IMG/VR virus record: IMGVR_UViG_3300037067_026422
Source: a virus
Lineage: Duplodnaviria > Caudoviricetes
Direction: 5' to 3' (one strand)
Length of the DNA stretch: 64,000 bases
In this document: one piece after another, positions 1 to 64,000 of the stretch
Layout of the letters: every line of letters starts with the position of its first letter
Numbering within the stretch: the stretch's first letter is position 1
Position numbers and translations under genes: made by a program
The notes under the pieces: generated by a model
Databases searched by the model: none
What the model was told of the DNA's origin: nothing
Seen by the model: only the letters and a program-made list of their open reading frames with translations

Positions 1-3000
1 ATATGTCGTAATTGACGAGCTGATACCGGATCAATGTCCATAGGATAATTGAAATAGCCTTCAGCATCAATTCTATCCATTATCTTTGCATCCTTAAACA
101 GCGTATCAGCTATATTACTTGCTGTTTTATTCAGTACTGCATGAGCATCACTTTTAATATCCACCCCATCGACAAGCATACTCTTAACAGTAATATCTTT
201 ATAATAGTTATCCGCACTACTTAAGGTAGTACTGACAGGTTCTACTATCGCAGGATCAGAAGTTGCAGGATCAGAAGATGTTTCAACGACTGGTTCAGTT
301 TTATGAGCTACTTCAAAATTACCAGTACCTTCTTTTTTTATCTTTTCCTTATATTCTTCCCAATAGTTATGGTCAACATCAAAAGTATCACCATACTCAG
401 CATCCACATCAAAAGGAACTTCCCACTTGAGCTTGTCCGTAAGATCTCTCAGTTTCATAATCCGACATAGCTCCGGTATTACAAAATCAAGCTTATCTTC
501 TTTTACCTCAAAAAGAATTTCATCATGTATCGGGAGAAGAATCTTGATATCCTCCTGAAGATTGTTTTCACAGATCCATTTATAAACTCTCCATAAAGCA
601 ATCTTTATTACATCAGCCCCCGTATTTTTACTGATGATACCTGCTGAATCAAACCTGTGTAGATCAGAATGAACGGATAATGTAAAGGTATCTTCAGTTT
701 TATCTATAATAGTTTTCTTTTTTAATTTATAGTGATAGTATATCTCGGATGGAAGCTCACACCCATATTTCTTCATCATCAAGAGCATACCCGGCAAGGT
801 TACTTTTTTACCCGTATTAAGCTTACAAAAGTATGCACAATCATTAACATTCTTTCTGTCATATACTGAATAGAGTTTATTTTGAAATTCCTTTCTCAAA
901 AATTCCGGTAGGATCATCTTGTTAATAGTACTTCTTCTTTTCCACTCTGTAGAAGGTAATCCCAACACCTCCTCTACTTTTTTAAGATCTTGCCATTCAA
1001 GTTTATAGGTATCTTCAGAAACCTTCCTTACAATAGAAGGCAGCCCAATTGACCAGCCTATAAGTTGTGTATCTCTTAACAATGCTACAGAAACACCTCC
1101 ACTCGCGTAGGGAAAACTTATACTTATGTGATGATCGAGAATGAGCTCGGAAACACCCCCACTCGCGTAGGGAAAACTATTACAATCATCTGTATCAAAG
1201 TATCCCTTTATAAAAGCTGTCCTCATACTAATAGGAGATCTAAAAATCATTTCCGGTATACGCTTAGGTCTTGAGTCAGCAGGTTGATAACCTAATTCTA
1301 TAAATAGATCAACCAAACCTTTTGAATTTATCTCCGGAAGATATTTTTTTAATCTTTCATCTTCCAGATTTAATTTCAGGGACAATCTGGGGTTAGTTCT
1401 TATATCATCTCCTACTACATACCCCATCAAATAGGCTATAAAATCCCATTGCTCTTTAGAGTCTATGACAAAACTTTTTCCATTATGAACTGATGCCTTA
1501 TATTCATATCTTGGTGGATAGCTTCCAAATTCTTTAGCCAAAGGAATAGACACGCATATATCGGTATTTTCATCAAGGTCCTTAAAATGCCGAAATTCAT
1601 ACCCTTTTTCACCTACAACCAAAACTTCGTGTCGTGTATCACACCTTAAAAGCATACCATTAGATAGTTCTATTGTTGCTAATTGACACTTCCCCCTATT
1701 AAGAACATCAAAGCTAGCCCATGTGGTACCCGTCCATATTTTTAGATGCTCTCCTTTATCCTTAAACTCCTTAATAGTTCCTATTGATATATAACCATAC
1801 TTATCCGTTAAGCACCGCTCTTCCTTAACAAGGCAACCCTGTACGGCTGAATTTATTGCGCATCTATCTCCCTTCGCCTGTATCCCTTTATCAGGAGAAT
1901 TGTAGAATTCCCCAAGAGAACGTCGTCGACCAAACGCAGTCTTACTATACCCACGCTTCTTGGCAGCTTTCCATTCACGCTGGATCCAGCTACTCAAACC
2001 CTTATATTCCTTAAAGAAATTAATAATCATCTTTTTGGCTGTCTCATAGGGTATCTTTGCTTGTGCAGCAAATCCTCCTGCTCCTCCCCCATATAAAGTT
2101 AGGAAATTCAAGGTCTTACCGATCCCGCGTTCTCTCTTGGTAATCTCACTTTTACCCGTGATAATCTTACCTGTGATAGTATGCAGATCGCCTGTACCGT
2201 GAAGAAACTCATGCAACCATTTAGGCTCTTTAGAAACATTGGCAGCTACCCTCAATTCTTCTCCACTATAGTCTATGGACAACATCTTATATCCAGGGTG
2301 CGCTATCATTGCTTTACGGAGGTTAATAGAGTGCGGGTCTTCTTTATTATAGGTAGGGACATTCTGACAGTTGACACCACAGTAACCATCTATTTTCACA
2401 CCATAACCACCCGAACCGCTAAAACGACCCGTATCCGCCTGAACCTGATTTAGTTTGAATTTAACCTCATCATTTTCATCAGCATTGATTAACCAGTTGT
2501 GCAAATAGGTGCTTTGAACTTTGACATAACCACGATAGGTCAAAACCATATTCATTAGGGGATTTTTAGTCTCCACCATCTCAAGCACTTCACCATTAGT
2601 CTGATACCCCCCAGCTTTTGTCCTTTCAGCTTTTTTAGGATATGGTAATTTAAGCTCATCAAATAAGATCACCCCAAGCTGCTGTGCAGAGTTTATATCA
2701 AATTCATGCCCTACGATGGTATATATCTCTTTTAACAGCTTCTGCATCCTACGCTCTACTTCAATATTCACTTCCTCAAGATATCTCTTATCAATCCTTA
2801 CATAGTTTCTTTCCATTTCCATCGTAACGAACAAGCAACGCTTTTCAATCTTATATATCGCCCATGGACCATCCCTGCCCGTCGGATCCTGTTGGTCTAT
2901 TTTTTCCTTTAAATAAAAGTATAGTGCCAGCGTATTCATCCCATCACCACCACCATAATAAACAGCCTTCTGCGGTGGGATCATTTCAAAAGCCACGACA

Positions 3001-3578
3001 GACTTTTTACGCCCTTTCACACCCATATCATCAATTTCAAGCTGAGGTCGATTGAGGAGAGCCCCTGACAGATATTTTAAACCTTTCTCTCTCCTGGAAG
3101 CATCTTCTACTGCTGCCATGAGAAAAGTATCCTCATACATTTCTTCACGATCTATGAAGATGCCATGATTCCTTAAAATCTGACCATCATATTTGAAGTT
3201 GTGAAAAACTAATACACAGCTAGCCACAAGCCTGGCAGTTTCCCGAAGCATAAAACTTAATGAAACATTGTATTCCTGAGCATCCTCATGAGAGATAGGG
3301 ATATATACCCCTTCATCTGGATCATGAGCCATGCATATCCCCACGATCCGTATAACAGGCTTACCCTCGGAATCAAGTCTCGTATTGAGACCTGTAGTCT
3401 CAAAATCGTATGAGCATATCCCCTTTTTTATACAGAGATCAATAAAAGCTTCAATATCTGTCTGCTTTTTAAGCAGTATGAACTTCTTTGTTTTCATCCA
3501 TGGACGAAGCTCTATAAGCTCTTTGACACTACTTTCTGTAAAATCATCTAAAAGTTTTGAGGCTATATCAATGGACAT
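1..3578 (-). CDS. polA: Family A DNA polymerase (3'-5' exonuclease + polymerase), intein-containing, with C-terminal extension; 3' end outside window
   Basis: Manual translation from ATG at 3578 (GAGGT Shine-Dalgarno upstream) is open to the window edge. It shows ExoI YDFETTG, ExoII FHNFKYD, TGRFS, motif A IDYSGEELRVAA, motif B RGIGKTLNFLTLYG and motif C PIHDEILFE. Absent from the ORF track, consistent with having no stop codon in the window. Confidence 0.95.
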   Translation of the reverse strand, partial: MSIDIASKLLDDFTESSVKELIELRPWMKTKKFILLKKQTDIEAFIDLCIKKGICSYDFETTGLNTRLDSEGKPVIRIVGICMAHDPDEGVYIPISHEDAQEYNVSLSFMLRETARLVASCVLVFHNFKYDGQILRNHGIFIDREEMYEDTFLMAAVEDASRREKGLKYLSGALLNRPQLEIDDMGVKGRKKSVVAFEMIPPQKAVYYGGGDGMNTLALYFYLKEKIDQQDPTGRDGPWAIYKIEKRCLFVTMEMERNYVRIDKRYLEEVNIEVERRMQKLLKEIYTIVGHEFDINSAQQLGVILFDELKLPYPKKAERTKAGGYQTNGEVLEMVETKNPLMNMVLTYRGYVKVQSTYLHNWLINADENDEVKFKLNQVQADTGRFSGSGGYGVKIDGYCGVNCQNVPTYNKEDPHSINLRKAMIAHPGYKMLSIDYSGEELRVAANVSKEPKWLHEFLHGTGDLHTITGKIITGKSEITKRERGIGKTLNFLTLYGGGAGGFAAQAKIPYETAKKMIINFFKEYKGLSSWIQREWKAAKKRGYSKTAFGRRRSLGEFYNSPDKGIQAKGDRCAINSAVQGCLVKEERCLTDKYGYISIGTIKEFKDKGEHLKIWTGTTWASFDVLNRGKCQLATIELSNGMLLRCDTRHEVLVVGEKGYEFRHFKDLDENTDICVSIPLAKEFGSYPPRYEYKASVHNGKSFVIDSKEQWDFIAYLMGYVVGDDIRTNPRLSLKLNLEDERLKKYLPEINSKGLVDLFIELGYQPADSRPKRIPEMIFRSPISMRTAFIKGYFDTDDCNSFPYASGGVSELILDHHISISFPYASGGVSVALLRDTQLIGWSIGLPSIVRKVSEDTYKLEWQDLKKVEEVLGLPSTEWKRRSTINKMILPEFLRKEFQNKLYSVYDRKNVNDCAYFCKLNTGKKVTLPGMLLMMKKYGCELPSEIYYHYKLKKKTIIDKTEDTFTLSVHSDLHRFDSAGIISKNTGADVIKIALWRVYKWICENNLQEDIKILLPIHDEILFEVKEDKLDFVIPELCRIMKLRDLTDKLKWEVPFDVDAEYGDTFDVDHNYWEEYKEKIKKEGTGNFEVAHKTEPVVETSSDPATSDPAIVEPVSTTLSSADNYYKDITVKSMLVDGVDIKSDAHAVLNKTASNIADTLFKDAKIMDRIDAEGYFNYPMDIDPVSARQLRH
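624..1835 (-). mobile_element. Intein (404 aa) in DNA polymerase with degenerate LAGLIDADG homing endonuclease
   Basis: Interrupts the conserved AINSAVQG|TGAD motif. Starts CLVKEERCLT, has a block B-like LRCDTRHEV, and ends HRFDSAGIISKN followed by Thr+1. LAGLIDADG-like motifs FIAYLMGYVVGDD and FIKGYFDTDD. Confidence 0.92.
1090..1177 (-). CRISPR. Mini CRISPR unit (repeat-spacer-repeat), type I-E-like, inside intein coding sequence
   Basis: Two 28-nt direct repeats: GTTTTCCCTACGCGAGTGGGGGTGTTTC (1177-1150) and GTTTTCCCTACGCGAGTGGAGGTGTTTC (1117-1090), 27/28 identical. They flank a 32-nt spacer CGAGCTCATTCTCGATCATCACATAAGTATAA. Hairpin TCCCTAC-GCGA-GTGGGGG. Closely resembles the GTCTTCCCCACGC..GTGGGGGTGTTTC family of type I-E repeats. 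Confidence 0.85.
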
Positions 3579-4131
3579 GGCTACCTCTTATTTTCTCGAA
3601 AACTCTAAGCATACCATCCTTGAGCTTTACATATTGTACTTTAAATTTGTCATCTGGTATAACATACTTTAGCATCATATAGGCATAAACGAACTTAGCA
3701 TATACATTTAAATCAATATCATCCCTTGCTGCCAAGATAGCCATTCGTAATCTTTCAAGGGACATTTTTCGTTCATCTACTTTTGGTTCTACTCTTACCT
3801 GTAACTTCCGTACATGTTCTTCAGTAGCTTCAGGCAATTTAGAAAGATCCAAAGAATAATCCTTAACTATCCTGCTTATCGCCTCACCAAACCCGATACC
3901 CTCCTTCTTCCTCACATAGGAGATAGCATCCCACTTTTCCTTGCATACCCAACAATATGCTGTATCTGTAGCTTTATAGTATCGAGAGCTCTTTTTCCTA
4001 TCTGCACCATGAAAAGGACAAGAAAACTGCTCCTCTTCCTGAGAGTTGGTTATTCTACCATCCAGTCTAAGCATCTCCCCCAAGGAAACCTGCTCTTTTA
4101 TTAGACCTTTTACACTCTCGATATCTTTCAT
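3568..4131 (-). CDS. Stand-alone CHC2 (DnaG-type) zinc-finger protein, primase zinc-binding domain without TOPRIM
   Basis: CPFH-x17-CWVC, followed by WDAISYVRKKEGIGFGEAI, which matches the DnaG zinc-binding domain helices. Lies between helicase and polymerase. Confidence 0.85.
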   Translation of the reverse strand: MKDIESVKGLIKEQVSLGEMLRLDGRITNSQEEEQFSCPFHGADRKKSSRYYKATDTAYCWVCKEKWDAISYVRKKEGIGFGEAISRIVKDYSLDLSKLPEATEEHVRKLQVRVEPKVDERKMSLERLRMAILAARDDIDLNVYAKFVYAYMMLKYVIPDDKFKVQYVKLKDGMLRVFEKIRGSHVH

Positions 4132-5663
4132 ACTAACGAGCTCATATCTATAAGATTATCGTTATTCTCAATGGCATGAGAAAAGTTCCAAATGAATCCT
4201 GTTTCATAATCTATACAGGCATCAAAAGGTTTGAATAGCTTATTCCTTCTATTCTTAAGGCAACATAACTTTAAGCGATTGTTGTCACCCTCTTCATCAA
4301 ATTTATAAGTTGAAGCTACCAAATCAGCGCTACGTTCCACTTCATGGTTATTACTCAAAGCCGTAAGATCATACAACCCCTCATTTTTCTTAGCTTCACG
4401 ATACCCGTCACGATTAGCCTGGTGAGGAGATAGTATTCTCATCCCTTTACCATTATTAAAAGTGAGGCATAATCTCTTAAGACTCTTGACTACATTATTT
4501 GTAGTTTCATTGTGATCTCTGGAACGCTCCCCCTCATCCGCTCCCATAAGACTGATGTAATCTATGACCCCAAATTCCAGATCTCTACCCGACATTTGTA
4601 AGTCTTGCTGATACTGCCTGAACTTTAAATCTATCTCGGATAATGTCGTAATGGTCTTTTCAGGCTGCCATATAAAAAATCTACCATATCCAGAGCTTTC
4701 AGTAGAAGAATCAAAATCTTCACAAACTCTGAAAAAGTATTCCTTTTCATCTTTTGACAGTCTTCCATATCTGACATTGTTATAGGTGACTTTACCTACA
4801 AGATGAGCAAACTTAGGCCACAAGATTCTAAACTTTGGATTACAGGAGTGAAGTACATACATTTTATCACGCAGTTCACTGAATGTCATTTCAAGAGTGA
4901 CAAAAGCTGTATTCCAACCCCCATATAAAGCCCGATAAGCCATGTTCAGTGAAAAGGTAGTTTTACAATGTCCCGTAAAGGCTGTAATGATCATCAGCTC
5001 ACCTGATTTAAGCCCCCCTGTGGCATCATCAATCTCTTTAAGCCAGGTCTGGATCCCGATCGAATCCGTAGGACTCGATTCAGTCTTAGTGTACTTATCC
5101 CTAACTTCCTTAGAGTCCTCTTCACTTACTATCTGGCTCTCGGTTTTTATTCCTGTCAGATTCTGATGAATATTTCGAGTCTCTCGAGCAAAGTAGCTAA
5201 TTGAATCCGAAATCCCCTTAAGCTTTGTCTTATGCTTGCCTTTCTGTACCTCCATACCTATGGAAGCTATCTTCTGGGCATTATTGAGGACTTTCTCAAG
5301 TTCTAATACCTGTTGCTGCTCATTATAATCCTTGAGGATGGTCCTAAAATCCATACCTACATATGGCTGCTGAATTCGAATCTTATCCAGGATCACCAGA
5401 ACCGATTCACTACCCTCAATAGTTTGAAAATGATTTTTTACAAACTCATAAGATGGAACTGAAAATTCTTCAGCATCACACTTCTTTACATAATCAAAGA
5501 TAAAATAATAAAGACTTTTATAAGCTTTTTCTTCCGGGGGATACGGGATTATTTGCTGCAAAGCCCGGAAGTTCTTCATACAATCCTTTTGGGAGATTGT
5601 TTCTATCCCGGCTTCTGTTTTTATATAAATAATGGATCTGAATATAATGTCTATCTCAATCAT
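4128..5663 (-). CDS. DnaB-like (SF4) replicative helicase
   Basis: IDDATGGLKSGELMIITAFTGHCKTTF (H1), FVTLEM (H1a), VIDYISLM (H2), PHQANR (H3), ERSADLV and KNRR (H4). Confidence 0.9.
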   Translation of the reverse strand: MIEIDIIFRSIIYIKTEAGIETISQKDCMKNFRALQQIIPYPPEEKAYKSLYYFIFDYVKKCDAEEFSVPSYEFVKNHFQTIEGSESVLVILDKIRIQQPYVGMDFRTILKDYNEQQQVLELEKVLNNAQKIASIGMEVQKGKHKTKLKGISDSISYFARETRNIHQNLTGIKTESQIVSEEDSKEVRDKYTKTESSPTDSIGIQTWLKEIDDATGGLKSGELMIITAFTGHCKTTFSLNMAYRALYGGWNTAFVTLEMTFSELRDKMYVLHSCNPKFRILWPKFAHLVGKVTYNNVRYGRLSKDEKEYFFRVCEDFDSSTESSGYGRFFIWQPEKTITTLSEIDLKFRQYQQDLQMSGRDLEFGVIDYISLMGADEGERSRDHNETTNNVVKSLKRLCLTFNNGKGMRILSPHQANRDGYREAKKNEGLYDLTALSNNHEVERSADLVASTYKFDEEGDNNRLKLCCLKNRRNKLFKPFDACIDYETGFIWNFSHAIENNDNLIDMSSLV

Positions 5664-5674
5664 GGATTATCCTC

Positions 5675-6355
5675 TTATATATTTGCTAGGCTATCATTTA
5701 TTCCACTCTCAGTTTTTTTCATTCCTTCTTTTCTTGAAACATACCCCTTTAAATAGTCAAGATTATTCAAGCTTATCTTTTTGTATGAGTCAAAATAATA
5801 TTTCAAATCTGGACTATACTCCCGAGTAGCTTCTATTGTGGTAAAATCACGAACATATACCCATGTAGGCTTAGATAGCCTGTTACGATTTTTTATCACC
5901 TCAGCAACACAATCTTTAAGACTTGTATATCGAGCAGTAGTAGTAAGAAGCAAGGCCAGCATATCATACTGATTCAGGTGAGACGTAGTAAGCCAATCTC
6001 CCGTAGTATCCTTGGGTACATTATACTTTTCTACAATAGTACCCCCCTCAAGGATAATGTAATTTTTATACATAAATCCTTTTAGAAAATAGCACTTTAC
6101 AAGATAAAGAAAAATTTCTTCTGATCCATGAAAGATATAATCTTTATCTCCATAAAGATTGTGGACAGCTTCTGAATCTATTGGATTTGCATCCCCTACA
6201 GGGGATAACATCCCATATTTCTTGCCTATGCAGAAATTAATCTGACAGAAACATGGCTCAGTATATGGATATAATGCACGATGCCCGGATTCGACAACCT
6301 CTTTGAATCCGGTAGCAATATACCCAGTTCCATTACAGTACTTACAAGTTTCCAT
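5675..6355 (-). CDS. DnaC/DnaI-like helicase-loader homolog with N-terminal Zn finger and degenerate P-loop
   Basis: CKYCNGTG...PCFC N-terminus; YDMLALL at the Walker B position; VIKNRNRLSKPTWV resembles the loader 'i..R.....pTii' motif; directly upstream of the DnaB-like gene. Confidence 0.55.
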   Translation of the reverse strand: METCKYCNGTGYIATGFKEVVESGHRALYPYTEPCFCQINFCIGKKYGMLSPVGDANPIDSEAVHNLYGDKDYIFHGSEEIFLYLVKCYFLKGFMYKNYIILEGGTIVEKYNVPKDTTGDWLTTSHLNQYDMLALLLTTTARYTSLKDCVAEVIKNRNRLSKPTWVYVRDFTTIEATREYSPDLKYYFDSYKKISLNNLDYLKGYVSRKEGMKKTESGINDSLANI

Positions 6356-6367
6356 AAACTATCTGCT

Positions 6368-9300
6368 CTATTTGAAAACAGAACTATATAGGGCATCAAC
6401 CGTGCCCTCATCATCCTTAAACAGTATATTATCTTTAAAATCTATTGCACCCTCAGCTATATCACCTATGACATTACCTATAAGATCCTTTTTAGAATCC
6501 AGTATCTGAAGCACATGTTCATCTATGGTTTTTTTATTTATCATATGAAGCAGTAATATGTGCTCACGAACGCTACCTATGCGCTGGGCCCGCCCTATAG
6601 ACTGATAAAGGTCCCCATAAGACCATGGCGTGTCGTAATAGAGTATTACGCCAGCAGCTTGAAGATTGATCGCTGCTGATCCTGCCTGAGTAATAAAAAT
6701 AACCTTGCAATCCTGATTCATGTCCTGAAATAATTTCTTGGAGTTATTACGGGCTATCGAATCATCATCTCCCGTGATCCTGACATGCTTTATCTCAAGC
6801 TCATCAAGAGTGTGTGCAAGTCGTTTGATACCCGATTTGAATCTGGTAAACACTATCGTTTTCTCCTCCGATAGCTCTTGCTCAAAAAGTCTCCGAAACT
6901 CTGTTTCTTTTGAACTCTCTCCCTCTTCCCCCAACCACCCTGGACCATTAGAAACAAGCTGACAATAGGATAATGCAGCAATTTTATTTTTTAGAAGTCC
7001 GTCTTTTGTAAGGGATTCTTCATATCTAAGCTTAAGTAGCTCAAAAGTTTTACTCTCTTTTTCAGTCAACTCAGCCCTGCCACTACAATACTCTTCAAAC
7101 TTAAAGTACTTTTCTTTGATCAGTTTACGATAAAGCTCACCACTCAAAGCTTTCCTATATAATTGCTCCTGATCTTCAGACATTTCAAGTATAAGCTTTC
7201 TGGAGATAAGCTGTGGCAGTTCTGATGCAACATCACGAGTTTTACGCATCAAGAAGAAAGGGTCTATAAGATCCTTAAATTGTGCAAGATTCTTATATCC
7301 TACAGTTTTATTGAAATAACGCTTTCTTCCCTTTTGCCACAGAGTCATCTTCTTTCTTATAACGTATTCCCTATTAAATCCTATCTTTCCCGGGAATAAT
7401 CCTGGCACTATTACTTTATATATATTATAAGGTTCCTCAAGCCGGTTCTTTATAATCGTAGCAGACATCCCATAAACGAAGGTGGCTTTTGAGGATATTT
7501 CATTAGCTCCGAACCATGTCTTAGTTGTACTGTTTTTGATCTCCTGTACTTCATCAAAGGCAACCTGAAACAACGTACCACGATTTTCAGCCAAAAATAT
7601 ATAATCATCCTGCACGACATGATAGTTACAGATAAGAACATGGGCTTTTATATGATTATACTGCGCTTTCCGTGCTTCAATCCCACGAAGAGTCTTATAC
7701 TTCTTTCCAGACACTTTAAGCTCTTCGATAGAGCCATACTGATCTACGCCTTTTACCTTACCATATTGGTTGGTGAGGACGTGAACAGTAACTCCCTCAC
7801 AGAATCTCTCAAACTCCTCTTTCCACTGCTCCATAGCCGATTTTGCAGTCACTACAAGAAGTTTCAGATTTGGAGTAGACATAAGACGATAAGCATATGC
7901 AGTTATCATCTGAAGCGTATTATGATTAACGAAACCATTACCTATAAAATGATTCTCCACCGGGACATTAAAATCAGCAAAAACAGCTTTTACTGGTTCT
8001 ATAGATACTATTTTATCAAAATAAAAGTTTTGATCTTGAATAAACTTTAATGTTGAATAATTCGAGACTATTTCTTTTAGATTATATCTATCTATCTCTT
8101 GTATAAAAGAATCCAGCAATTCATAAGTCAGTCCTTTTTTCTTATAGATGACTTCTTCTAGCATTCTTTTTAAATGGTATCCAACCATACCTTTCCAACC
8201 AGACCCTTTAACTGAAAAACCTTTATGTTCTGGAAGAGTCTTTAAATGGGAGATTATATCATTTATTGCCTGTTTTACTAAAGGTTTCCCTATAGATATT
8301 ATATCCAGATTAGAGTTTCTTTTTTTATTTATTACTTGGCTAAGAAATTCATTTTTCCTATTCGATATAAACCCTATAGTCTTCTGAAATTCCACAGCAT
8401 CCCTACCGCAAAAATAAAGAAGAAAGTAAGGTCTCCGTTCATTTCCTACGCTTACCATTTTTTTCTTTAATCTTGATGTAACCCCAAAGTTTAATAACAA
8501 TAGTTGTGTTTGCTTTAGAAGTATCTGAGATTTTGAAGAGCAGCTAATTATGCCATTTGAAACCTCTACACTACCATTCCCCTCATAATATGCTCTTAAA
8601 AAAGCCCTAATAACAGATCTTGGGGAAGACAATATAGAATCTGGTACTTTTTGATCCCCAGACCTTGCCTCAAGGTTAATACCTAATAACTCAAAGATCT
8701 TTACTATCTCCAAGCTATTTATAGTTATTTCTTCGTTGTAATTTAAAGTATTTTCGGATTGAACATAACCAAAAATACTTGATAATAATTCCCGTATCTT
8801 TTTATGAATAGGAGGATCGAACTGAGTAATGACTATAGTATACTCACGTGAGCCGTGCCCCTCAGAGACATAGAAGCCTAGTAATTCCGCCAGATTCTCA
8901 TCAAGATATGATGGGATCTTATACCCTTTAGAACGAGTACTGTTTTTTTCATACGTGATATTAACGTACTTGTCCGAGAACAAACCACCTCTATAAATAC
9001 AGGCGTAATCCCCTACACTCAAAGTATCAAGTCGCTTATATTCAAAAGAGTCAACAGTGGGAACATAAAGGGGATGATGCCCCAATCCTATTAGTTCATA
9101 ACCTTTTTGAGTGGTTATTTTTAAGCCATCTTTTTCACCACAATAGTATATAGCCCCAGGTCTCTGAGGACCATTCATAGTTAAGATATCTAAAGCATGC
9201 AAAAAAGAATATAACTGATCTTCCTTAACATCAAGGGGTAACAAATCCTTAAGTTTTTTTAATCCATTAGTGGTCGGGATATAAGATTCTACATCGATGC

Positions 9301-9493
9301 ACTTTCCCAAACCTACACCATCTCCAAGAATCATTCGAGAAAGAGAAAGAAGATGTACAACCCCAATGGTCTGATACCCACGAAGTTGCGTAGAGGGGTT
9401 TAGATATTTGCAGGGCTTAAGACTTGCTTTTTTGGACTGACGGAGCTTTTTGAGAAAAGCATAATTAGACGGTTTGCTGCTAACGCCAGCCAT
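6368..9493 (-). CDS. SNF2-family helicase/ATPase, intein-containing
   Basis: LRGYQ (Q motif), GDGVGLGK|T (motif I), FDEVQ (II), MSAT (III), AINLQAA and QSIGRAQRIG (V/VI). Confidence 0.95.
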   Translation of the reverse strand: MAGVSSKPSNYAFLKKLRQSKKASLKPCKYLNPSTQLRGYQTIGVVHLLSLSRMILGDGVGLGKCIDVESYIPTTNGLKKLKDLLPLDVKEDQLYSFLHALDILTMNGPQRPGAIYYCGEKDGLKITTQKGYELIGLGHHPLYVPTVDSFEYKRLDTLSVGDYACIYRGGLFSDKYVNITYEKNSTRSKGYKIPSYLDENLAELLGFYVSEGHGSREYTIVITQFDPPIHKKIRELLSSIFGYVQSENTLNYNEEITINSLEIVKIFELLGINLEARSGDQKVPDSILSSPRSVIRAFLRAYYEGNGSVEVSNGIISCSSKSQILLKQTQLLLLNFGVTSRLKKKMVSVGNERRPYFLLYFCGRDAVEFQKTIGFISNRKNEFLSQVINKKRNSNLDIISIGKPLVKQAINDIISHLKTLPEHKGFSVKGSGWKGMVGYHLKRMLEEVIYKKKGLTYELLDSFIQEIDRYNLKEIVSNYSTLKFIQDQNFYFDKIVSIEPVKAVFADFNVPVENHFIGNGFVNHNTLQMITAYAYRLMSTPNLKLLVVTAKSAMEQWKEEFERFCEGVTVHVLTNQYGKVKGVDQYGSIEELKVSGKKYKTLRGIEARKAQYNHIKAHVLICNYHVVQDDYIFLAENRGTLFQVAFDEVQEIKNSTTKTWFGANEISSKATFVYGMSATIIKNRLEEPYNIYKVIVPGLFPGKIGFNREYVIRKKMTLWQKGRKRYFNKTVGYKNLAQFKDLIDPFFLMRKTRDVASELPQLISRKLILEMSEDQEQLYRKALSGELYRKLIKEKYFKFEEYCSGRAELTEKESKTFELLKLRYEESLTKDGLLKNKIAALSYCQLVSNGPGWLGEEGESSKETEFRRLFEQELSEEKTIVFTRFKSGIKRLAHTLDELEIKHVRITGDDDSIARNNSKKLFQDMNQDCKVIFITQAGSAAINLQAAGVILYYDTPWSYGDLYQSIGRAQRIGSVREHILLLHMINKKTIDEHVLQILDSKKDLIGNVIGDIAEGAIDFKDNILFKDDEGTVDALYSSVFK
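7919..9301 (-). mobile_element. Intein (461 aa) with LAGLIDADG homing endonuclease in SNF2 Walker A motif
   Basis: Starts CIDVESYI after GLGK and ends HFIGNGFVNHN followed by Thr. Endonuclease motifs LAELLGFYVSEG and FLRAYYEGNG. Confidence 0.93.
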
Positions 9494-9708
9494 CAGGTAT
9501 CCCCCTGTTCGGATTTCCAGAAACTAACCTTCATCAGGTCATAAGACTAATCAATAAAATAAAAGCTAATCCAAAAATGACAGGCTATGCGTTAGGAGAT
9601 TTTTTCAAATTAAAAAAATTTGAAGTTATATTCGTAACCCCTTATCCACCCTAAAAATAAGTACGGGTGCTTCTTTCCTATCTCCCTGTCGAAGTTTAAC
9701 TATCAATA

Positions 9709-9737
9709 AAACTATATACAAAAAAAAGTACTGTCAA
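9709..9737 (-). promoter_or_regulatory. Candidate sigma70-type promoter for the replication operon
   Basis: Perfect TTGACA (9737-9732) followed by TATAGT at 15 nt or TAGTTT at 17 nt. Lies in the largest intergenic gap, upstream of the SNF2-loader-DnaB-ZnF-polymerase run. Confidence 0.5.
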
Positions 9738-9758
9738 CGACTTTATCTAAAATACTTT

Positions 9759-10946
9759 TTAAGGTGTCCCAAGCTGCTGAAATTGCTTCATTGCTTGAGC
9801 CATTTCATCATATTTTTTAGCTTTAGTTCGGGATTGGGTAGCTAGAGCTTTAAACTCTGCTACATCCGTCTTCGGGTTACCCCCAATACCTTTCACAGTA
9901 GTCCCCGTGGATATAGCATCCTTATTGGTCGAATCTTCCCTATACTGGGCTATAACACTCCGAGTCATCCTCTGAATATCAAATGAAAATTTTTTGACTG
10001 GTTCAGCCATAAGACTTCCTTTTGGTTGATCTATAATGTCACCTTCATTTCTTTCGGTCTTATTTTCATCCACGGGCTCAAAAATACCCCTATCCGGAGC
10101 ATTTTTGGACTTCTCTTCAAGAGGATGCTCTTGCTGTGTAGCCTGCTGCATCTTTTGAAGTGCCGGGCCTACAACTTTATTAAAAACATCCTGACCCCCC
10201 TGGTAATATCCTCCCTGAACATCATCCTCTTTAGGCTGACTTCCATCCGGCATCCGCAAACCCCCCACATTACCCTGCCCAACCCAAATTCGATACTGAT
10301 CGAACATTTGAACAAAATCTTTATACTGTTCAGCATTACCCTGTGGCATAAAACCTTTATTTATAGCCAAACGAGCTATATTAGCTGGAGGCTCCGCATT
10401 TACATAAACTGAATCACTGGAAGTATCCAGGTTAATGATCTGTCTTGATCCATCCATCTTATATATCGCAAGATCTGCCTCAATCTGTCGAGCAGGTATA
10501 AGATTATCTGGATATACTCTCTCAGTCCCTGCAGATTTTCTACCATCATTGGTGAGACCACACTCATATGCCACTACTTTTTCCTCACCGCGTGAGTATT
10601 GATTAGTGACTATAATTAACTTTTTCCATTGAAAATAATCCGCATGAAAAGCCCCAGTATTGCCCCCCTGAAGCTTCTTTATGAGAGATTCTTTCTCACC
10701 CCGAGTATCCTCTGATTCAGAATTCAAAATACTTGCTACCCCATCAAAATTGATACTCATCTCTTTTGGTGCCAAATAATAATAATATCTACGGGTATAG
10801 GGTAAAATCTGCTTTTGAGTTTCTGCCGGAACTTGTTCTTTACTTTGTGTATCAGTATCCACTGGTGGTGCCTGCTCAGGAATAGAAGTTTCCTTACCTG
10901 CCGTGAACATCCTTAACACATGATTCAAAATCTTCTTATCGACCAT
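9759..10946 (-). CDS. Hypothetical protein (possibly virion-associated)
   Basis: 395-aa ORF, GAGGT SD upstream, last gene of the structural run; no recognised domain. Confidence 0.75.
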   Translation of the reverse strand: MVDKKILNHVLRMFTAGKETSIPEQAPPVDTDTQSKEQVPAETQKQILPYTRRYYYYLAPKEMSINFDGVASILNSESEDTRGEKESLIKKLQGGNTGAFHADYFQWKKLIIVTNQYSRGEEKVVAYECGLTNDGRKSAGTERVYPDNLIPARQIEADLAIYKMDGSRQIINLDTSSDSVYVNAEPPANIARLAINKGFMPQGNAEQYKDFVQMFDQYRIWVGQGNVGGLRMPDGSQPKEDDVQGGYYQGGQDVFNKVVGPALQKMQQATQQEHPLEEKSKNAPDRGIFEPVDENKTERNEGDIIDQPKGSLMAEPVKKFSFDIQRMTRSVIAQYREDSTNKDAISTGTTVKGIGGNPKTDVAEFKALATQSRTKAKKYDEMAQAMKQFQQLGTP

Positions 10947-10949
10947 ATC

Positions 10950-13900
10950 TTAACCTCTTATAATGGGTCTACCCACCAGTTCAAAGATATCAACTACATC
11001 CCTATCAAAAAATGGGTTCAGTATATTCTTTTCATAATCTACAGTTTCACCCGCAACAACCATTAAGTATACTTTTCCCATAAGATCGGGGTTATTTTCC
11101 ATATATCCCTTCCCAGATCTTATGAATAAATAAAATTGATAAACTTTCTTATGCATAGGATCAGCCAAAATAGATACATCATTATAAGCAACATAAGGCC
11201 TACCTTCACCCACCTTATATATTGCATTACCACTGATAGTCAATTTAAAGTTATTTCTACCTCTTTTTGCTGTGGTATCCGATCCTAAAATAAAGTCATT
11301 AGTTAAAGCATTCAGGGGATCCTGAAGTTTTCTCTTGGGGGAGGTCATTATGAGATCTCCATTATCAGACCCTGATGTCAAAGGATTAGAATAGCACTTG
11401 TAATCTGTAATATCCCCTGATGACACTACGCTCAAAGCCGGTAACCTATCTACCACATTTGATATAACAGAATCAGCAACATCCAATCGTATTATCTGGT
11501 ACACAGCAGAAGATATACTATCCTCAGCATAATTTTCAGCAAGCGTAAGTCCCGTGTCTGATTCTACACTAAGTATCCTGTAACTTCTTGCAGATCCTCC
11601 TATCGCTATATAATCACCAGACGCTACATAAGCTACCCACTCTGTACTATTACCAACTACTGCCGGGGTACCCGAGACAAAAGAAACGGTACCAATAGCA
11701 TAGGTGTAGTTTACTATTCCCCCCGATCCCAGCGTAGTAATAACTCCTGGACCCTCTTCAACAACTTTTCCATAAATTGCATCACCAGTAGTATTGAGCA
11801 TACCTTGATATGGGACAGTTTTATAGTAGAAATTATAAGGAGCTTCAGTATTAGTCACATAGCTATGTACCAACACCGGCACTCTTATCGTCGGATAACT
11901 TGAAGAAACTGACACATACATAACCGTAGGCAGCATATCTTCAGTGTAGCTATCCCCACTAATAATTGGGAGGCTTCTATTTATAGCAGGATCAGAAACA
12001 AAAACTGCCTGTGTTTCTGTATTAGCCCCTGTAGCATAGTACCCAAAGGAGCCTACAACACCTGATGCCATAGATGTAGCCAATTTTATTATGGGCTTAT
12101 CTCCAGTATCAATCTTATATATACCAGGACTATCATATGTAGCGATTACCTCTATAAGTTCATATGTGTCTATTATCCCTCTACCCTGTTTGGATAATTC
12201 GAAAAACTTAACCGAATCCGCTACAGAGTAAGAATCACCCGAGTTCTGAAGGAATTTGCTACCTGTATATAAGACTATTACTAACGCTTTATTTGAGTAT
12301 CCAGAAGCTGTTATGATATAATCAGTAACAGCATAAGGAGAAGTTGTCACCAATCTTTCCACAGTAAAAATTACGGGCACCAATTCCTCTGATACTGACT
12401 GGTATACAGCTTTTACTCCAAGTATATAATGCTGTCCAAATTTACTATTAGCATCAAGAGAAATAGTTATTGTATCCGAACCGCTGGTAGTTCTGTATAA
12501 GACTAATTCATGTCCAAAATTTGATAACTCAGTATAGTTACCCCCACAGTATCTTAAGAAATCTATATCACTGATATAAGTAGGGTCCCCTGGATTACCT
12601 GGAAAACCCGACTCACCAGATGAAGCCCCAAAATTAAGAAGCTCACCAGAAATATTATGCTTTAACAAAGCATCATTATCCCGTGTAGCAATTGTAACCG
12701 TATCATTTTTTGTTATACCAAGAAATTCTTTAGGGATGTCTTTAAAACCATTTGAAGATGAGTAATATTTATAAGTAAATTCCATAAAGAGCCTATTAGA
12801 CGTACCTGTTATAGGATAGAGGCCCTCATTTGCTATAGTTATACTGACCCCATCAGTGGTAACCCCAGTTACCAAACCCTGATCTGAATAAAAATAAATT
12901 TTATTTGAATCCGGAAATTCACCATCCGGCAGAGTAACCTTTGAGGCTATCGTGAAACTACCCGCAACCCAGACTGCTCCTCCATTGGTTATCTCAACAA
13001 TATTATGGTCATGAACTATCTCAGCATTACAAAAAGCTCTCCTCTTAAAAGTTGAGGAAGCAACATCCGATCCCACTCCGATATCCGGGATATTATCCCC
13101 CCCAGGACTATTTACACGCTCAATTTTTATAAGGGTATTACCCCCAGAGCAGGCATTGGTTATTGAACCATTCTCATCAGCACCTTTTTTCAGAGTAGTA
13201 GTAAGATCCCCCGCTAATAATTTACTGATAGTTTCATCTACCAAACATTTAAGGTCGGAAGAGGTAATAATCTTATGCCTTAAATCCACGATATCATCTT
13301 TGTAAATTATATCTGATACTTTGTTATCCGGGCGATCAGATCGATATCCTTCAATCATCATCTCTTTAGTAACTTTTGTCTCATTTATTCTGGTAGCACT
13401 AAATTCCATACTGGACAAAATCCTGCGAGACACTATGCACATCGGAATGGCATACACATAACCATCTACAGTGTTAAGGTATTCTTTATTGCTCTCCGAC
13501 CCATCTCCTGCAATATATAGCCCAGGATCAGAAGACCCAAATTTTTCAAAAGTCTGAAAAGTAGCTTCTCCAGTAGTTCTTCCACCTATAGGAGATATAT
13601 TTATAAGATCAAAAATTTCTTTGGTGACATCAATAAGAGAAGAAGAAACTCTCACATGGCGTATACGGTACTGTATCTGGACTCTTTTAGTAGTTTCACA
13701 CCCTACCACATTCCATTCTATTTCATTATCAGAATACGGGTAGGTCAAAACATTACCATATGGATAGATATCATCATCAGTACCCACTAATTTCCGCCAG
13801 ACTTCCAGAAATACAAAATTATACAATTGTCCAGAGGGGGCATCAAGTCTTATAACATTATTGCTATCACTACTTTCTGTACCCTGAACAAGAATAGGCC

Positions 13901-14213
13901 ACCCATTTACTACAGCTATATTGTTATTCAAGGATACCAATTTAAAAGTATTTGCATCATAACTCTCTGAGCATATTATGCAGCCGGTTCTTGCATCTGT
14001 TTCAAGAGTACTCTGTAAGATTTCATTTGGGTACAGCCACCCTGAAGGCAAAGAAACTTTGGCGAGGTTTTGAACTTTTTCATTACCTATCTGATTTATA
14101 AGATTCCATTCCGAGGTCAAAGGAGGGTGCTTATATTGAAAGACTACATTATCAATATTCCTATCAGCAACACTGAGAACTCTATTTTGTTCACTCCCAA
14201 AGTTATCTGCCAT
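10950..14213 (-). CDS. Large virion structural protein (baseplate/fibre attachment), paralog of 33064-37464
   Basis: Shares VVFQ..P.L.SE.N, PSGWL, VNGWP, LEVWR, ET.KR.QIQYRIR, RPD and VPYQ motifs with the 1466-aa protein; beta-rich composition. Confidence 0.7.
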   Translation of the reverse strand: MADNFGSEQNRVLSVADRNIDNVVFQYKHPPLTSEWNLINQIGNEKVQNLAKVSLPSGWLYPNEILQSTLETDARTGCIICSESYDANTFKLVSLNNNIAVVNGWPILVQGTESSDSNNVIRLDAPSGQLYNFVFLEVWRKLVGTDDDIYPYGNVLTYPYSDNEIEWNVVGCETTKRVQIQYRIRHVRVSSSLIDVTKEIFDLINISPIGGRTTGEATFQTFEKFGSSDPGLYIAGDGSESNKEYLNTVDGYVYAIPMCIVSRRILSSMEFSATRINETKVTKEMMIEGYRSDRPDNKVSDIIYKDDIVDLRHKIITSSDLKCLVDETISKLLAGDLTTTLKKGADENGSITNACSGGNTLIKIERVNSPGGDNIPDIGVGSDVASSTFKRRAFCNAEIVHDHNIVEITNGGAVWVAGSFTIASKVTLPDGEFPDSNKIYFYSDQGLVTGVTTDGVSITIANEGLYPITGTSNRLFMEFTYKYYSSSNGFKDIPKEFLGITKNDTVTIATRDNDALLKHNISGELLNFGASSGESGFPGNPGDPTYISDIDFLRYCGGNYTELSNFGHELVLYRTTSGSDTITISLDANSKFGQHYILGVKAVYQSVSEELVPVIFTVERLVTTSPYAVTDYIITASGYSNKALVIVLYTGSKFLQNSGDSYSVADSVKFFELSKQGRGIIDTYELIEVIATYDSPGIYKIDTGDKPIIKLATSMASGVVGSFGYYATGANTETQAVFVSDPAINRSLPIISGDSYTEDMLPTVMYVSVSSSYPTIRVPVLVHSYVTNTEAPYNFYYKTVPYQGMLNTTGDAIYGKVVEEGPGVITTLGSGGIVNYTYAIGTVSFVSGTPAVVGNSTEWVAYVASGDYIAIGGSARSYRILSVESDTGLTLAENYAEDSISSAVYQIIRLDVADSVISNVVDRLPALSVVSSGDITDYKCYSNPLTSGSDNGDLIMTSPKRKLQDPLNALTNDFILGSDTTAKRGRNNFKLTISGNAIYKVGEGRPYVAYNDVSILADPMHKKVYQFYLFIRSGKGYMENNPDLMGKVYLMVVAGETVDYEKNILNPFFDRDVVDIFELVGRPIIRG

Positions 14214-14218
14214 GACTT

Positions 14219-15187
14219 TTATCCTACTTTATTTTTACTAATGAAATTATGTCGCATCATATCGAGAGGATATATAATTTCCTGCTCGAATCTTGGGATC
14301 TTAAGAGCAAACAGGACAAGATTCCTGTAATCCAACTTCAAATCCTCAAACATATCTTTATTTATAAACCAACTTGATGGATATGAAGTATTCTTTTTAA
14401 AAACTTCATCTATATATACAAAATTAGACAGCATCAACAAAACATTTGATACTACTGATTTTATCTTTTCAAAACTCTGAATGACATTAGGAATAAGTAC
14501 AGTATTAACTACCTTCTTCTCCTCATCGCATACATCAAACAGAGTCATATTTAACTTATGTGTAAGTCTATCAATAGACTTTAATATCATACTTATATAA
14601 AATTCAAGCTTATCCCAATCCTCATCCTCTTCAACACCATTTCTTAGGTTTATTATAACCTGCTGGGTTTGCTTTGCCCCCCACATAGTATTAATCAATC
14701 GACCGTGAGTTAAAGACAAGACATCTTCACGACATACCTTCAAAGTCTCATTTATATCATGTAATGCCTGTGCAAATTCCTTTAGTTTAATAAGAAACCT
14801 ATCTGGGGCAAAGACTTCTTCCAGATCAAACTTAACCGGATGATTATGTGGAATCTCCATGGATTGATTTATAATCTTTACTGAAGAATCAAGCCCACTC
14901 TTTAATTTATTGATGATAGTGTTGGATATCTTTGAATCAGCACTGATGTAATATTCCATAGGCTTTGATGGATTAGTTTCTATGCTGTTCAATACTAAAT
15001 CTTTTACCAGATGTGCTATTTTTTCAAAACCTGCCCCTAATTTACTACAATCAAATAACTCACACCCATCTACAGAAATATTTGATTTTTTACCATTGGA
15101 AGTAAGATCAAAAGACCTATTGCCCACTTTGAACTGGGCAATAATGATATTATTAGAAACCTTAATATTAGTCAGCAAATGCTTCAT
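14219..15187 (-). CDS. Hypothetical protein (helical C-terminal half)
   Basis: 322-aa ORF tightly packed in the operon. Confidence 0.75.
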   Translation of the reverse strand: MKHLLTNIKVSNNIIIAQFKVGNRSFDLTSNGKKSNISVDGCELFDCSKLGAGFEKIAHLVKDLVLNSIETNPSKPMEYYISADSKISNTIINKLKSGLDSSVKIINQSMEIPHNHPVKFDLEEVFAPDRFLIKLKEFAQALHDINETLKVCREDVLSLTHGRLINTMWGAKQTQQVIINLRNGVEEDEDWDKLEFYISMILKSIDRLTHKLNMTLFDVCDEEKKVVNTVLIPNVIQSFEKIKSVVSNVLLMLSNFVYIDEVFKKNTSYPSSWFINKDMFEDLKLDYRNLVLFALKIPRFEQEIIYPLDMMRHNFISKNKVG

Positions 15188-15189
15188 AT

Positions 15190-15777
15190 TTATGATGTAA
15201 TCCTGAATATCACCGTGACACTCATTGTCGAGGTCTTATTCACTACAGGAAATGTACGCCAGTTAATCATCGTACCAGAATTTACTTCAGAAGTAGCGTC
15301 CCCACCGAACAAACCCATCTCCACAATCGGACCTACTGCTTCACCCTCACCTAAAGTCACAGCATAATCTACAATGTTCGTATAGGCACTTGTAGGCTCT
15401 CCAGTCTCAGGGTGTACGAAGGTGGACAAATCAATAGCCTTACGATAGAACTCATTCTCCAGATATATCTGGGAGGTTGTAGGAGCTGGTGGATCAAATA
15501 AATCCCATTCCCCACTCCCACTACCAATTGCCAGGTAAGATATTCCTCGCTGTGGCTCTGTGTTGTTCTTGAGAAGACGTGCAATGAGTATCGAAGCAGT
15601 ATTAACTATGATATTTGTATGATGGTAACTATATACCAGCTTACCTTCCTGAGCCATATCATATGCCTTGAGGATTAACTCACCCTTTAATCCCGGGACA
15701 TCCTCCTTCTCATGCATCACAGAATTAAACTTAAACATATTCAAGACTCTTTTGGTTTTTTCTTTGAAAAAGCTCAT
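15190..15777 (-). CDS. Phage tail-collar/baseplate fibre-attachment-like protein
   Basis: NIIVN...YLAIGSG...P.P....LENEFYRK...EMGLF...RTFP..NK pattern, typical of tail-fibre N-terminal/collar domains. Confidence 0.65.
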   Translation of the reverse strand: MSFFKEKTKRVLNMFKFNSVMHEKEDVPGLKGELILKAYDMAQEGKLVYSYHHTNIIVNTASILIARLLKNNTEPQRGISYLAIGSGSGEWDLFDPPAPTTSQIYLENEFYRKAIDLSTFVHPETGEPTSAYTNIVDYAVTLGEGEAVGPIVEMGLFGGDATSEVNSGTMINWRTFPVVNKTSTMSVTVIFRITS

Positions 15778-15846
15778 GGTAAATCCTTCTGGTGTTTTAC
15801 ACTTTACCCCATAAAAAGCAAAATATATTGATAGATTATTAAAATC

Positions 15847-18800
15847 TTAGAATATAGGAACAAGCTGTTGTATTTCTGTTATCTGAACTAAATCATCGTG
15901 TCTAAGCTCACGTATTAACATCTTATTAATCTTATAACTGGAATCGTTTAAGTGATATTCAGGTCGTTCTACCACAGGATTAGACAATCTTCTAATATCA
16001 TCATGCTCATTAGCAGTCAATAATATAAGACCTTTAGGATAAGACCCTGCCGGGGCACTCAAAGATACCAACTCTACAGAAGTAATAAGGGTACCTGAGA
16101 ATCTTATTTCCCGAAGGGATGCTGAGCTAACTTCCCAGAATGTCATAAGGATATTATCCCCTATATCATCACCAGTTAAGATAGGATCTTCCTCTATTAT
16201 CCCAGAAGGGGTCAAATTAACAATCATCATGTCCTGATCAAAGTTCCTCCACTGTACCCGATACTCTGCTTCACTATAAGAGATATATGCCCCGGTATCT
16301 CCAGAAGGAATCGTATAGACATCATAGGCATCTACTGTTCTTGGATTCGGATATTCAACAGGACCTGTGATTCCAAGATTAAGAGCTCCTACTGGTCCTG
16401 TTACCCCTACCATACCAGTAAAGCCATAGGTTCTTCCTTCAGCATCTATTATGTTGGATGTATTTACTATCCCAGTTACACCTTTCGAACGATTAGTGAT
16501 GTATGTCTTACCATCTATGATAGAAGGCTCTATATCATAGTAAGAAACTGAAGGGTGACCTATCCAAGGATTATCAGGATTTCGAGGATATGGATCAGGA
16601 TCCGGATCAGGAAAAGTTATTGTATACCCTTCAGGATAGTGAGCTATTTGATCTGCAGATAAACCATAATTAAATCCTATTTTATTATTCAGCACCAGTA
16701 ATCTATTTACCTTATCCAGGTATACATCTACTGCATAAGTTTTACTTCTGGTAAGTATATAGTCATATTCACCCGATGTACCACTATAAGGTTTGCTTAA
16801 TCTCCCCGTCTCAAAGTCAATTATTTCTATAAGAGTCCCATTAACATCTTTATAAACTGTCTCCCAATGTCCCGTACCTATCGGACCTACCCACTCCCTA
16901 AAGGGAACATTTTTAAGAGTTAATAGATCTCCAATATTAAGCGATCTGAAATTAACCGTCTTACTCTTTATAATTACAGAACCTTTAATTACATTCACCT
17001 GACCATATCTCAACTCTGTTGGCACCTGATTTATAAAATCAAGATAATCATTCGTACGAAGCTCCCGATCCGGGTAATACTGTTCGATATATGTAAATTG
17101 GAAGGGAATCGATGAACCCGAGTCATCTATAGTAGCTAATGGTGCATCATACCCAGTATTGGTGTGCTCCACTATCTTGAGATCAGAATAAAGATTAATC
17201 TTATTTTTATCCGTAAATTCGCAGATAGAATTGTAATCAATAATCCCGGAGTTGTCTGGTTCAATAATTGAAAAGGATGCCCATAAATCCATACCCCCCT
17301 CAAAATCTGGATCATATGTCTCATGCTCATCTGCAATAATAAGTGTCTTATGATGCCCATCATCTGTGTATGTTTTAGCAAATATAGGAGTACCCGGATT
17401 CAAGGTTGTAACTGCAGGGAGATCCTTATAAAGATACTTGTCATTCAGGATTATATTTCTATCCTGATCCTGAAGATACTCAGGGCTGTACACCAATCCA
17501 AACCTGCTTATATTACTTGGTCCTGTATTAAATGAAGCCTTATCCCCATATCTCTGATAATCATTAAGAACAAATCTCTCTGAATTAAGTACAGAAGAGT
17601 TTGATAAACTAAAAGCCCTATACCGATACCCTATCTTAAGCAGCTCCTCAAAATCCCAGTAAGGTTGATCAAATACATCTGGATTCTGGTCCACCAGAAG
17701 ACTATATCTGTTTACAGAGCTATAAATAGTATCCGGGGTATAAGAACTGGAGCCATAACGCTCACTATCCACATCTATAGGAGCATCAGGCATCATTAAA
17801 TAATTTCTTTTCTGACTCGTGTAATAATAGTCAAACTTTATATAACTGTTCACGGGAGGCAAAAAATTAACTCTCACATGACCTAACAAAGGTCTTACAT
17901 CCGTTATAGCTCCAGGAAGTTCATTAAATCTCAGGATAGTATAGGAATACTCTGCACCCAGTGTGGGTAATCGATTTGGAACTATACAAGTATTAGACAA
18001 TAAATCTACTGATTCAACATAATAGATATGAGTACTATCAAGATAATTGGGTATAGTAATAACAATCGTATCTCCATCTGCTACATCCACCCAATCTACT
18101 CCCAAACTCTCAAGTGTAGTCTTATTGGTCTCAATATTAATATTGATGACCCTCAGAGTCCCGGAAGCTATCGATGAACCCACCTTCACCAAGATTTCTT
18201 TAGAGGTAGCCAATTCTCCACGTTGATTCAATATCGGAAACTTATCCATCTGATAATCAAGATCATTCCCATATAACTCGGGATTACTTACATCAAAAGG
18301 CCAGACCAACCTTGAAACATTACCCGTACCAATGACCGTCAATATCCCCGGGAGATCCCCCGAAACCGGACTCGGTATATCACTTCTGATTTGCTTTAAA
18401 TAATAAACAGAATCAGGATACCTTTTTGCATAATAATAATCTATCCTGAGCTTACTATCAAAAGGGGGTATGAAATTAAGCCCTATGATCCCTCCCCAAG
18501 GATCAAGATAAGCAACGGCATCAATTATAAGTCTTCCATTGAGATATACAATGATATCCTCTATACTTGCTACTTCACCGGCACTATTGAGCATGGGAAG
18601 AAGTGGCATAATATAAGTATTGGGCTCATAAGACAGATAATACCAGGCACCCACATCAAAAGCACCCTCTGGGGGATCAGTTACCTCAAACTCATGACTT
18701 ATGTTAAAAAATCCTGAGGTCAACTGAATATCAGGCCATGGAAAATATTTTCTGGTATCCTCATAAAAATTTTCCAGTACACAATTAGCTTTCTGATCAC

Positions 18801-20466
18801 AAAACTCTGTTTGAGTGCCTACAGCCTGTACAATTGATTCTGACGAATCTTCTACCAGCTCACCGGTTCTATTTACAGTAATACTATAATCAACTCCTGG
18901 AACCTGTATCCCTGTATAACCATAAGAATTGATAAAAACATTTTTTGCTTCATCAATAGTAAGAGCTCTTACCGGATTATCTACCTGGAATTGATTTTGG
19001 AAGGTATCCTCAATATAAAGGTTATACTTGTGTACATCAATAGCCTTGTAATTTTTAGAGTTAGCTCTTTTATAAAACTTTGAACTAATCTTTTTTAAAA
19101 CCGCTACACCATTTTCTATGACTATGCTATATCCTTCTTCATAGCCCTCTGGGATCGCTTTAGCTTTTTTAACGTACTCCTGGAAGACCGGCTTGGATAT
19201 AACGTTCGGATCAAACTGCTTGAAGAAGTTTTGTGTCACCTCTTCAGGGGTAGTATAGAATTGAAAACTTCGAGTATACTTTTCCGCTTTATAGGCTATT
19301 TCATTCCCCACAACAAGATCAAGTACTTCTATCCGATACTCTCCGGCATAATCCCGAGTATACACAAGAGTATCTGAATTATAAACTATAAGACTTCCAT
19401 CAGCAAGTTCAATGATCTCATCATTAGGATATATATCCACTATAATACCTGTATACTCCCAGGTATCCTCTATAATATCAGAAGTCACCGAAGTATCTTT
19501 ATTTGCATAATACCTTATATCATCCCCAACTTCAAACAACTCATGGACCACCAACCTATCTCCTGATTCGTCCCGAATATAAAAGCTTGTTAAGACATCA
19601 TAAACAAGTGTGGTACCATCTGCAAGATAAAAAGTCCCAGAGCTAAAATTTATTGATGAAATAACTCCAGACACCCATGTTTCTTCAGGATCCACTGGGT
19701 CTACTCCATCAAACTTATATATCTTTTCAGCAAGATATGTAATCTTATAGAGATATGACGTTCCATATACATCATATTCCATATTCTCGGTGATATATGA
19801 AGGCTTACAGGTACCTTCTCTATTGATGAATGTATCGGACCAAACAAGCCGGGTATCATATAAAACATGAGCAGGTTTTATCAGATCAATAAAAAACTTT
19901 ATGTCATCCAGTATAAGACCAACATTGGAGGAGGCAGTTACTTCATCCATAATAATATCAAAAAACATCATATGGGTGTCTTTGACTGTATAAGATGTAT
20001 CCTCTTTTCTAAGATCAAGATACACCTCTTTTAATAGTACCGGAAGACCAAGAATATCCGAAACGGCAGATTCGATATTATCCTTACGACTCCCCTTGAA
20101 GTAAGCATTTCTGACTTTTATCAAAAAGTTTCTATAAGAAATATCATCTACATTTTCATTTATAGCTCTTTCACCAAGGAATAACGAATCACCAAGTATC
20201 TGAAACAGATATTCTGTTCTGGTATTATTATGATATTTGTCTTCATTCACATCAGAAGTTGATATTTGTAGTCTGGCAAACTCTTTGGCGATAGACCTGA
20301 AAAACTCTGCTAAATTAGTATTCTGACTCTTGGGATAATTACTGGATAGATTATTCAGCATCCTCTGCTGGATGGATCTGGTGAGATTAAGAAGCTCTTT
20401 CTGAAACTCTATCCCGGTTCTGAAGCGCTGTATGGTAGGTTTATATAGCGAAGTAAGAGAAGACAT
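15847..20466 (-). CDS. Baseplate wedge (gpI/gp7-like N-terminus) large structural protein
   Basis: N-terminal D.SYRNFL...YFKGS...IKPAH wedge signature, then a long beta-rich extension with internal repeats. Confidence 0.65.
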   Translation of the reverse strand: MSSLTSLYKPTIQRFRTGIEFQKELLNLTRSIQQRMLNNLSSNYPKSQNTNLAEFFRSIAKEFARLQISTSDVNEDKYHNNTRTEYLFQILGDSLFLGERAINENVDDISYRNFLIKVRNAYFKGSRKDNIESAVSDILGLPVLLKEVYLDLRKEDTSYTVKDTHMMFFDIIMDEVTASSNVGLILDDIKFFIDLIKPAHVLYDTRLVWSDTFINREGTCKPSYITENMEYDVYGTSYLYKITYLAEKIYKFDGVDPVDPEETWVSGVISSINFSSGTFYLADGTTLVYDVLTSFYIRDESGDRLVVHELFEVGDDIRYYANKDTSVTSDIIEDTWEYTGIIVDIYPNDEIIELADGSLIVYNSDTLVYTRDYAGEYRIEVLDLVVGNEIAYKAEKYTRSFQFYTTPEEVTQNFFKQFDPNVISKPVFQEYVKKAKAIPEGYEEGYSIVIENGVAVLKKISSKFYKRANSKNYKAIDVHKYNLYIEDTFQNQFQVDNPVRALTIDEAKNVFINSYGYTGIQVPGVDYSITVNRTGELVEDSSESIVQAVGTQTEFCDQKANCVLENFYEDTRKYFPWPDIQLTSGFFNISHEFEVTDPPEGAFDVGAWYYLSYEPNTYIMPLLPMLNSAGEVASIEDIIVYLNGRLIIDAVAYLDPWGGIIGLNFIPPFDSKLRIDYYYAKRYPDSVYYLKQIRSDIPSPVSGDLPGILTVIGTGNVSRLVWPFDVSNPELYGNDLDYQMDKFPILNQRGELATSKEILVKVGSSIASGTLRVININIETNKTTLESLGVDWVDVADGDTIVITIPNYLDSTHIYYVESVDLLSNTCIVPNRLPTLGAEYSYTILRFNELPGAITDVRPLLGHVRVNFLPPVNSYIKFDYYYTSQKRNYLMMPDAPIDVDSERYGSSSYTPDTIYSSVNRYSLLVDQNPDVFDQPYWDFEELLKIGYRYRAFSLSNSSVLNSERFVLNDYQRYGDKASFNTGPSNISRFGLVYSPEYLQDQDRNIILNDKYLYKDLPAVTTLNPGTPIFAKTYTDDGHHKTLIIADEHETYDPDFEGGMDLWASFSIIEPDNSGIIDYNSICEFTDKNKINLYSDLKIVEHTNTGYDAPLATIDDSGSSIPFQFTYIEQYYPDRELRTNDYLDFINQVPTELRYGQVNVIKGSVIIKSKTVNFRSLNIGDLLTLKNVPFREWVGPIGTGHWETVYKDVNGTLIEIIDFETGRLSKPYSGTSGEYDYILTRSKTYAVDVYLDKVNRLLVLNNKIGFNYGLSADQIAHYPEGYTITFPDPDPDPYPRNPDNPWIGHPSVSYYDIEPSIIDGKTYITNRSKGVTGIVNTSNIIDAEGRTYGFTGMVGVTGPVGALNLGITGPVEYPNPRTVDAYDVYTIPSGDTGAYISYSEAEYRVQWRNFDQDMMIVNLTPSGIIEEDPILTGDDIGDNILMTFWEVSSASLREIRFSGTLITSVELVSLSAPAGSYPKGLILLTANEHDDIRRLSNPVVERPEYHLNDSSYKINKMLIRELRHDDLVQITEIQQLVPIF

Positions 20467-20469
20467 TGC

Positions 20470-21111
20470 TTAACCTCTATCCAACAAGAATGCCGGTATA
20501 GCAGATCCCTCGGCACCCTGTAGCCCTGTTACTCCATGAACTATACATGATGGAAGTCCTGTTACACCCTGATTACCTGTTATACCGAATGTACCTGTTA
20601 TACCGAATGTACCTGTTTCTCCATACATTCCTGTAACACCTTTATAACCTTCTTCTCCTTGGTCTCCACGGAGCGTAAAGTTACCATATCCCTTATATAC
20701 CTCTATATCATTTCTTGTAATTACTTTAAAGGCTTTTAAATCTGTACTTCCATTTTGTTGTATTTTCACAAGTATAAGGGGGAGTTTTCCCGAGATATTA
20801 GAGAAAATTTTTACATCACCAAAACTTTTTTTATTATAGGTGATACTTGGTAACAGCTCTATTTGCTTATATTTATTAAGGGTTATCAAAAAGTACAGGA
20901 TATCATTATAATTATTAAATATCCTTCGTGAGGTATCCAGAGCATATTGAGTAATTAATTGAGCAACATCTATACGTAGATCATTAAAAACTACCCAGCG
21001 ATCCTCAATTATTACTGATCCGCCCTTTATAAAGACAATATTTTCACCATGCTCCTGAGTATCTTTCAGGCATACTGAAAAATCCTTCTGATTCTTAGAG
21101 ATAAACGCCAT
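20470..21111 (-). CDS. Collagen-like (Gly-X-Y) fibre protein
   Basis: C-terminal GDQGEEGYKGVTGMYGETGTFGITG... repeats; N-domain paralogous to 21138-21785 and 31945-33054. Confidence 0.75.
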   Translation of the reverse strand: MAFISKNQKDFSVCLKDTQEHGENIVFIKGGSVIIEDRWVVFNDLRIDVAQLITQYALDTSRRIFNNYNDILYFLITLNKYKQIELLPSITYNKKSFGDVKIFSNISGKLPLILVKIQQNGSTDLKAFKVITRNDIEVYKGYGNFTLRGDQGEEGYKGVTGMYGETGTFGITGTFGITGNQGVTGLPSCIVHGVTGLQGAEGSAIPAFLLDRG

Positions 21112-21137
21112 GTTAAGGGGAAGTTATTAAGACTTTA

Positions 21138-21785
21138 TTAAATTAGAACTTCAAAAGGTATGTTTATATCCCAATTTATGCCCGTCATTCCTATAAGACC
21201 CCTTTCTCCTGATGGGGCAATAGGCTTATACCCGGGATATCCTGTAATCCCTATAAATCCTGTTTCACCTTTAAAATTTCTTATCCCCGTCTCTCCATAA
21301 TGACCGGTTTCCCCACAGACAGTACTATTGTTTCCCAGGATACCTTTGAGATTCCTGTCCAGGATATTACCCGACCCTGAAAAAAATAGAATATTTTCAT
21401 TGGACAGAGGCTTAAAGCCATAGCTCAAATCCAGGGTATTATCTTGAATCAGTATCAAACCTATAAGGGGTAATGCTGTAAATGTCTCAGGAGCAGGCAC
21501 AGCTTGTATAGAAGTAAAAAGAACATGCTTACCCTCTACTACTATAATACCTTCATTGGGATCTATGCATATTAACAGATAAACAGCATAATTTCTATCT
21601 TTAAAAAATCTTGTTCTGTTTCCTACTACCACACTGGCGATATAATCTCTTACCTTGAAAACTGCCCCATTGAAGCTTATCCAGGTGTTATTTATTATAA
21701 AAGATCCAGCATTAATTCTTATAGAATCATTAGACAATACAGGGAGGGCTTCCGCTGAAACTTTTTCTGATTTTGATTTAAGCAT
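21138..21785 (-). CDS. Collagen-like fibre protein
   Basis: GETGHYGETG...GETGFIGITGYPG repeats; paralog of the neighbouring gene. Confidence 0.75.
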   Translation of the reverse strand: MLKSKSEKVSAEALPVLSNDSIRINAGSFIINNTWISFNGAVFKVRDYIASVVVGNRTRFFKDRNYAVYLLICIDPNEGIIVVEGKHVLFTSIQAVPAPETFTALPLIGLILIQDNTLDLSYGFKPLSNENILFFSGSGNILDRNLKGILGNNSTVCGETGHYGETGIRNFKGETGFIGITGYPGYKPIAPSGERGLIGMTGINWDINIPFEVLI

Positions 21786-21830
21786 AGAAATCTATTCCTT
21801 CTTACTTATATTATTAATATAAGATTATTG

Positions 21831-22196
21831 CTAAAAATGACTTTTCCAGGCACTAATCTCTACACCTATCTCTTTCTTCTTAGTAGTTCCATCCCCCCAA
21901 AAATATGCTTTAGAATCCGGTTCAGGAGCAAAATCATAAGTGTATATAGACCGAATCTTTATATATTGGAATTTTGTAACAGTATTACTATCTCCCCCAT
22001 ATGACGCAGTAAGTGTAACGGTATAATATCCTGGTTCTGTATACTCATGAATTGGGTTATGCCCACTGGAATATTCCTCATCCCCAAAACTCCAAAGCCA
22101 AGTATCTGCCCCACCCGTTGAAGCATCTACAAACTGTACCGACAAGGTACCTACGCCCTCTGTAGTCTCGGTATAAAAATCAGCAGCTATGCTCAT
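21831..22196 (-). CDS. Single PKD-domain protein
   Basis: ADF...VQFVDASTG...WLWSFGD...NPIHEYTEPGYYTVTL. Start placed at ATG 22196 (AAGGA upstream) rather than TTG 22220. Confidence 0.85.
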   Translation of the reverse strand: MSIAADFYTETTEGVGTLSVQFVDASTGGADTWLWSFGDEEYSSGHNPIHEYTEPGYYTVTLTASYGGDSNTVTKFQYIKIRSIYTYDFAPEPDSKAYFWGDGTTKKKEIGVEISAWKSHF

Positions 22197-22237
22197 AAAA
22201 ATATCCTTATATACAGTCAACTATAACTTTATAGAAT

Positions 22238-23428
22238 TTAATCAAATATCAGTGTGGGTCCACTATGTCTCTTGTATCCTATTCCATTTTCAGTTACTAC
22301 TTCAGCACTATAAGGATACACTATGATATATTCCACTTTTGTCTCATTGTAACTAAAAATCCCTGCGTATACAGTAAGAGACACGGTATAATAACCAGAT
22401 TCGGTATATGTATGAACAGGGTTCTTCTCCGTAGAATGAGGGGACCCATCCCCGAAATCCCAATCCCAGGCAGTCACAGCTCCCTCAGTCAGATCTGTAA
22501 AGTTAACAATCAAATCAGCTATACCATATCTTGGAGACCCAAAAAAATCCACGATTATTGATATTATCACATCAATTGAAATTGTTGAGGACCAGAGGGA
22601 TTCCAATAATAAAGACGAGGATTGAGCTTTTACTCTATAATAGTATGTTCCATAAGCCGGGACTGTGTCATTATAATTGGTCTGAAGTACAGTTACTGAC
22701 ACTGGGGTTAAAAAGCTTGGGGTAGTATCCCGTTCAAGAACATATTGATTTGCTCCAATAGAGGCATCCCAATCTATCAATACCCCCCAAGAAGAACCAA
22801 TCTGAATAGCATTTAAATTCTGAGGAGCTTCTATCGTATAACTTTCTATGTACACATTTGGCGGGGATGCAACGTCAAGGTAAGTAATATCCAATTCAAT
22901 TTTACCTTGATTTACATAGCTACTAATTTGACTCAATCTACTTCCGGACCATGTAAGATCTTCTATAGCTGGTAAGTCAGGATTTCTTATATTGTGATAA
23001 AGGGCAGATTTCAACTCAGTAGCACTATTAAGGGTTATTACTCTTATAGCGTTTCCGGCTGATACATATACATCTACAGAAGTTATATCAGTATCAAGGC
23101 CTGTCTTTGAATACGTAATAACAGGTGGGGAAGCAACATATGGTTCTATTTCATACAGGGATAAGACATGTGATCGATCTACTACCCAAATCCAAAATCT
23201 ATCCGTATCCAATGTAAGGTCATTTTTAAGAGCTATAGTTATCTTATAATTATTAGCTAAAAAAGTGTTAGCTACATAAATTTGACCTTCATATTCTTTT
23301 ACTATAACTCTACCATAACCAAGTTGTACAGCCCATAAAGTGCCCTTTACTATAATACCCTGAGGTTCGGTCTCTATCCCAATAGAACTTACAGGGTATT
23401 CATTTCTATCTAAAGAAGGTAAGGACAT
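22238..23428 (-). CDS. FN3 + PKD domain protein
   Basis: APQNL...IDWDA...YVLER...TYYYRVKA (FN3), then WDWDFGDG...NPVHTY..GYYTVSL (PKD). Confidence 0.85.
   Translation of the reverse strand: MSLPSLDRNEYPVSSIGIETEPQGIIVKGTLWAVQLGYGRVIVKEYEGQIYVANTFLANNYKITIALKNDLTLDTDRFWIWVVDRSHVLSLYEIEPYVASPPVITYSKTGLDTDITSVDVYVSAGNAIRVITLNSATELKSALYHNIRNPDLPAIEDLTWSGSRLSQISSYVNQGKIELDITYLDVASPPNVYIESYTIEAPQNLNAIQIGSSWGVLIDWDASIGANQYVLERDTTPSFLTPVSVTVLQTNYNDTVPAYGTYYYRVKAQSSSLLLESLWSSTISIDVIISIIVDFFGSPRYGIADLIVNFTDLTEGAVTAWDWDFGDGSPHSTEKNPVHTYTESGYYTVSLTVYAGIFSYNETKVEYIIVYPYSAEVVTENGIGYKRHSGPTLIFD
22314..22536. repeat. 223-nt dispersed repeat, copy 1 (PKD coding)
   Basis: 217/223 identical to 28644-28866 by manual alignment. 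Confidence 0.93.
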
Positions 23429-23429
23429 T

Positions 23430-26400
23430 TTAAACTGTAAACTTTGTATAAGAGTACGTTAGTGTCAGATTTTTACCGGCATCAGCAGCTGCAAATTTAA
23501 ATTTACCACTGCTGCACATTCTATAAGTACCTGTTGTAGGGTTTATTATAGTGTAATATTGAGTATCCGTACCCGTATCTGTTATATTAATTGCTGTACC
23601 TGTTAAAGCATCTGCATATGATAAAGCCAACTTAATTGTTGTAGTACTAATATTGATAGCATAATAAGTATAATTTGACTTAAGTGGATAGGGTGTATTA
23701 TTTATATCTACACTATTATAAACTGTAATTGCTGTACCTGTAGGTATATTTGCAGCTACAGACAGAATATCTGTAGCTGCACTCACTGTATATGTGCCAG
23801 CTGATGAACTATAGTATGTATAAGGGGTAGTCAGCTCATATACTTCAGTTATGTAGTCTGTACTATCTAAATCTCTGAAATTAGGATCAGAAGCTTCTGG
23901 AATGGTAATCTCATAGGGAGTTACAGCTGGAACTGTAACAGCATAAGACTCTACTACATGTGCTTCACAAACATAACTTCGAGCCTTTATCTGGACTGTT
24001 TGAAGGTTGTCTTTAATGGGGCAAGGACCAAACACAAAGTTAAAACATTCACCAGAGATAAACTGTAGGTCCCATGATCCAGACCCATTATTAAAATCTA
24101 CAGACAGGCCGTTGACAAGGGTGTGCGTAGCTGTTTTTGGTATAGCCCTACTATTAGGATTATCTTTTACCCAAGCAGAACCATCCCATCCATAGGCAGT
24201 AGATACTACTATATACGGAGTAATTAAATAATTATGCCATAAAAAGCCATACGTATGATTCCCATCGAGATCTATTACACTTCGTTTTAATGCACCCATA
24301 GCCCACCCAAACCCTCCCCCTACCTTTGTATATTGATAACTGGGCTCACTATTTGTTCCATAAGACAAGTTATAATAAACAGGAGCTGATCCTATTTTAT
24401 ACGTATTAGACATAACCTGACCACTCGCATGTACCCACATAAAGGTATCCGAACTCACTTGACCTATCTGTGCCCCCATATCATTAATGCTTTGTGGGGA
24501 AGCAAGACTAAAAGATTCAGTAATAGTAGAACTCCCTATATTTTTACCCGTAACCGTAACTGTAAACAAGGTCAGAAGGTTGTAATAAAGGTAAACAACC
24601 TGGCTAGTTCCTTTACGTAAACAGCAGGAATAACAGAGCGCTGAAGCATTTACCCTATAATAACCCACACCATCATCCATTACCCATGCTGTTTGATAGT
24701 TAGAATAGCTATTATTTTCATAAGATATCCCCCCCCGTAAAATTCTTCCATTATATGCCTCCAACTGACCACAAGTTATCCTAACCTCATTAGCCGTCAT
24801 ACCTTCTAAAGCTTGACCTGCCCCTGTAAGATATTGAGTAGCAGTTAATGCTCCCGTATCAATTTTAGACAATCCCGTAGTATGGCCTGTCCAAAGATAC
24901 CCGGTTATTGGATCTCTACAAGCATCTGTTATATTATTATCAATCATACCTGTGATAGTAAGCAATACAGGAGCCACAGTAGGTGTAGCAAAAGTATATT
25001 CATAAATTCCATCAGTAGTGCATATATACATTACAGTCCCACCATCAAGCACCGTAATTACTTTTGTTGCTCCCGTTCCAAATTTGCATAAAGGTTGTGA
25101 GGTTTCAAGTGTATTAAAAAGCCATCTACAAACATTATTTATCAATCCTTTTCGGGATTGCTGAACAGTATATATATAACTACCATTCTGTATAGAACCC
25201 CTTACCATACTTGCTGAATAATGCGTCACAAACTCCCCCTGATAGGTACCAGAATTATCAGCTATATAATCTCCTTCAGCATAGTTAGTATAAATATTAG
25301 TTGTAGAATTAAGGTCCGCTGGCATGATATACCCATCATAATCAATCGCCATTGAAAGCTGATATAATATCCAAGGCTTATACATCCAAGCAGATCCGCT
25401 AGTGGGGGCTACCAGATTATCCGACCAGGGAAACAACTCTAATCGATAGGTACCCGTATTTTGTCTTATAAGAGTATGGTCCCCTACACCCTGTGTAGTC
25501 AGATCTATAGGAGTACCCGCAAGGGCTAAAGCATAAGTTTGGGCTATTTTAATAGACGTAGAACTCATTCTAATTATATAATAATCAGTTCCTGCCACTA
25601 ACGGAGAAGGAAGCGTACCTGTAGTAGTTAATCTATACTTATCCCCAGTAGCTATATCCTGAGTTACAGCTATTGCGTTAGTCCCAGTATCCACCGCGGT
25701 ATAGTTAACAACCTCATCAACCAAATCAGATGCATCTCCCGTTTGGGTTATGCGTATCTTCCCGACAATTGAATATTTATTTGTTGGTGTCCCTGTTATT
25801 GAGACTGTCCCCACTGAAGATGACGGATATGATGGATCACTAAAAATCTGAGTCTCTCTTCCTGCTGGGTGCGGAAAAATACGAGATATAGAAGGAACGA
25901 GTGTCTTTGTCTGAGAGTATCCATAAGTACAATGAAAAAATCCATAATAGGTACTAGGCGTAGTTAACTGACCCTGGTCTTTAATAACAAATGCTATTGC
26001 CCCCATGGGACCAGGAAAATCTGCTACTGCAGCATCTTTAAGAAAGGATACCCCAAACGGTGATCCATAGTTATACCTTGTCTCTGCCAGTATAGATTTA
26101 TATCTAACAGATACCCCCCTTTGCATATAGTTAATATTAGAAGGGGGTAATAAAGAAGTTAAGCAAAATGAAGCGGTCTTATATGTATCATATATGTTAC
26201 CCATAAAGATACTTACATCTGTAAATATATTGTTGTTAAAACCGTACTCCAGATATCTATTATTTGGGGTATTATACCCTATCCCAGGTGAATATGTAAT
26301 ATACACAGTATACTTTACATAAAGATACTGATTTGTATTCTGGGTGATAGGAGCAGACAGCTCTATAAATGAAACAAAATTGGGCTGGGGAAAATAGTTA

Positions 26401-26774
26401 TTAGTCTCATTAAAAATTTTTATACCTATAACTCTTATTGTTCGGGGGGATGCCGGTTGAGAAAAATTATTATCACAATATTTAGATCTTGCTATGTAAT
26501 TTACATTGTATTGATCTGTAGTACCTGTCGCTAGTATATTAAAAATATTTGATGCCCCAGCTACCCTGTAATCTGTACCCGGGGTAGGTATACTATCCGA
26601 TAACAAAATAGCCATACCATTATAGGCTGCTGCAGTAGACCTCGTAATCGATGAAATAAATAAAAAATTTAAAAATCTATCAGAGATGACATTCCATTGA
26701 TTCCCCTCTTGCTCTACTTTATTTGTTTCAACGTTAGTAAGCTTCCACTCATAAAAACCCTTTAATTTAAACAT
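23430..26774 (-). CDS. Tail fibre/receptor-binding-like protein with beta-propeller and two repeated small beta domains
   Basis: Collar-like N-terminus; two copies of TG.......PL.....YY.I..S.T.IK.A..YA.AL.GT.I..T..G; central propeller-like segment (LWTGHTTGLSKID). Confidence 0.6.
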   Translation of the reverse strand: MFKLKGFYEWKLTNVETNKVEQEGNQWNVISDRFLNFLFISSITRSTAAAYNGMAILLSDSIPTPGTDYRVAGASNIFNILATGTTDQYNVNYIARSKYCDNNFSQPASPRTIRVIGIKIFNETNNYFPQPNFVSFIELSAPITQNTNQYLYVKYTVYITYSPGIGYNTPNNRYLEYGFNNNIFTDVSIFMGNIYDTYKTASFCLTSLLPPSNINYMQRGVSVRYKSILAETRYNYGSPFGVSFLKDAAVADFPGPMGAIAFVIKDQGQLTTPSTYYGFFHCTYGYSQTKTLVPSISRIFPHPAGRETQIFSDPSYPSSSVGTVSITGTPTNKYSIVGKIRITQTGDASDLVDEVVNYTAVDTGTNAIAVTQDIATGDKYRLTTTGTLPSPLVAGTDYYIIRMSSTSIKIAQTYALALAGTPIDLTTQGVGDHTLIRQNTGTYRLELFPWSDNLVAPTSGSAWMYKPWILYQLSMAIDYDGYIMPADLNSTTNIYTNYAEGDYIADNSGTYQGEFVTHYSASMVRGSIQNGSYIYTVQQSRKGLINNVCRWLFNTLETSQPLCKFGTGATKVITVLDGGTVMYICTTDGIYEYTFATPTVAPVLLTITGMIDNNITDACRDPITGYLWTGHTTGLSKIDTGALTATQYLTGAGQALEGMTANEVRITCGQLEAYNGRILRGGISYENNSYSNYQTAWVMDDGVGYYRVNASALCYSCCLRKGTSQVVYLYYNLLTLFTVTVTGKNIGSSTITESFSLASPQSINDMGAQIGQVSSDTFMWVHASGQVMSNTYKIGSAPVYYNLSYGTNSEPSYQYTKVGGGFGWAMGALKRSVIDLDGNHTYGFLWHNYLITPYIVVSTAYGWDGSAWVKDNPNSRAIPKTATHTLVNGLSVDFNNGSGSWDLQFISGECFNFVFGPCPIKDNLQTVQIKARSYVCEAHVVESYAVTVPAVTPYEITIPEASDPNFRDLDSTDYITEVYELTTPYTYYSSSAGTYTVSAATDILSVAANIPTGTAITVYNSVDINNTPYPLKSNYTYYAINISTTTIKLALSYADALTGTAINITDTGTDTQYYTIINPTTGTYRMCSSGKFKFAAADAGKNLTLTYSYTKFTV

Positions 26775-26788
26775 AGTACCTTCTTTAA

Positions 26789-28129
26789 CTAAAAAGGAGT
26801 AGAAATAATAGTAATTTCTGTTTTATAACCTGATGAAACAGCCACATCCCCTGTATCAGTCTCAAAATCTTTAGTTTCTATATACTCTGCTGTAGTTGTT
26901 ACAGGAGACTTATACCCAGATGATATAGCTACATCTCCTGAATCAAACTCAAAATCTTTAGTCTCTATATATTCTGCTGTAGTTGTTACAAGAGACTTAT
27001 ACCCTGAAGATAGCGCACTAAAAAGCATGTTATCCTTAGTATCTACTGTGTAGTTATCTGGATCTATCAGTACTGTTTTATCTGGATAAGGATATAATTC
27101 AAAAAAAACATAGTAATTAGGTGAGGTTACGAATTCATCCGTAAAAAGAATCGTATTTAATCTAATACCCACATACTTTACACCTATAGTCCCAGTCCAT
27201 AATTTATACCTATTCTGGTACCCTGTAGCCTGATACTTACTAAGAGTATACGTAGCTTCTAAAATATAATCATTCCCTACAAGAGTAAAAAATTCATAAG
27301 TAATACCACTCTTTATATAAGAAAGATAATCTCCCCCAACAGAAGGTAAAAAAACGTATGGCTGATCATTAACGAAAGCAAAACCTGGTACTCCGATGGG
27401 ATATTCATTACTTTCAATTACCACCCCGGATTTATATCCAGAACTACACCCTGCAACAGCTAAAGTGTTCTCTGGATCTCGATTAAGCGTGATAGTACCT
27501 GAAGTAATTGTTATGCTCTGCAATGTCTCCCACGTTAACTCATCCGCAGGATTAAACTCCCTGACATAGGTAGCACTATCTTTTGTATAATTAAGATAAA
27601 TATATCCTGTATTAGAGTTATAAAAACACATCGGATTAGAACCAGTGTTCAATAACTCTTCATAATCATTCCATGTCCAGGTAGAACCCAAAAGCGTTTG
27701 CTTCCTGACATAGATGTAATTACCTGAATGCTCTAACTCCTGTATTCTAGTAATAGATGAGTTACCTGAACTCACGTATGCCAATAAAATGACATCCTTC
27801 AAAAATGACATTGTTAGATTAGTACCTATCCCAAGGACACCTGCGGTTGTTACATATACCAGCTGAAAACTATTAGGAGTAGCTATTAGATTCCCACTAC
27901 TCCAGGTAATTCCCGATATACCATTTAATTCTCCATTACCTGCTTCTACTGATATGTCAAAAGATGGTGCAACAAAAGTTATTCTTGAAAAAGATATCTT
28001 ACCCGTAGTTAAAAATTTTGAGTAAAAAGCAATTCTCTGTCCTGATGGAAGGACAATAACACTCGGAGAGCTATTGATTCGATTATTATCCGTATCATAG
28101 GTGAGTTGATAAGTGGTCGTAGCATCCAT
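26789..28129 (-). CDS. Hypothetical structural protein with C-terminal SSGYK repeats
   Basis: 446-aa beta-rich ORF; 29-aa tandem repeat at the C-terminus. Confidence 0.75.
   Translation of the reverse strand: MDATTTYQLTYDTDNNRINSSPSVIVLPSGQRIAFYSKFLTTGKISFSRITFVAPSFDISVEAGNGELNGISGITWSSGNLIATPNSFQLVYVTTAGVLGIGTNLTMSFLKDVILLAYVSSGNSSITRIQELEHSGNYIYVRKQTLLGSTWTWNDYEELLNTGSNPMCFYNSNTGYIYLNYTKDSATYVREFNPADELTWETLQSITITSGTITLNRDPENTLAVAGCSSGYKSGVVIESNEYPIGVPGFAFVNDQPYVFLPSVGGDYLSYIKSGITYEFFTLVGNDYILEATYTLSKYQATGYQNRYKLWTGTIGVKYVGIRLNTILFTDEFVTSPNYYVFFELYPYPDKTVLIDPDNYTVDTKDNMLFSALSSGYKSLVTTTAEYIETKDFEFDSGDVAISSGYKSPVTTTAEYIETKDFETDTGDVAVSSGYKTEITIISTPF
26823..27014. repeat. 87-nt tandem repeat (about 2.2 copies) encoding SSGYKS.VTTTAEYIETKDFE.D.GDVA.
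   Basis: ctcaaaatctttagt..tata.tctgctgtagttgttaca.gagacttataccc at 26861 and 26948. Confidence 0.85.
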
Positions 28130-28231
28130 ATTTTTTTACCAAAAACTATAAATTGCACCAGTTAGAGTAGTAACTGTTCCTTAAACAGCACATCCTATAA
28201 GTAGAATTTTATAAAATATATTAGTTGGTTA

Positions 28232-30598
28232 TTAATCAAAGATCAGTGTAGAACCCTGTTCTCTGGCAAATCCTGTTCCGAGTACCTCTGAAAAAACATT
28301 TTTTATTTCTACACCAGTCTCCATCTTTTTAGCCAATCCTGTACCCCATAAATATGCCTTTTTATCTGGATCGGGAGCAACATCATAAGTAGAGACATTA
28401 ACCACTATGATATAACTATTTTTTGTTACGGTAAATGTCCCACTTATGCCAGATACGGTAAGATAAACAGTATATACCCCCGGGTGATCATAATAATGAG
28501 AAGGGTTTTGTGTGTAAGATACTTCCCCGTCACCAAAAGCCCAGAACCAGCTATTAAAAAAACCAGAAGAAATATCCTCAAACTGAACAGTCAAAAATCT
28601 ATACCCCTGCCTTGGAGTACCTATGAAATCAACATTAATATACGGATACACTACGATATATTCCACTTTTGTCTCATTGTAACTAAAAACCCCTGCGTAT
28701 ACAGTAAGAGACACGGTATAATAACCAGATTCGGTATATATATGAACAGGATTCTTCTCCGTAGAATGAGGGGACCCATCCCCGAAATCCCAATCCCAGG
28801 CAGTCACAGCTCCCTCAGTCAGATCGGTAAAGTTAACAATCAGATCAGCTATACCATATCTTGGAGTACCTATGAAATCAGCATTAATATACGGAGGAAT
28901 TATAGAAAATTCATACGCACCTATACTGGGGGGGTCTGCGTACTCAATTCCTAATATGTCGTATACTAATACCCCAGATATAAACTGCCTTCCTGAATGA
29001 TAACATGGACTTGTTCCATCTATTGATAGTGGATCGGACCCAGATCCTGCAAATTTTGGATCTTCCACTATTTCTGTAGCATCTGGTGCTATAGGTAGTT
29101 CATTTTCCAAATACTCAAAATCAACCGTCATTACATTATTTGAGTGTATGAAACCTAACACTAAGCAATTTGATAAATTTATTAAAGCGGATGGAACTAC
29201 TTGATCTGTGTTAATTGCATTATTGTAGAAATGCAATACATTTAAGGGCATTCTACTTAACGATATTGCTACCCCTTGATATGTTACACTTCTTATTGAG
29301 TTTCCCACTATTATTATATTATTATAATCTCCTACATAATTTGCATCTCTTTTGTAAATACTGCCTGCAGTTGTAGTTACAGATAGGTATATATCACCCT
29401 CTGGTGTTATTGCTATTCCCTGATACAACCTTGCCTGATTCTGTAGTGACGTGAAGGTAGTTGACCCCGCTGGTTGCCTGTATACCGATCCACCTTTTCT
29501 TACTACATACACATCTCCGTTTGAAGCTACTGCTACTCCTCTTCCTTCAGCTGGTATAGAAGCTACTTGTAAAAAACCTCCCGTTCCACCAGTTCTTTTA
29601 TATATTGCACCACCACTTGTTATTGCATATATATCACCATTTGGTGCTGCTCCTATACCTGACCAGTATCTGTCAGGTTCATTTAGCGATACAAAACCAG
29701 CCCCTGAATCACAATAAATACCTTGATTCAAATTTGGGTCATGTACAACTCCACTAACTGCGTATACATCTCCGTTAGGGGCTACTGCTACACCCTCCCA
29801 CGCTACGTCGGTTACAGAAAATATTGGTGTGAATGCACCGGCTCCTACTTTTTTGTATATAAACCCATTAAAGCTCACATCAGTACATGCATATATGGTA
29901 TTTCCATCTGGGGATACTGCTACATCCATGTACCATGTGTCCGGGGCACCTAATGACACAAAATTACCTGTCCCCCCCATTTGTATAAAAATGTCACCTT
30001 GGGGTCCTGAGGCTGCTGCATACACATTCCCTAACGCATCTGAATCCATACCTTGCCACGAAGAAGAACCGCCAGGGGACTGATTTAGGTTTAGAAACTC
30101 TCCGTATGTTCCTGTATTGCTTAGTGAGATAGCATCTTCTGTAAAACCCTCAAATGTATTTCCTACGTACGTAATATCTTGTTTTTCATATTGAACTATT
30201 GCATTTGCAGCTATCCCACCACCATTAAATCTACAATGCTCAACCGTTGCGGGCCCATATACAAATTGATTTCCATCTGCGTCAATAGTATCTGTAAATA
30301 TCCCAATATTTCTTAAAATACATCCTATAGCATCTGAATAGAAATTTCCAGTGCTTATATTTATCCTATCAATGAGTGAGTCTGTTCCAATAACAGAAGC
30401 TCCATAAACTGGGTACCCACCCCATTCATTAGGCTCTGTTACTAACCCATTTACGTACACTATGTCACCCACAGATAGTTCATAGATTCCTTCTGTGTCC
30501 AAAGCAAGGAACAACTCATAAAAAGAAGTTGCCGCAGTTATCCTTGAGTCAAAAGGGTAAGTATTAGATCCTGTTGCTTCTACATAATAAACTGCCAT
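28232..30598 (-). CDS. Adhesin-like protein: beta-helix interrupted by a beta-propeller, plus two PKD domains
   Basis: YYV...GSN N-terminus, GNTF/GNSI/YNNA beta-helix turns, six W.GVAVAPNGDVYA-type blades, EDPKF...SPCYHSG...YDILG...PPSIGAYEF, then two PKD repeats. Confidence 0.8.
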   Translation of the reverse strand: MAVYYVEATGSNTYPFDSRITAATSFYELFLALDTEGIYELSVGDIVYVNGLVTEPNEWGGYPVYGASVIGTDSLIDRINISTGNFYSDAIGCILRNIGIFTDTIDADGNQFVYGPATVEHCRFNGGGIAANAIVQYEKQDITYVGNTFEGFTEDAISLSNTGTYGEFLNLNQSPGGSSSWQGMDSDALGNVYAAASGPQGDIFIQMGGTGNFVSLGAPDTWYMDVAVSPDGNTIYACTDVSFNGFIYKKVGAGAFTPIFSVTDVAWEGVAVAPNGDVYAVSGVVHDPNLNQGIYCDSGAGFVSLNEPDRYWSGIGAAPNGDIYAITSGGAIYKRTGGTGGFLQVASIPAEGRGVAVASNGDVYVVRKGGSVYRQPAGSTTFTSLQNQARLYQGIAITPEGDIYLSVTTTAGSIYKRDANYVGDYNNIIIVGNSIRSVTYQGVAISLSRMPLNVLHFYNNAINTDQVVPSALINLSNCLVLGFIHSNNVMTVDFEYLENELPIAPDATEIVEDPKFAGSGSDPLSIDGTSPCYHSGRQFISGVLVYDILGIEYADPPSIGAYEFSIIPPYINADFIGTPRYGIADLIVNFTDLTEGAVTAWDWDFGDGSPHSTEKNPVHIYTESGYYTVSLTVYAGVFSYNETKVEYIVVYPYINVDFIGTPRQGYRFLTVQFEDISSGFFNSWFWAFGDGEVSYTQNPSHYYDHPGVYTVYLTVSGISGTFTVTKNSYIIVVNVSTYDVAPDPDKKAYLWGTGLAKKMETGVEIKNVFSEVLGTGFAREQGSTLIFD
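28644..28866. repeat. 223-nt dispersed repeat, copy 2 (PKD coding)
   Basis: 217/223 identical to 22314-22536. Confidence 0.93.
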
Positions 30599-30763
30599 TA
30601 AATTCCCTTATTCTCTGAGTTCCACTAGCCACTTGAGTAAGTCAATACAAGATCATAGGTATATGGGGTTACAGACCATACAGATTCATCTGACCACATA
30701 AGAGACAAAATTCATTATTATTACATACTACTATAATATGTAAAGAATCAAAATAATAATATG

Positions 30764-31267
30764 CTATACAGTACCAAACACAGCATCAATACCTACACTA
30801 TATGCACCATATCCAGAATAGGGATGCAAGGGTCCCTGCATCCCTGTAGCTCCAATTGAATCCCCAAAATCCCACAACATCCCAGTAAATTGACACCCAG
30901 TTGGGGCTATGCTATCTAAATCAAATTGAACCGATAAGGGTTTATCACCACTCCTCGGAATACCTGAAAAATCCAACTTTCCAAGAATAATATCCCGATT
31001 TGGTATACTCACAGAAATAAAAGACCCACCATAATTTCTTATAAAAACAAAAATCTTATGGTATCCATAAGTATTATATAGGTGAACAGGATTCGCTTTT
31101 GAACTTGTAGTACCATCCCCAAAATCCCATAAATACTCATAGGGTGTGAATTCAAGATCAATTAACCTAAAATAAACCTCCAAAGGCATTACACCCAACA
31201 ATGGAAGACTTTTGTCTACCAGCTCTCCACTAACCGGGTCTCTTTGAGATATTACAACTGATGTCAT
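30764..31267 (-). CDS. Two-PKD-domain protein
   Basis: YLWDFGDG...NPVHLY and MLWDFGD...PLHPY...GAYSV. Confidence 0.85.
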   Translation of the reverse strand: MTSVVISQRDPVSGELVDKSLPLLGVMPLEVYFRLIDLEFTPYEYLWDFGDGTTSSKANPVHLYNTYGYHKIFVFIRNYGGSFISVSIPNRDIILGKLDFSGIPRSGDKPLSVQFDLDSIAPTGCQFTGMLWDFGDSIGATGMQGPLHPYSGYGAYSVGIDAVFGTV

Positions 31268-31284
31268 TACATTTCCTTGTGTAA

Positions 31285-31941
31285 TTAAATTGATTCGAGA
31301 TACCCAGCTTGACCTCTGTTTTCAGTGTAGAAAGACTTGGTATCCTTTTCCACCGACCACACCATAAGTTCATCAATCTTCATTGAGCTATTTAATACCA
31401 CCTCTGTCTTTGACCTTGAAAAAGTCATAGGGGATGTATTTTCATAACTTATAACATCCAACTCTTTCAAATAGTGAGAAAAGCTACCCATATTCATTTT
31501 TCCAGTCATTCTGTGAAAATCAACAAATAGCCACTTATTGGGATCCCCCACTTTATCTCTTGATCTTATAATGGTGGTCTCATCCTCAAAGACTAAATAA
31601 AAGTACTGATCAAAATAAAACCTCCAGTATTCACCTGATACTACATCAAAAGACTGCGCTATGATCAACTCCGGTATGGGCCTATAGTCATCAACTATAA
31701 CATAATTTTCTTTGGTTACAGTAATCTGTTCAGTTTCAGTTTGAGCAATTAGAACAACAGTATATGTGCCAGGATAATAATAGGTATGGTTTATAATAGA
31801 CAAACCAGGCCCTTCTACTACTACTCCGTCCCCAAAGATCCATTTCCTGAAGATGATAGCGTAATCGGTAGGATCACTAAAGGTAGTCGATAAAAATCCT
31901 AATCCTGTTCGGTTTATAACACTAATGTCTGGTGCTGCCAT
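31285..31941 (-). CDS. PKD-domain protein with LamG-like C-terminus
   Basis: KWIFGDG...HTYYYPGTYTVVL; C-terminal NKWLFV...KIDELMVW. Confidence 0.75.
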   Translation of the reverse strand: MAAPDISVINRTGLGFLSTTFSDPTDYAIIFRKWIFGDGVVVEGPGLSIINHTYYYPGTYTVVLIAQTETEQITVTKENYVIVDDYRPIPELIIAQSFDVVSGEYWRFYFDQYFYLVFEDETTIIRSRDKVGDPNKWLFVDFHRMTGKMNMGSFSHYLKELDVISYENTSPMTFSRSKTEVVLNSSMKIDELMVWSVEKDTKSFYTENRGQAGYLESI

Positions 31942-31944
31942 AAT

Positions 31945-33054
31945 TTAATTTACCATTATAATTTCTGTTTTAGTATGCGCCCCTGCCGCATTAGTCGCGG
32001 TAAAGGTTACCAAATACATTCCGGTCTCCCCAAAGGTATGAGTTACTATACCAGAGGTATACACCGTACCATTTATATCCCACCGAACACTTTTCGGGTA
32101 GAACATTGAGGCATCTATGAAACGAACGGGATAACCGGTCATACCTGTATAAAATTCACATATAAAATCTGCTATTGGGGGTTGATTAACATTGATCCAG
32201 GTATTAATAGTCCCGGTCAATCCTACATATCTACTATTGGAGTAACCTGCTCTACCCCCCTTATATTGTACACTATGACAATTATCAACGATACCCTGTT
32301 CCAGTGCATATGGTGATTGCCCCTGATCTATAAACTCTATGCCCGTTTCAACAAAACTGGCTCCCATATATATAATACCAGTCACCCCTGCACCTGTAGA
32401 TCCCCATAGCAAATCTCTCTCATAAACAGAATAATCTGTCACATAAATATCATCAGTTTTAAACTTATAATACGCTTGAAGATTAAGATCATGGTATACC
32501 CCCGTACACCCCTGTAATCCTGTCATACCTTGAAGACCTACACCAGTATCTCCTTGTAGTCCTGTATACCCCATAAATCCAGGTATCCCTGTAGGACCCT
32601 GTAAACCCGTATAACCCAATAATCCTGTATATCCTACCGGGCCTTTTAATCCCTGATCACCTTTTTCATACGTATCTGTGATGGTAAATGTGGACATCTT
32701 CGAATAAAAATTTATCTTCTTTACCTCAAACCCTACCAAACTCTGCTGAATAATAAACTGCCCTATCGGAACCTCATTAGAAAGGGCATCCCCATCACAA
32801 ACATCTATATACTTCTCAGATTTTTTTATGGTATCAAAAACGAACCCACCTTTTGACACTGAATAATAAACATTCACAGCAGCAAAAAATCTTCTTTCAT
32901 CCGGAAGACTAAAAAAGGTTTGAGATTTAATTGGAATAACAACATTTGACAATGATACTATTTTATCATTATAAAAAAAGCTGCCCATAGTCACTACATA
33001 ATCTATGGATCCATCGATACTCTTACGCTCGAATATGTTATTTGTATTATCCAT
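31945..33054 (-). CDS. Collagen-like protein with C-terminal PKD domain
   Basis: GDQGLKGPVGYTGLLGYTGLQGPTG repeats; PPIADF...HTFGETGMYLVTFTATN. Confidence 0.8.
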   Translation of the reverse strand: MDNTNNIFERKSIDGSIDYVVTMGSFFYNDKIVSLSNVVIPIKSQTFFSLPDERRFFAAVNVYYSVSKGGFVFDTIKKSEKYIDVCDGDALSNEVPIGQFIIQQSLVGFEVKKINFYSKMSTFTITDTYEKGDQGLKGPVGYTGLLGYTGLQGPTGIPGFMGYTGLQGDTGVGLQGMTGLQGCTGVYHDLNLQAYYKFKTDDIYVTDYSVYERDLLWGSTGAGVTGIIYMGASFVETGIEFIDQGQSPYALEQGIVDNCHSVQYKGGRAGYSNSRYVGLTGTINTWINVNQPPIADFICEFYTGMTGYPVRFIDASMFYPKSVRWDINGTVYTSGIVTHTFGETGMYLVTFTATNAAGAHTKTEIIMVN

Positions 33055-33063
33055 GCTATTATC

Positions 33064-36000
33064 TTATTTTCTAATAAGAGGCTTATTCACCAGTTTATAC
33101 AGTGCTATGGAAGTATCAGCTTCTTCTGTATATCCTGGCAGATACTCAGTACTCGTATCATCATAGTATCCTGTTGCATTCTCTTTACGGGCCCTGTATG
33201 TTTTACTGAATAACATCAGAACTACCTCTCCTCTAAGAAAAGGAAAAGTTATATTAGATCGTACTCTCGCCAAGAATGGTATAAAAACCTTCCTCGGAGT
33301 AGATATTGTCAAATCCTCACAATGATAGATAATGTCAGAGGAACATGATACATAGAAAGGTCTCCCAAGTTTATCTCCAATATTATTTGGTTCAGACAAA
33401 ATCAAATCCTCACCCACATATTGAGATATTATAGCGGGAAGCTTTACAAAACCAGTATCTATTCTGAAATTGGCAAAATCCATGTCATCAACATTAGAGA
33501 AGAAATTATCACTGAAAACATCATTTGAATTTACCGGTATATGCTCTGCTGGAATAGCATAGGGTTCTCCAGATATGAAATCACTGGATCCCGTACCCAG
33601 ATTAGTGACATATATGAAATCAGAGCATTTTAAAACTTCTACCACCATGTCACTTGGTAAATTACCAATAGATTGATATGGAACATAGTTGTAAAATACA
33701 GATGCTACTGGTGAAGATGTCATACCCGGGAGACTACTCAATTTAACCAGAATTGGGATTATCAACTCACCAGAAGTTACCGTCTTACGCGGATCAAATG
33801 TTATAGTAATGATGGATGTCCCTAAACCTTGTACTTGGGCTATAGGAGCCATCGCATAGTAATCTAACTCATTAGCCTTATACCAGGCATATTGCTGAAA
33901 AGAATTATCACGAGTTTCACAAGACCCTATCCCCAATATAGTTCCATCCTGTAAACCGGTACTTGGGCTGTGCTCTTGTAGGTTTATGTATGCCGTTGAT
34001 CCAGCTATCTGATATGGGCGACATAGTATCCCCGTATACATCCCGGCTACAGCCCTGGAAGCTATGTTGAAATTAGCTGTAAATGATGTACGGAGGGCAT
34101 CCTGGGTCTCACCACTATCACTTGCAGTAAACCCCAAATCAGGAAATGCAGGAGTCACCGGACCTAAAGCATTTTCTAATACTATAGCTTCAAGAATAAC
34201 TTCCACAATCGATTCTGCAGGAATAGTAAAAGCCGCATCAAGGTATATCAGTACATTAGAAAGATCTGTCCCATCACGATCCCTCATAGACTCATTGCCC
34301 TGATAATCAATACCAATCTTATAAACAGACCCATTGATATTCTTTACCTGACGAGCTCCTAAAATTGAATATCCATTAAGATTTTTGGGGATCTTAATAA
34401 GACTGGTCACCACTGTAGTCTTGATATAATGGTGATATAGTACCAAAGACCCACGATACTGCTGACCCTTAAATTTACTCAAACCCCGTTTGTAATCCTG
34501 ATCACTATGCTCTTCATGCCCTACTATTTCATAGAGAGCTTCATCATCCACATTCCCCTGAATAGCTTTGGCTGAATATAACTCCACATAATCATGATAT
34601 CCCGAAACATTCTCAGTAAGCTCTTCAAGATTCTTTTTTGAAAGTCTTGAATTGATCCCATTGAAATACAAGGAGGTACCCGGGTCAGCACTATTGGAGC
34701 GGTATTTAACAGCAATTGGATTCTGGGGTACTTTACTTAAACCCGTCTTCGAGTAATCCATGTAATGTGTGGTGATTACATATTCCACTCCCTCCAGATC
34801 TCCACCCACAGGCGAAAAATTATCCTCGATATGAAATATGACACTATTCGTACCAAATCCCTCAAATGTACCATTAACGGGTTCATTTGTGAGGGTACCA
34901 TCTCTTCTTATATAAGCACTATAATAAGAAGGATCATTATGATAAAGCCCTGTATCTATGGGGCCAAAAGTTAACTCTGAAGTAGTAATCTGAATATTAG
35001 GATCAAGCACCTTCTGATCCTGAGTTATTACTGCAGCTGAAGATACCCCCCCAGTCACTAATCTGGTCATATCCGTAATACCTGTGAAGTTATCAACCAT
35101 GATCATAGAAGCCCCATACTGAAGCCCCTGCTGATTTTTATCATTCATATTAGTACTGAGAGTATTAGATAGCAGTTTCTCAAGATTTTTCTCAAAAAGA
35201 TAACTATAAGACTGTATACTTATCTGCCTTCTGATATCAATTATATCTGCCCCTATAATATGATTATAGGTCAAACCATCCGGTCTTACAGCACCAATAT
35301 CAAAGTTAGTAGAACCATTGATATTGTTGTTGACATCAAATGCCGAAGAATTTCTTCTCGTAACAAAAAACATTGGTATAGTCCAGCTATATCCGTCGTA
35401 GGTATTTCTACACCTTGCTCTCCACAAACCATAATCCCCATTTTCTTCACCCATATTAGCAAAGGTATAGCTACCAGCTTCACTGGTGCTCAAATTAGGC
35501 CCCAGACTGTAAATAAAGCTATGACCCAACCCAGCTTCAGGATAAGTGTATGGGTCAACTCCTTCCGCGATTCTTATACGATACTGTATTTGAAGTCTTT
35601 TTGAAGTCTCTACCCCTACTTGAGGATCTATAATATTGTCCGGTAAGTAATTCTCTACCCCTGACAAGACATTTCCTTCGGGATAGATACGACCAACAGT
35701 CCTCGTATTTAAGTCAGTATCCTGTACTTCTGGTGTTCCCTGATAGTATTTAATAACATATCCATCAGCACCACAATACCAACCAATATTATTATCCACA
35801 TAAAAGGCATCCATCAAATTCACACCAACACCAAGATTAATCAATTCCCACTTAGCTCCACTATTACTGCTATAAAGTGCTACCCCATAATCACCCGCTA
35901 TCCAAGCTTTATCTTCAACTGAGAAAGATATCTGTGCCGGAATCATACTTGAAAAGCTTCCATAAGAAGGTCTGAAATCCGATGGTTTACCAAAAGGCTC

Positions 36001-37464
36001 ATAATCAATAGTAGACTCAAAGACTCTAACCTTCTCACGACTGGCATCTGGAAGTGCAGCATCAGAAGCCTTATATGGACTCATAACCAAATTTATAGCA
36101 TCTTTGAGTTCCTCTGAATTTGCATATAAATCAAGATCAAGAACATTAAGGTAACTTATCCCATCCTGTACCCCAGAATACTCCAGAACCAAAGAATTAG
36201 GGTAGTTACTCGGAGAAATCTTATAAACAAGATTTTTGAAAAAATTCTTAGAACTTGGGTATACTGCTATAGTAAATTTTATGGCAAAATCTTTTTTTAT
36301 AGAAACTTTATTAAACCCTATAGTCTTATCTGGATAAATCTCAGAAATAGTCTTATATACTCCATTGTACCAGATTCGATCAGTCATCTCAGACCAGGAA
36401 AATCCACTATCAGATGTTCTGAAAATCTTTCCATTATCCGTTACCGCTATACCGTCATTAAGATTGTAGAAAGCTATCGATTTAACATTATCAGTTACTA
36501 CCACTCCCAGAGCTACATTGACAATATTATACTTCTGCCAGATATTACCCCCATCTTTGGTCATCAATAATGTGCCCTTATCCCCTGCAGCCCACCCTAC
36601 AGCCACATCATAAAAAAAGACAGAACTAATACTCTCTGTGACATTTGAGGTCTGAGTTGATACAACAAAGCTGATTCCATCTATAGACAAAAGAATAGTA
36701 CCATTATTTCCCACTACACAGATATTCTGATCCCCTATTATATACAGATCATTCAGGTTATCTGTTACCGGAGTTTCCAAACCAAACCAAGTTTCCCCAC
36801 CATCAATAGTCTTAATTATTACTCCCCCATCTCCTACAGCATACCCTATATAAAGATCAAAAAAACTAATCTTATTGAAGGTAACATTTATGGGAGTTTC
36901 AATAGATATCCAGTTAAGACCCCCATCAATGGTTTTGAGGATAGTACCACTTTCTCCTACTGCCCAACCGATGTTCTCATTATACATCTGGATACCATTC
37001 AGGGTACTCACTTTTGCGATAGGCTGAGGTTTGGCGATACTATTATCATTCTCATCCTGTGCAGATACTATAGCTCTCCATACCTCCAGAAGCACGCCAT
37101 CTACTCGGGCACCAGAACGAACAGCATCATTAAACAAAACTTTGTTTACATGCTTTAACGGAGTATTTGTATTGGTGACATAAACAGGCCACCCATTTAC
37201 CATGGCTACCTCAGGTTTTGCTCCATTCGGATCTTGAGTATAGAAACTATTCTCAAGATCACTTGAAGTATACACTGGTCTGTAACTCAACCACCCAGAT
37301 GGAAGATGTGCAGTAGATTTCTTTGTGAGTATCTCCTGAAATTCCTGAGAGGAATTAAGCTCACTATCCAATGCAGGTTTACCAGGTTGAAAAACAACCT
37401 TATCAAAAGCATATCCTAAACCCTCATAAGAGGTGGAGATATTATCACCATGGTTGATAGCCAT
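33064..37464 (-). CDS. Large virion structural protein with inserted YCF48/BNR-like beta-propeller
   Basis: Repeated GWAVG..GTILKT.DGG..W blades within a scaffold paralogous to 10950-14213. Confidence 0.8.
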   Translation of the reverse strand: MAINHGDNISTSYEGLGYAFDKVVFQPGKPALDSELNSSQEFQEILTKKSTAHLPSGWLSYRPVYTSSDLENSFYTQDPNGAKPEVAMVNGWPVYVTNTNTPLKHVNKVLFNDAVRSGARVDGVLLEVWRAIVSAQDENDNSIAKPQPIAKVSTLNGIQMYNENIGWAVGESGTILKTIDGGLNWISIETPINVTFNKISFFDLYIGYAVGDGGVIIKTIDGGETWFGLETPVTDNLNDLYIIGDQNICVVGNNGTILLSIDGISFVVSTQTSNVTESISSVFFYDVAVGWAAGDKGTLLMTKDGGNIWQKYNIVNVALGVVVTDNVKSIAFYNLNDGIAVTDNGKIFRTSDSGFSWSEMTDRIWYNGVYKTISEIYPDKTIGFNKVSIKKDFAIKFTIAVYPSSKNFFKNLVYKISPSNYPNSLVLEYSGVQDGISYLNVLDLDLYANSEELKDAINLVMSPYKASDAALPDASREKVRVFESTIDYEPFGKPSDFRPSYGSFSSMIPAQISFSVEDKAWIAGDYGVALYSSNSGAKWELINLGVGVNLMDAFYVDNNIGWYCGADGYVIKYYQGTPEVQDTDLNTRTVGRIYPEGNVLSGVENYLPDNIIDPQVGVETSKRLQIQYRIRIAEGVDPYTYPEAGLGHSFIYSLGPNLSTSEAGSYTFANMGEENGDYGLWRARCRNTYDGYSWTIPMFFVTRRNSSAFDVNNNINGSTNFDIGAVRPDGLTYNHIIGADIIDIRRQISIQSYSYLFEKNLEKLLSNTLSTNMNDKNQQGLQYGASMIMVDNFTGITDMTRLVTGGVSSAAVITQDQKVLDPNIQITTSELTFGPIDTGLYHNDPSYYSAYIRRDGTLTNEPVNGTFEGFGTNSVIFHIEDNFSPVGGDLEGVEYVITTHYMDYSKTGLSKVPQNPIAVKYRSNSADPGTSLYFNGINSRLSKKNLEELTENVSGYHDYVELYSAKAIQGNVDDEALYEIVGHEEHSDQDYKRGLSKFKGQQYRGSLVLYHHYIKTTVVTSLIKIPKNLNGYSILGARQVKNINGSVYKIGIDYQGNESMRDRDGTDLSNVLIYLDAAFTIPAESIVEVILEAIVLENALGPVTPAFPDLGFTASDSGETQDALRTSFTANFNIASRAVAGMYTGILCRPYQIAGSTAYINLQEHSPSTGLQDGTILGIGSCETRDNSFQQYAWYKANELDYYAMAPIAQVQGLGTSIITITFDPRKTVTSGELIIPILVKLSSLPGMTSSPVASVFYNYVPYQSIGNLPSDMVVEVLKCSDFIYVTNLGTGSSDFISGEPYAIPAEHIPVNSNDVFSDNFFSNVDDMDFANFRIDTGFVKLPAIISQYVGEDLILSEPNNIGDKLGRPFYVSCSSDIIYHCEDLTISTPRKVFIPFLARVRSNITFPFLRGEVVLMLFSKTYRARKENATGYYDDTSTEYLPGYTEEADTSIALYKLVNKPLIRK

Positions 37465-37465
37465 A

Positions 37466-40400
37466 TCACATTCCTCGTTTGTTTACTTTTTCATCAATTA
37501 TCTCTATATCCCTCAAACTGATGCTATCTATCTCAAGATACTCTATATCCGAAGTATATATATCATCTACCGGATTCTCATCCGCCGCATAATACGAAAA
37601 ATAAGATACCTTATAATACTTGGTCTGAGGAGGAGCCCCATCAGTAGTGCTCACTATAATTTTACCATCAGCCTGGATATAAGCATTTCCTGCAACTTTT
37701 GAAACATCCCCAGGAGAGTTCACCTGAGTCAATATCCTGTTGTCCTCATAAACTCCTCTAAAGTAACTTGAATCCCCACCATTATCCGTAGTCTTATAAG
37801 TGAGTACACTTTCAATACTCCTGTAGGAAGTTATCCCCGAAGCACTCGATTTATTATATACCTCAAAATTAACATATCCAACAGGATCCAAAGGTATGAA
37901 AGATCCATTCCTTTTCATCATCCGGGTAAAAGGTATCTTCACATCCTTAACACCCTCTACTCCCCTTACTTCACTTGCTATAGCACTTTGAGTAAGCGTC
38001 TCTCCCATTTTAAGTCTGGAAACATAGTTGGAGATAGCCGTAATAATCCTGGATTTCAATAAGCTTACATCGGTACCTACTTTTCTAACTACTCTAAAAC
38101 TCATATCTGCAAAATTATACACAGCTTGTTTTGTAATAGCGTCTCCACAAGCATGTTTCATTTTATCAACTTTTTCCTGAACCTGTCTTATAAGGTCATT
38201 AGTAATAAAGGTCACATTGAAGTTTTCACTTGCCCTATAAGATACTGAGACTCTATCCCCATGCCTTATCTTACTATGATATAACAGCTCAAGATATGTA
38301 TAAGCTACGTCACTCCCAACTTGTATAGCATAATCAACATCTCTTAAAAAAGCTGTACCACCCCCTACAGGAGTAACCACTATAGAGGTATTATCCACAC
38401 CCTTAAGTATAAGTCTTGCAGGGGTGTCATAAAGCATATCATGCTCTTCATCTGTGACTGTCAAAAATTCCTGTACATTATCATCTTCACTGAAGAAAAA
38501 TTTTACAGCATCTTTAGCTATACTGGAGCTACCATTAATCAGGGGATCCTCATATTTTACCAATCGATACTTGGAGGTATCTATAACATCACCCCCTGAT
38601 GTTGTAACTGAAACAATAGACTCTACGGGCTGTTGAGACAGTACCAGCATATTTGAACTTCTGTATAGATATCCAACTTCTATAACATCAAAAGTTGCCA
38701 TGCCTACAGCTATATTCTGCTGATTATCCTCCAACAAAATAGTATCACCCTCCCCAATTATCTGGAGGTTACTAATAGAATAATCCTTACCACGAGTAAC
38801 ATTGCGGACCCTGCTCACAGAAACTATTGGGCTATCCACAGAAACACTGGGGTTTTTGCTTCGTAATCTGAAATTAGCAGCATCAGATACATAAAAAACT
38901 TCACCAACTTTATTTCCAAAAGTATCAGTAGGATATTCATAGCTAAAGGCTACTTGATCTACCAACTGCATAAGCCTATTTCCTCTGATATATATATCTA
39001 CTTTACCCCCATAATGCTTTTTGTCCGCAGCATGATAATCGCGCATCATTAGTGGGTCCCCAGCTCGCTCTACTCGTGCTTGAATAACTCCTGGGGTATC
39101 CATGGCTGTAGACCCATATCCACCCTCAGTACCTGAGTCATATTCAAATTTAGCAAGCTTTATTCTATCAGCAAGCTGCTGGTTAGTCTCTCTGTCATAC
39201 CCATATTTGGTTGGGACATCATTTATTACCCTTAATCCCGGAGTAACATTCAAAGCCACAGTAATTGATCCAGCAGGGACATTACCCTTACTCCCCACTG
39301 TCTGGGCTTCTATAACAGACTGAATCTCATATCTTTTTGTCGATGGGTTATAATAAATATCCGTATTGGTGGCACTTAATATCTTGGTACCCTTAACTAT
39401 AAAATTTACAGAACCTATACCAAGATCAATATCTGAAGCCGTGGATATAACCGTATTATCCAAAATAAGAATATCTCTTGTAGGAAGTATATCAGTATAA
39501 AATGTCACGGTACCCGTGGATTTTACAGCTCCCTTACGTGTCAAATCCGAATTAGAAGCATACTTATCAAATTGTTCATCTATTAAAAGCTGAACATTAA
39601 CAGGATCCTTGAGCCCCAGAGCACCAGCTAATGCCCTTTTTCTGGTATTAGTAGTAATGGGATCACTTATACCGTCTCGATCTGCATCATCAAAAATCAA
39701 AAGGGTATCCAAGGACAGGCATGAAAAAATAAAATCCTGGATAACGTACATTTTTTCAAATTCAAGAGCTATCGGATCTGAAATATCTCTGATCACCGAT
39801 CCTGGGACTACATTAATCAGGGTATTATTGAGCATCATCTCCCGAGATAAAGCAAATAAGATGTCACTTCTCGATCTCTTGGGCATATTCTGATAATCTG
39901 TAGAATAAACCAAAAACTGAGATTCCATCTCTTGAGAATACGGACTCTCTACCAGCTGATTCAGAGATTTATCAAAAGTCCTGACTGTAGCTATGATATA
40001 ATAAATAATATCTGAACTTAACGTCTCACCATCTGCAAGAAAAATGTTAGGTATCTTGTTCTGCTGAACAAGTTTGGCTATGGCAGTCTTATCCAAAGTA
40101 CAGGAATAATACTCAACAGTAGCCTGTCTTGTCTTAGTAGATGTCACAGTTAAATCTGCTGCAGTATCCTGATATGAAGACTCCGTAAGCACAACATCTT
40201 CAGATTCTGTTTCATCTACATCTATTACAGGGACATCATTGATAAGTTCATAATCTACACCAGGAGTAAGACTCATGTAGAAATTGCAACCTGAAAAATC
40301 ATTATTGGCATTGACCAAGATTCCAGATGCCGGTACCATTATTTTTACACGATTATTATATCTTCGGATTTTCATGCCTGTTATAGGCTCAGCAGAAGCC

Positions 40401-40825
40401 GTGATATCATTTTCATTAATGATATGAGCTATTATTGGGGAGTATACACTCTCATCAAGCACCTCTCCCATATGAAGTACCTGGTTGCTGACCTTATATA
40501 CTTTAAATTCTATTGTAAGAATATCATAAGGGAATAGCTCAAAAATACCCTCAGAGTAAAAAGACCATGGAATAGAGGTGGCAAGAGAAATGGTGGAACC
40601 CACTGTGATATTGTCTGAAGATTCAACGGATAATATCCCGGGAACCCCATTCCGATCAATTTTATATCGATACTTAACGATGATAATAGTTTCCCGCTCT
40701 ATTTCACTGGATGCTATAGGCACATATCCGGAAATAGCCTGAATAAGATCACTGGAATAATATGTCTGATCCCCTGTGGCAGACCAGTTCGTCTTAGGAT
40801 ATAAGATTACAGGTGCTGGTATCAT
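37466..40825 (-). CDS. Baseplate J-like wedge protein (gp6/gp47 family) with extensions
   Basis: PGSVIRD, LTRKGA...G.VTF, GSKGNVPAGSI, GYDRETNQQLADRI, GKVDIYI, L.MGETL..S.I..EV..VEGV. Confidence 0.88.
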   Translation of the reverse strand: MIPAPVILYPKTNWSATGDQTYYSSDLIQAISGYVPIASSEIERETIIIVKYRYKIDRNGVPGILSVESSDNITVGSTISLATSIPWSFYSEGIFELFPYDILTIEFKVYKVSNQVLHMGEVLDESVYSPIIAHIINENDITASAEPITGMKIRRYNNRVKIMVPASGILVNANNDFSGCNFYMSLTPGVDYELINDVPVIDVDETESEDVVLTESSYQDTAADLTVTSTKTRQATVEYYSCTLDKTAIAKLVQQNKIPNIFLADGETLSSDIIYYIIATVRTFDKSLNQLVESPYSQEMESQFLVYSTDYQNMPKRSRSDILFALSREMMLNNTLINVVPGSVIRDISDPIALEFEKMYVIQDFIFSCLSLDTLLIFDDADRDGISDPITTNTRKRALAGALGLKDPVNVQLLIDEQFDKYASNSDLTRKGAVKSTGTVTFYTDILPTRDILILDNTVISTASDIDLGIGSVNFIVKGTKILSATNTDIYYNPSTKRYEIQSVIEAQTVGSKGNVPAGSITVALNVTPGLRVINDVPTKYGYDRETNQQLADRIKLAKFEYDSGTEGGYGSTAMDTPGVIQARVERAGDPLMMRDYHAADKKHYGGKVDIYIRGNRLMQLVDQVAFSYEYPTDTFGNKVGEVFYVSDAANFRLRSKNPSVSVDSPIVSVSRVRNVTRGKDYSISNLQIIGEGDTILLEDNQQNIAVGMATFDVIEVGYLYRSSNMLVLSQQPVESIVSVTTSGGDVIDTSKYRLVKYEDPLINGSSSIAKDAVKFFFSEDDNVQEFLTVTDEEHDMLYDTPARLILKGVDNTSIVVTPVGGGTAFLRDVDYAIQVGSDVAYTYLELLYHSKIRHGDRVSVSYRASENFNVTFITNDLIRQVQEKVDKMKHACGDAITKQAVYNFADMSFRVVRKVGTDVSLLKSRIITAISNYVSRLKMGETLTQSAIASEVRGVEGVKDVKIPFTRMMKRNGSFIPLDPVGYVNFEVYNKSSASGITSYRSIESVLTYKTTDNGGDSSYFRGVYEDNRILTQVNSPGDVSKVAGNAYIQADGKIIVSTTDGAPPQTKYYKVSYFSYYAADENPVDDIYTSDIEYLEIDSISLRDIEIIDEKVNKRGM

Positions 40826-41568
40826 GTTGTAGCCAATCTCTGTCGAGTATCGTTTAATGCCAAATACTGAGAGTACTCTATGGGAGTATTACTCTGAGAA
40901 GTAAAATGGACCGTCACCAATATCATGGAGGGGTCTTCAGTCTCTTCTATTTCAATTTTCAGGAGTTTTCCGAAAAGCTCACTCGGATCAAATTTTCTTC
41001 CTGAAGCCATCATTTGTTTTTGTATCGTTCTTAATTTCTCGATCGCAGAACTTATCTGCTCTCTAATCCTTGTGTACAACAAATCCCTATCAAAAATCTT
41101 TGTACCTATAAGTGTATGAAGATCCGTACCATACCACGAATGAAAGTTGTTAGAGGATAACTTGGTAACGATTATCTTCTCAACTTGTTGTAACAAAAGA
41201 ATCTCTTTGGATATTACTTCGATATCTCCATTCCCATTAATGACCATATCATCAACAGTTTTTACGTTAAGACATTTTGGACAGGTATCCGCAATACTGA
41301 CATAATTAACTTCTATAATAGGATCAAAGTGCTTTATCTTATTTAGAAATTCTATATAGCTAACAATAACAAAGCTTAAAGTTTGTCTTGTACTTTTAAT
41401 GCTATAATCAGTTACTGGTCTTATGCCCCCATTCAAGCGAACTTGTAAAGAAGCAGCAGAAGCTAAAGGATATGGTAAGTAGACCGTTTTTCTGTCCACC
41501 TCCAATTGTACCCTTTGCCACAAAATCTTATGGTCACAATAGTTCTGCAGTCTAATATCATATGACAT
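40822..41568 (-). CDS. gp25-like baseplate wedge protein with Zn-ribbon-like N-terminus
   Basis: YCDH...CPKC, then L.QQVEKIIVT...N.FH.WYGTDL..LIG (gp25/GPW signature); ATGA overlap with the J-like gene. Confidence 0.8.
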   Translation of the reverse strand: MSYDIRLQNYCDHKILWQRVQLEVDRKTVYLPYPLASAASLQVRLNGGIRPVTDYSIKSTRQTLSFVIVSYIEFLNKIKHFDPIIEVNYVSIADTCPKCLNVKTVDDMVINGNGDIEVISKEILLLQQVEKIIVTKLSSNNFHSWYGTDLHTLIGTKIFDRDLLYTRIREQISSAIEKLRTIQKQMMASGRKFDPSELFGKLLKIEIEETEDPSMILVTVHFTSQSNTPIEYSQYLALNDTRQRLATT

Positions 41569-41600
41569 ATTAATTAGTCAAAAATAATAGGAGATTATTA

Positions 41601-43034
41601 TTAGTGGGACATGATATCACGGTTGATTCGGGTCTCAAATTCGAGTATGTCAGAGGAAGTATCTTTCTTACTTTTTCCAGTTTTTTCGTCAAAAGCCTCT
41701 TTTTTAATAAAAACTTTATTACCACTTGAATCTATAGTCTCCACCTCATCACAGAAAGGAATATTACCCCCATACTTCTGTCGAACACGCTCCCTAAGAT
41801 GCTCTTCAAGATTGGTATTTCTATCTTCAGAGGATTTAACCGGGAATCCAAAGGTCAGAGCTATTTTCCGTAAGATATTTCTCTGGGCTTTTATAAATTT
41901 TTCATCAAGATTTTCTATACCCCCCTGTACCCGGCTTTTTATATCCTTAATTTTTCTATTTACACCTTCTCCAACGGTATAATTACCACTCTTCACCGTG
42001 TCGAGCGTAGTTTGCTCGACTTTTTTAGCAGCTGCGAAAGAATTAGAGATTTCTATGGTAGATGTAACCAAACCCTCTACCATAGAGTTTCCTATCCCTT
42101 TTACCCCTCGGATAGCATCCAGAGTCTTAATATTATTTGAAATGAGCTTATCAAGGTCATTAGACAAAACTTCAAGTTTGGTCATAATGTCCTTCTTCAT
42201 ACTTATAGCATCAACATACTGTACTGGAAGACTATCCTTCTGTTCAGAGTCAAAATAAATGGATATATCTTTAAATACAGTAACATATACTCCGTTCTCA
42301 ATTTGATCAAAAGCTGTGGTAGTATAACTCTCCTGAAGCATATCTCCAGTAATTTTAATAGTCTTTTTTAATGTGCTATAGTTCGAACTGTACTTATTAA
42401 GGTTATTTGTTTTAAAACGCATATAAGACTCTGCGGTCATTACATCCGGAAGAGAACTAAATAAATATTTGAAATTCAACAAGCTTATGTATAAATATTT
42501 TATTTTATCTAAATTAGACACCGTCTGATCATAATCCTTTTGATTCTCTTTTATCTTACTCTGATACTCCTCAGAAGCTTTTTTGACACCCTCAAGAGTA
42601 CCCTCAAGTTGCGCCCTATGAAGTCTCATCTTATATAATTGGTCAGTATACTCCTCAATCTCCCCCTGAAATGTAACATACTTATCCTGTAAAAGATTCA
42701 TAGTCTTAAGAAATGTATCATTAGGGATATTCGGAAGCATAGCCTGTTCTATGGGTATGGATTCCATAGACTGTTCCGGAGCCGTATCCGGTACTGCCGG
42801 GTCTGCGGTAACAGAAGCAACTATTGGATAATTAGGGTCGATATTATTCACCCGTAAAAAATTAAGAAAATCTTCTCTGACCACCATGATATCCCTAGTG
42901 ATTTCCTCTATTTTACGCTTAAGGTGCCTTTCCCTGTAATCCAATACTTCTTTATGGTCCGTGGCAATAGCCATCAATTCCTGTATGTCAGCTACACTAT
43001 TAGATCGTACAAACGTATCTTTCCTGCGTCTCAT
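41601..43034 (-). CDS. Hypothetical coiled-coil protein
   Basis: 477-aa ORF with heptad-rich segments. Confidence 0.75.
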   Translation of the reverse strand: MRRRKDTFVRSNSVADIQELMAIATDHKEVLDYRERHLKRKIEEITRDIMVVREDFLNFLRVNNIDPNYPIVASVTADPAVPDTAPEQSMESIPIEQAMLPNIPNDTFLKTMNLLQDKYVTFQGEIEEYTDQLYKMRLHRAQLEGTLEGVKKASEEYQSKIKENQKDYDQTVSNLDKIKYLYISLLNFKYLFSSLPDVMTAESYMRFKTNNLNKYSSNYSTLKKTIKITGDMLQESYTTTAFDQIENGVYVTVFKDISIYFDSEQKDSLPVQYVDAISMKKDIMTKLEVLSNDLDKLISNNIKTLDAIRGVKGIGNSMVEGLVTSTIEISNSFAAAKKVEQTTLDTVKSGNYTVGEGVNRKIKDIKSRVQGGIENLDEKFIKAQRNILRKIALTFGFPVKSSEDRNTNLEEHLRERVRQKYGGNIPFCDEVETIDSSGNKVFIKKEAFDEKTGKSKKDTSSDILEFETRINRDIMSH

Positions 43035-43037
43035 AGA

Positions 43038-44762
43038 TTACCCCAATCCAAGCATCTTAATAAATGTGGATATTGCTTTTTCAGTCTGTTTCAGTCTCTT
43101 CTTAAGAGACTCGGTCTGGTTGTCCGGAGCTATCTCTCTCAATCTATCCGGGTCAGATAAATCGGGGATACCATATAAAAGTATTACCCCCAGCATTATG
43201 CCTTTTTCATTGTATGCCGCAATAGAGGTATTCTTTTCAGTCTTTACAGAATTTTTTAAGAAATCCTCAATAGACTTTTTATCACTGGGAGTATCTTTCT
43301 TAGACTCTCCAGAATAGCATGCTTTGTTGAATCTATCTACGAATCCCCTCATACCCCCCTTCTCCAAAGGTAAATCCAAAACCATGAATGTACCCTTCAT
43401 AGTATATGCGGTTAGTCGTGCCATAAGATTCTTCAATTTTTCTAATACCTCTAACAAGTCCTCAATTCTCTCCCCATAAAATTTCAAGTAGTCATTAATG
43501 GCATCACTACCCGTATTCACCAAACCTATAAGCTTTTCTGATAAAGTGTCTATATTGTCATACATAGAATCTATTTGATTTCCTAGCATTCTCCTGATAG
43601 TAACAGATTGCCAATCCCCCTCGAAATCAAACGGGGACAAGAGATCCCCATTAATTGATAGATTCATATACTTCTTCAACTCTGAAACAGGAATGCATTC
43701 CTTAGGTACCCTCGCAGGCACAGTACCTGTAGCTATTGGGCTATTTATAGACATTAAATAAGGATGCTCTTTAAGATAATCATCCCCGAAGACAGAGTAT
43801 ATCTTATAAAAAGCTATCGTCTCGGGTTCCACATCAAAATCGATATAGCTATAGGTGGCTCTACCAAAGATATACTTAATTTTTACTATGGGGTCACTGT
43901 TTGAAAAAATATTGACATCTATATCAATATTATCCTGGGTCACTCTAACTGGGATACTCTTGCTGTTATTTGTCCGCTTATAAACAAAAAACTCACCTAT
44001 AGGCGAAATAGGAGCCTCCCAGGATAACTTTACCCCTAACGTCTTCTTGCCACTCTTATTATAAAAACCGGGTGTAGCAATGAGTTTTTTAGCGGGTGAG
44101 GGATAGGGTATTTTAAATCCGAAAAGTTCCCCGAGTTTTTTAAAGTTATCAAGTAGATTTTTTAAATAATAGGGATCATTTACCCCCCCAAGCATAGCAA
44201 TAATCACCCCCCCTACTTTATCCGGGGTATCAAATTTAGGAGCATCCGAATCCATGCTATTTAAACAGGTAGTATTTACTCTTTGTATAAACTCCTGATA
44301 TCCCCCAAATACTGGTGCAGTATAATTTGGAAACTTTTTATCAAAATTAGGAACTATAAGACTCATATAAATTCCTGATGAGGTCAACGAGTCTACAAAT
44401 TCCTTGAGCTCTCTAGCTAATTGTTTTATGGCAAACTTTAAAAATCCGGACACTGAAATAACATTCCCACTCAACATCCTTATTACTTTGAGAAGTTGCG
44501 TTATTTGAGAGGATATTCGATCGACTTCCTTAAAAAACTTCTCTGCACCTTTGACTGTAGTATCAATACCGTCCAATGACAAGGATATAGTCCAATTATA
44601 CCAGCTATCCCCATTATTCTCTTTTATTATCGGAGGTACTGCAGCAATAAGTGTCGTTGGCTTTAGCTTATATTCTTCAGCAGTAATATTTACTACATCA
44701 AGCTCACCCAGCTTTGGCTTTACAAACTCCGGAGCTATATCATACTTAATTCTTACCGGCAT
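43038..44762 (-). CDS. Hypothetical baseplate-region protein (helical ends, central FN3-like domain)
   Basis: VKLSWEAP...FFVYKR...YSYIDFDV...FYKIYSV FN3-like core flanked by two similar helical segments (GGYQEF/GGMRGF). Confidence 0.7.
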   Translation of the reverse strand: MPVRIKYDIAPEFVKPKLGELDVVNITAEEYKLKPTTLIAAVPPIIKENNGDSWYNWTISLSLDGIDTTVKGAEKFFKEVDRISSQITQLLKVIRMLSGNVISVSGFLKFAIKQLARELKEFVDSLTSSGIYMSLIVPNFDKKFPNYTAPVFGGYQEFIQRVNTTCLNSMDSDAPKFDTPDKVGGVIIAMLGGVNDPYYLKNLLDNFKKLGELFGFKIPYPSPAKKLIATPGFYNKSGKKTLGVKLSWEAPISPIGEFFVYKRTNNSKSIPVRVTQDNIDIDVNIFSNSDPIVKIKYIFGRATYSYIDFDVEPETIAFYKIYSVFGDDYLKEHPYLMSINSPIATGTVPARVPKECIPVSELKKYMNLSINGDLLSPFDFEGDWQSVTIRRMLGNQIDSMYDNIDTLSEKLIGLVNTGSDAINDYLKFYGERIEDLLEVLEKLKNLMARLTAYTMKGTFMVLDLPLEKGGMRGFVDRFNKACYSGESKKDTPSDKKSIEDFLKNSVKTEKNTSIAAYNEKGIMLGVILLYGIPDLSDPDRLREIAPDNQTESLKKRLKQTEKAISTFIKMLGLG

Positions 44763-44952
44763 TTTTTAGTTCCTTTTCGACGAACTCAGTAAGTTGATGT
44801 ATAACCGGTTCAAAGATACGTGTTATACCAATAGATTCAGTCGCCTCAACTATCCTCCAACAAGGTTTCGCTATATCATCTGACCCAGAGTGCTCATGTC
44901 GAAGTCCCCGTTTTGAATAGCTTTCTTTATCATGTTCACTTTCTGATCGCAT
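44746..44952 (-). CDS. Possible small protein filling the gap (start uncertain)
   Basis: The open frame covers the 108-bp gap and ends in an amphipathic helix, but it overlaps the upstream gene by 82 nt. Confidence 0.3.
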   Translation of the reverse strand: MRSESEHDKESYSKRGLRHEHSGSDDIAKPCWRIVEATESIGITRIFEPVIHQLTEFVEKELKNAGKN

Positions 44953-47900
44953 CCAAACTCCTTATGAAACTTCATATATAACCAAAGGTATTCATTTGCT
45001 GGGAGAGCTTCATTAACCATTGAATTCTTAACCTGATTATATCTCCCTGTTCTCAAATACCCTAAAAAATTGCTTAGGTCAATAGCGCAGGGGTTGTTCT
45101 CATTAAAATTCTCAGGAGTATAATAGTCATACTTTAGGTTACCCTGCTCGTCTCTCCAAGGCATCCCAAGTCTCTCCTTTAGGTAATTATACTGTGCATG
45201 AAGATTATAATCCGATATTTGAATAAATCTTATATCCCCCAAAATCCCAAAATAAACATGCGCAGGTATATTATCAGGGTATAAGATGGAGGTTTGCATA
45301 CCCGGACTACCCATAATTACTGAATCAATCGTCATAGGATACACACCACAACTCACAAAACCATCTATATAACTTCCTTTAATACCATTCACCATAGACT
45401 TAATATTCTTATCCAGGGGTATCGGTGCCGAATAAATCTTATTAGTATTAAGCGTAATAGTGGTATCATTTATACTAAGCATACCCCCGGAGGTCATATT
45501 CAAAGCTCGAAAAGCCGTTATGTCATTTAGTCTTGCCGATAGATACGTCCCACCAGAATTAATGGAACTATTTGTATCCAATAACCGAGTAGACTCATAG
45601 CTCTTATATGGGTCGGATAAAGCAGCAGCTTTAAAAAGCCCATTAAATATACTGTCAGTGTAGGGTCTTATAGATGACATAAAATTTGATAAATTGCCTA
45701 TGTTAACAGACGTAACGTCATATCCTGTCAAGGCATACGAATTTACATAAGTAAGCTGACATCTTAAAATGAGCTTGTCACGAGTCCTGGGTATCTGGAA
45801 TGTTGCTTTATTAATTACATAATTTGTAGCCCCTACTACAGCCCTCAGTTTTAATTTAAAAGCAGGTACCTTTACTAACCCAACCCTTATGGATAATATG
45901 GTATCCGAAGAAGTCAAACTACTTGGAACAAAGGTAGGTGCCAGAGATGCACTTGCAATACTGTAAAAGGCGGGCACTGCAGTAGCTTCTATGACTGAAT
46001 CCAAAATCTCTGGATACAATGAGCTATTTACACTTGCTTCCAGACCACTTAATGTAGAATTAGCGGGTTCATTAAAGAAAAATACTCTTTCAAAAGTATA
46101 ATCATATCTCCAATCACAAGATACATCTATTGTATTGGAATTATCATTTACTGTGATATTTGAGTCTGTAAAAACATAACCATCTCCTGGACTAACTGTC
46201 ATGACCTGATCATCCTTCAATTTTATATCATTAAGGACTGAAGTTGGTACACTTGCAAAATAATTAGGAAGATAGTTATATTCAAAATACCCGGGGCTAT
46301 TCTTATCCCCTCTTGTGAATTTAAGATCAGCATAAAACCATTTATTTACAAGGGCATTGCTGTTTATTCTATTTATCAAATCAATCAACTGCTCTCTATC
46401 CGGAGCAAGGCTATGGCCTGACCCGGATAGAGGGATTCCATAACCTAATGCCTTATTAGGTTGACCAAGATCCCCTGCCGGACTGTAATCCAAAGAGAGA
46501 CTCTTAAAGTAAATCCAGTTGTCCCTTATCTCATATTGGGCACCACTATCCCAACTGTATATATCAAATGCAAGTATATCCCTTTTAAAACCCTGAGGAT
46601 TAGCAGTCAATGTATCCATATAAGCTCTTGCCGGATTTGTTGCAATAAACTTATAACTCGTACCCTGACTATATTTCTTTTGAGACATTTTCATAGTATA
46701 CTTAAATTTACCCTCAAACTCCTTCTTAGAAATCTCCCACCCTACAAGTATATTATCCTTGTACAATACTACCCCACTATTGCTCTGGACCCTGAAAGAC
46801 TTTATAATTGGAGTGTAGGCAGCATCCAGTTCATAACTTTTATACAAACCTTGTATATTTGTGTCACCAATCAATTTTGCTAAAAAGAACGATCGAGTAC
46901 CATTAGAGTCATATACCCCAGAATCATTAAATTTCGCCAGAGTGATAGCCTCAATCAAAGCATTTATGGTATTATACTTTCTGAGATTCAATCTTAATTC
47001 ACTCTCATCAGTACCACTTCTTCTTATCAATACCAGTTCTTTTAAAACTGCAACAGAGGGTCTATCTTCAACTACTTTTATCTGATTATACTGATCCTCA
47101 GTCAATACCTTTCCCTGGTCAATCAGTTCTATGATATCCTGTGGTGCCATATAACTCTTATAATCACCAGAATCATAATCTGAAAAAGTAGCTACCCAGG
47201 ATTCCCCATCTATACAGCTTATCTCTATTACAGGCTCATTCTCCAAAACTTCCCAGGAACCCGATACAGGGATACCCTCAATAGCTGATTTACTGGGGTT
47301 TCCATTAGCAGTGTACATAGGGAATGAAAACACTGCATTTTCCACATTAGCTACCGCCCGGTTACTATTTTCCAAACCCGTAATAGCTTCCAGGTAGGTA
47401 TCCACATACACTGTAGTCTCCCAATCATAACCCACAGGCAAAAGGACATCCTTCACCACCACAAATGATGTCAGTAAAGACCCATTAGGCTTTGGCTCAT
47501 AAACTGATTTTAAGGAAAAGATATACTCACCTTTATACCTTGTCAAAGATATCTCAGAGCACAGTTCAGAAATAGTCTTATAGGACCCATCAGTTTTGGT
47601 AAAGCTAAAAGAAAAGGTATCAGCTACAGTCGTACTCTTTACAACCTGACTTCCATCTGCTATCAACTCATAAAACAGAATATCAAGCTTCATACTATTA
47701 ACAGAATCTTTGTAAACTTTATAATAAAACTGATTCACACTTTTGGAAATAGAACTATAAAGGGAATTAGTAGTCGCATACAAAGTAGCTTGATAGTTAA
47801 CAGAATCAACATATCCAGAAGTTACAATAAGAGTGTCACAAGATAATGAGCTTCTTCCTGAATATGCAGAGCAATTAAATTTACCATCATAAGAAATCTC

Positions 47901-50507
47901 ATAAGAGATCTCATAGAGAGTTTTATAGGTATAAGTAGTCACAGTTCCAGATATCGCTTCCGTATAAAGCTTATAGGTGACATATTCTGTACCCTCATAC
48001 CCCACATAAGAAAATGTTATAACCTTATTTCCTGTTTCATCCAGAAACACTCCATACTTAAAATCAAGATAGCTACTGGTATTAATTAATAATCCAGATG
48101 ACCCATACTTTAGAAGATAATACCCCCCCAAATAAGACATTGTAAATCCTGGCAATTCTCTAACTCCATGTGTGTATACCCTGTCTTCTATATTTTTATT
48201 TAAATAAAGAATTCTCGGGTCAGAAGATCTATGATCAGCTACATTGGTACACATCAACTGGATCCCATTTACCGGATCCAGTACCTGATTATCTATATAG
48301 CATATCTTTGAAGTAACATCATTTTCATAATGTATAAAAATATTAGAAGCAGTAAATAACGAAACCCCTCCATAAGTATACCCGGATATCTCCGAACAAA
48401 TCTCTAAAATAGATTTATACACCGTAGTAGGAACCCCAGACATATTAGTTTTATTATAGAACAGGACTATAAGAGTCTCATTGACTATATCCGCCCCAAG
48501 AACACCAAAAGATATCTGAAGATATTTACCCTCATAGTTCGATCTTACACTTACGTTAACATTAGTAAGCGTGTATGATGCCTGATAAAAAAGCATGATT
48601 TTTATAATAGGAACCTCAATAAGGCCTAATGTCAATACCTCGGTGTTTTGCTCATACATTTGCTTAGCCATCTTTTGGTACAGTATACCTTTTTCAAGAC
48701 TTAATACCCATTTTATGTATTCATTTTTCCAAGTATAATTGTTATCTTCATTTAGGGTATAATAAAAACCAAGCTTACCATAAAAAGCATTATAAAGATT
48801 CCAGGCTGATAATGTCTGATTATATGTTAGAGCTATCTCCGGAGAAGCACTATCTTCCGCGTGAATCAAATCAGGATAAAGGGTCCTGTAAACAGGCCCA
48901 TTAACATCCGCAAGAAATCTTAGCTGCTTCTCATATGCTGGTATCCGTATCCTCAAGATATCCGAGATTCCTTCTACAGTACCCCCATCCGGTTTAGCAA
49001 GATATCCCTGATACTTGCTGTTTTTAATATTAAGATCTCCCTGTTCAAACGCTCGAGCTATCTTATCACTATGATCATACAAGTCTCTTATTATCAGTCC
49101 TTCCGTTTCCCAGGCTTGTTTCTCAAGAAGAAGCCTTTTATAAATATTTTCAGGATCATAGAAGTTCTCATAAACTTTACTTTCATAAAAACCATACTCT
49201 CCAATAATCGGGGGCTCCCCTTCATTAACAATCTTAAACCACCAGTTCCTATCTTTACATCGCAGCACTATACCATTGTAATACCCATCCTCAACTTCAT
49301 CATCATAGATTTTCTCAAACGACAGATAAAAATACGGATGAAGTCCCTTATCCACATCCTCTTTTATATCATATACCGTAACCGGAGGTACTGAAAACTT
49401 TTCTGTGAAATCATATCTTAAGCTATCCAGGATATCATCTACATTACGCTCTTCCTTGAAAGTCAATTTAGACAGATCTATAGTACCTATCGACTCCCAA
49501 GCTCCTTCAGAATCCTTCTTCACCATAACTTTGAAATTCTTGGGAGGATCTATATCAGAAAGCAACGGGAATAAGAACTTGAACAAGCTTGCCAAAGAAG
49601 GCTTTCTTATTCTCCTGGAGTTTTTTACAAGACCCTCAATTGTATCCCCATATGCAGTAGCCCCAAGACTACCTGAATCATCGAACATAGGGAATTCTTC
49701 CGCACTTTGACGTTTTATCCACATTCTATATCCATCAGCGGGTAAATTATCAACAAGATTACTAAAAGTAATGTCAGTTCTGTCTACTATGTTATAGGTC
49801 TTCACCCCTTTATCCGAAAAAGACCTTTCGGTAATGATATACTCATAAATCTTACCCTCCGGGGATTTGATCTCTGCAATAGAATAATAATTCTTAAAGT
49901 TCTCAATCTTAATCTTATCCCCAACATCTATTACCCTTAAAAAAGTATAAGTACTTGGAGCAAACTCTCTATCATCCTGTGTGACATCAACACTATAATA
50001 ACCAACAAGATTCTTATTTATATATGCTGAATCCCATACTTTAAAAACAAGATCAGAAGTTCTATTCCAGTATGGCTTTTCTGATTTTATCACCCCTACG
50101 GTAACTATATTATTCTTGTCATTTCTATAAGATATATTACAAAAGTACACCTCATTAAAAGATAGATATTCATTCCCGAATCTATGATAATTATCCGGAG
50201 CCTGACCATCATACCCAATTGGAAAAAACTTAGAAAAGCCATTATCAATCTGCTTAACATCTTTATCTTTGGTAAGGGTATAATCCTCAGTTTCTACATA
50301 TTGATCATCCAGGCTATAATACCCGTTAACCTCTCCAACCGCATTACTATGCCCAAATTTGAAACCAAGACCAAGCTGCAGTTCGGCACTCAAACTCCTT
50401 AATCTTTGCTTATACCATTTGAAAAATCTAAGATATAGCTGCTTCTTTATGTTCTCATCTTGAAGCATATAATAAAAGTCTGATATACCCCCCTGATAGC
50501 TCACCAC
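44871..50507 (-). CDS. Giant structural protein, C-terminal part (probably frameshift-separated from 50501-55009)
   Basis: Repeated YKT(I/L).E(L/I)..EI domains also present in the upstream ORF; weak GTG start, with the frame open upstream to the G6 run. Confidence 0.75.
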   Translation of the reverse strand: MVSYQGGISDFYYMLQDENIKKQLYLRFFKWYKQRLRSLSAELQLGLGFKFGHSNAVGEVNGYYSLDDQYVETEDYTLTKDKDVKQIDNGFSKFFPIGYDGQAPDNYHRFGNEYLSFNEVYFCNISYRNDKNNIVTVGVIKSEKPYWNRTSDLVFKVWDSAYINKNLVGYYSVDVTQDDREFAPSTYTFLRVIDVGDKIKIENFKNYYSIAEIKSPEGKIYEYIITERSFSDKGVKTYNIVDRTDITFSNLVDNLPADGYRMWIKRQSAEEFPMFDDSGSLGATAYGDTIEGLVKNSRRIRKPSLASLFKFLFPLLSDIDPPKNFKVMVKKDSEGAWESIGTIDLSKLTFKEERNVDDILDSLRYDFTEKFSVPPVTVYDIKEDVDKGLHPYFYLSFEKIYDDEVEDGYYNGIVLRCKDRNWWFKIVNEGEPPIIGEYGFYESKVYENFYDPENIYKRLLLEKQAWETEGLIIRDLYDHSDKIARAFEQGDLNIKNSKYQGYLAKPDGGTVEGISDILRIRIPAYEKQLRFLADVNGPVYRTLYPDLIHAEDSASPEIALTYNQTLSAWNLYNAFYGKLGFYYTLNEDNNYTWKNEYIKWVLSLEKGILYQKMAKQMYEQNTEVLTLGLIEVPIIKIMLFYQASYTLTNVNVSVRSNYEGKYLQISFGVLGADIVNETLIVLFYNKTNMSGVPTTVYKSILEICSEISGYTYGGVSLFTASNIFIHYENDVTSKICYIDNQVLDPVNGIQLMCTNVADHRSSDPRILYLNKNIEDRVYTHGVRELPGFTMSYLGGYYLLKYGSSGLLINTSSYLDFKYGVFLDETGNKVITFSYVGYEGTEYVTYKLYTEAISGTVTTYTYKTLYEISYEISYDGKFNCSAYSGRSSLSCDTLIVTSGYVDSVNYQATLYATTNSLYSSISKSVNQFYYKVYKDSVNSMKLDILFYELIADGSQVVKSTTVADTFSFSFTKTDGSYKTISELCSEISLTRYKGEYIFSLKSVYEPKPNGSLLTSFVVVKDVLLPVGYDWETTVYVDTYLEAITGLENSNRAVANVENAVFSFPMYTANGNPSKSAIEGIPVSGSWEVLENEPVIEISCIDGESWVATFSDYDSGDYKSYMAPQDIIELIDQGKVLTEDQYNQIKVVEDRPSVAVLKELVLIRRSGTDESELRLNLRKYNTINALIEAITLAKFNDSGVYDSNGTRSFFLAKLIGDTNIQGLYKSYELDAAYTPIIKSFRVQSNSGVVLYKDNILVGWEISKKEFEGKFKYTMKMSQKKYSQGTSYKFIATNPARAYMDTLTANPQGFKRDILAFDIYSWDSGAQYEIRDNWIYFKSLSLDYSPAGDLGQPNKALGYGIPLSGSGHSLAPDREQLIDLINRINSNALVNKWFYADLKFTRGDKNSPGYFEYNYLPNYFASVPTSVLNDIKLKDDQVMTVSPGDGYVFTDSNITVNDNSNTIDVSCDWRYDYTFERVFFFNEPANSTLSGLEASVNSSLYPEILDSVIEATAVPAFYSIASASLAPTFVPSSLTSSDTILSIRVGLVKVPAFKLKLRAVVGATNYVINKATFQIPRTRDKLILRCQLTYVNSYALTGYDVTSVNIGNLSNFMSSIRPYTDSIFNGLFKAAALSDPYKSYESTRLLDTNSSINSGGTYLSARLNDITAFRALNMTSGGMLSINDTTITLNTNKIYSAPIPLDKNIKSMVNGIKGSYIDGFVSCGVYPMTIDSVIMGSPGMQTSILYPDNIPAHVYFGILGDIRFIQISDYNLHAQYNYLKERLGMPWRDEQGNLKYDYYTPENFNENNPCAIDLSNFLGYLRTGRYNQVKNSMVNEALPANEYLWLYMKFHKEFGCDQKVNMIKKAIQNGDFDMSTLGQMI

Positions 50508-53500
50508 AGCATCATCTGAAGCACCACTATCACTACCTTCCCCCCACCTGATCCCTTCTGTTCTGTAATCTCCTCAATTTGAGGAACCACAACAATCTCA
50601 GAAAACTTTCTTTCAGTAAGCTTTTGTATATAAAACTGATCTATATTAAGATACTCCATATAAATATCTACACGATACCCCACCGGTAAATACGTCAGAA
50701 ATCTGCATGAACATACTATAGACTCAGTCTCATTCTCGACCAGATTATCCAAACCCATATAATTAAGTGAGAATCTGTCCAAAGAACTTATAGGATCGGT
50801 AAGTTCTATACTACCATTTTCGATAGTATAATCAATATCCGGTTCCATCCTTTGTTTATTAATATTACCTACAGATATAAAAGATTCCACAGCTACGGTA
50901 GCATAGATACTATTATGCAAAGGTACATAGTCTGAAGAAATTTTAGACAGTACTGTGGGACCCCATAATCCAAGTCCAAAGACATTCCCATTATGAATAG
51001 TAGTGGAAAAAGGATATATCAAACCAGGAGCTGCAGAAGATATACCTGGAATATGGTTGTTAACCAAATCATATAAATCCGAAGTAGAACTATAATTTAT
51101 GAGGGTTTCTTTGGTATAAGAATGGGAAGAGCCATCTGTAACCACTTCGTAAAGAGCGAGGTAATCCGAAGTAATTTTAATCAGTACTTCTCCAGTATAA
51201 CCTAAAGGATTAACATATCCTATATCAAATGCCTTAGTCGCTATGGTAGCATAACAAGGCATGCTGATATACTGAGCATCAGTAGTAGAAAGCATATAAC
51301 TATTGAAAGTATCCAAGATAACATCAGAAAAGGCACTATTTACTATTACTCCGAAAGGTTTATAATTTAGATCATAAGACGTAACCTCTTTTATAGCATT
51401 AAATAAAATTCCAATAGTGTCATAGTCTGAAAAACTTAATTCAGTCTCTTTGCTGTTGTAGTTATCCAGAATCTCCTTGATGATTATCTTATCACTCAAT
51501 ATTTTTATATATGCTGTACCTGTGTGTGTCTTAGGAGCTGTGTATGTAAACTGGACATAAGGCTGAATTCCTGGATTAGACAAAGCTATCGGAACGGGGC
51601 TGTATTTGACATACCCAATATAGGCATGTGCATACACTCTTTCAGATAAAACCGGATTAAGCCTGACACTAAAACTATCCGTAGCACTAATTACTTCAAC
51701 AACTTGGTATATCTCTCCATCCCCCACATATAACAAAGTATTCATACGAACATTTTGTGCAAGTGTCCCATTAAAAGTAATTATAGAATTTACCTGATCA
51801 ACATTTATAATGCTATTGTTAAGGTCTACCCAGGACACCCCTGCATACATGAACATATAGGGACCAACCATATTCTCATTTATGGCACTGGATAATGTCA
51901 CAGTGGTACCCTCAGAAGGGGTATATTCTGATTTCACTACACTCGTAAAAAAATACCGACCACTGATCTTGTTAATAAATGCTTGTATCATGCCTACATT
52001 GAAAAAGGATGTTCCATCAACTCCCTTGATAACAAACTGCTTACTACCTTCAAGCAACTCCAACAAAGACCACTTATTTAGCTCAGGAATCACTGTAAAG
52101 GTATATGGGAGCGATATAGAACTTTCTTCCTCAAATGGTATTAGTGTCGTTGGGCTCCATCCTCCAGAACTCAGGTAATAATCCTCTTTACCACTGTGAG
52201 CTATAGTGAAGGGATTATATTCCGGGACTCCCAGGTCTGGTACATTAAAATTAAACGTAGACTTAGTACCCTGAATAGCTTTTGCCATTGTATATAAGTC
52301 GGAAAAGCTATCTATCAAGAATTCATATGGGATGGGGTTTTTCACACCAGAAACATATTCTTCAAGCACAATTTTATTTTTTATGAAAAGCAGTCTGGCA
52401 CTCCCCTCAAAGCCCCCAGGGGCATTATACCATAATGTAAAAGCAGGCTGAGCGGGATCCGTAAGAATCAGCTTTTCAGCAGGAAGTGTTGTTATACCCT
52501 CATCATATACTGGTAACCTTGAAAACTTAATATTATTAGTTAAACTTCTACGAAGCTTTGGGTATATACCTATAGTCGATACATCCCCCTGCACAGAAAC
52601 TGAAAGTATACTATATATATCCTGATTATTTACAAGAAGCAGAGAACCAATGTGCATACTGGTTTTTATAAACAAACCCCCACCATTTAAAACTATCTGC
52701 TCTGAGTCTACAGGAGCAGATGTATTCACCATTACATCATCAGACATCGATTCCCACGTTATCTGATCGTCAAATACCGAAAAAACCGGATCTATTGCAT
52801 TTTCAGGAAAAGACCCATATATAGTAACCTTGGTACCCTCCGAGACAAGCATCACAGATTGAATAACAAAATAATTGGTAGAGCTTGGGTCCTTGTTATC
52901 CATTCGAATTATGATACCAGACTTTAAAGTATCAGTCTTATCATACCCCTCTATTAAAAAAGAGGTATCTCCTGCGTTTATTATAGTGAATAGTACAATA
53001 ACAGGTGCATAGGGTAAGACATCCGAATCAAACCCATAAGTCGCTATTACTGTATCCCCATCCTGTGGGGATTTTTCATTAACTGACGAGTCAAGTGTGA
53101 GCTCCCTCTTTATATCGTCATATTTTATGTTCTGAACATTGAATACCTTTGATTCATCCTTTGTCTTGATATTTATAACATTCTCCGGGAGAATACTTCC
53201 TGAGAAGTTATAATTCCCGGTTATTTTATCACTATCAAACTGAATCTTTTTAGGTACCGAAACTACCGGATTTTCTATTTTAAATATCAACCTCTTACTG
53301 CCTATATTATCCTGTGAGAAAATTAAAATATCGTCGAGAATCGTATAAGAATAATCTGTCACACTCCCCGCAATACTCTTCGCAACACAGTTAATCTGTG
53401 CCATTGGGGTATATGTAGCTTTTAGTTCTATTGCTATTTCGTTAGAAGAAAAGAGCGTTATATATCCAGTTACATATGAAACTTTGAAATCTAAACCCTC

Positions 53501-55009
53501 TACCAAAATCCTTGTTTTGGTAACTTCGGTACCATTTTCAGAGAGTATTCTAAATTTCTTGGTAAGAGTGAGCGATGAAGCTATCAAGGGATAACGGCTT
53601 AATCGCATCTTATCAAGTCTTACTTTTTCATCAGAAATGTCCTCACCCTCCACATAATAGGACACAAGTACTACTTCATCATTATTAGTAGGATTGGTGA
53701 GCCCAAAAGCCCCGGATTCTGGGTCTATTATAAAATCAGTGTCCCGAATCAAATTGTTGACATCAGTGTCCTCAAAATAAACTGTATAATCCAGCCCCTT
53801 TATTCCAGATACCCCCGGTACGACCAGATTATCAAAATTAGATACATCTCCTTCATGTACTCCCCGTATGACACTTATACCATCCCATAACAATTTTTTA
53901 GGGTAAGTGATAGTGTCTATGAGTTGCTCTGAATTAACATGCTCAACAAACGTAGCAAGACCCGCATCTGTATTGACTATACAATCAGAGTTTATATCCT
54001 TCTCAACACCCCCCACTTTTATTGAAAAATCATCGGTCGGTATGATATCTTGAAGAGGCCTGGTTACGATAGTCTCACCCTCTTTAACGTTTCTGCTGAG
54101 GGTCATATACCCACTAAAATCAGAACTGATATCCTCTATCTGTGTCTCATTGGTTATTTTACCCAGAAATTTAAGATAAGCAACGTCTCGTTCTTCATAT
54201 GGGGGTATAGGATACTTTATCTCTGATCCATTGGAATAATTTACAATATAATCTTCACCCTCCACCGCTTTCTGGGGCTTTTCTCCATTCTTATTTATGT
54301 ATACCTGCAGACTGCTATGTGGATAGGGTATAGGACTTAGGGATACATCATAAACAGGTGACGTATTATTTTCCATGACTGTCTTATACACACTTGGTAC
54401 AGTTGTAAGATCTGCACCTTTATTAGAAACACCAGGCATGAATTGAACCGACACACCTGTATCCAGCACAAAAGCATCAAAAGGAGCTACAACCGGCTCT
54501 GACATCTGCATCCCGGTCACTCCCCATTCACTCTTATCTTTGTTATAAATTATATTTTCATGTGCAAACTCAAACTTCACACTATCAAGTTTTAGCTTTC
54601 GTATGGAACATGACCCTGTTTGAACATCAGGATAGGACTGTTCCTCTTTAGCATATTTTTCTACAATGAATACACTATTATCCTTAATTCCCGTAACAGT
54701 ATAAGAATTATGATCACTATCAAGTTTTATCCTGTCACCTTGTAACAAATTTTGCGCACCGGTATAATTCAATATAGTCGAGCTATTATTAACAAATGTA
54801 CCATAACCATTAAGATCATTACCGGATAAAGAAGACTGAATTAGGTACTCTTTATTAATCCCGGTTTCCCCCGTTTTAACAACAGGCTCATCTCCAGGGC
54901 TAATTTCAATAGTCCTTGTAGTAGGAGCATTTTTAGTACCTATGCGGGCACCACGGACTACGGTATCTTCAAGATACATGGACTTTAGATTAAAAATCTC
55001 GGATCCCAT
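50501..55009 (-). CDS. Giant structural protein, N-terminal part
   Basis: Repeated EG.DY.V.Y..G.I beta-sandwich motifs typical of large phage baseplate/tail proteins; AAGGA SD. Confidence 0.8.
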   Translation of the reverse strand: MGSEIFNLKSMYLEDTVVRGARIGTKNAPTTRTIEISPGDEPVVKTGETGINKEYLIQSSLSGNDLNGYGTFVNNSSTILNYTGAQNLLQGDRIKLDSDHNSYTVTGIKDNSVFIVEKYAKEEQSYPDVQTGSCSIRKLKLDSVKFEFAHENIIYNKDKSEWGVTGMQMSEPVVAPFDAFVLDTGVSVQFMPGVSNKGADLTTVPSVYKTVMENNTSPVYDVSLSPIPYPHSSLQVYINKNGEKPQKAVEGEDYIVNYSNGSEIKYPIPPYEERDVAYLKFLGKITNETQIEDISSDFSGYMTLSRNVKEGETIVTRPLQDIIPTDDFSIKVGGVEKDINSDCIVNTDAGLATFVEHVNSEQLIDTITYPKKLLWDGISVIRGVHEGDVSNFDNLVVPGVSGIKGLDYTVYFEDTDVNNLIRDTDFIIDPESGAFGLTNPTNNDEVVLVSYYVEGEDISDEKVRLDKMRLSRYPLIASSLTLTKKFRILSENGTEVTKTRILVEGLDFKVSYVTGYITLFSSNEIAIELKATYTPMAQINCVAKSIAGSVTDYSYTILDDILIFSQDNIGSKRLIFKIENPVVSVPKKIQFDSDKITGNYNFSGSILPENVINIKTKDESKVFNVQNIKYDDIKRELTLDSSVNEKSPQDGDTVIATYGFDSDVLPYAPVIVLFTIINAGDTSFLIEGYDKTDTLKSGIIIRMDNKDPSSTNYFVIQSVMLVSEGTKVTIYGSFPENAIDPVFSVFDDQITWESMSDDVMVNTSAPVDSEQIVLNGGGLFIKTSMHIGSLLLVNNQDIYSILSVSVQGDVSTIGIYPKLRRSLTNNIKFSRLPVYDEGITTLPAEKLILTDPAQPAFTLWYNAPGGFEGSARLLFIKNKIVLEEYVSGVKNPIPYEFLIDSFSDLYTMAKAIQGTKSTFNFNVPDLGVPEYNPFTIAHSGKEDYYLSSGGWSPTTLIPFEEESSISLPYTFTVIPELNKWSLLELLEGSKQFVIKGVDGTSFFNVGMIQAFINKISGRYFFTSVVKSEYTPSEGTTVTLSSAINENMVGPYMFMYAGVSWVDLNNSIINVDQVNSIITFNGTLAQNVRMNTLLYVGDGEIYQVVEVISATDSFSVRLNPVLSERVYAHAYIGYVKYSPVPIALSNPGIQPYVQFTYTAPKTHTGTAYIKILSDKIIIKEILDNYNSKETELSFSDYDTIGILFNAIKEVTSYDLNYKPFGVIVNSAFSDVILDTFNSYMLSTTDAQYISMPCYATIATKAFDIGYVNPLGYTGEVLIKITSDYLALYEVVTDGSSHSYTKETLINYSSTSDLYDLVNNHIPGISSAAPGLIYPFSTTIHNGNVFGLGLWGPTVLSKISSDYVPLHNSIYATVAVESFISVGNINKQRMEPDIDYTIENGSIELTDPISSLDRFSLNYMGLDNLVENETESIVCSCRFLTYLPVGYRVDIYMEYLNIDQFYIQKLTERKFSEIVVVPQIEEITEQKGSGGGKVVIVVLQMMLW

Positions 55010-55027
55010 TAAATTTCCTTTGCATAG

Positions 55028-55645
55028 TCAACTTATTTTTGTAAATACTGACGGTATTCCTACTACAGGAATCGGCCCAACTGGGGGCACAGGAGCTATA
55101 GCTCCCGTAACCACTACAGTAAACCGAACCGAAGTCTTAAGATGATTTACAATTCCAAAAGATATACAATCACATAAACTGGAAGCATCTCGACCCTTTA
55201 ATTGTTTCGAAAGCATCATAGTGTATATCAATTTCGACAGTACCTGATCATTCAAAGCAGTAAAACTACCTACCCCCCCACCTACCGCCACTCCGACAGC
55301 AGTCCCGGAAAGAACCATACCCATAAGTACCTGGGATAGCCCCGTAGATATAGCATCAAAAAACTTCTTAGTGTCCCTTCCTTTAAAATTCTTAGAAGCT
55401 GCCTTACTAAGCATAAGACCGCTCATAACCGGTGCTACAAGTCCTATTACAGCAACACTATTTATATTACCTATAGGCCCAGCAGTACCATTGAGACTAC
55501 ATGTTACAAGGTTTGGCATCATAAGATATTTAGAAACAGATGAACCAATAGCTCCTGATAATTTAATAGCATCTCTACCTGCCAACTTTCTCAATAAAAA
55601 TTGACTCTGTATCGCAGATGATATAACTTGAGATACTATGGGCAT
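55028..55645 (-). CDS. Gly/Ala-rich hypothetical protein downstream of spike (internal duplication)
   Basis: Three GRD(A/T)-helix repeats; hydrophobic. Confidence 0.7.
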   Translation of the reverse strand: MPIVSQVISSAIQSQFLLRKLAGRDAIKLSGAIGSSVSKYLMMPNLVTCSLNGTAGPIGNINSVAVIGLVAPVMSGLMLSKAASKNFKGRDTKKFFDAISTGLSQVLMGMVLSGTAVGVAVGGGVGSFTALNDQVLSKLIYTMMLSKQLKGRDASSLCDCISFGIVNHLKTSVRFTVVVTGAIAPVPPVGPIPVVGIPSVFTKIS

Positions 55646-55646
55646 A

Positions 55647-57656
55647 TCAAAAGGAAGCCTTTACCGAAGCAGACCCTCTTAAAGGAGCCCCTGTTATATA
55701 ATCAAGATGCGTTTTTGAGGTAATAACTCCTCCCATATTACCCGTCCTACCCTTAAGATTTATAGCTCCTCCAGCAACATTTATATTAGATGCTGCTGAA
55801 GTCTTGATATCAATATTCAAAGAAGCTTTCAATTCAGCTTTACCTGTATTAGTCTGCAAGCTGACTTGTCCAGCCTTTGTAGCAAAGGTTATATTTCCCG
55901 ATTTTGTACTAGCTGAAAATCCTCCAACATTAGTTTTAAACTTCCTGCTACCCGTTAAGATACTTTCTTCTATGTTACCCGCTTTTATCTTAGTTATCTT
56001 ATTCCCAGTGACAGTAATATTCTCTATGATATCACCCTTTATTGATTTTATGGTAAGCTCCGAATTACCTATACTTATTACCGTCTTTCGGTTACCAAAA
56101 TTTTCATTTTTTTCTTTTGTGACCTTTTCAGTATAGGCATCCCCTACAATGACATTATATCCGGAACCTATATTCACTGTACAAGCCCCTGTTATTTTCT
56201 CAGTTCTGGCACCCTTTATTACAAGCTTATCAGAACCCTTTACTAAAACTTCCCGAGTAGCCTCTACCTCTATTCGCTCATTACCATCTATTTTTTCTAT
56301 CTTAAAATATTTACGGGTATTATCAAGCTTTTTTTTCTTATCCTCTATGTCATAAAGATCTGAAGAAAGATTAGCCCCATACATGAAAAAGACGGATTTA
56401 CTGGTACGAATATCCATACTTCTGTTACTGTAAGGATTTCCATCACGCTCATTATGTGCTCCAAGATTCCACTTTACCCCTCCCTCTGTAACAAGATCCC
56501 ATGAATTGGCATATCGAGAATCCTGCCCCCACACCTCTTTCTTACTCCCTCGGGCAAGAATAGACATCGAACGACCTTTACCAAGACCCCCTCCGGAAGC
56601 TGATGGAAGAAACTGATAAAAATGCCCCTCTTTATCTATACCAAGATAAGCACCCATGCCTGTATCAGATCTATCTGGCTTAAATAGTGTTATAGCTGAA
56701 GCATATGTATCCAACTCCTCACCAGATGCAGGCTCAAGTGAAAAATCTCCATTGCTATCATCGGGATCGGTAAATAGAACTGGTTTCAAAACTTTACCAT
56801 AAGTACCCAAATTATTAGTATCATTACCTATATGATTGCCCAAAGAAAAAATAGCTACTGGTTTTCTTATTGTTTTATTGGAACTGAAGTTGACATCATT
56901 GACCGGTTTTGAGCTGGAATCCCGATCATCAACCTCCAAAAGATATTCTGTTAAATAAGGCTCTGAAGATCCATCATAATTTTGTGGACGGATCACATAA
57001 GAAATTTTACCATCATACATATCTTCTTTAAAAGCATTAGGGATATTTTCAAGATTAACGGGATTAATACTATTTCTTCTGACAATACCTGCATTCCTCC
57101 AAATACCACTACTGAAAACATAATTATTATTCGAAGTATTTATTATAGCGTTATCATCAGGTCGCAATATAATGCTGTTCCCGCCCCTGTCATCCAACTT
57201 CAACAGGTGCCCCATATACATCTCTATACCCTGTCTGGATCCTAAAGCTATGGTACCCGGTTCAAGTTTTCTAAGCCTGAAAAAGAGCTCATTCTTCTCC
57301 TGAGTCCTTGTGGAATCAGGCCATACCTTTACATTTCTATTCTCAAGACCAAAAGCATAATTAGGAAGATAGGCAACAGGTATAAGATCATTCTCCTGAT
57401 TCGCCAATAAAACTATTGAACCTATCTCAGGAGTAGCCTGGATAAAACTTGAGGTACCTGAAAAAGGCTGAGAGATATTTACCGGTATCGGACCTGCCCC
57501 ATAACCTCGTCTTATATTCACCATCATTTTCTGACGATCGACATCAACATCAACCACATCCCCAATTAAGAATGTAAAATCATGGGATGTTCTTGCACTA
57601 AGAGAAGGCTTTTCCCCCTGAGCTATCTGTCTTCCGGGTAATCTAACACTATTCAT
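55647..57656 (-). CDS. Baseplate central spike (gp5/gpV-like)
   Basis: N-terminal OB fold (GDVVDVD...PEIGSIVLL), C-terminal beta-helix repeats (I.G.....V.G), His-containing tip. Confidence 0.78.
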   Translation of the reverse strand: MNSVRLPGRQIAQGEKPSLSARTSHDFTFLIGDVVDVDVDRQKMMVNIRRGYGAGPIPVNISQPFSGTSSFIQATPEIGSIVLLANQENDLIPVAYLPNYAFGLENRNVKVWPDSTRTQEKNELFFRLRKLEPGTIALGSRQGIEMYMGHLLKLDDRGGNSIILRPDDNAIINTSNNNYVFSSGIWRNAGIVRRNSINPVNLENIPNAFKEDMYDGKISYVIRPQNYDGSSEPYLTEYLLEVDDRDSSSKPVNDVNFSSNKTIRKPVAIFSLGNHIGNDTNNLGTYGKVLKPVLFTDPDDSNGDFSLEPASGEELDTYASAITLFKPDRSDTGMGAYLGIDKEGHFYQFLPSASGGGLGKGRSMSILARGSKKEVWGQDSRYANSWDLVTEGGVKWNLGAHNERDGNPYSNRSMDIRTSKSVFFMYGANLSSDLYDIEDKKKKLDNTRKYFKIEKIDGNERIEVEATREVLVKGSDKLVIKGARTEKITGACTVNIGSGYNVIVGDAYTEKVTKEKNENFGNRKTVISIGNSELTIKSIKGDIIENITVTGNKITKIKAGNIEESILTGSRKFKTNVGGFSASTKSGNITFATKAGQVSLQTNTGKAELKASLNIDIKTSAASNINVAGGAINLKGRTGNMGGVITSKTHLDYITGAPLRGSASVKASF

Positions 57657-57667
57657 ATATTTACCTC

Positions 57668-60163
57668 TTAACCACTATACGTAGATTCATTCTGATTTGA
57701 CTCTCTTACACAAGTATCTGCCATACCCAGAGGCACATCCATAAGCATCTTTACAGCCCCCTCTATACTACCTATGGAAGCCAATCCCTCAACAGTTCTG
57801 TCCGTATTGTAAATATCAGGGTTACCCTGCTCATTTTGTTGCATTTTCTGATCAGAATTCAAATCCCTGGCTTTATTCACCTTATCTTGATATTTGGATA
57901 CAGTTACTTCTTTATCCTCATTTATATAAGTAGAATCGTTAACGACGTTACCAGAAATATCCTGATTAGCCTCACTGCTGATCCCTGTAGCAGTCTCATC
58001 CCTTATACCACAGCTATTTAACAAGCTGTCTACACTCATGTCTGTACGATCTATAAAATTAGTAGTATCCCTCATTTGACCATCTTTAGTCAAAACAAGA
58101 TTAGCACCATAAGGAAAAGCCCCCATATGCCTATATCCGAGTTTATCCGTATATGGTACAGTAGCATCAGTCATCATTACCAGTTCATTAGCACTATAAG
58201 CCGCCTCATCCCCCGCATTTGTTATCTGCTCGGATGTCCTTTGCTTTATCACAGCTCGATCGATTTTCCAAAGCCCCAACAAACCTGGACCATCAAACAC
58301 ACCATTCTGAGTTGCGATTATCTGTTTACCGAGTTCATTAGAGAATTTATCCAAATCCTTATAGTTATACTTTTGACTTACTTCAGTCCCTGTTTTTAAT
58401 AAGTCACTAGCCTTTGATAATCCTTCTATTCTCTCTTTTAATTTTTCAATATCCGGTTTTGTTGTATTTAATTCATCTGCTATTTCTTTTTCATTATTTC
58501 GCATAACACAGGAATATAAGACATCCCCCACCTGAGAATCTATCAAACCTGTCCTACCATCTTCGAATATTTTTTCTCGTCTGAACTGGAGAGTCAGATC
58601 AGTAGTAGCAGAAGACCCAAATGAAAAACTGTGACTTATACCAGTCACATAATAAAAGGTATCTATGTGCTCTAAATAAACCGGATATCCCAAACGAAGC
58701 TCAGGTCTTAACGGGATAGAAACACTACCCGTATAAGCCTGACCATTTCTTCTGTTCATCTCAGCCACCGCTATCATCTTTAGCTGCTTACCATTCATTC
58801 CATACGGAACATTAATCTGATCAGATCTTATACCGTATCTTCTTATAGAATCAAAGTCAGCATGAAATCCTACAGCTTCAAGAGACGATAAAGACTGATA
58901 CATAGGACCCGTTACGGTCAGATAATTAACAATAGCATTCGAGTCAAACGAAGCATTAAAATTTATAACTTCTTCTGGTCCTACCCTATAATACTTAACA
59001 TTACCGGAAGCAACATCAAGATTATAAAAGGGAGGCTTAAAAACTATTGCCCCATTCGTATCTACAAAAAATTCCATAAAAACTTTTTCACAAATAGTCG
59101 TAGCTATTTCAAGCTTAGAAAACACTGTAGGTTCTGTACCCTGTCCAAATAAATCAAATAGACCATACGGCTGCACCCTTGCCAGTAATCCAAAATCTAA
59201 ATCTATATCAGCCCGCCTATCTGCCTGCTCTCCATACATACCGGATTTTTTATCCAGAAAATTGAGCATTTTATTCTTGATAGTATCAAATTTTATAGGC
59301 CCCTTAAGACCATACATCTGCAGGGGGATTTTCTCAAGCTGATCTGCTATCAGAGCCGGATCGCTATTTTTAGAAACACCCATACCAAATCTTTGATTCC
59401 AATAATCTATGACAAGTGATGACATAGGACCAAAGGTGTCTCTCGTAGGTATGACTGAAACAGGAAGATTGGCACTTTTTGACCATTTAGGATACACAAA
59501 GTTATAATAGGCTTCTGCACCACTATCAAGATGCTGAACAAAAAATGAATCTGTAAACATGGCATAAATAATTTCCCATGCTGACATCTTTTCAAAAACA
59601 GAGGGAAATCTGTTCATTACCGCCCCACCAAAAAACGAATCAGTAGCACTGGGATTAACGGTGATCCTCTGATATTTCCACCATGCCAGAAAATCTTCAC
59701 AAGTCACCGTTATATTAAAATTACCCCCGGAATAATTTTCCTGGATACCTGTAATCATCCCCCAAAAAACAGGATAATATCTCGGGACATAATTAAACTC
59801 CTGTTCAAGATATCTGCCTTTCATATATACCTTGACTTCCATCATAGGTGTAAAAAAAGGCACCCGAGTCCCATTGGGCATCGACACATAGTAATCCTCA
59901 TGAAGACCCTTATACATTGGAGCAGTAATCTCTATTGTCGCCCGTGATGCCCCAGGAGGAGATATAGCACAGCTTACATTAACACTAACTATTCCCCCTC
60001 TAATATCTATATCCTGAGTAGAGGTAGCCTCTAATGGGGACAATACTCTAGATGCCAGTGCTCCATTTATGACCACAAAAGTATCTGGAGCCAATTTTAA
60101 AACATTTCTTCTATAACTGAACTCTTTTAGTGTAAACAAACCCGATCTTACTGTAGCCATCAT
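57668..60163 (-). CDS. Baseplate hub (gp27/gpD-like) protein
   Basis: EVKVYMKG..PVFWG.I, EFFVD.NG.IVFKPPFYN, YGIR, GSVSIPLRPELRLGYPV, YYVTGISHSF. Confidence 0.8.
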   Translation of the reverse strand: MMATVRSGLFTLKEFSYRRNVLKLAPDTFVVINGALASRVLSPLEATSTQDIDIRGGIVSVNVSCAISPPGASRATIEITAPMYKGLHEDYYVSMPNGTRVPFFTPMMEVKVYMKGRYLEQEFNYVPRYYPVFWGMITGIQENYSGGNFNITVTCEDFLAWWKYQRITVNPSATDSFFGGAVMNRFPSVFEKMSAWEIIYAMFTDSFFVQHLDSGAEAYYNFVYPKWSKSANLPVSVIPTRDTFGPMSSLVIDYWNQRFGMGVSKNSDPALIADQLEKIPLQMYGLKGPIKFDTIKNKMLNFLDKKSGMYGEQADRRADIDLDFGLLARVQPYGLFDLFGQGTEPTVFSKLEIATTICEKVFMEFFVDTNGAIVFKPPFYNLDVASGNVKYYRVGPEEVINFNASFDSNAIVNYLTVTGPMYQSLSSLEAVGFHADFDSIRRYGIRSDQINVPYGMNGKQLKMIAVAEMNRRNGQAYTGSVSIPLRPELRLGYPVYLEHIDTFYYVTGISHSFSFGSSATTDLTLQFRREKIFEDGRTGLIDSQVGDVLYSCVMRNNEKEIADELNTTKPDIEKLKERIEGLSKASDLLKTGTEVSQKYNYKDLDKFSNELGKQIIATQNGVFDGPGLLGLWKIDRAVIKQRTSEQITNAGDEAAYSANELVMMTDATVPYTDKLGYRHMGAFPYGANLVLTKDGQMRDTTNFIDRTDMSVDSLLNSCGIRDETATGISSEANQDISGNVVNDSTYINEDKEVTVSKYQDKVNKARDLNSDQKMQQNEQGNPDIYNTDRTVEGLASIGSIEGAVKMLMDVPLGMADTCVRESNQNESTYSG

Positions 60164-60169
60164 TTATTC

Positions 60170-61570
60170 CTATAATGAATATTTTCTTGGTTCATGCTTG
60201 TTTACCAAAGTCTTAAAATCGGAATATTCCGGGATATCCGCTAAAGAATGCAGTTTATTCCACATAGCATCCAAAATTGGAGAGCATTCTATCCTTTGAC
60301 AATCAACATAATCTGGATTGGTTCCTACTATCTTTTTAACTTCAAAGTCACAGTGCTGGGGGTAGGCACCACCATCAGTACCCTCCCTACCAATTCTTTC
60401 CCCTACTACAACATAATCACCAGGATTTAAACTTATACTATCTGTATTCAGATGATAGTATCTGACGTATATAGGCGTACCTCCCCAATCAGACTTTACT
60501 ATTATGTAATTGGAACCCCCCTTTACATAACTTTTTCTTACTTTATAAACCTCACCCTCTGTGGCTGCATAAACATATCCGGTATGCGTTCTAAAATCGC
60601 ACTTTCCCCCATGAGTCTCCCCGTCTATCCACCCACGAGTTACCTTGAATACCCCCTCTGGAATAGCCACTACAGAAGTCTCTCCAGATTTTGAATAATA
60701 ATCAAGTTCTTCCCTTAACTCATCAATCTTATAGTCATATAGAGAAGGTTCAGGAATAGAATCCGGAGGAAAATATTTATTATTTTCTTCAGCATCCAAC
60801 CCAATAACAGTCTTAAAACCTATATTAAATCCTTGTATCGCTACTTTTACTTCATTATCACTTTTATTATTATCTCTTGAAAGATGACCATCAACACCTT
60901 GAAGATCGGTACCAAAACTGGAAACGACAAATTCAAAACTATACTCCATATTATAAGGCTTTTCAGCTACATCATTCAAAGTTAGTGTATCAAAAGAGCC
61001 TATATAAGTAGAACCATCATATTCAATCTTTATACAATCCATTACACTGATTACTCTGCTGGTTCCGTCTTTAAAAAGTGAAGGATTGGTGACCCCATTC
61101 AAAAAATACCATCCATTATTCTTGAACATAGCCACCACATCAAAGATGTTAATAAAACTTGGAGACTTTCTTCTACTGTAATTCGTGACCCCACCCCGGG
61201 ATCCATCATAGAAATAAAAACCAGATGAGACTCCGGAAGCAGACAAGGTAGCCTGTTGATTACCCCATGCAGTATTTACCCACCCACGACGAGTATATGC
61301 ACTATTAAAGACATGGAGCTGCCCTATTGCTAAATCCTTAGGGTTAACATAAAGAATAAGTTTTGAAACATCCTTATCTGTTGCAACATTATAAATAGAA
61401 ATAGAAAACTCTTTATAGTCCGTAGGTATCTTTGCAGCAGTCTTATAGTTGCTGGTATCCCTTACGAGTATCCCATCTTGCACTGTGTTAAAAAATAACG
61501 CCCCACCCTGATTAGCAAACAAGTTATCAAGGACATCAAGGGTATTATTATAAAGTTCGGGTTTTATCAT
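60170..61570 (-). CDS. Tail tube-initiator-like domain fused to M23-like peptidase
   Basis: N-terminal LYVNP...T..GWV..AWG...Y.G.F....YSFEF; C-terminal H.G..DF, VYAATEGEV, RYYHL, GDYV..GE.IG..G. Confidence 0.7.
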   Translation of the reverse strand: MIKPELYNNTLDVLDNLFANQGGALFFNTVQDGILVRDTSNYKTAAKIPTDYKEFSISIYNVATDKDVSKLILYVNPKDLAIGQLHVFNSAYTRRGWVNTAWGNQQATLSASGVSSGFYFYDGSRGGVTNYSRRKSPSFINIFDVVAMFKNNGWYFLNGVTNPSLFKDGTSRVISVMDCIKIEYDGSTYIGSFDTLTLNDVAEKPYNMEYSFEFVVSSFGTDLQGVDGHLSRDNNKSDNEVKVAIQGFNIGFKTVIGLDAEENNKYFPPDSIPEPSLYDYKIDELREELDYYSKSGETSVVAIPEGVFKVTRGWIDGETHGGKCDFRTHTGYVYAATEGEVYKVRKSYVKGGSNYIIVKSDWGGTPIYVRYYHLNTDSISLNPGDYVVVGERIGREGTDGGAYPQHCDFEVKKIVGTNPDYVDCQRIECSPILDAMWNKLHSLADIPEYSDFKTLVNKHEPRKYSL

Positions 61571-62415
61571 ATATTAACCGTCCATATAGTCTTTTCTGCT
61601 TTGAACACTGCACTATATATAAATCTAAAAGGAGTAACGGAATCCTCAGTAATATCAAAAGACTCAAAATACCCAAGAAGAGTCAGATAATCAAAACTGA
61701 TTCTATTATACAAACGTTCACGGATCATTCCATGTCTTGGGTGATTATTTCTGAATTGAGGGTTCTGCAACAGATATCTATTTACCATCGCATAATCAAA
61801 AGTTTCTGCATCGGTAGAAGGACTACTTGACATCGAAAATCCATTAGGTTCCTGATATAAGTATCCATTAGTTCTGTATATATCCACCAGTGCTTTTAGA
61901 TATTTATAAGACTCTGTAAAATTTCTATTAGCTACAGATAAACCTGTAGGATTACCGTTATTAAGAGTCGCACAAAAAGAATATGTAGATCCGGAAAAAT
62001 TGATATTATCAATTTCATCCCCCCAATGCTCCTCTACCCATCTTGTCATAGTATTATACCGGTTAATTATCTTTGATGAGCTTATCACCAAAGAGTCAGG
62101 ATTTGGGGCTAATTTTAAAGCATTTACTCTCGATCCATCCTGGAATTCTACTAATACTGCTTTTCTACTGGAGTCTACCATATCCAATATCATTGAATTT
62201 TCATTGGGGATTCGTCTAACATAAGGGGGACGAATCTCTACAACAGATGATCTATCCGTAGGATTATAGCATATCTTCCAGTTCTGGGTAGGTCCCAAAA
62301 CCAATATAGGCTCAACCCCATTTTCTTCGTAAGTCTCATTAAGAGTCAAAGACATAATATATTTTTCAAAGAAAGCCGGAGTTATATTGGAAACTGTTAC
62401 ACCTTCGTCAGCCAT
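61567..62415 (-). CDS. Tail tube-initiator-like protein (paralog of the N-terminus of 60170-61570)
   Basis: LAPNPDSL...T..WVEEHWGDE...FSG...GYFESF.I.E....PF.F.YS. Confidence 0.65.
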   Translation of the reverse strand: MADEGVTVSNITPAFFEKYIMSLTLNETYEENGVEPILVLGPTQNWKICYNPTDRSSVVEIRPPYVRRIPNENSMILDMVDSSRKAVLVEFQDGSRVNALKLAPNPDSLVISSSKIINRYNTMTRWVEEHWGDEIDNINFSGSTYSFCATLNNGNPTGLSVANRNFTESYKYLKALVDIYRTNGYLYQEPNGFSMSSSPSTDAETFDYAMVNRYLLQNPQFRNNHPRHGMIRERLYNRISFDYLTLLGYFESFDITEDSVTPFRFIYSAVFKAEKTIWTVNI

Positions 62416-62423
62416 ATTTCAAT

Positions 62424-63974
62424 CTATCTTCTTTTTTGTTTATCGAAATATAATCTTTCAAAAGCCTGCTCTATGGCAGGCTTTATACTCTTCAAGAATT
62501 CTTCTGGGTTACCATTCACAGAACCTATAGAAATAGTCACAGGAATAGAAGGTGCCTGAGCCATACCTCCTGTATCAAAAGCTCTGGATCTCATCATATC
62601 CGGTAAAACCTGACCAGAAAAAGCTCCAAGATCCCCCCCAATTCCCCTCGACATACTCTTTGCATTTACTACTACATCCCCTCTGCTTAAAAGGGCATAC
62701 CCACCAGTAGATGCCTTGTAATCCTTTTTTTGCTTCAATTCCTCTGATGATATAGGAGATATATCACCATACTGCTGCTTATATGCCCCCATTACATCTC
62801 TGGCTTCTGCACCCCTATTACTTTCAGAATACTCTTTATAGAGACCAACTGTTTTACTGTGCTCCGCAGCAGCTGCTTTAGATCTTTTTAAAGCTTCAGG
62901 TGCCAGCTCAGAAGTTAAATAGGAATAATCCCCCGCCTTACTCTTTATATCCTTATTAACTTTGTCTAACTTTTTCTGAATATCTTCTCTCTTCTTTGCA
63001 TCATTTTTATTTGTTGTATTAAGCTCATCGGTTAAAATTAGCTGCTTAGCCATAAGATTAGGAAGAGTCTTTTTATAAGTCTCAGTATCTCTGAACTCCT
63101 CCTCAGTTTTAGCTACTTTATCACCCTTAGCTATCTTTTGAACAAAATGAAGAATAGATGCAGTGCTTCTAGCAGTCGCTATAGCAGCATCAGCCATAGT
63201 CCGCTGAAGATCATTACTTGCCAAGAAATACTCTGCATTTTCTTTATTGATTCCAATGAAATCTTCAATAGTATGAGTGTTCTTAACAAGATCATCCAGC
63301 CTCTTTGCCTGATCCTCACCTGTTTCACCAGAAATAATCTCAACATTTTTCATACCACTCAGGGTAGTATCCTCTATATCTTTACGAGCAGATTCATACC
63401 CCTCATTCATAAGCTTTTGTACAGCTACAGGCATCTTTTCCAAATTGCGCATTATCAAACTTATATCAATCTTTAAATCATTAGCAGCAACATACTTTTC
63501 AAGTGCTTCTCGGGTTTCTTTAATATTTATCTGATTATCAGCCATATCAGTGTTGATTATTTCAGCTATACCCCCCGCTTTACCACTTGCAGTAAGATAA
63601 TCAGAAGTAGCTTTTAACTCCTGATTCATAGCATTGATATTTTCCTTAGAAGTATATATGACACCCATCATTTTTTTTGTGGCATCATCTGATAATTTTA
63701 ATATAGTCTTCATGTACTCTTCAACCGCTCTCTTGTCCCCTTCCTTAGGGCTGAATATATCCAGACCACTTTCATCTCTCATATTCTTGAATAAAAGAGC
63801 AGTCTTCTCTAAAACTTTATCAGACATCATGTCCAAACCTAATGCCATGTCCATTATGCCCCCCTTAGAGTATTCTCTAGCAAGAGCAAAACTCTTCCGG
63901 GCATTGGAAACCTGTTCCTCTTCAGCAGCAATCTGATTCTTTATACCCTCAACAATTTTATCATCCCCAGACAA
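62424..63974 (-). CDS. Tape-measure protein, C-terminal portion
   Basis: Long helical K/E/A-rich sequence ending in G.A.L..GDVVV and VTISIG..NG, directly upstream of tube-initiator/hub/spike genes. The TTG start is probably not the true start. Confidence 0.7.
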   Translation of the reverse strand: MSGDDKIVEGIKNQIAAEEEQVSNARKSFALAREYSKGGIMDMALGLDMMSDKVLEKTALLFKNMRDESGLDIFSPKEGDKRAVEEYMKTILKLSDDATKKMMGVIYTSKENINAMNQELKATSDYLTASGKAGGIAEIINTDMADNQINIKETREALEKYVAANDLKIDISLIMRNLEKMPVAVQKLMNEGYESARKDIEDTTLSGMKNVEIISGETGEDQAKRLDDLVKNTHTIEDFIGINKENAEYFLASNDLQRTMADAAIATARSTASILHFVQKIAKGDKVAKTEEEFRDTETYKKTLPNLMAKQLILTDELNTTNKNDAKKREDIQKKLDKVNKDIKSKAGDYSYLTSELAPEALKRSKAAAAEHSKTVGLYKEYSESNRGAEARDVMGAYKQQYGDISPISSEELKQKKDYKASTGGYALLSRGDVVVNAKSMSRGIGGDLGAFSGQVLPDMMRSRAFDTGGMAQAPSIPVTISIGSVNGNPEEFLKSIKPAIEQAFERLYFDKQKRR

Positions 63975-64000
63975 CTAAGATGTCTCAGATTCTATCCGTA

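Follow-up and report, generated by a model that had tools for sequence, protein, structure and literature searches.

The window, that is, the whole 64-kb stretch of viral DNA analyzed here, belongs to a 238,919-bp contig and has all its genes on one strand, a GC content of 37%, and tail-fiber and helicase PHROGs among its products. At one edge, it encodes a family A DNA polymerase (PolA), with a primase, DnaB, and an SNF2 helicase that carries its own intein encoded nearby. The gene order primase-DnaB-SNF2 is shared with related contigs of 135-210 kb, and the features of the contig fit a large phage. PHROG matches were lacking for 7 of the 10 other large window ORFs tested, and very large ORFs (1466-1878 aa) occur on the same strand as the other genes (15847-20466, 33064-37464, 44871-50507, and 50501-55009, all minus). 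In one relative, a gene for an IS605 OrfB/TnpB (Cas12f-like) protein lies by the replication module (L123:4158-5363); the window lacks it at the syntenic position.

The polymerase is interrupted by an intein (Table 1) that occupies the same site in 45 homologous polymerases, where it is 414-417 aa long and shows 32-68% identity to that of the window. The residues expected of a splicing intein, namely, C1, D66/R68/H69, S402-K403-N404, and Thr at position +1, are all kept here and are invariant across 42 inteins. AF2 modeling of the intein gave a mean pLDDT of 88, with the Hint domain above 95. The phage lineage is unusually rich in inteins. The SNF2-family helicase of the window (6368-9493, minus strand), with its intein, is 1041 aa long, compared to 594 aa in the relative L123, and in related phages the helicase contains two inteins and PolA contains two or three (L125:2960-7207; P0002, P0006, P0009, P0010, and P0015). 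These intein-rich PolA proteins are 1560-1660 aa long, and some of them contain a Hom_end domain.

Table 1. Positions in the window of the polymerase gene, its intein, and the elements found within the intein
Feature	Position	Strand	Remarks
Family A DNA polymerase gene	3..3578	-	Pfam DNA_pol_A, 275 bits; C-terminus cut by the window edge; full protein P0001, 1243 aa
PolA intein, 404 aa	624..1835	-	CLVKEE to GIISKN, then +1 Thr; aligns with >40 homologous inteins at the same site
First LAGLIDADG motif, degenerate	1404..1433	-	GYVVGD-DIR; GYVIGDGGIR in homologues
29-aa in-frame deletion site, endonuclease core	1317..1349	-	KKYLP^EINSKG
Second LAGLIDADG motif	1185..1214	-	FIKGYFDTDD; conserved Gly after the catalytic Asp replaced by Asp
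Upstream CRISPR repeat	1150..1177	-	28/28 to cas-associated type I-E arrays
32-nt spacer	1118..1149	-	CGAGCTCATTCTCGATCATCACATAAGTATAA; no target found in the collections searched; length rare in the repeat family
Downstream CRISPR repeat	1090..1117	-	27/28; G20->A at plus-strand position 1098 (T); weaker predicted hairpin

The repeat-spacer-repeat unit

Within the 1192-aa open frame that represents the window portion of the polymerase, two 28-nt direct repeats with a 60-nt period flank a 32-nt spacer. The upstream copy reads GTTTTCCCTACGCGAGTGGGGGTGTTTC, and the downstream copy differs from it by a single base, so that 55 of the 56 repeat bases are kept across the pair. A repeat pair matching this well was absent from every shuffle of the window, and no third copy with up to nine mismatches was found anywhere in the 64 kb. 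Each repeat consists of 5 nt, a 6-bp stem (6-7 bp), a GCGA loop, and a 7-nt GTGTTTC handle, which is the stem-loop and handle organization of type I-E repeats. The substitution in the downstream copy is synonymous (GGG to GGA) and abolishes the C7-G20 stem pair; the predicted hairpin folding energy is -10.2 kcal/mol for the upstream copy and -5.5 kcal/mol for the downstream one. As judged from the cas genes and the I-E consensus, the repeats are oriented along the sense strand of polA.

The unit is translated in frame as SFPYASGGVS-ELILDHHISI-SFPYASGGVS, starting two codons past GYFDTDD. All three sense frames of the repeat and two of the three of the spacer are free of stops. AF2 assigns the unit-encoded peptide (intein residues 221-246) a pLDDT below 50 and no secondary structure, and the 30 aa contributed by the unit are predicted to be disordered. 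The first-pass annotation had described this anatomy from the sequence: two 28-nt repeats matching at 27 of 28 positions, the GCGA hairpin, the spacer and period, the stop-free reading two codons after the second LAGLIDADG motif, and the degeneration of the downstream copy. Direct sequence comparison and translation agreed with it on every one of these points.

Type I-E arrays with the same repeat

A scan of species genomes for the repeat ends at array spacing recovered over 120 arrays that fit the pattern GTYTTCCCCACGnnnGTGGGGGTGTTTC and have a 61-nt period, the closest of which match the phage repeat at 26 of 28 positions; neither IMG/VR nor the 185,579 species genomes contained the exact repeat core. 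A metagenome scan, in turn, identified a contig (L121) that encodes cas1 and cas2 and bears an array whose repeats, five or more in number, match the upstream phage copy at 28 of 28 positions and are separated by 33-nt spacers. Comparison of the L121 proteins with NCBIfam assigned them to Cas1e (TIGR03638, 326 bits; cut-off 215.6) and Cas2e (TIGR01873, 98 bits; cut-off 33.15), and a look-up with this Cas2e yielded four further contigs, all from other samples. One of these (L128) encodes Cse1, Cse2, Cas6e, Cas7, Cas5, Cas1, and Cas2 together with six perfect repeats; only cas3 is missing, at the contig edge. The upstream phage repeat is 28/28 identical to the repeats of L121/L130, L128, and L129. 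Because it is identical to repeats that lie beside cas1e-cas2e and a I-E operon, the phage repeat is, by sequence, a true type I-E repeat; its initial assignment to this family, with a usual period of 61 nt, is thereby upheld. Rfam yielded no CRISPR-DR match at E <= 10, a result that is uninformative for 28-nt models.

The host-type loci have a GC content of about 42%, near that of the phage. Their clean arrays consist of 33-nt spacers between intact repeats, and none contains the G20->A substitution of the phage. Across the repeat family, 1341 of 1396 spacers are 33 nt long, and 32-nt spacers account for 6 of the 1396. Among the genomes tested, the closest Cas1e to that of the host-type loci comes from a Fibrobacter MAG (79%, compared to 70-71% for two spirochaetes); no match was found for the flanking DNA of these loci, for which an Atlas search gave broad taxa only. 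One host-type contig (L127:1330-2270) has a truncated cas1 (203 aa) and array repeats full of substitutions and indels, and represents an I-E locus in decay or else an assembly rich in errors. In L128 (3940-5121), cas7 is split between two predicted ORFs of 116 and 223 aa, which may reflect a frameshift or an assembly error. The window itself was initially noted to lack cas genes, and tblastn with ten ORFs of L128, eight of them cas and the other two lying upstream and belonging to no assigned family, likewise detected none in it (all E > 0.2).

Replacement and decay in the endonuclease domain

Alignment of the homologous PolA inteins delimits the segment that the unit replaced. In all close homologues, the site reads GYFDTDGCK-KRRNRYGYHTPN-xx-LLRDVQ; in the window, 12 conserved endonuclease codons, which over 40 of the homologous inteins possess, are absent, with the CRISPR unit in their place, and none of the 45 homologous inteins contains such a unit. 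At the DNA level, TGTAATA / unit / TGTAGCA in the window corresponds to TGTAAAA / 34 nt / TATAGCA in the relative L123. Thus, 34 nt were lost and 88 nt gained, a net increase of 54 nt or 18 codons. The first-pass annotation had placed the unit inside the homing endonuclease of the intein, and this location stands. Two corrections apply: the event is not a plain insertion, given the 34 nt replaced, and the endonuclease is degenerate, not intact.

The lesions extend well beyond the unit. The Gly after the catalytic Asp is lost in both LAGLIDADG motifs, an in-frame deletion removes part of the core (Table 1), and 95 of the 108 conserved endonuclease columns are kept, the third lowest count of the set. 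The PolA intein has no match to Pfam LAGLIDADG_3, which is found in the homologues and in the helicase intein of the window. The latter domain, recognized by Pfam at 67.7 bits, contrasts with the degenerate endonuclease of PolA, in which the two intact motifs with a core between them, as expected of a functional LAGLIDADG enzyme, are not preserved. Judging from these sequence features, the endonuclease domain is degenerate and dead, and the splicing residues are intact; an open reading frame is then the sole constraint left at the site of the unit. The suggestion that the intein offers a tolerant site is accordingly borne out by the loss of the endonuclease motifs, the predicted disorder of the loop, and the intact splicing domain. 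The PolA intein resembles degenerating LAGLIDADG inteins of the homing cycle in combining intact splicing blocks with in-frame endonuclease lesions; it differs from them in that one of the lesions is a CRISPR unit.

Expression, function, and origin of the unit

CRISPR repeats and mini-arrays carried by phages are known to serve in counter-defense and in competition between viruses. Expression of the unit in the window would depend on the polymerase gene. Promoter-like sites between positions 600 and 2000 occur at the level expected by chance from shuffled sequence, and none adjoins the unit; terminator-like sites near it are no more frequent than in shuffled sequence. The leader or promoter of a functional CRISPR array is thus not in evidence here, and the spacer, at 32 nt, departs from the 33-nt norm of the family. 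Lacking a promoter of its own, the unit can be transcribed only within the polA message, and Cas6e processing would therefore cut the message of an essential gene. A crRNA bearing this spacer would keep the downstream, weakened hairpin.

No target of the spacer was found in the 64-kb window, in the related phage loci L123-L126, or in phage and plasmid collections, nor in IMG/VR when queried with three 20-mers; the searches returned a 20/32 chance match (L122) and partial matches at E >= 3. Over 27 kb of host-type loci, the spacer showed no more partial complementarity to the cas region than shuffled sequence did, and a peptide-level search with the spacer frames recovered the unit itself only. 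Conversely, host-type spacers matched neither the phage nor its relatives nor the flanks of the unit. None of the IMG/VR arrays of the same repeat family is spanned by a long ORF.

The literature searched contains no description of a CRISPR unit nested within an endonuclease within an intein within a polymerase, in agreement with the initial impression that the arrangement had not been described. Where their location is stated, known phage mini-arrays and solitary repeats are intergenic (PMC10651486; PMC6858448; bioRxiv 10.1101/2024.10.29.618823). The searches for Racr and Cracr candidates were confined to intergenic regions (PMC10651486; bioRxiv 10.1101/2024.10.29.618823), and in the main Racr survey ORFs were masked and intragenic matches treated as probable false positives (PMC10651486). 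The closest relatives in organization are the virus-borne mini-arrays (Faure et al. 2019; Medvedeva et al. 2019, PMC6858448), which likewise consist of one spacer and two host-identical repeats without cas genes and, in the case of the phage mini-arrays, without a leader (PMC6858448). The PolA-intein unit differs from them in lying in frame within an essential coding sequence instead of between genes, in lacking its own promoter and any target found in related viruses, and in the weakening of its downstream repeat. With Racrs (Camara-Wilpert et al. 2023, PMC10651486), some of which are directed at type I-E, it shares the phage-borne mimicry of host repeats; Racrs, however, are single intergenic repeats expressed as small RNAs from their own promoter, whereas the PolA-intein unit comprises two repeats and a full-length spacer within an mRNA. 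Cracrs (bioRxiv 10.1101/2024.10.29.618823) are similarly short type I-E phage arrays, processed by host Cas proteins, but their spacers partly match host cas or toxin promoters, and no such match was detected here in 27 kb of host-type loci.

The junction is known from a single contig; no second assembly containing it was found in IMG/VR, in the metagenome scan, or in a search for shorter protein fragments that carry it. This would be compatible with an assembly chimera, in which spacer sequence common to both had linked reads of the phage to a host array. Such a chimera, however, requires that both flanks of the unit be neighboring spacers of a host array, a pattern that the first-pass annotation had named as its signature, and they are matched by none of the 19 spacers obtained from the four host-type contigs compared. 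A chimera would also carry a 33-nt spacer in ~96% of cases and thereby break the frame, whereas the essential 1243-aa ORF is open here: with these junctions, only a 32-nt spacer preserves the polymerase frame, and 32 nt is the length found. This rare frame-keeping length argues against a chimera; it is explained by selection on a living phage and not by an assembler. The substitution in the downstream repeat, absent from clean host arrays, points the same way, and we consider a chimera very improbable. An ordinary local duplication that happens to resemble a CRISPR repeat would account for the tandem layout and nothing beyond; with 28/28 identity to a cas-associated repeat and unrelated sequence at the site in homologues, its probability is negligible, and we reject it.

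Among functional readings, the unit could be a working mini-CRISPR array, excised from the polA message by host Cas6e to yield a crRNA that arms Cascade against a competing phage or another target. The host-identical repeats in the correct sense orientation and the intact upstream hairpin are compatible with this, as is the existence of phage and archaeal-virus mini-arrays with one or two spacers, host-identical repeats, and no cas genes (PMC11656645; PMC6858448), and surveys that mask ORFs would miss intragenic cases (PMC10651486). We nevertheless consider it unlikely: no protospacer was detected in the window, the four related loci, the phage and plasmid collections, or IMG/VR; the 3' hairpin of the crRNA itself is the mutated one; the spacer is 1 nt below the family norm; there is no promoter or leader; processing would destroy an essential-gene message; and the unit was found in one contig only. 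The same cost to the polA mRNA would burden a Racr- or Cracr-like RNA decoy, in which repeats in an abundant early message titrate single-turnover Cas6e or supply Cascade with a guide that is useless or regulatory, weakening I-E immunity. Racrs against I-E systems do exist and act by repeat mimicry (PMC10651486), and so do viral I-E Cracr arrays with two or three spacers (bioRxiv 10.1101/2024.10.29.618823). Racrs, however, are solitary, intergenic, and equipped with their own promoter, none of which holds for the PolA-intein unit, and the partial match of the spacer to the available host cas loci does not exceed chance; we regard a decoy as distinctly unlikely. The broader proposal, that the dead intein endonuclease serves as a safe harbor for a coding-embedded mini-array, with Cas6e freeing a crRNA or decoy and splicing discarding the peptide, strikes us as rather doubtful. 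A guide, decoy, or RNA anti-CRISPR function had been put forward in the first-pass annotation, and it finds no support in a unit that has no detected spacer target, no promoter of its own, and a mutated crRNA hairpin.

We modestly favor the explanation that the unit is a recent, tolerated capture from a host type I-E array and not an evolved guide; the source array was almost certainly that of a host. A repeat-spacer-repeat unit of a bacterial array would have recombined into the phage genome, displacing 34 nt of an endonuclease domain that was probably already in decay. A candidate route is a double crossover, in which two protospacers of the phage would have paired with the corresponding spacers in a host array. 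Such an event is consistent with the abrupt junctions where the repeats end; guiding homology was not found, in that none of the 19 host-type spacers matches the flanks. Off-target Cas1-Cas2 integration was also considered as the origin and rejected: judging from the junctions, such integration would have duplicated phage sequence instead of a canonical host repeat. Varble and colleagues reportedly described, in 2019 in Nat Microbiol, how CRISPR arrays recombine with phage protospacers, with transduction of whole loci in staphylococci. That process would provide a comparable route for array DNA into a phage genome; it differs in involving whole loci, whereas here a single unit became fixed inside a gene. 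Phage mini-arrays that lack a leader have likewise been suggested to derive from recombination with host arrays (PMC6858448).

After such a capture, an open frame would be needed for translation to continue through the C-terminal splicing block into the remainder of the polymerase, and the unit would have survived as it happened to be in frame and free of stops. With all three repeat frames and two of the three spacer frames open, in-frame survival is a plausible filter. Transcription of the unit would occur within the polA mRNA, and its translation product would be a disordered loop of 30 aa that splicing removes together with the intein. If a cognate Cas6e is present, the intact upstream hairpin would probably be bound and cut, and the mutated downstream hairpin handled less well. 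The captured unit would be a largely neutral or slightly costly passenger, a scar of phage-array recombination. The near-complete conservation of the repeat bases, which a recent capture would account for, could instead reflect selection, not youth.

A host-identical CRISPR unit can, then, sit inside an essential coding sequence, and a decaying intein endonuclease is a place where the reading frame alone matters. Should the unit undergo processing, it would represent a novel means of carrying guide or decoy RNAs, and, were the intein indeed a safe harbor, CRISPR mimicry would be hidden in an essential gene and overlooked by surveys that mask ORFs. Without processing, it would be a rare trace, open to dating, of recombination of a phage with the array of its host, and would link an uncultured 239-kb phage directly to that host. 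In both cases, the finding makes the case for re-scanning phage ORFs, above all inteins, for CRISPR repeats.
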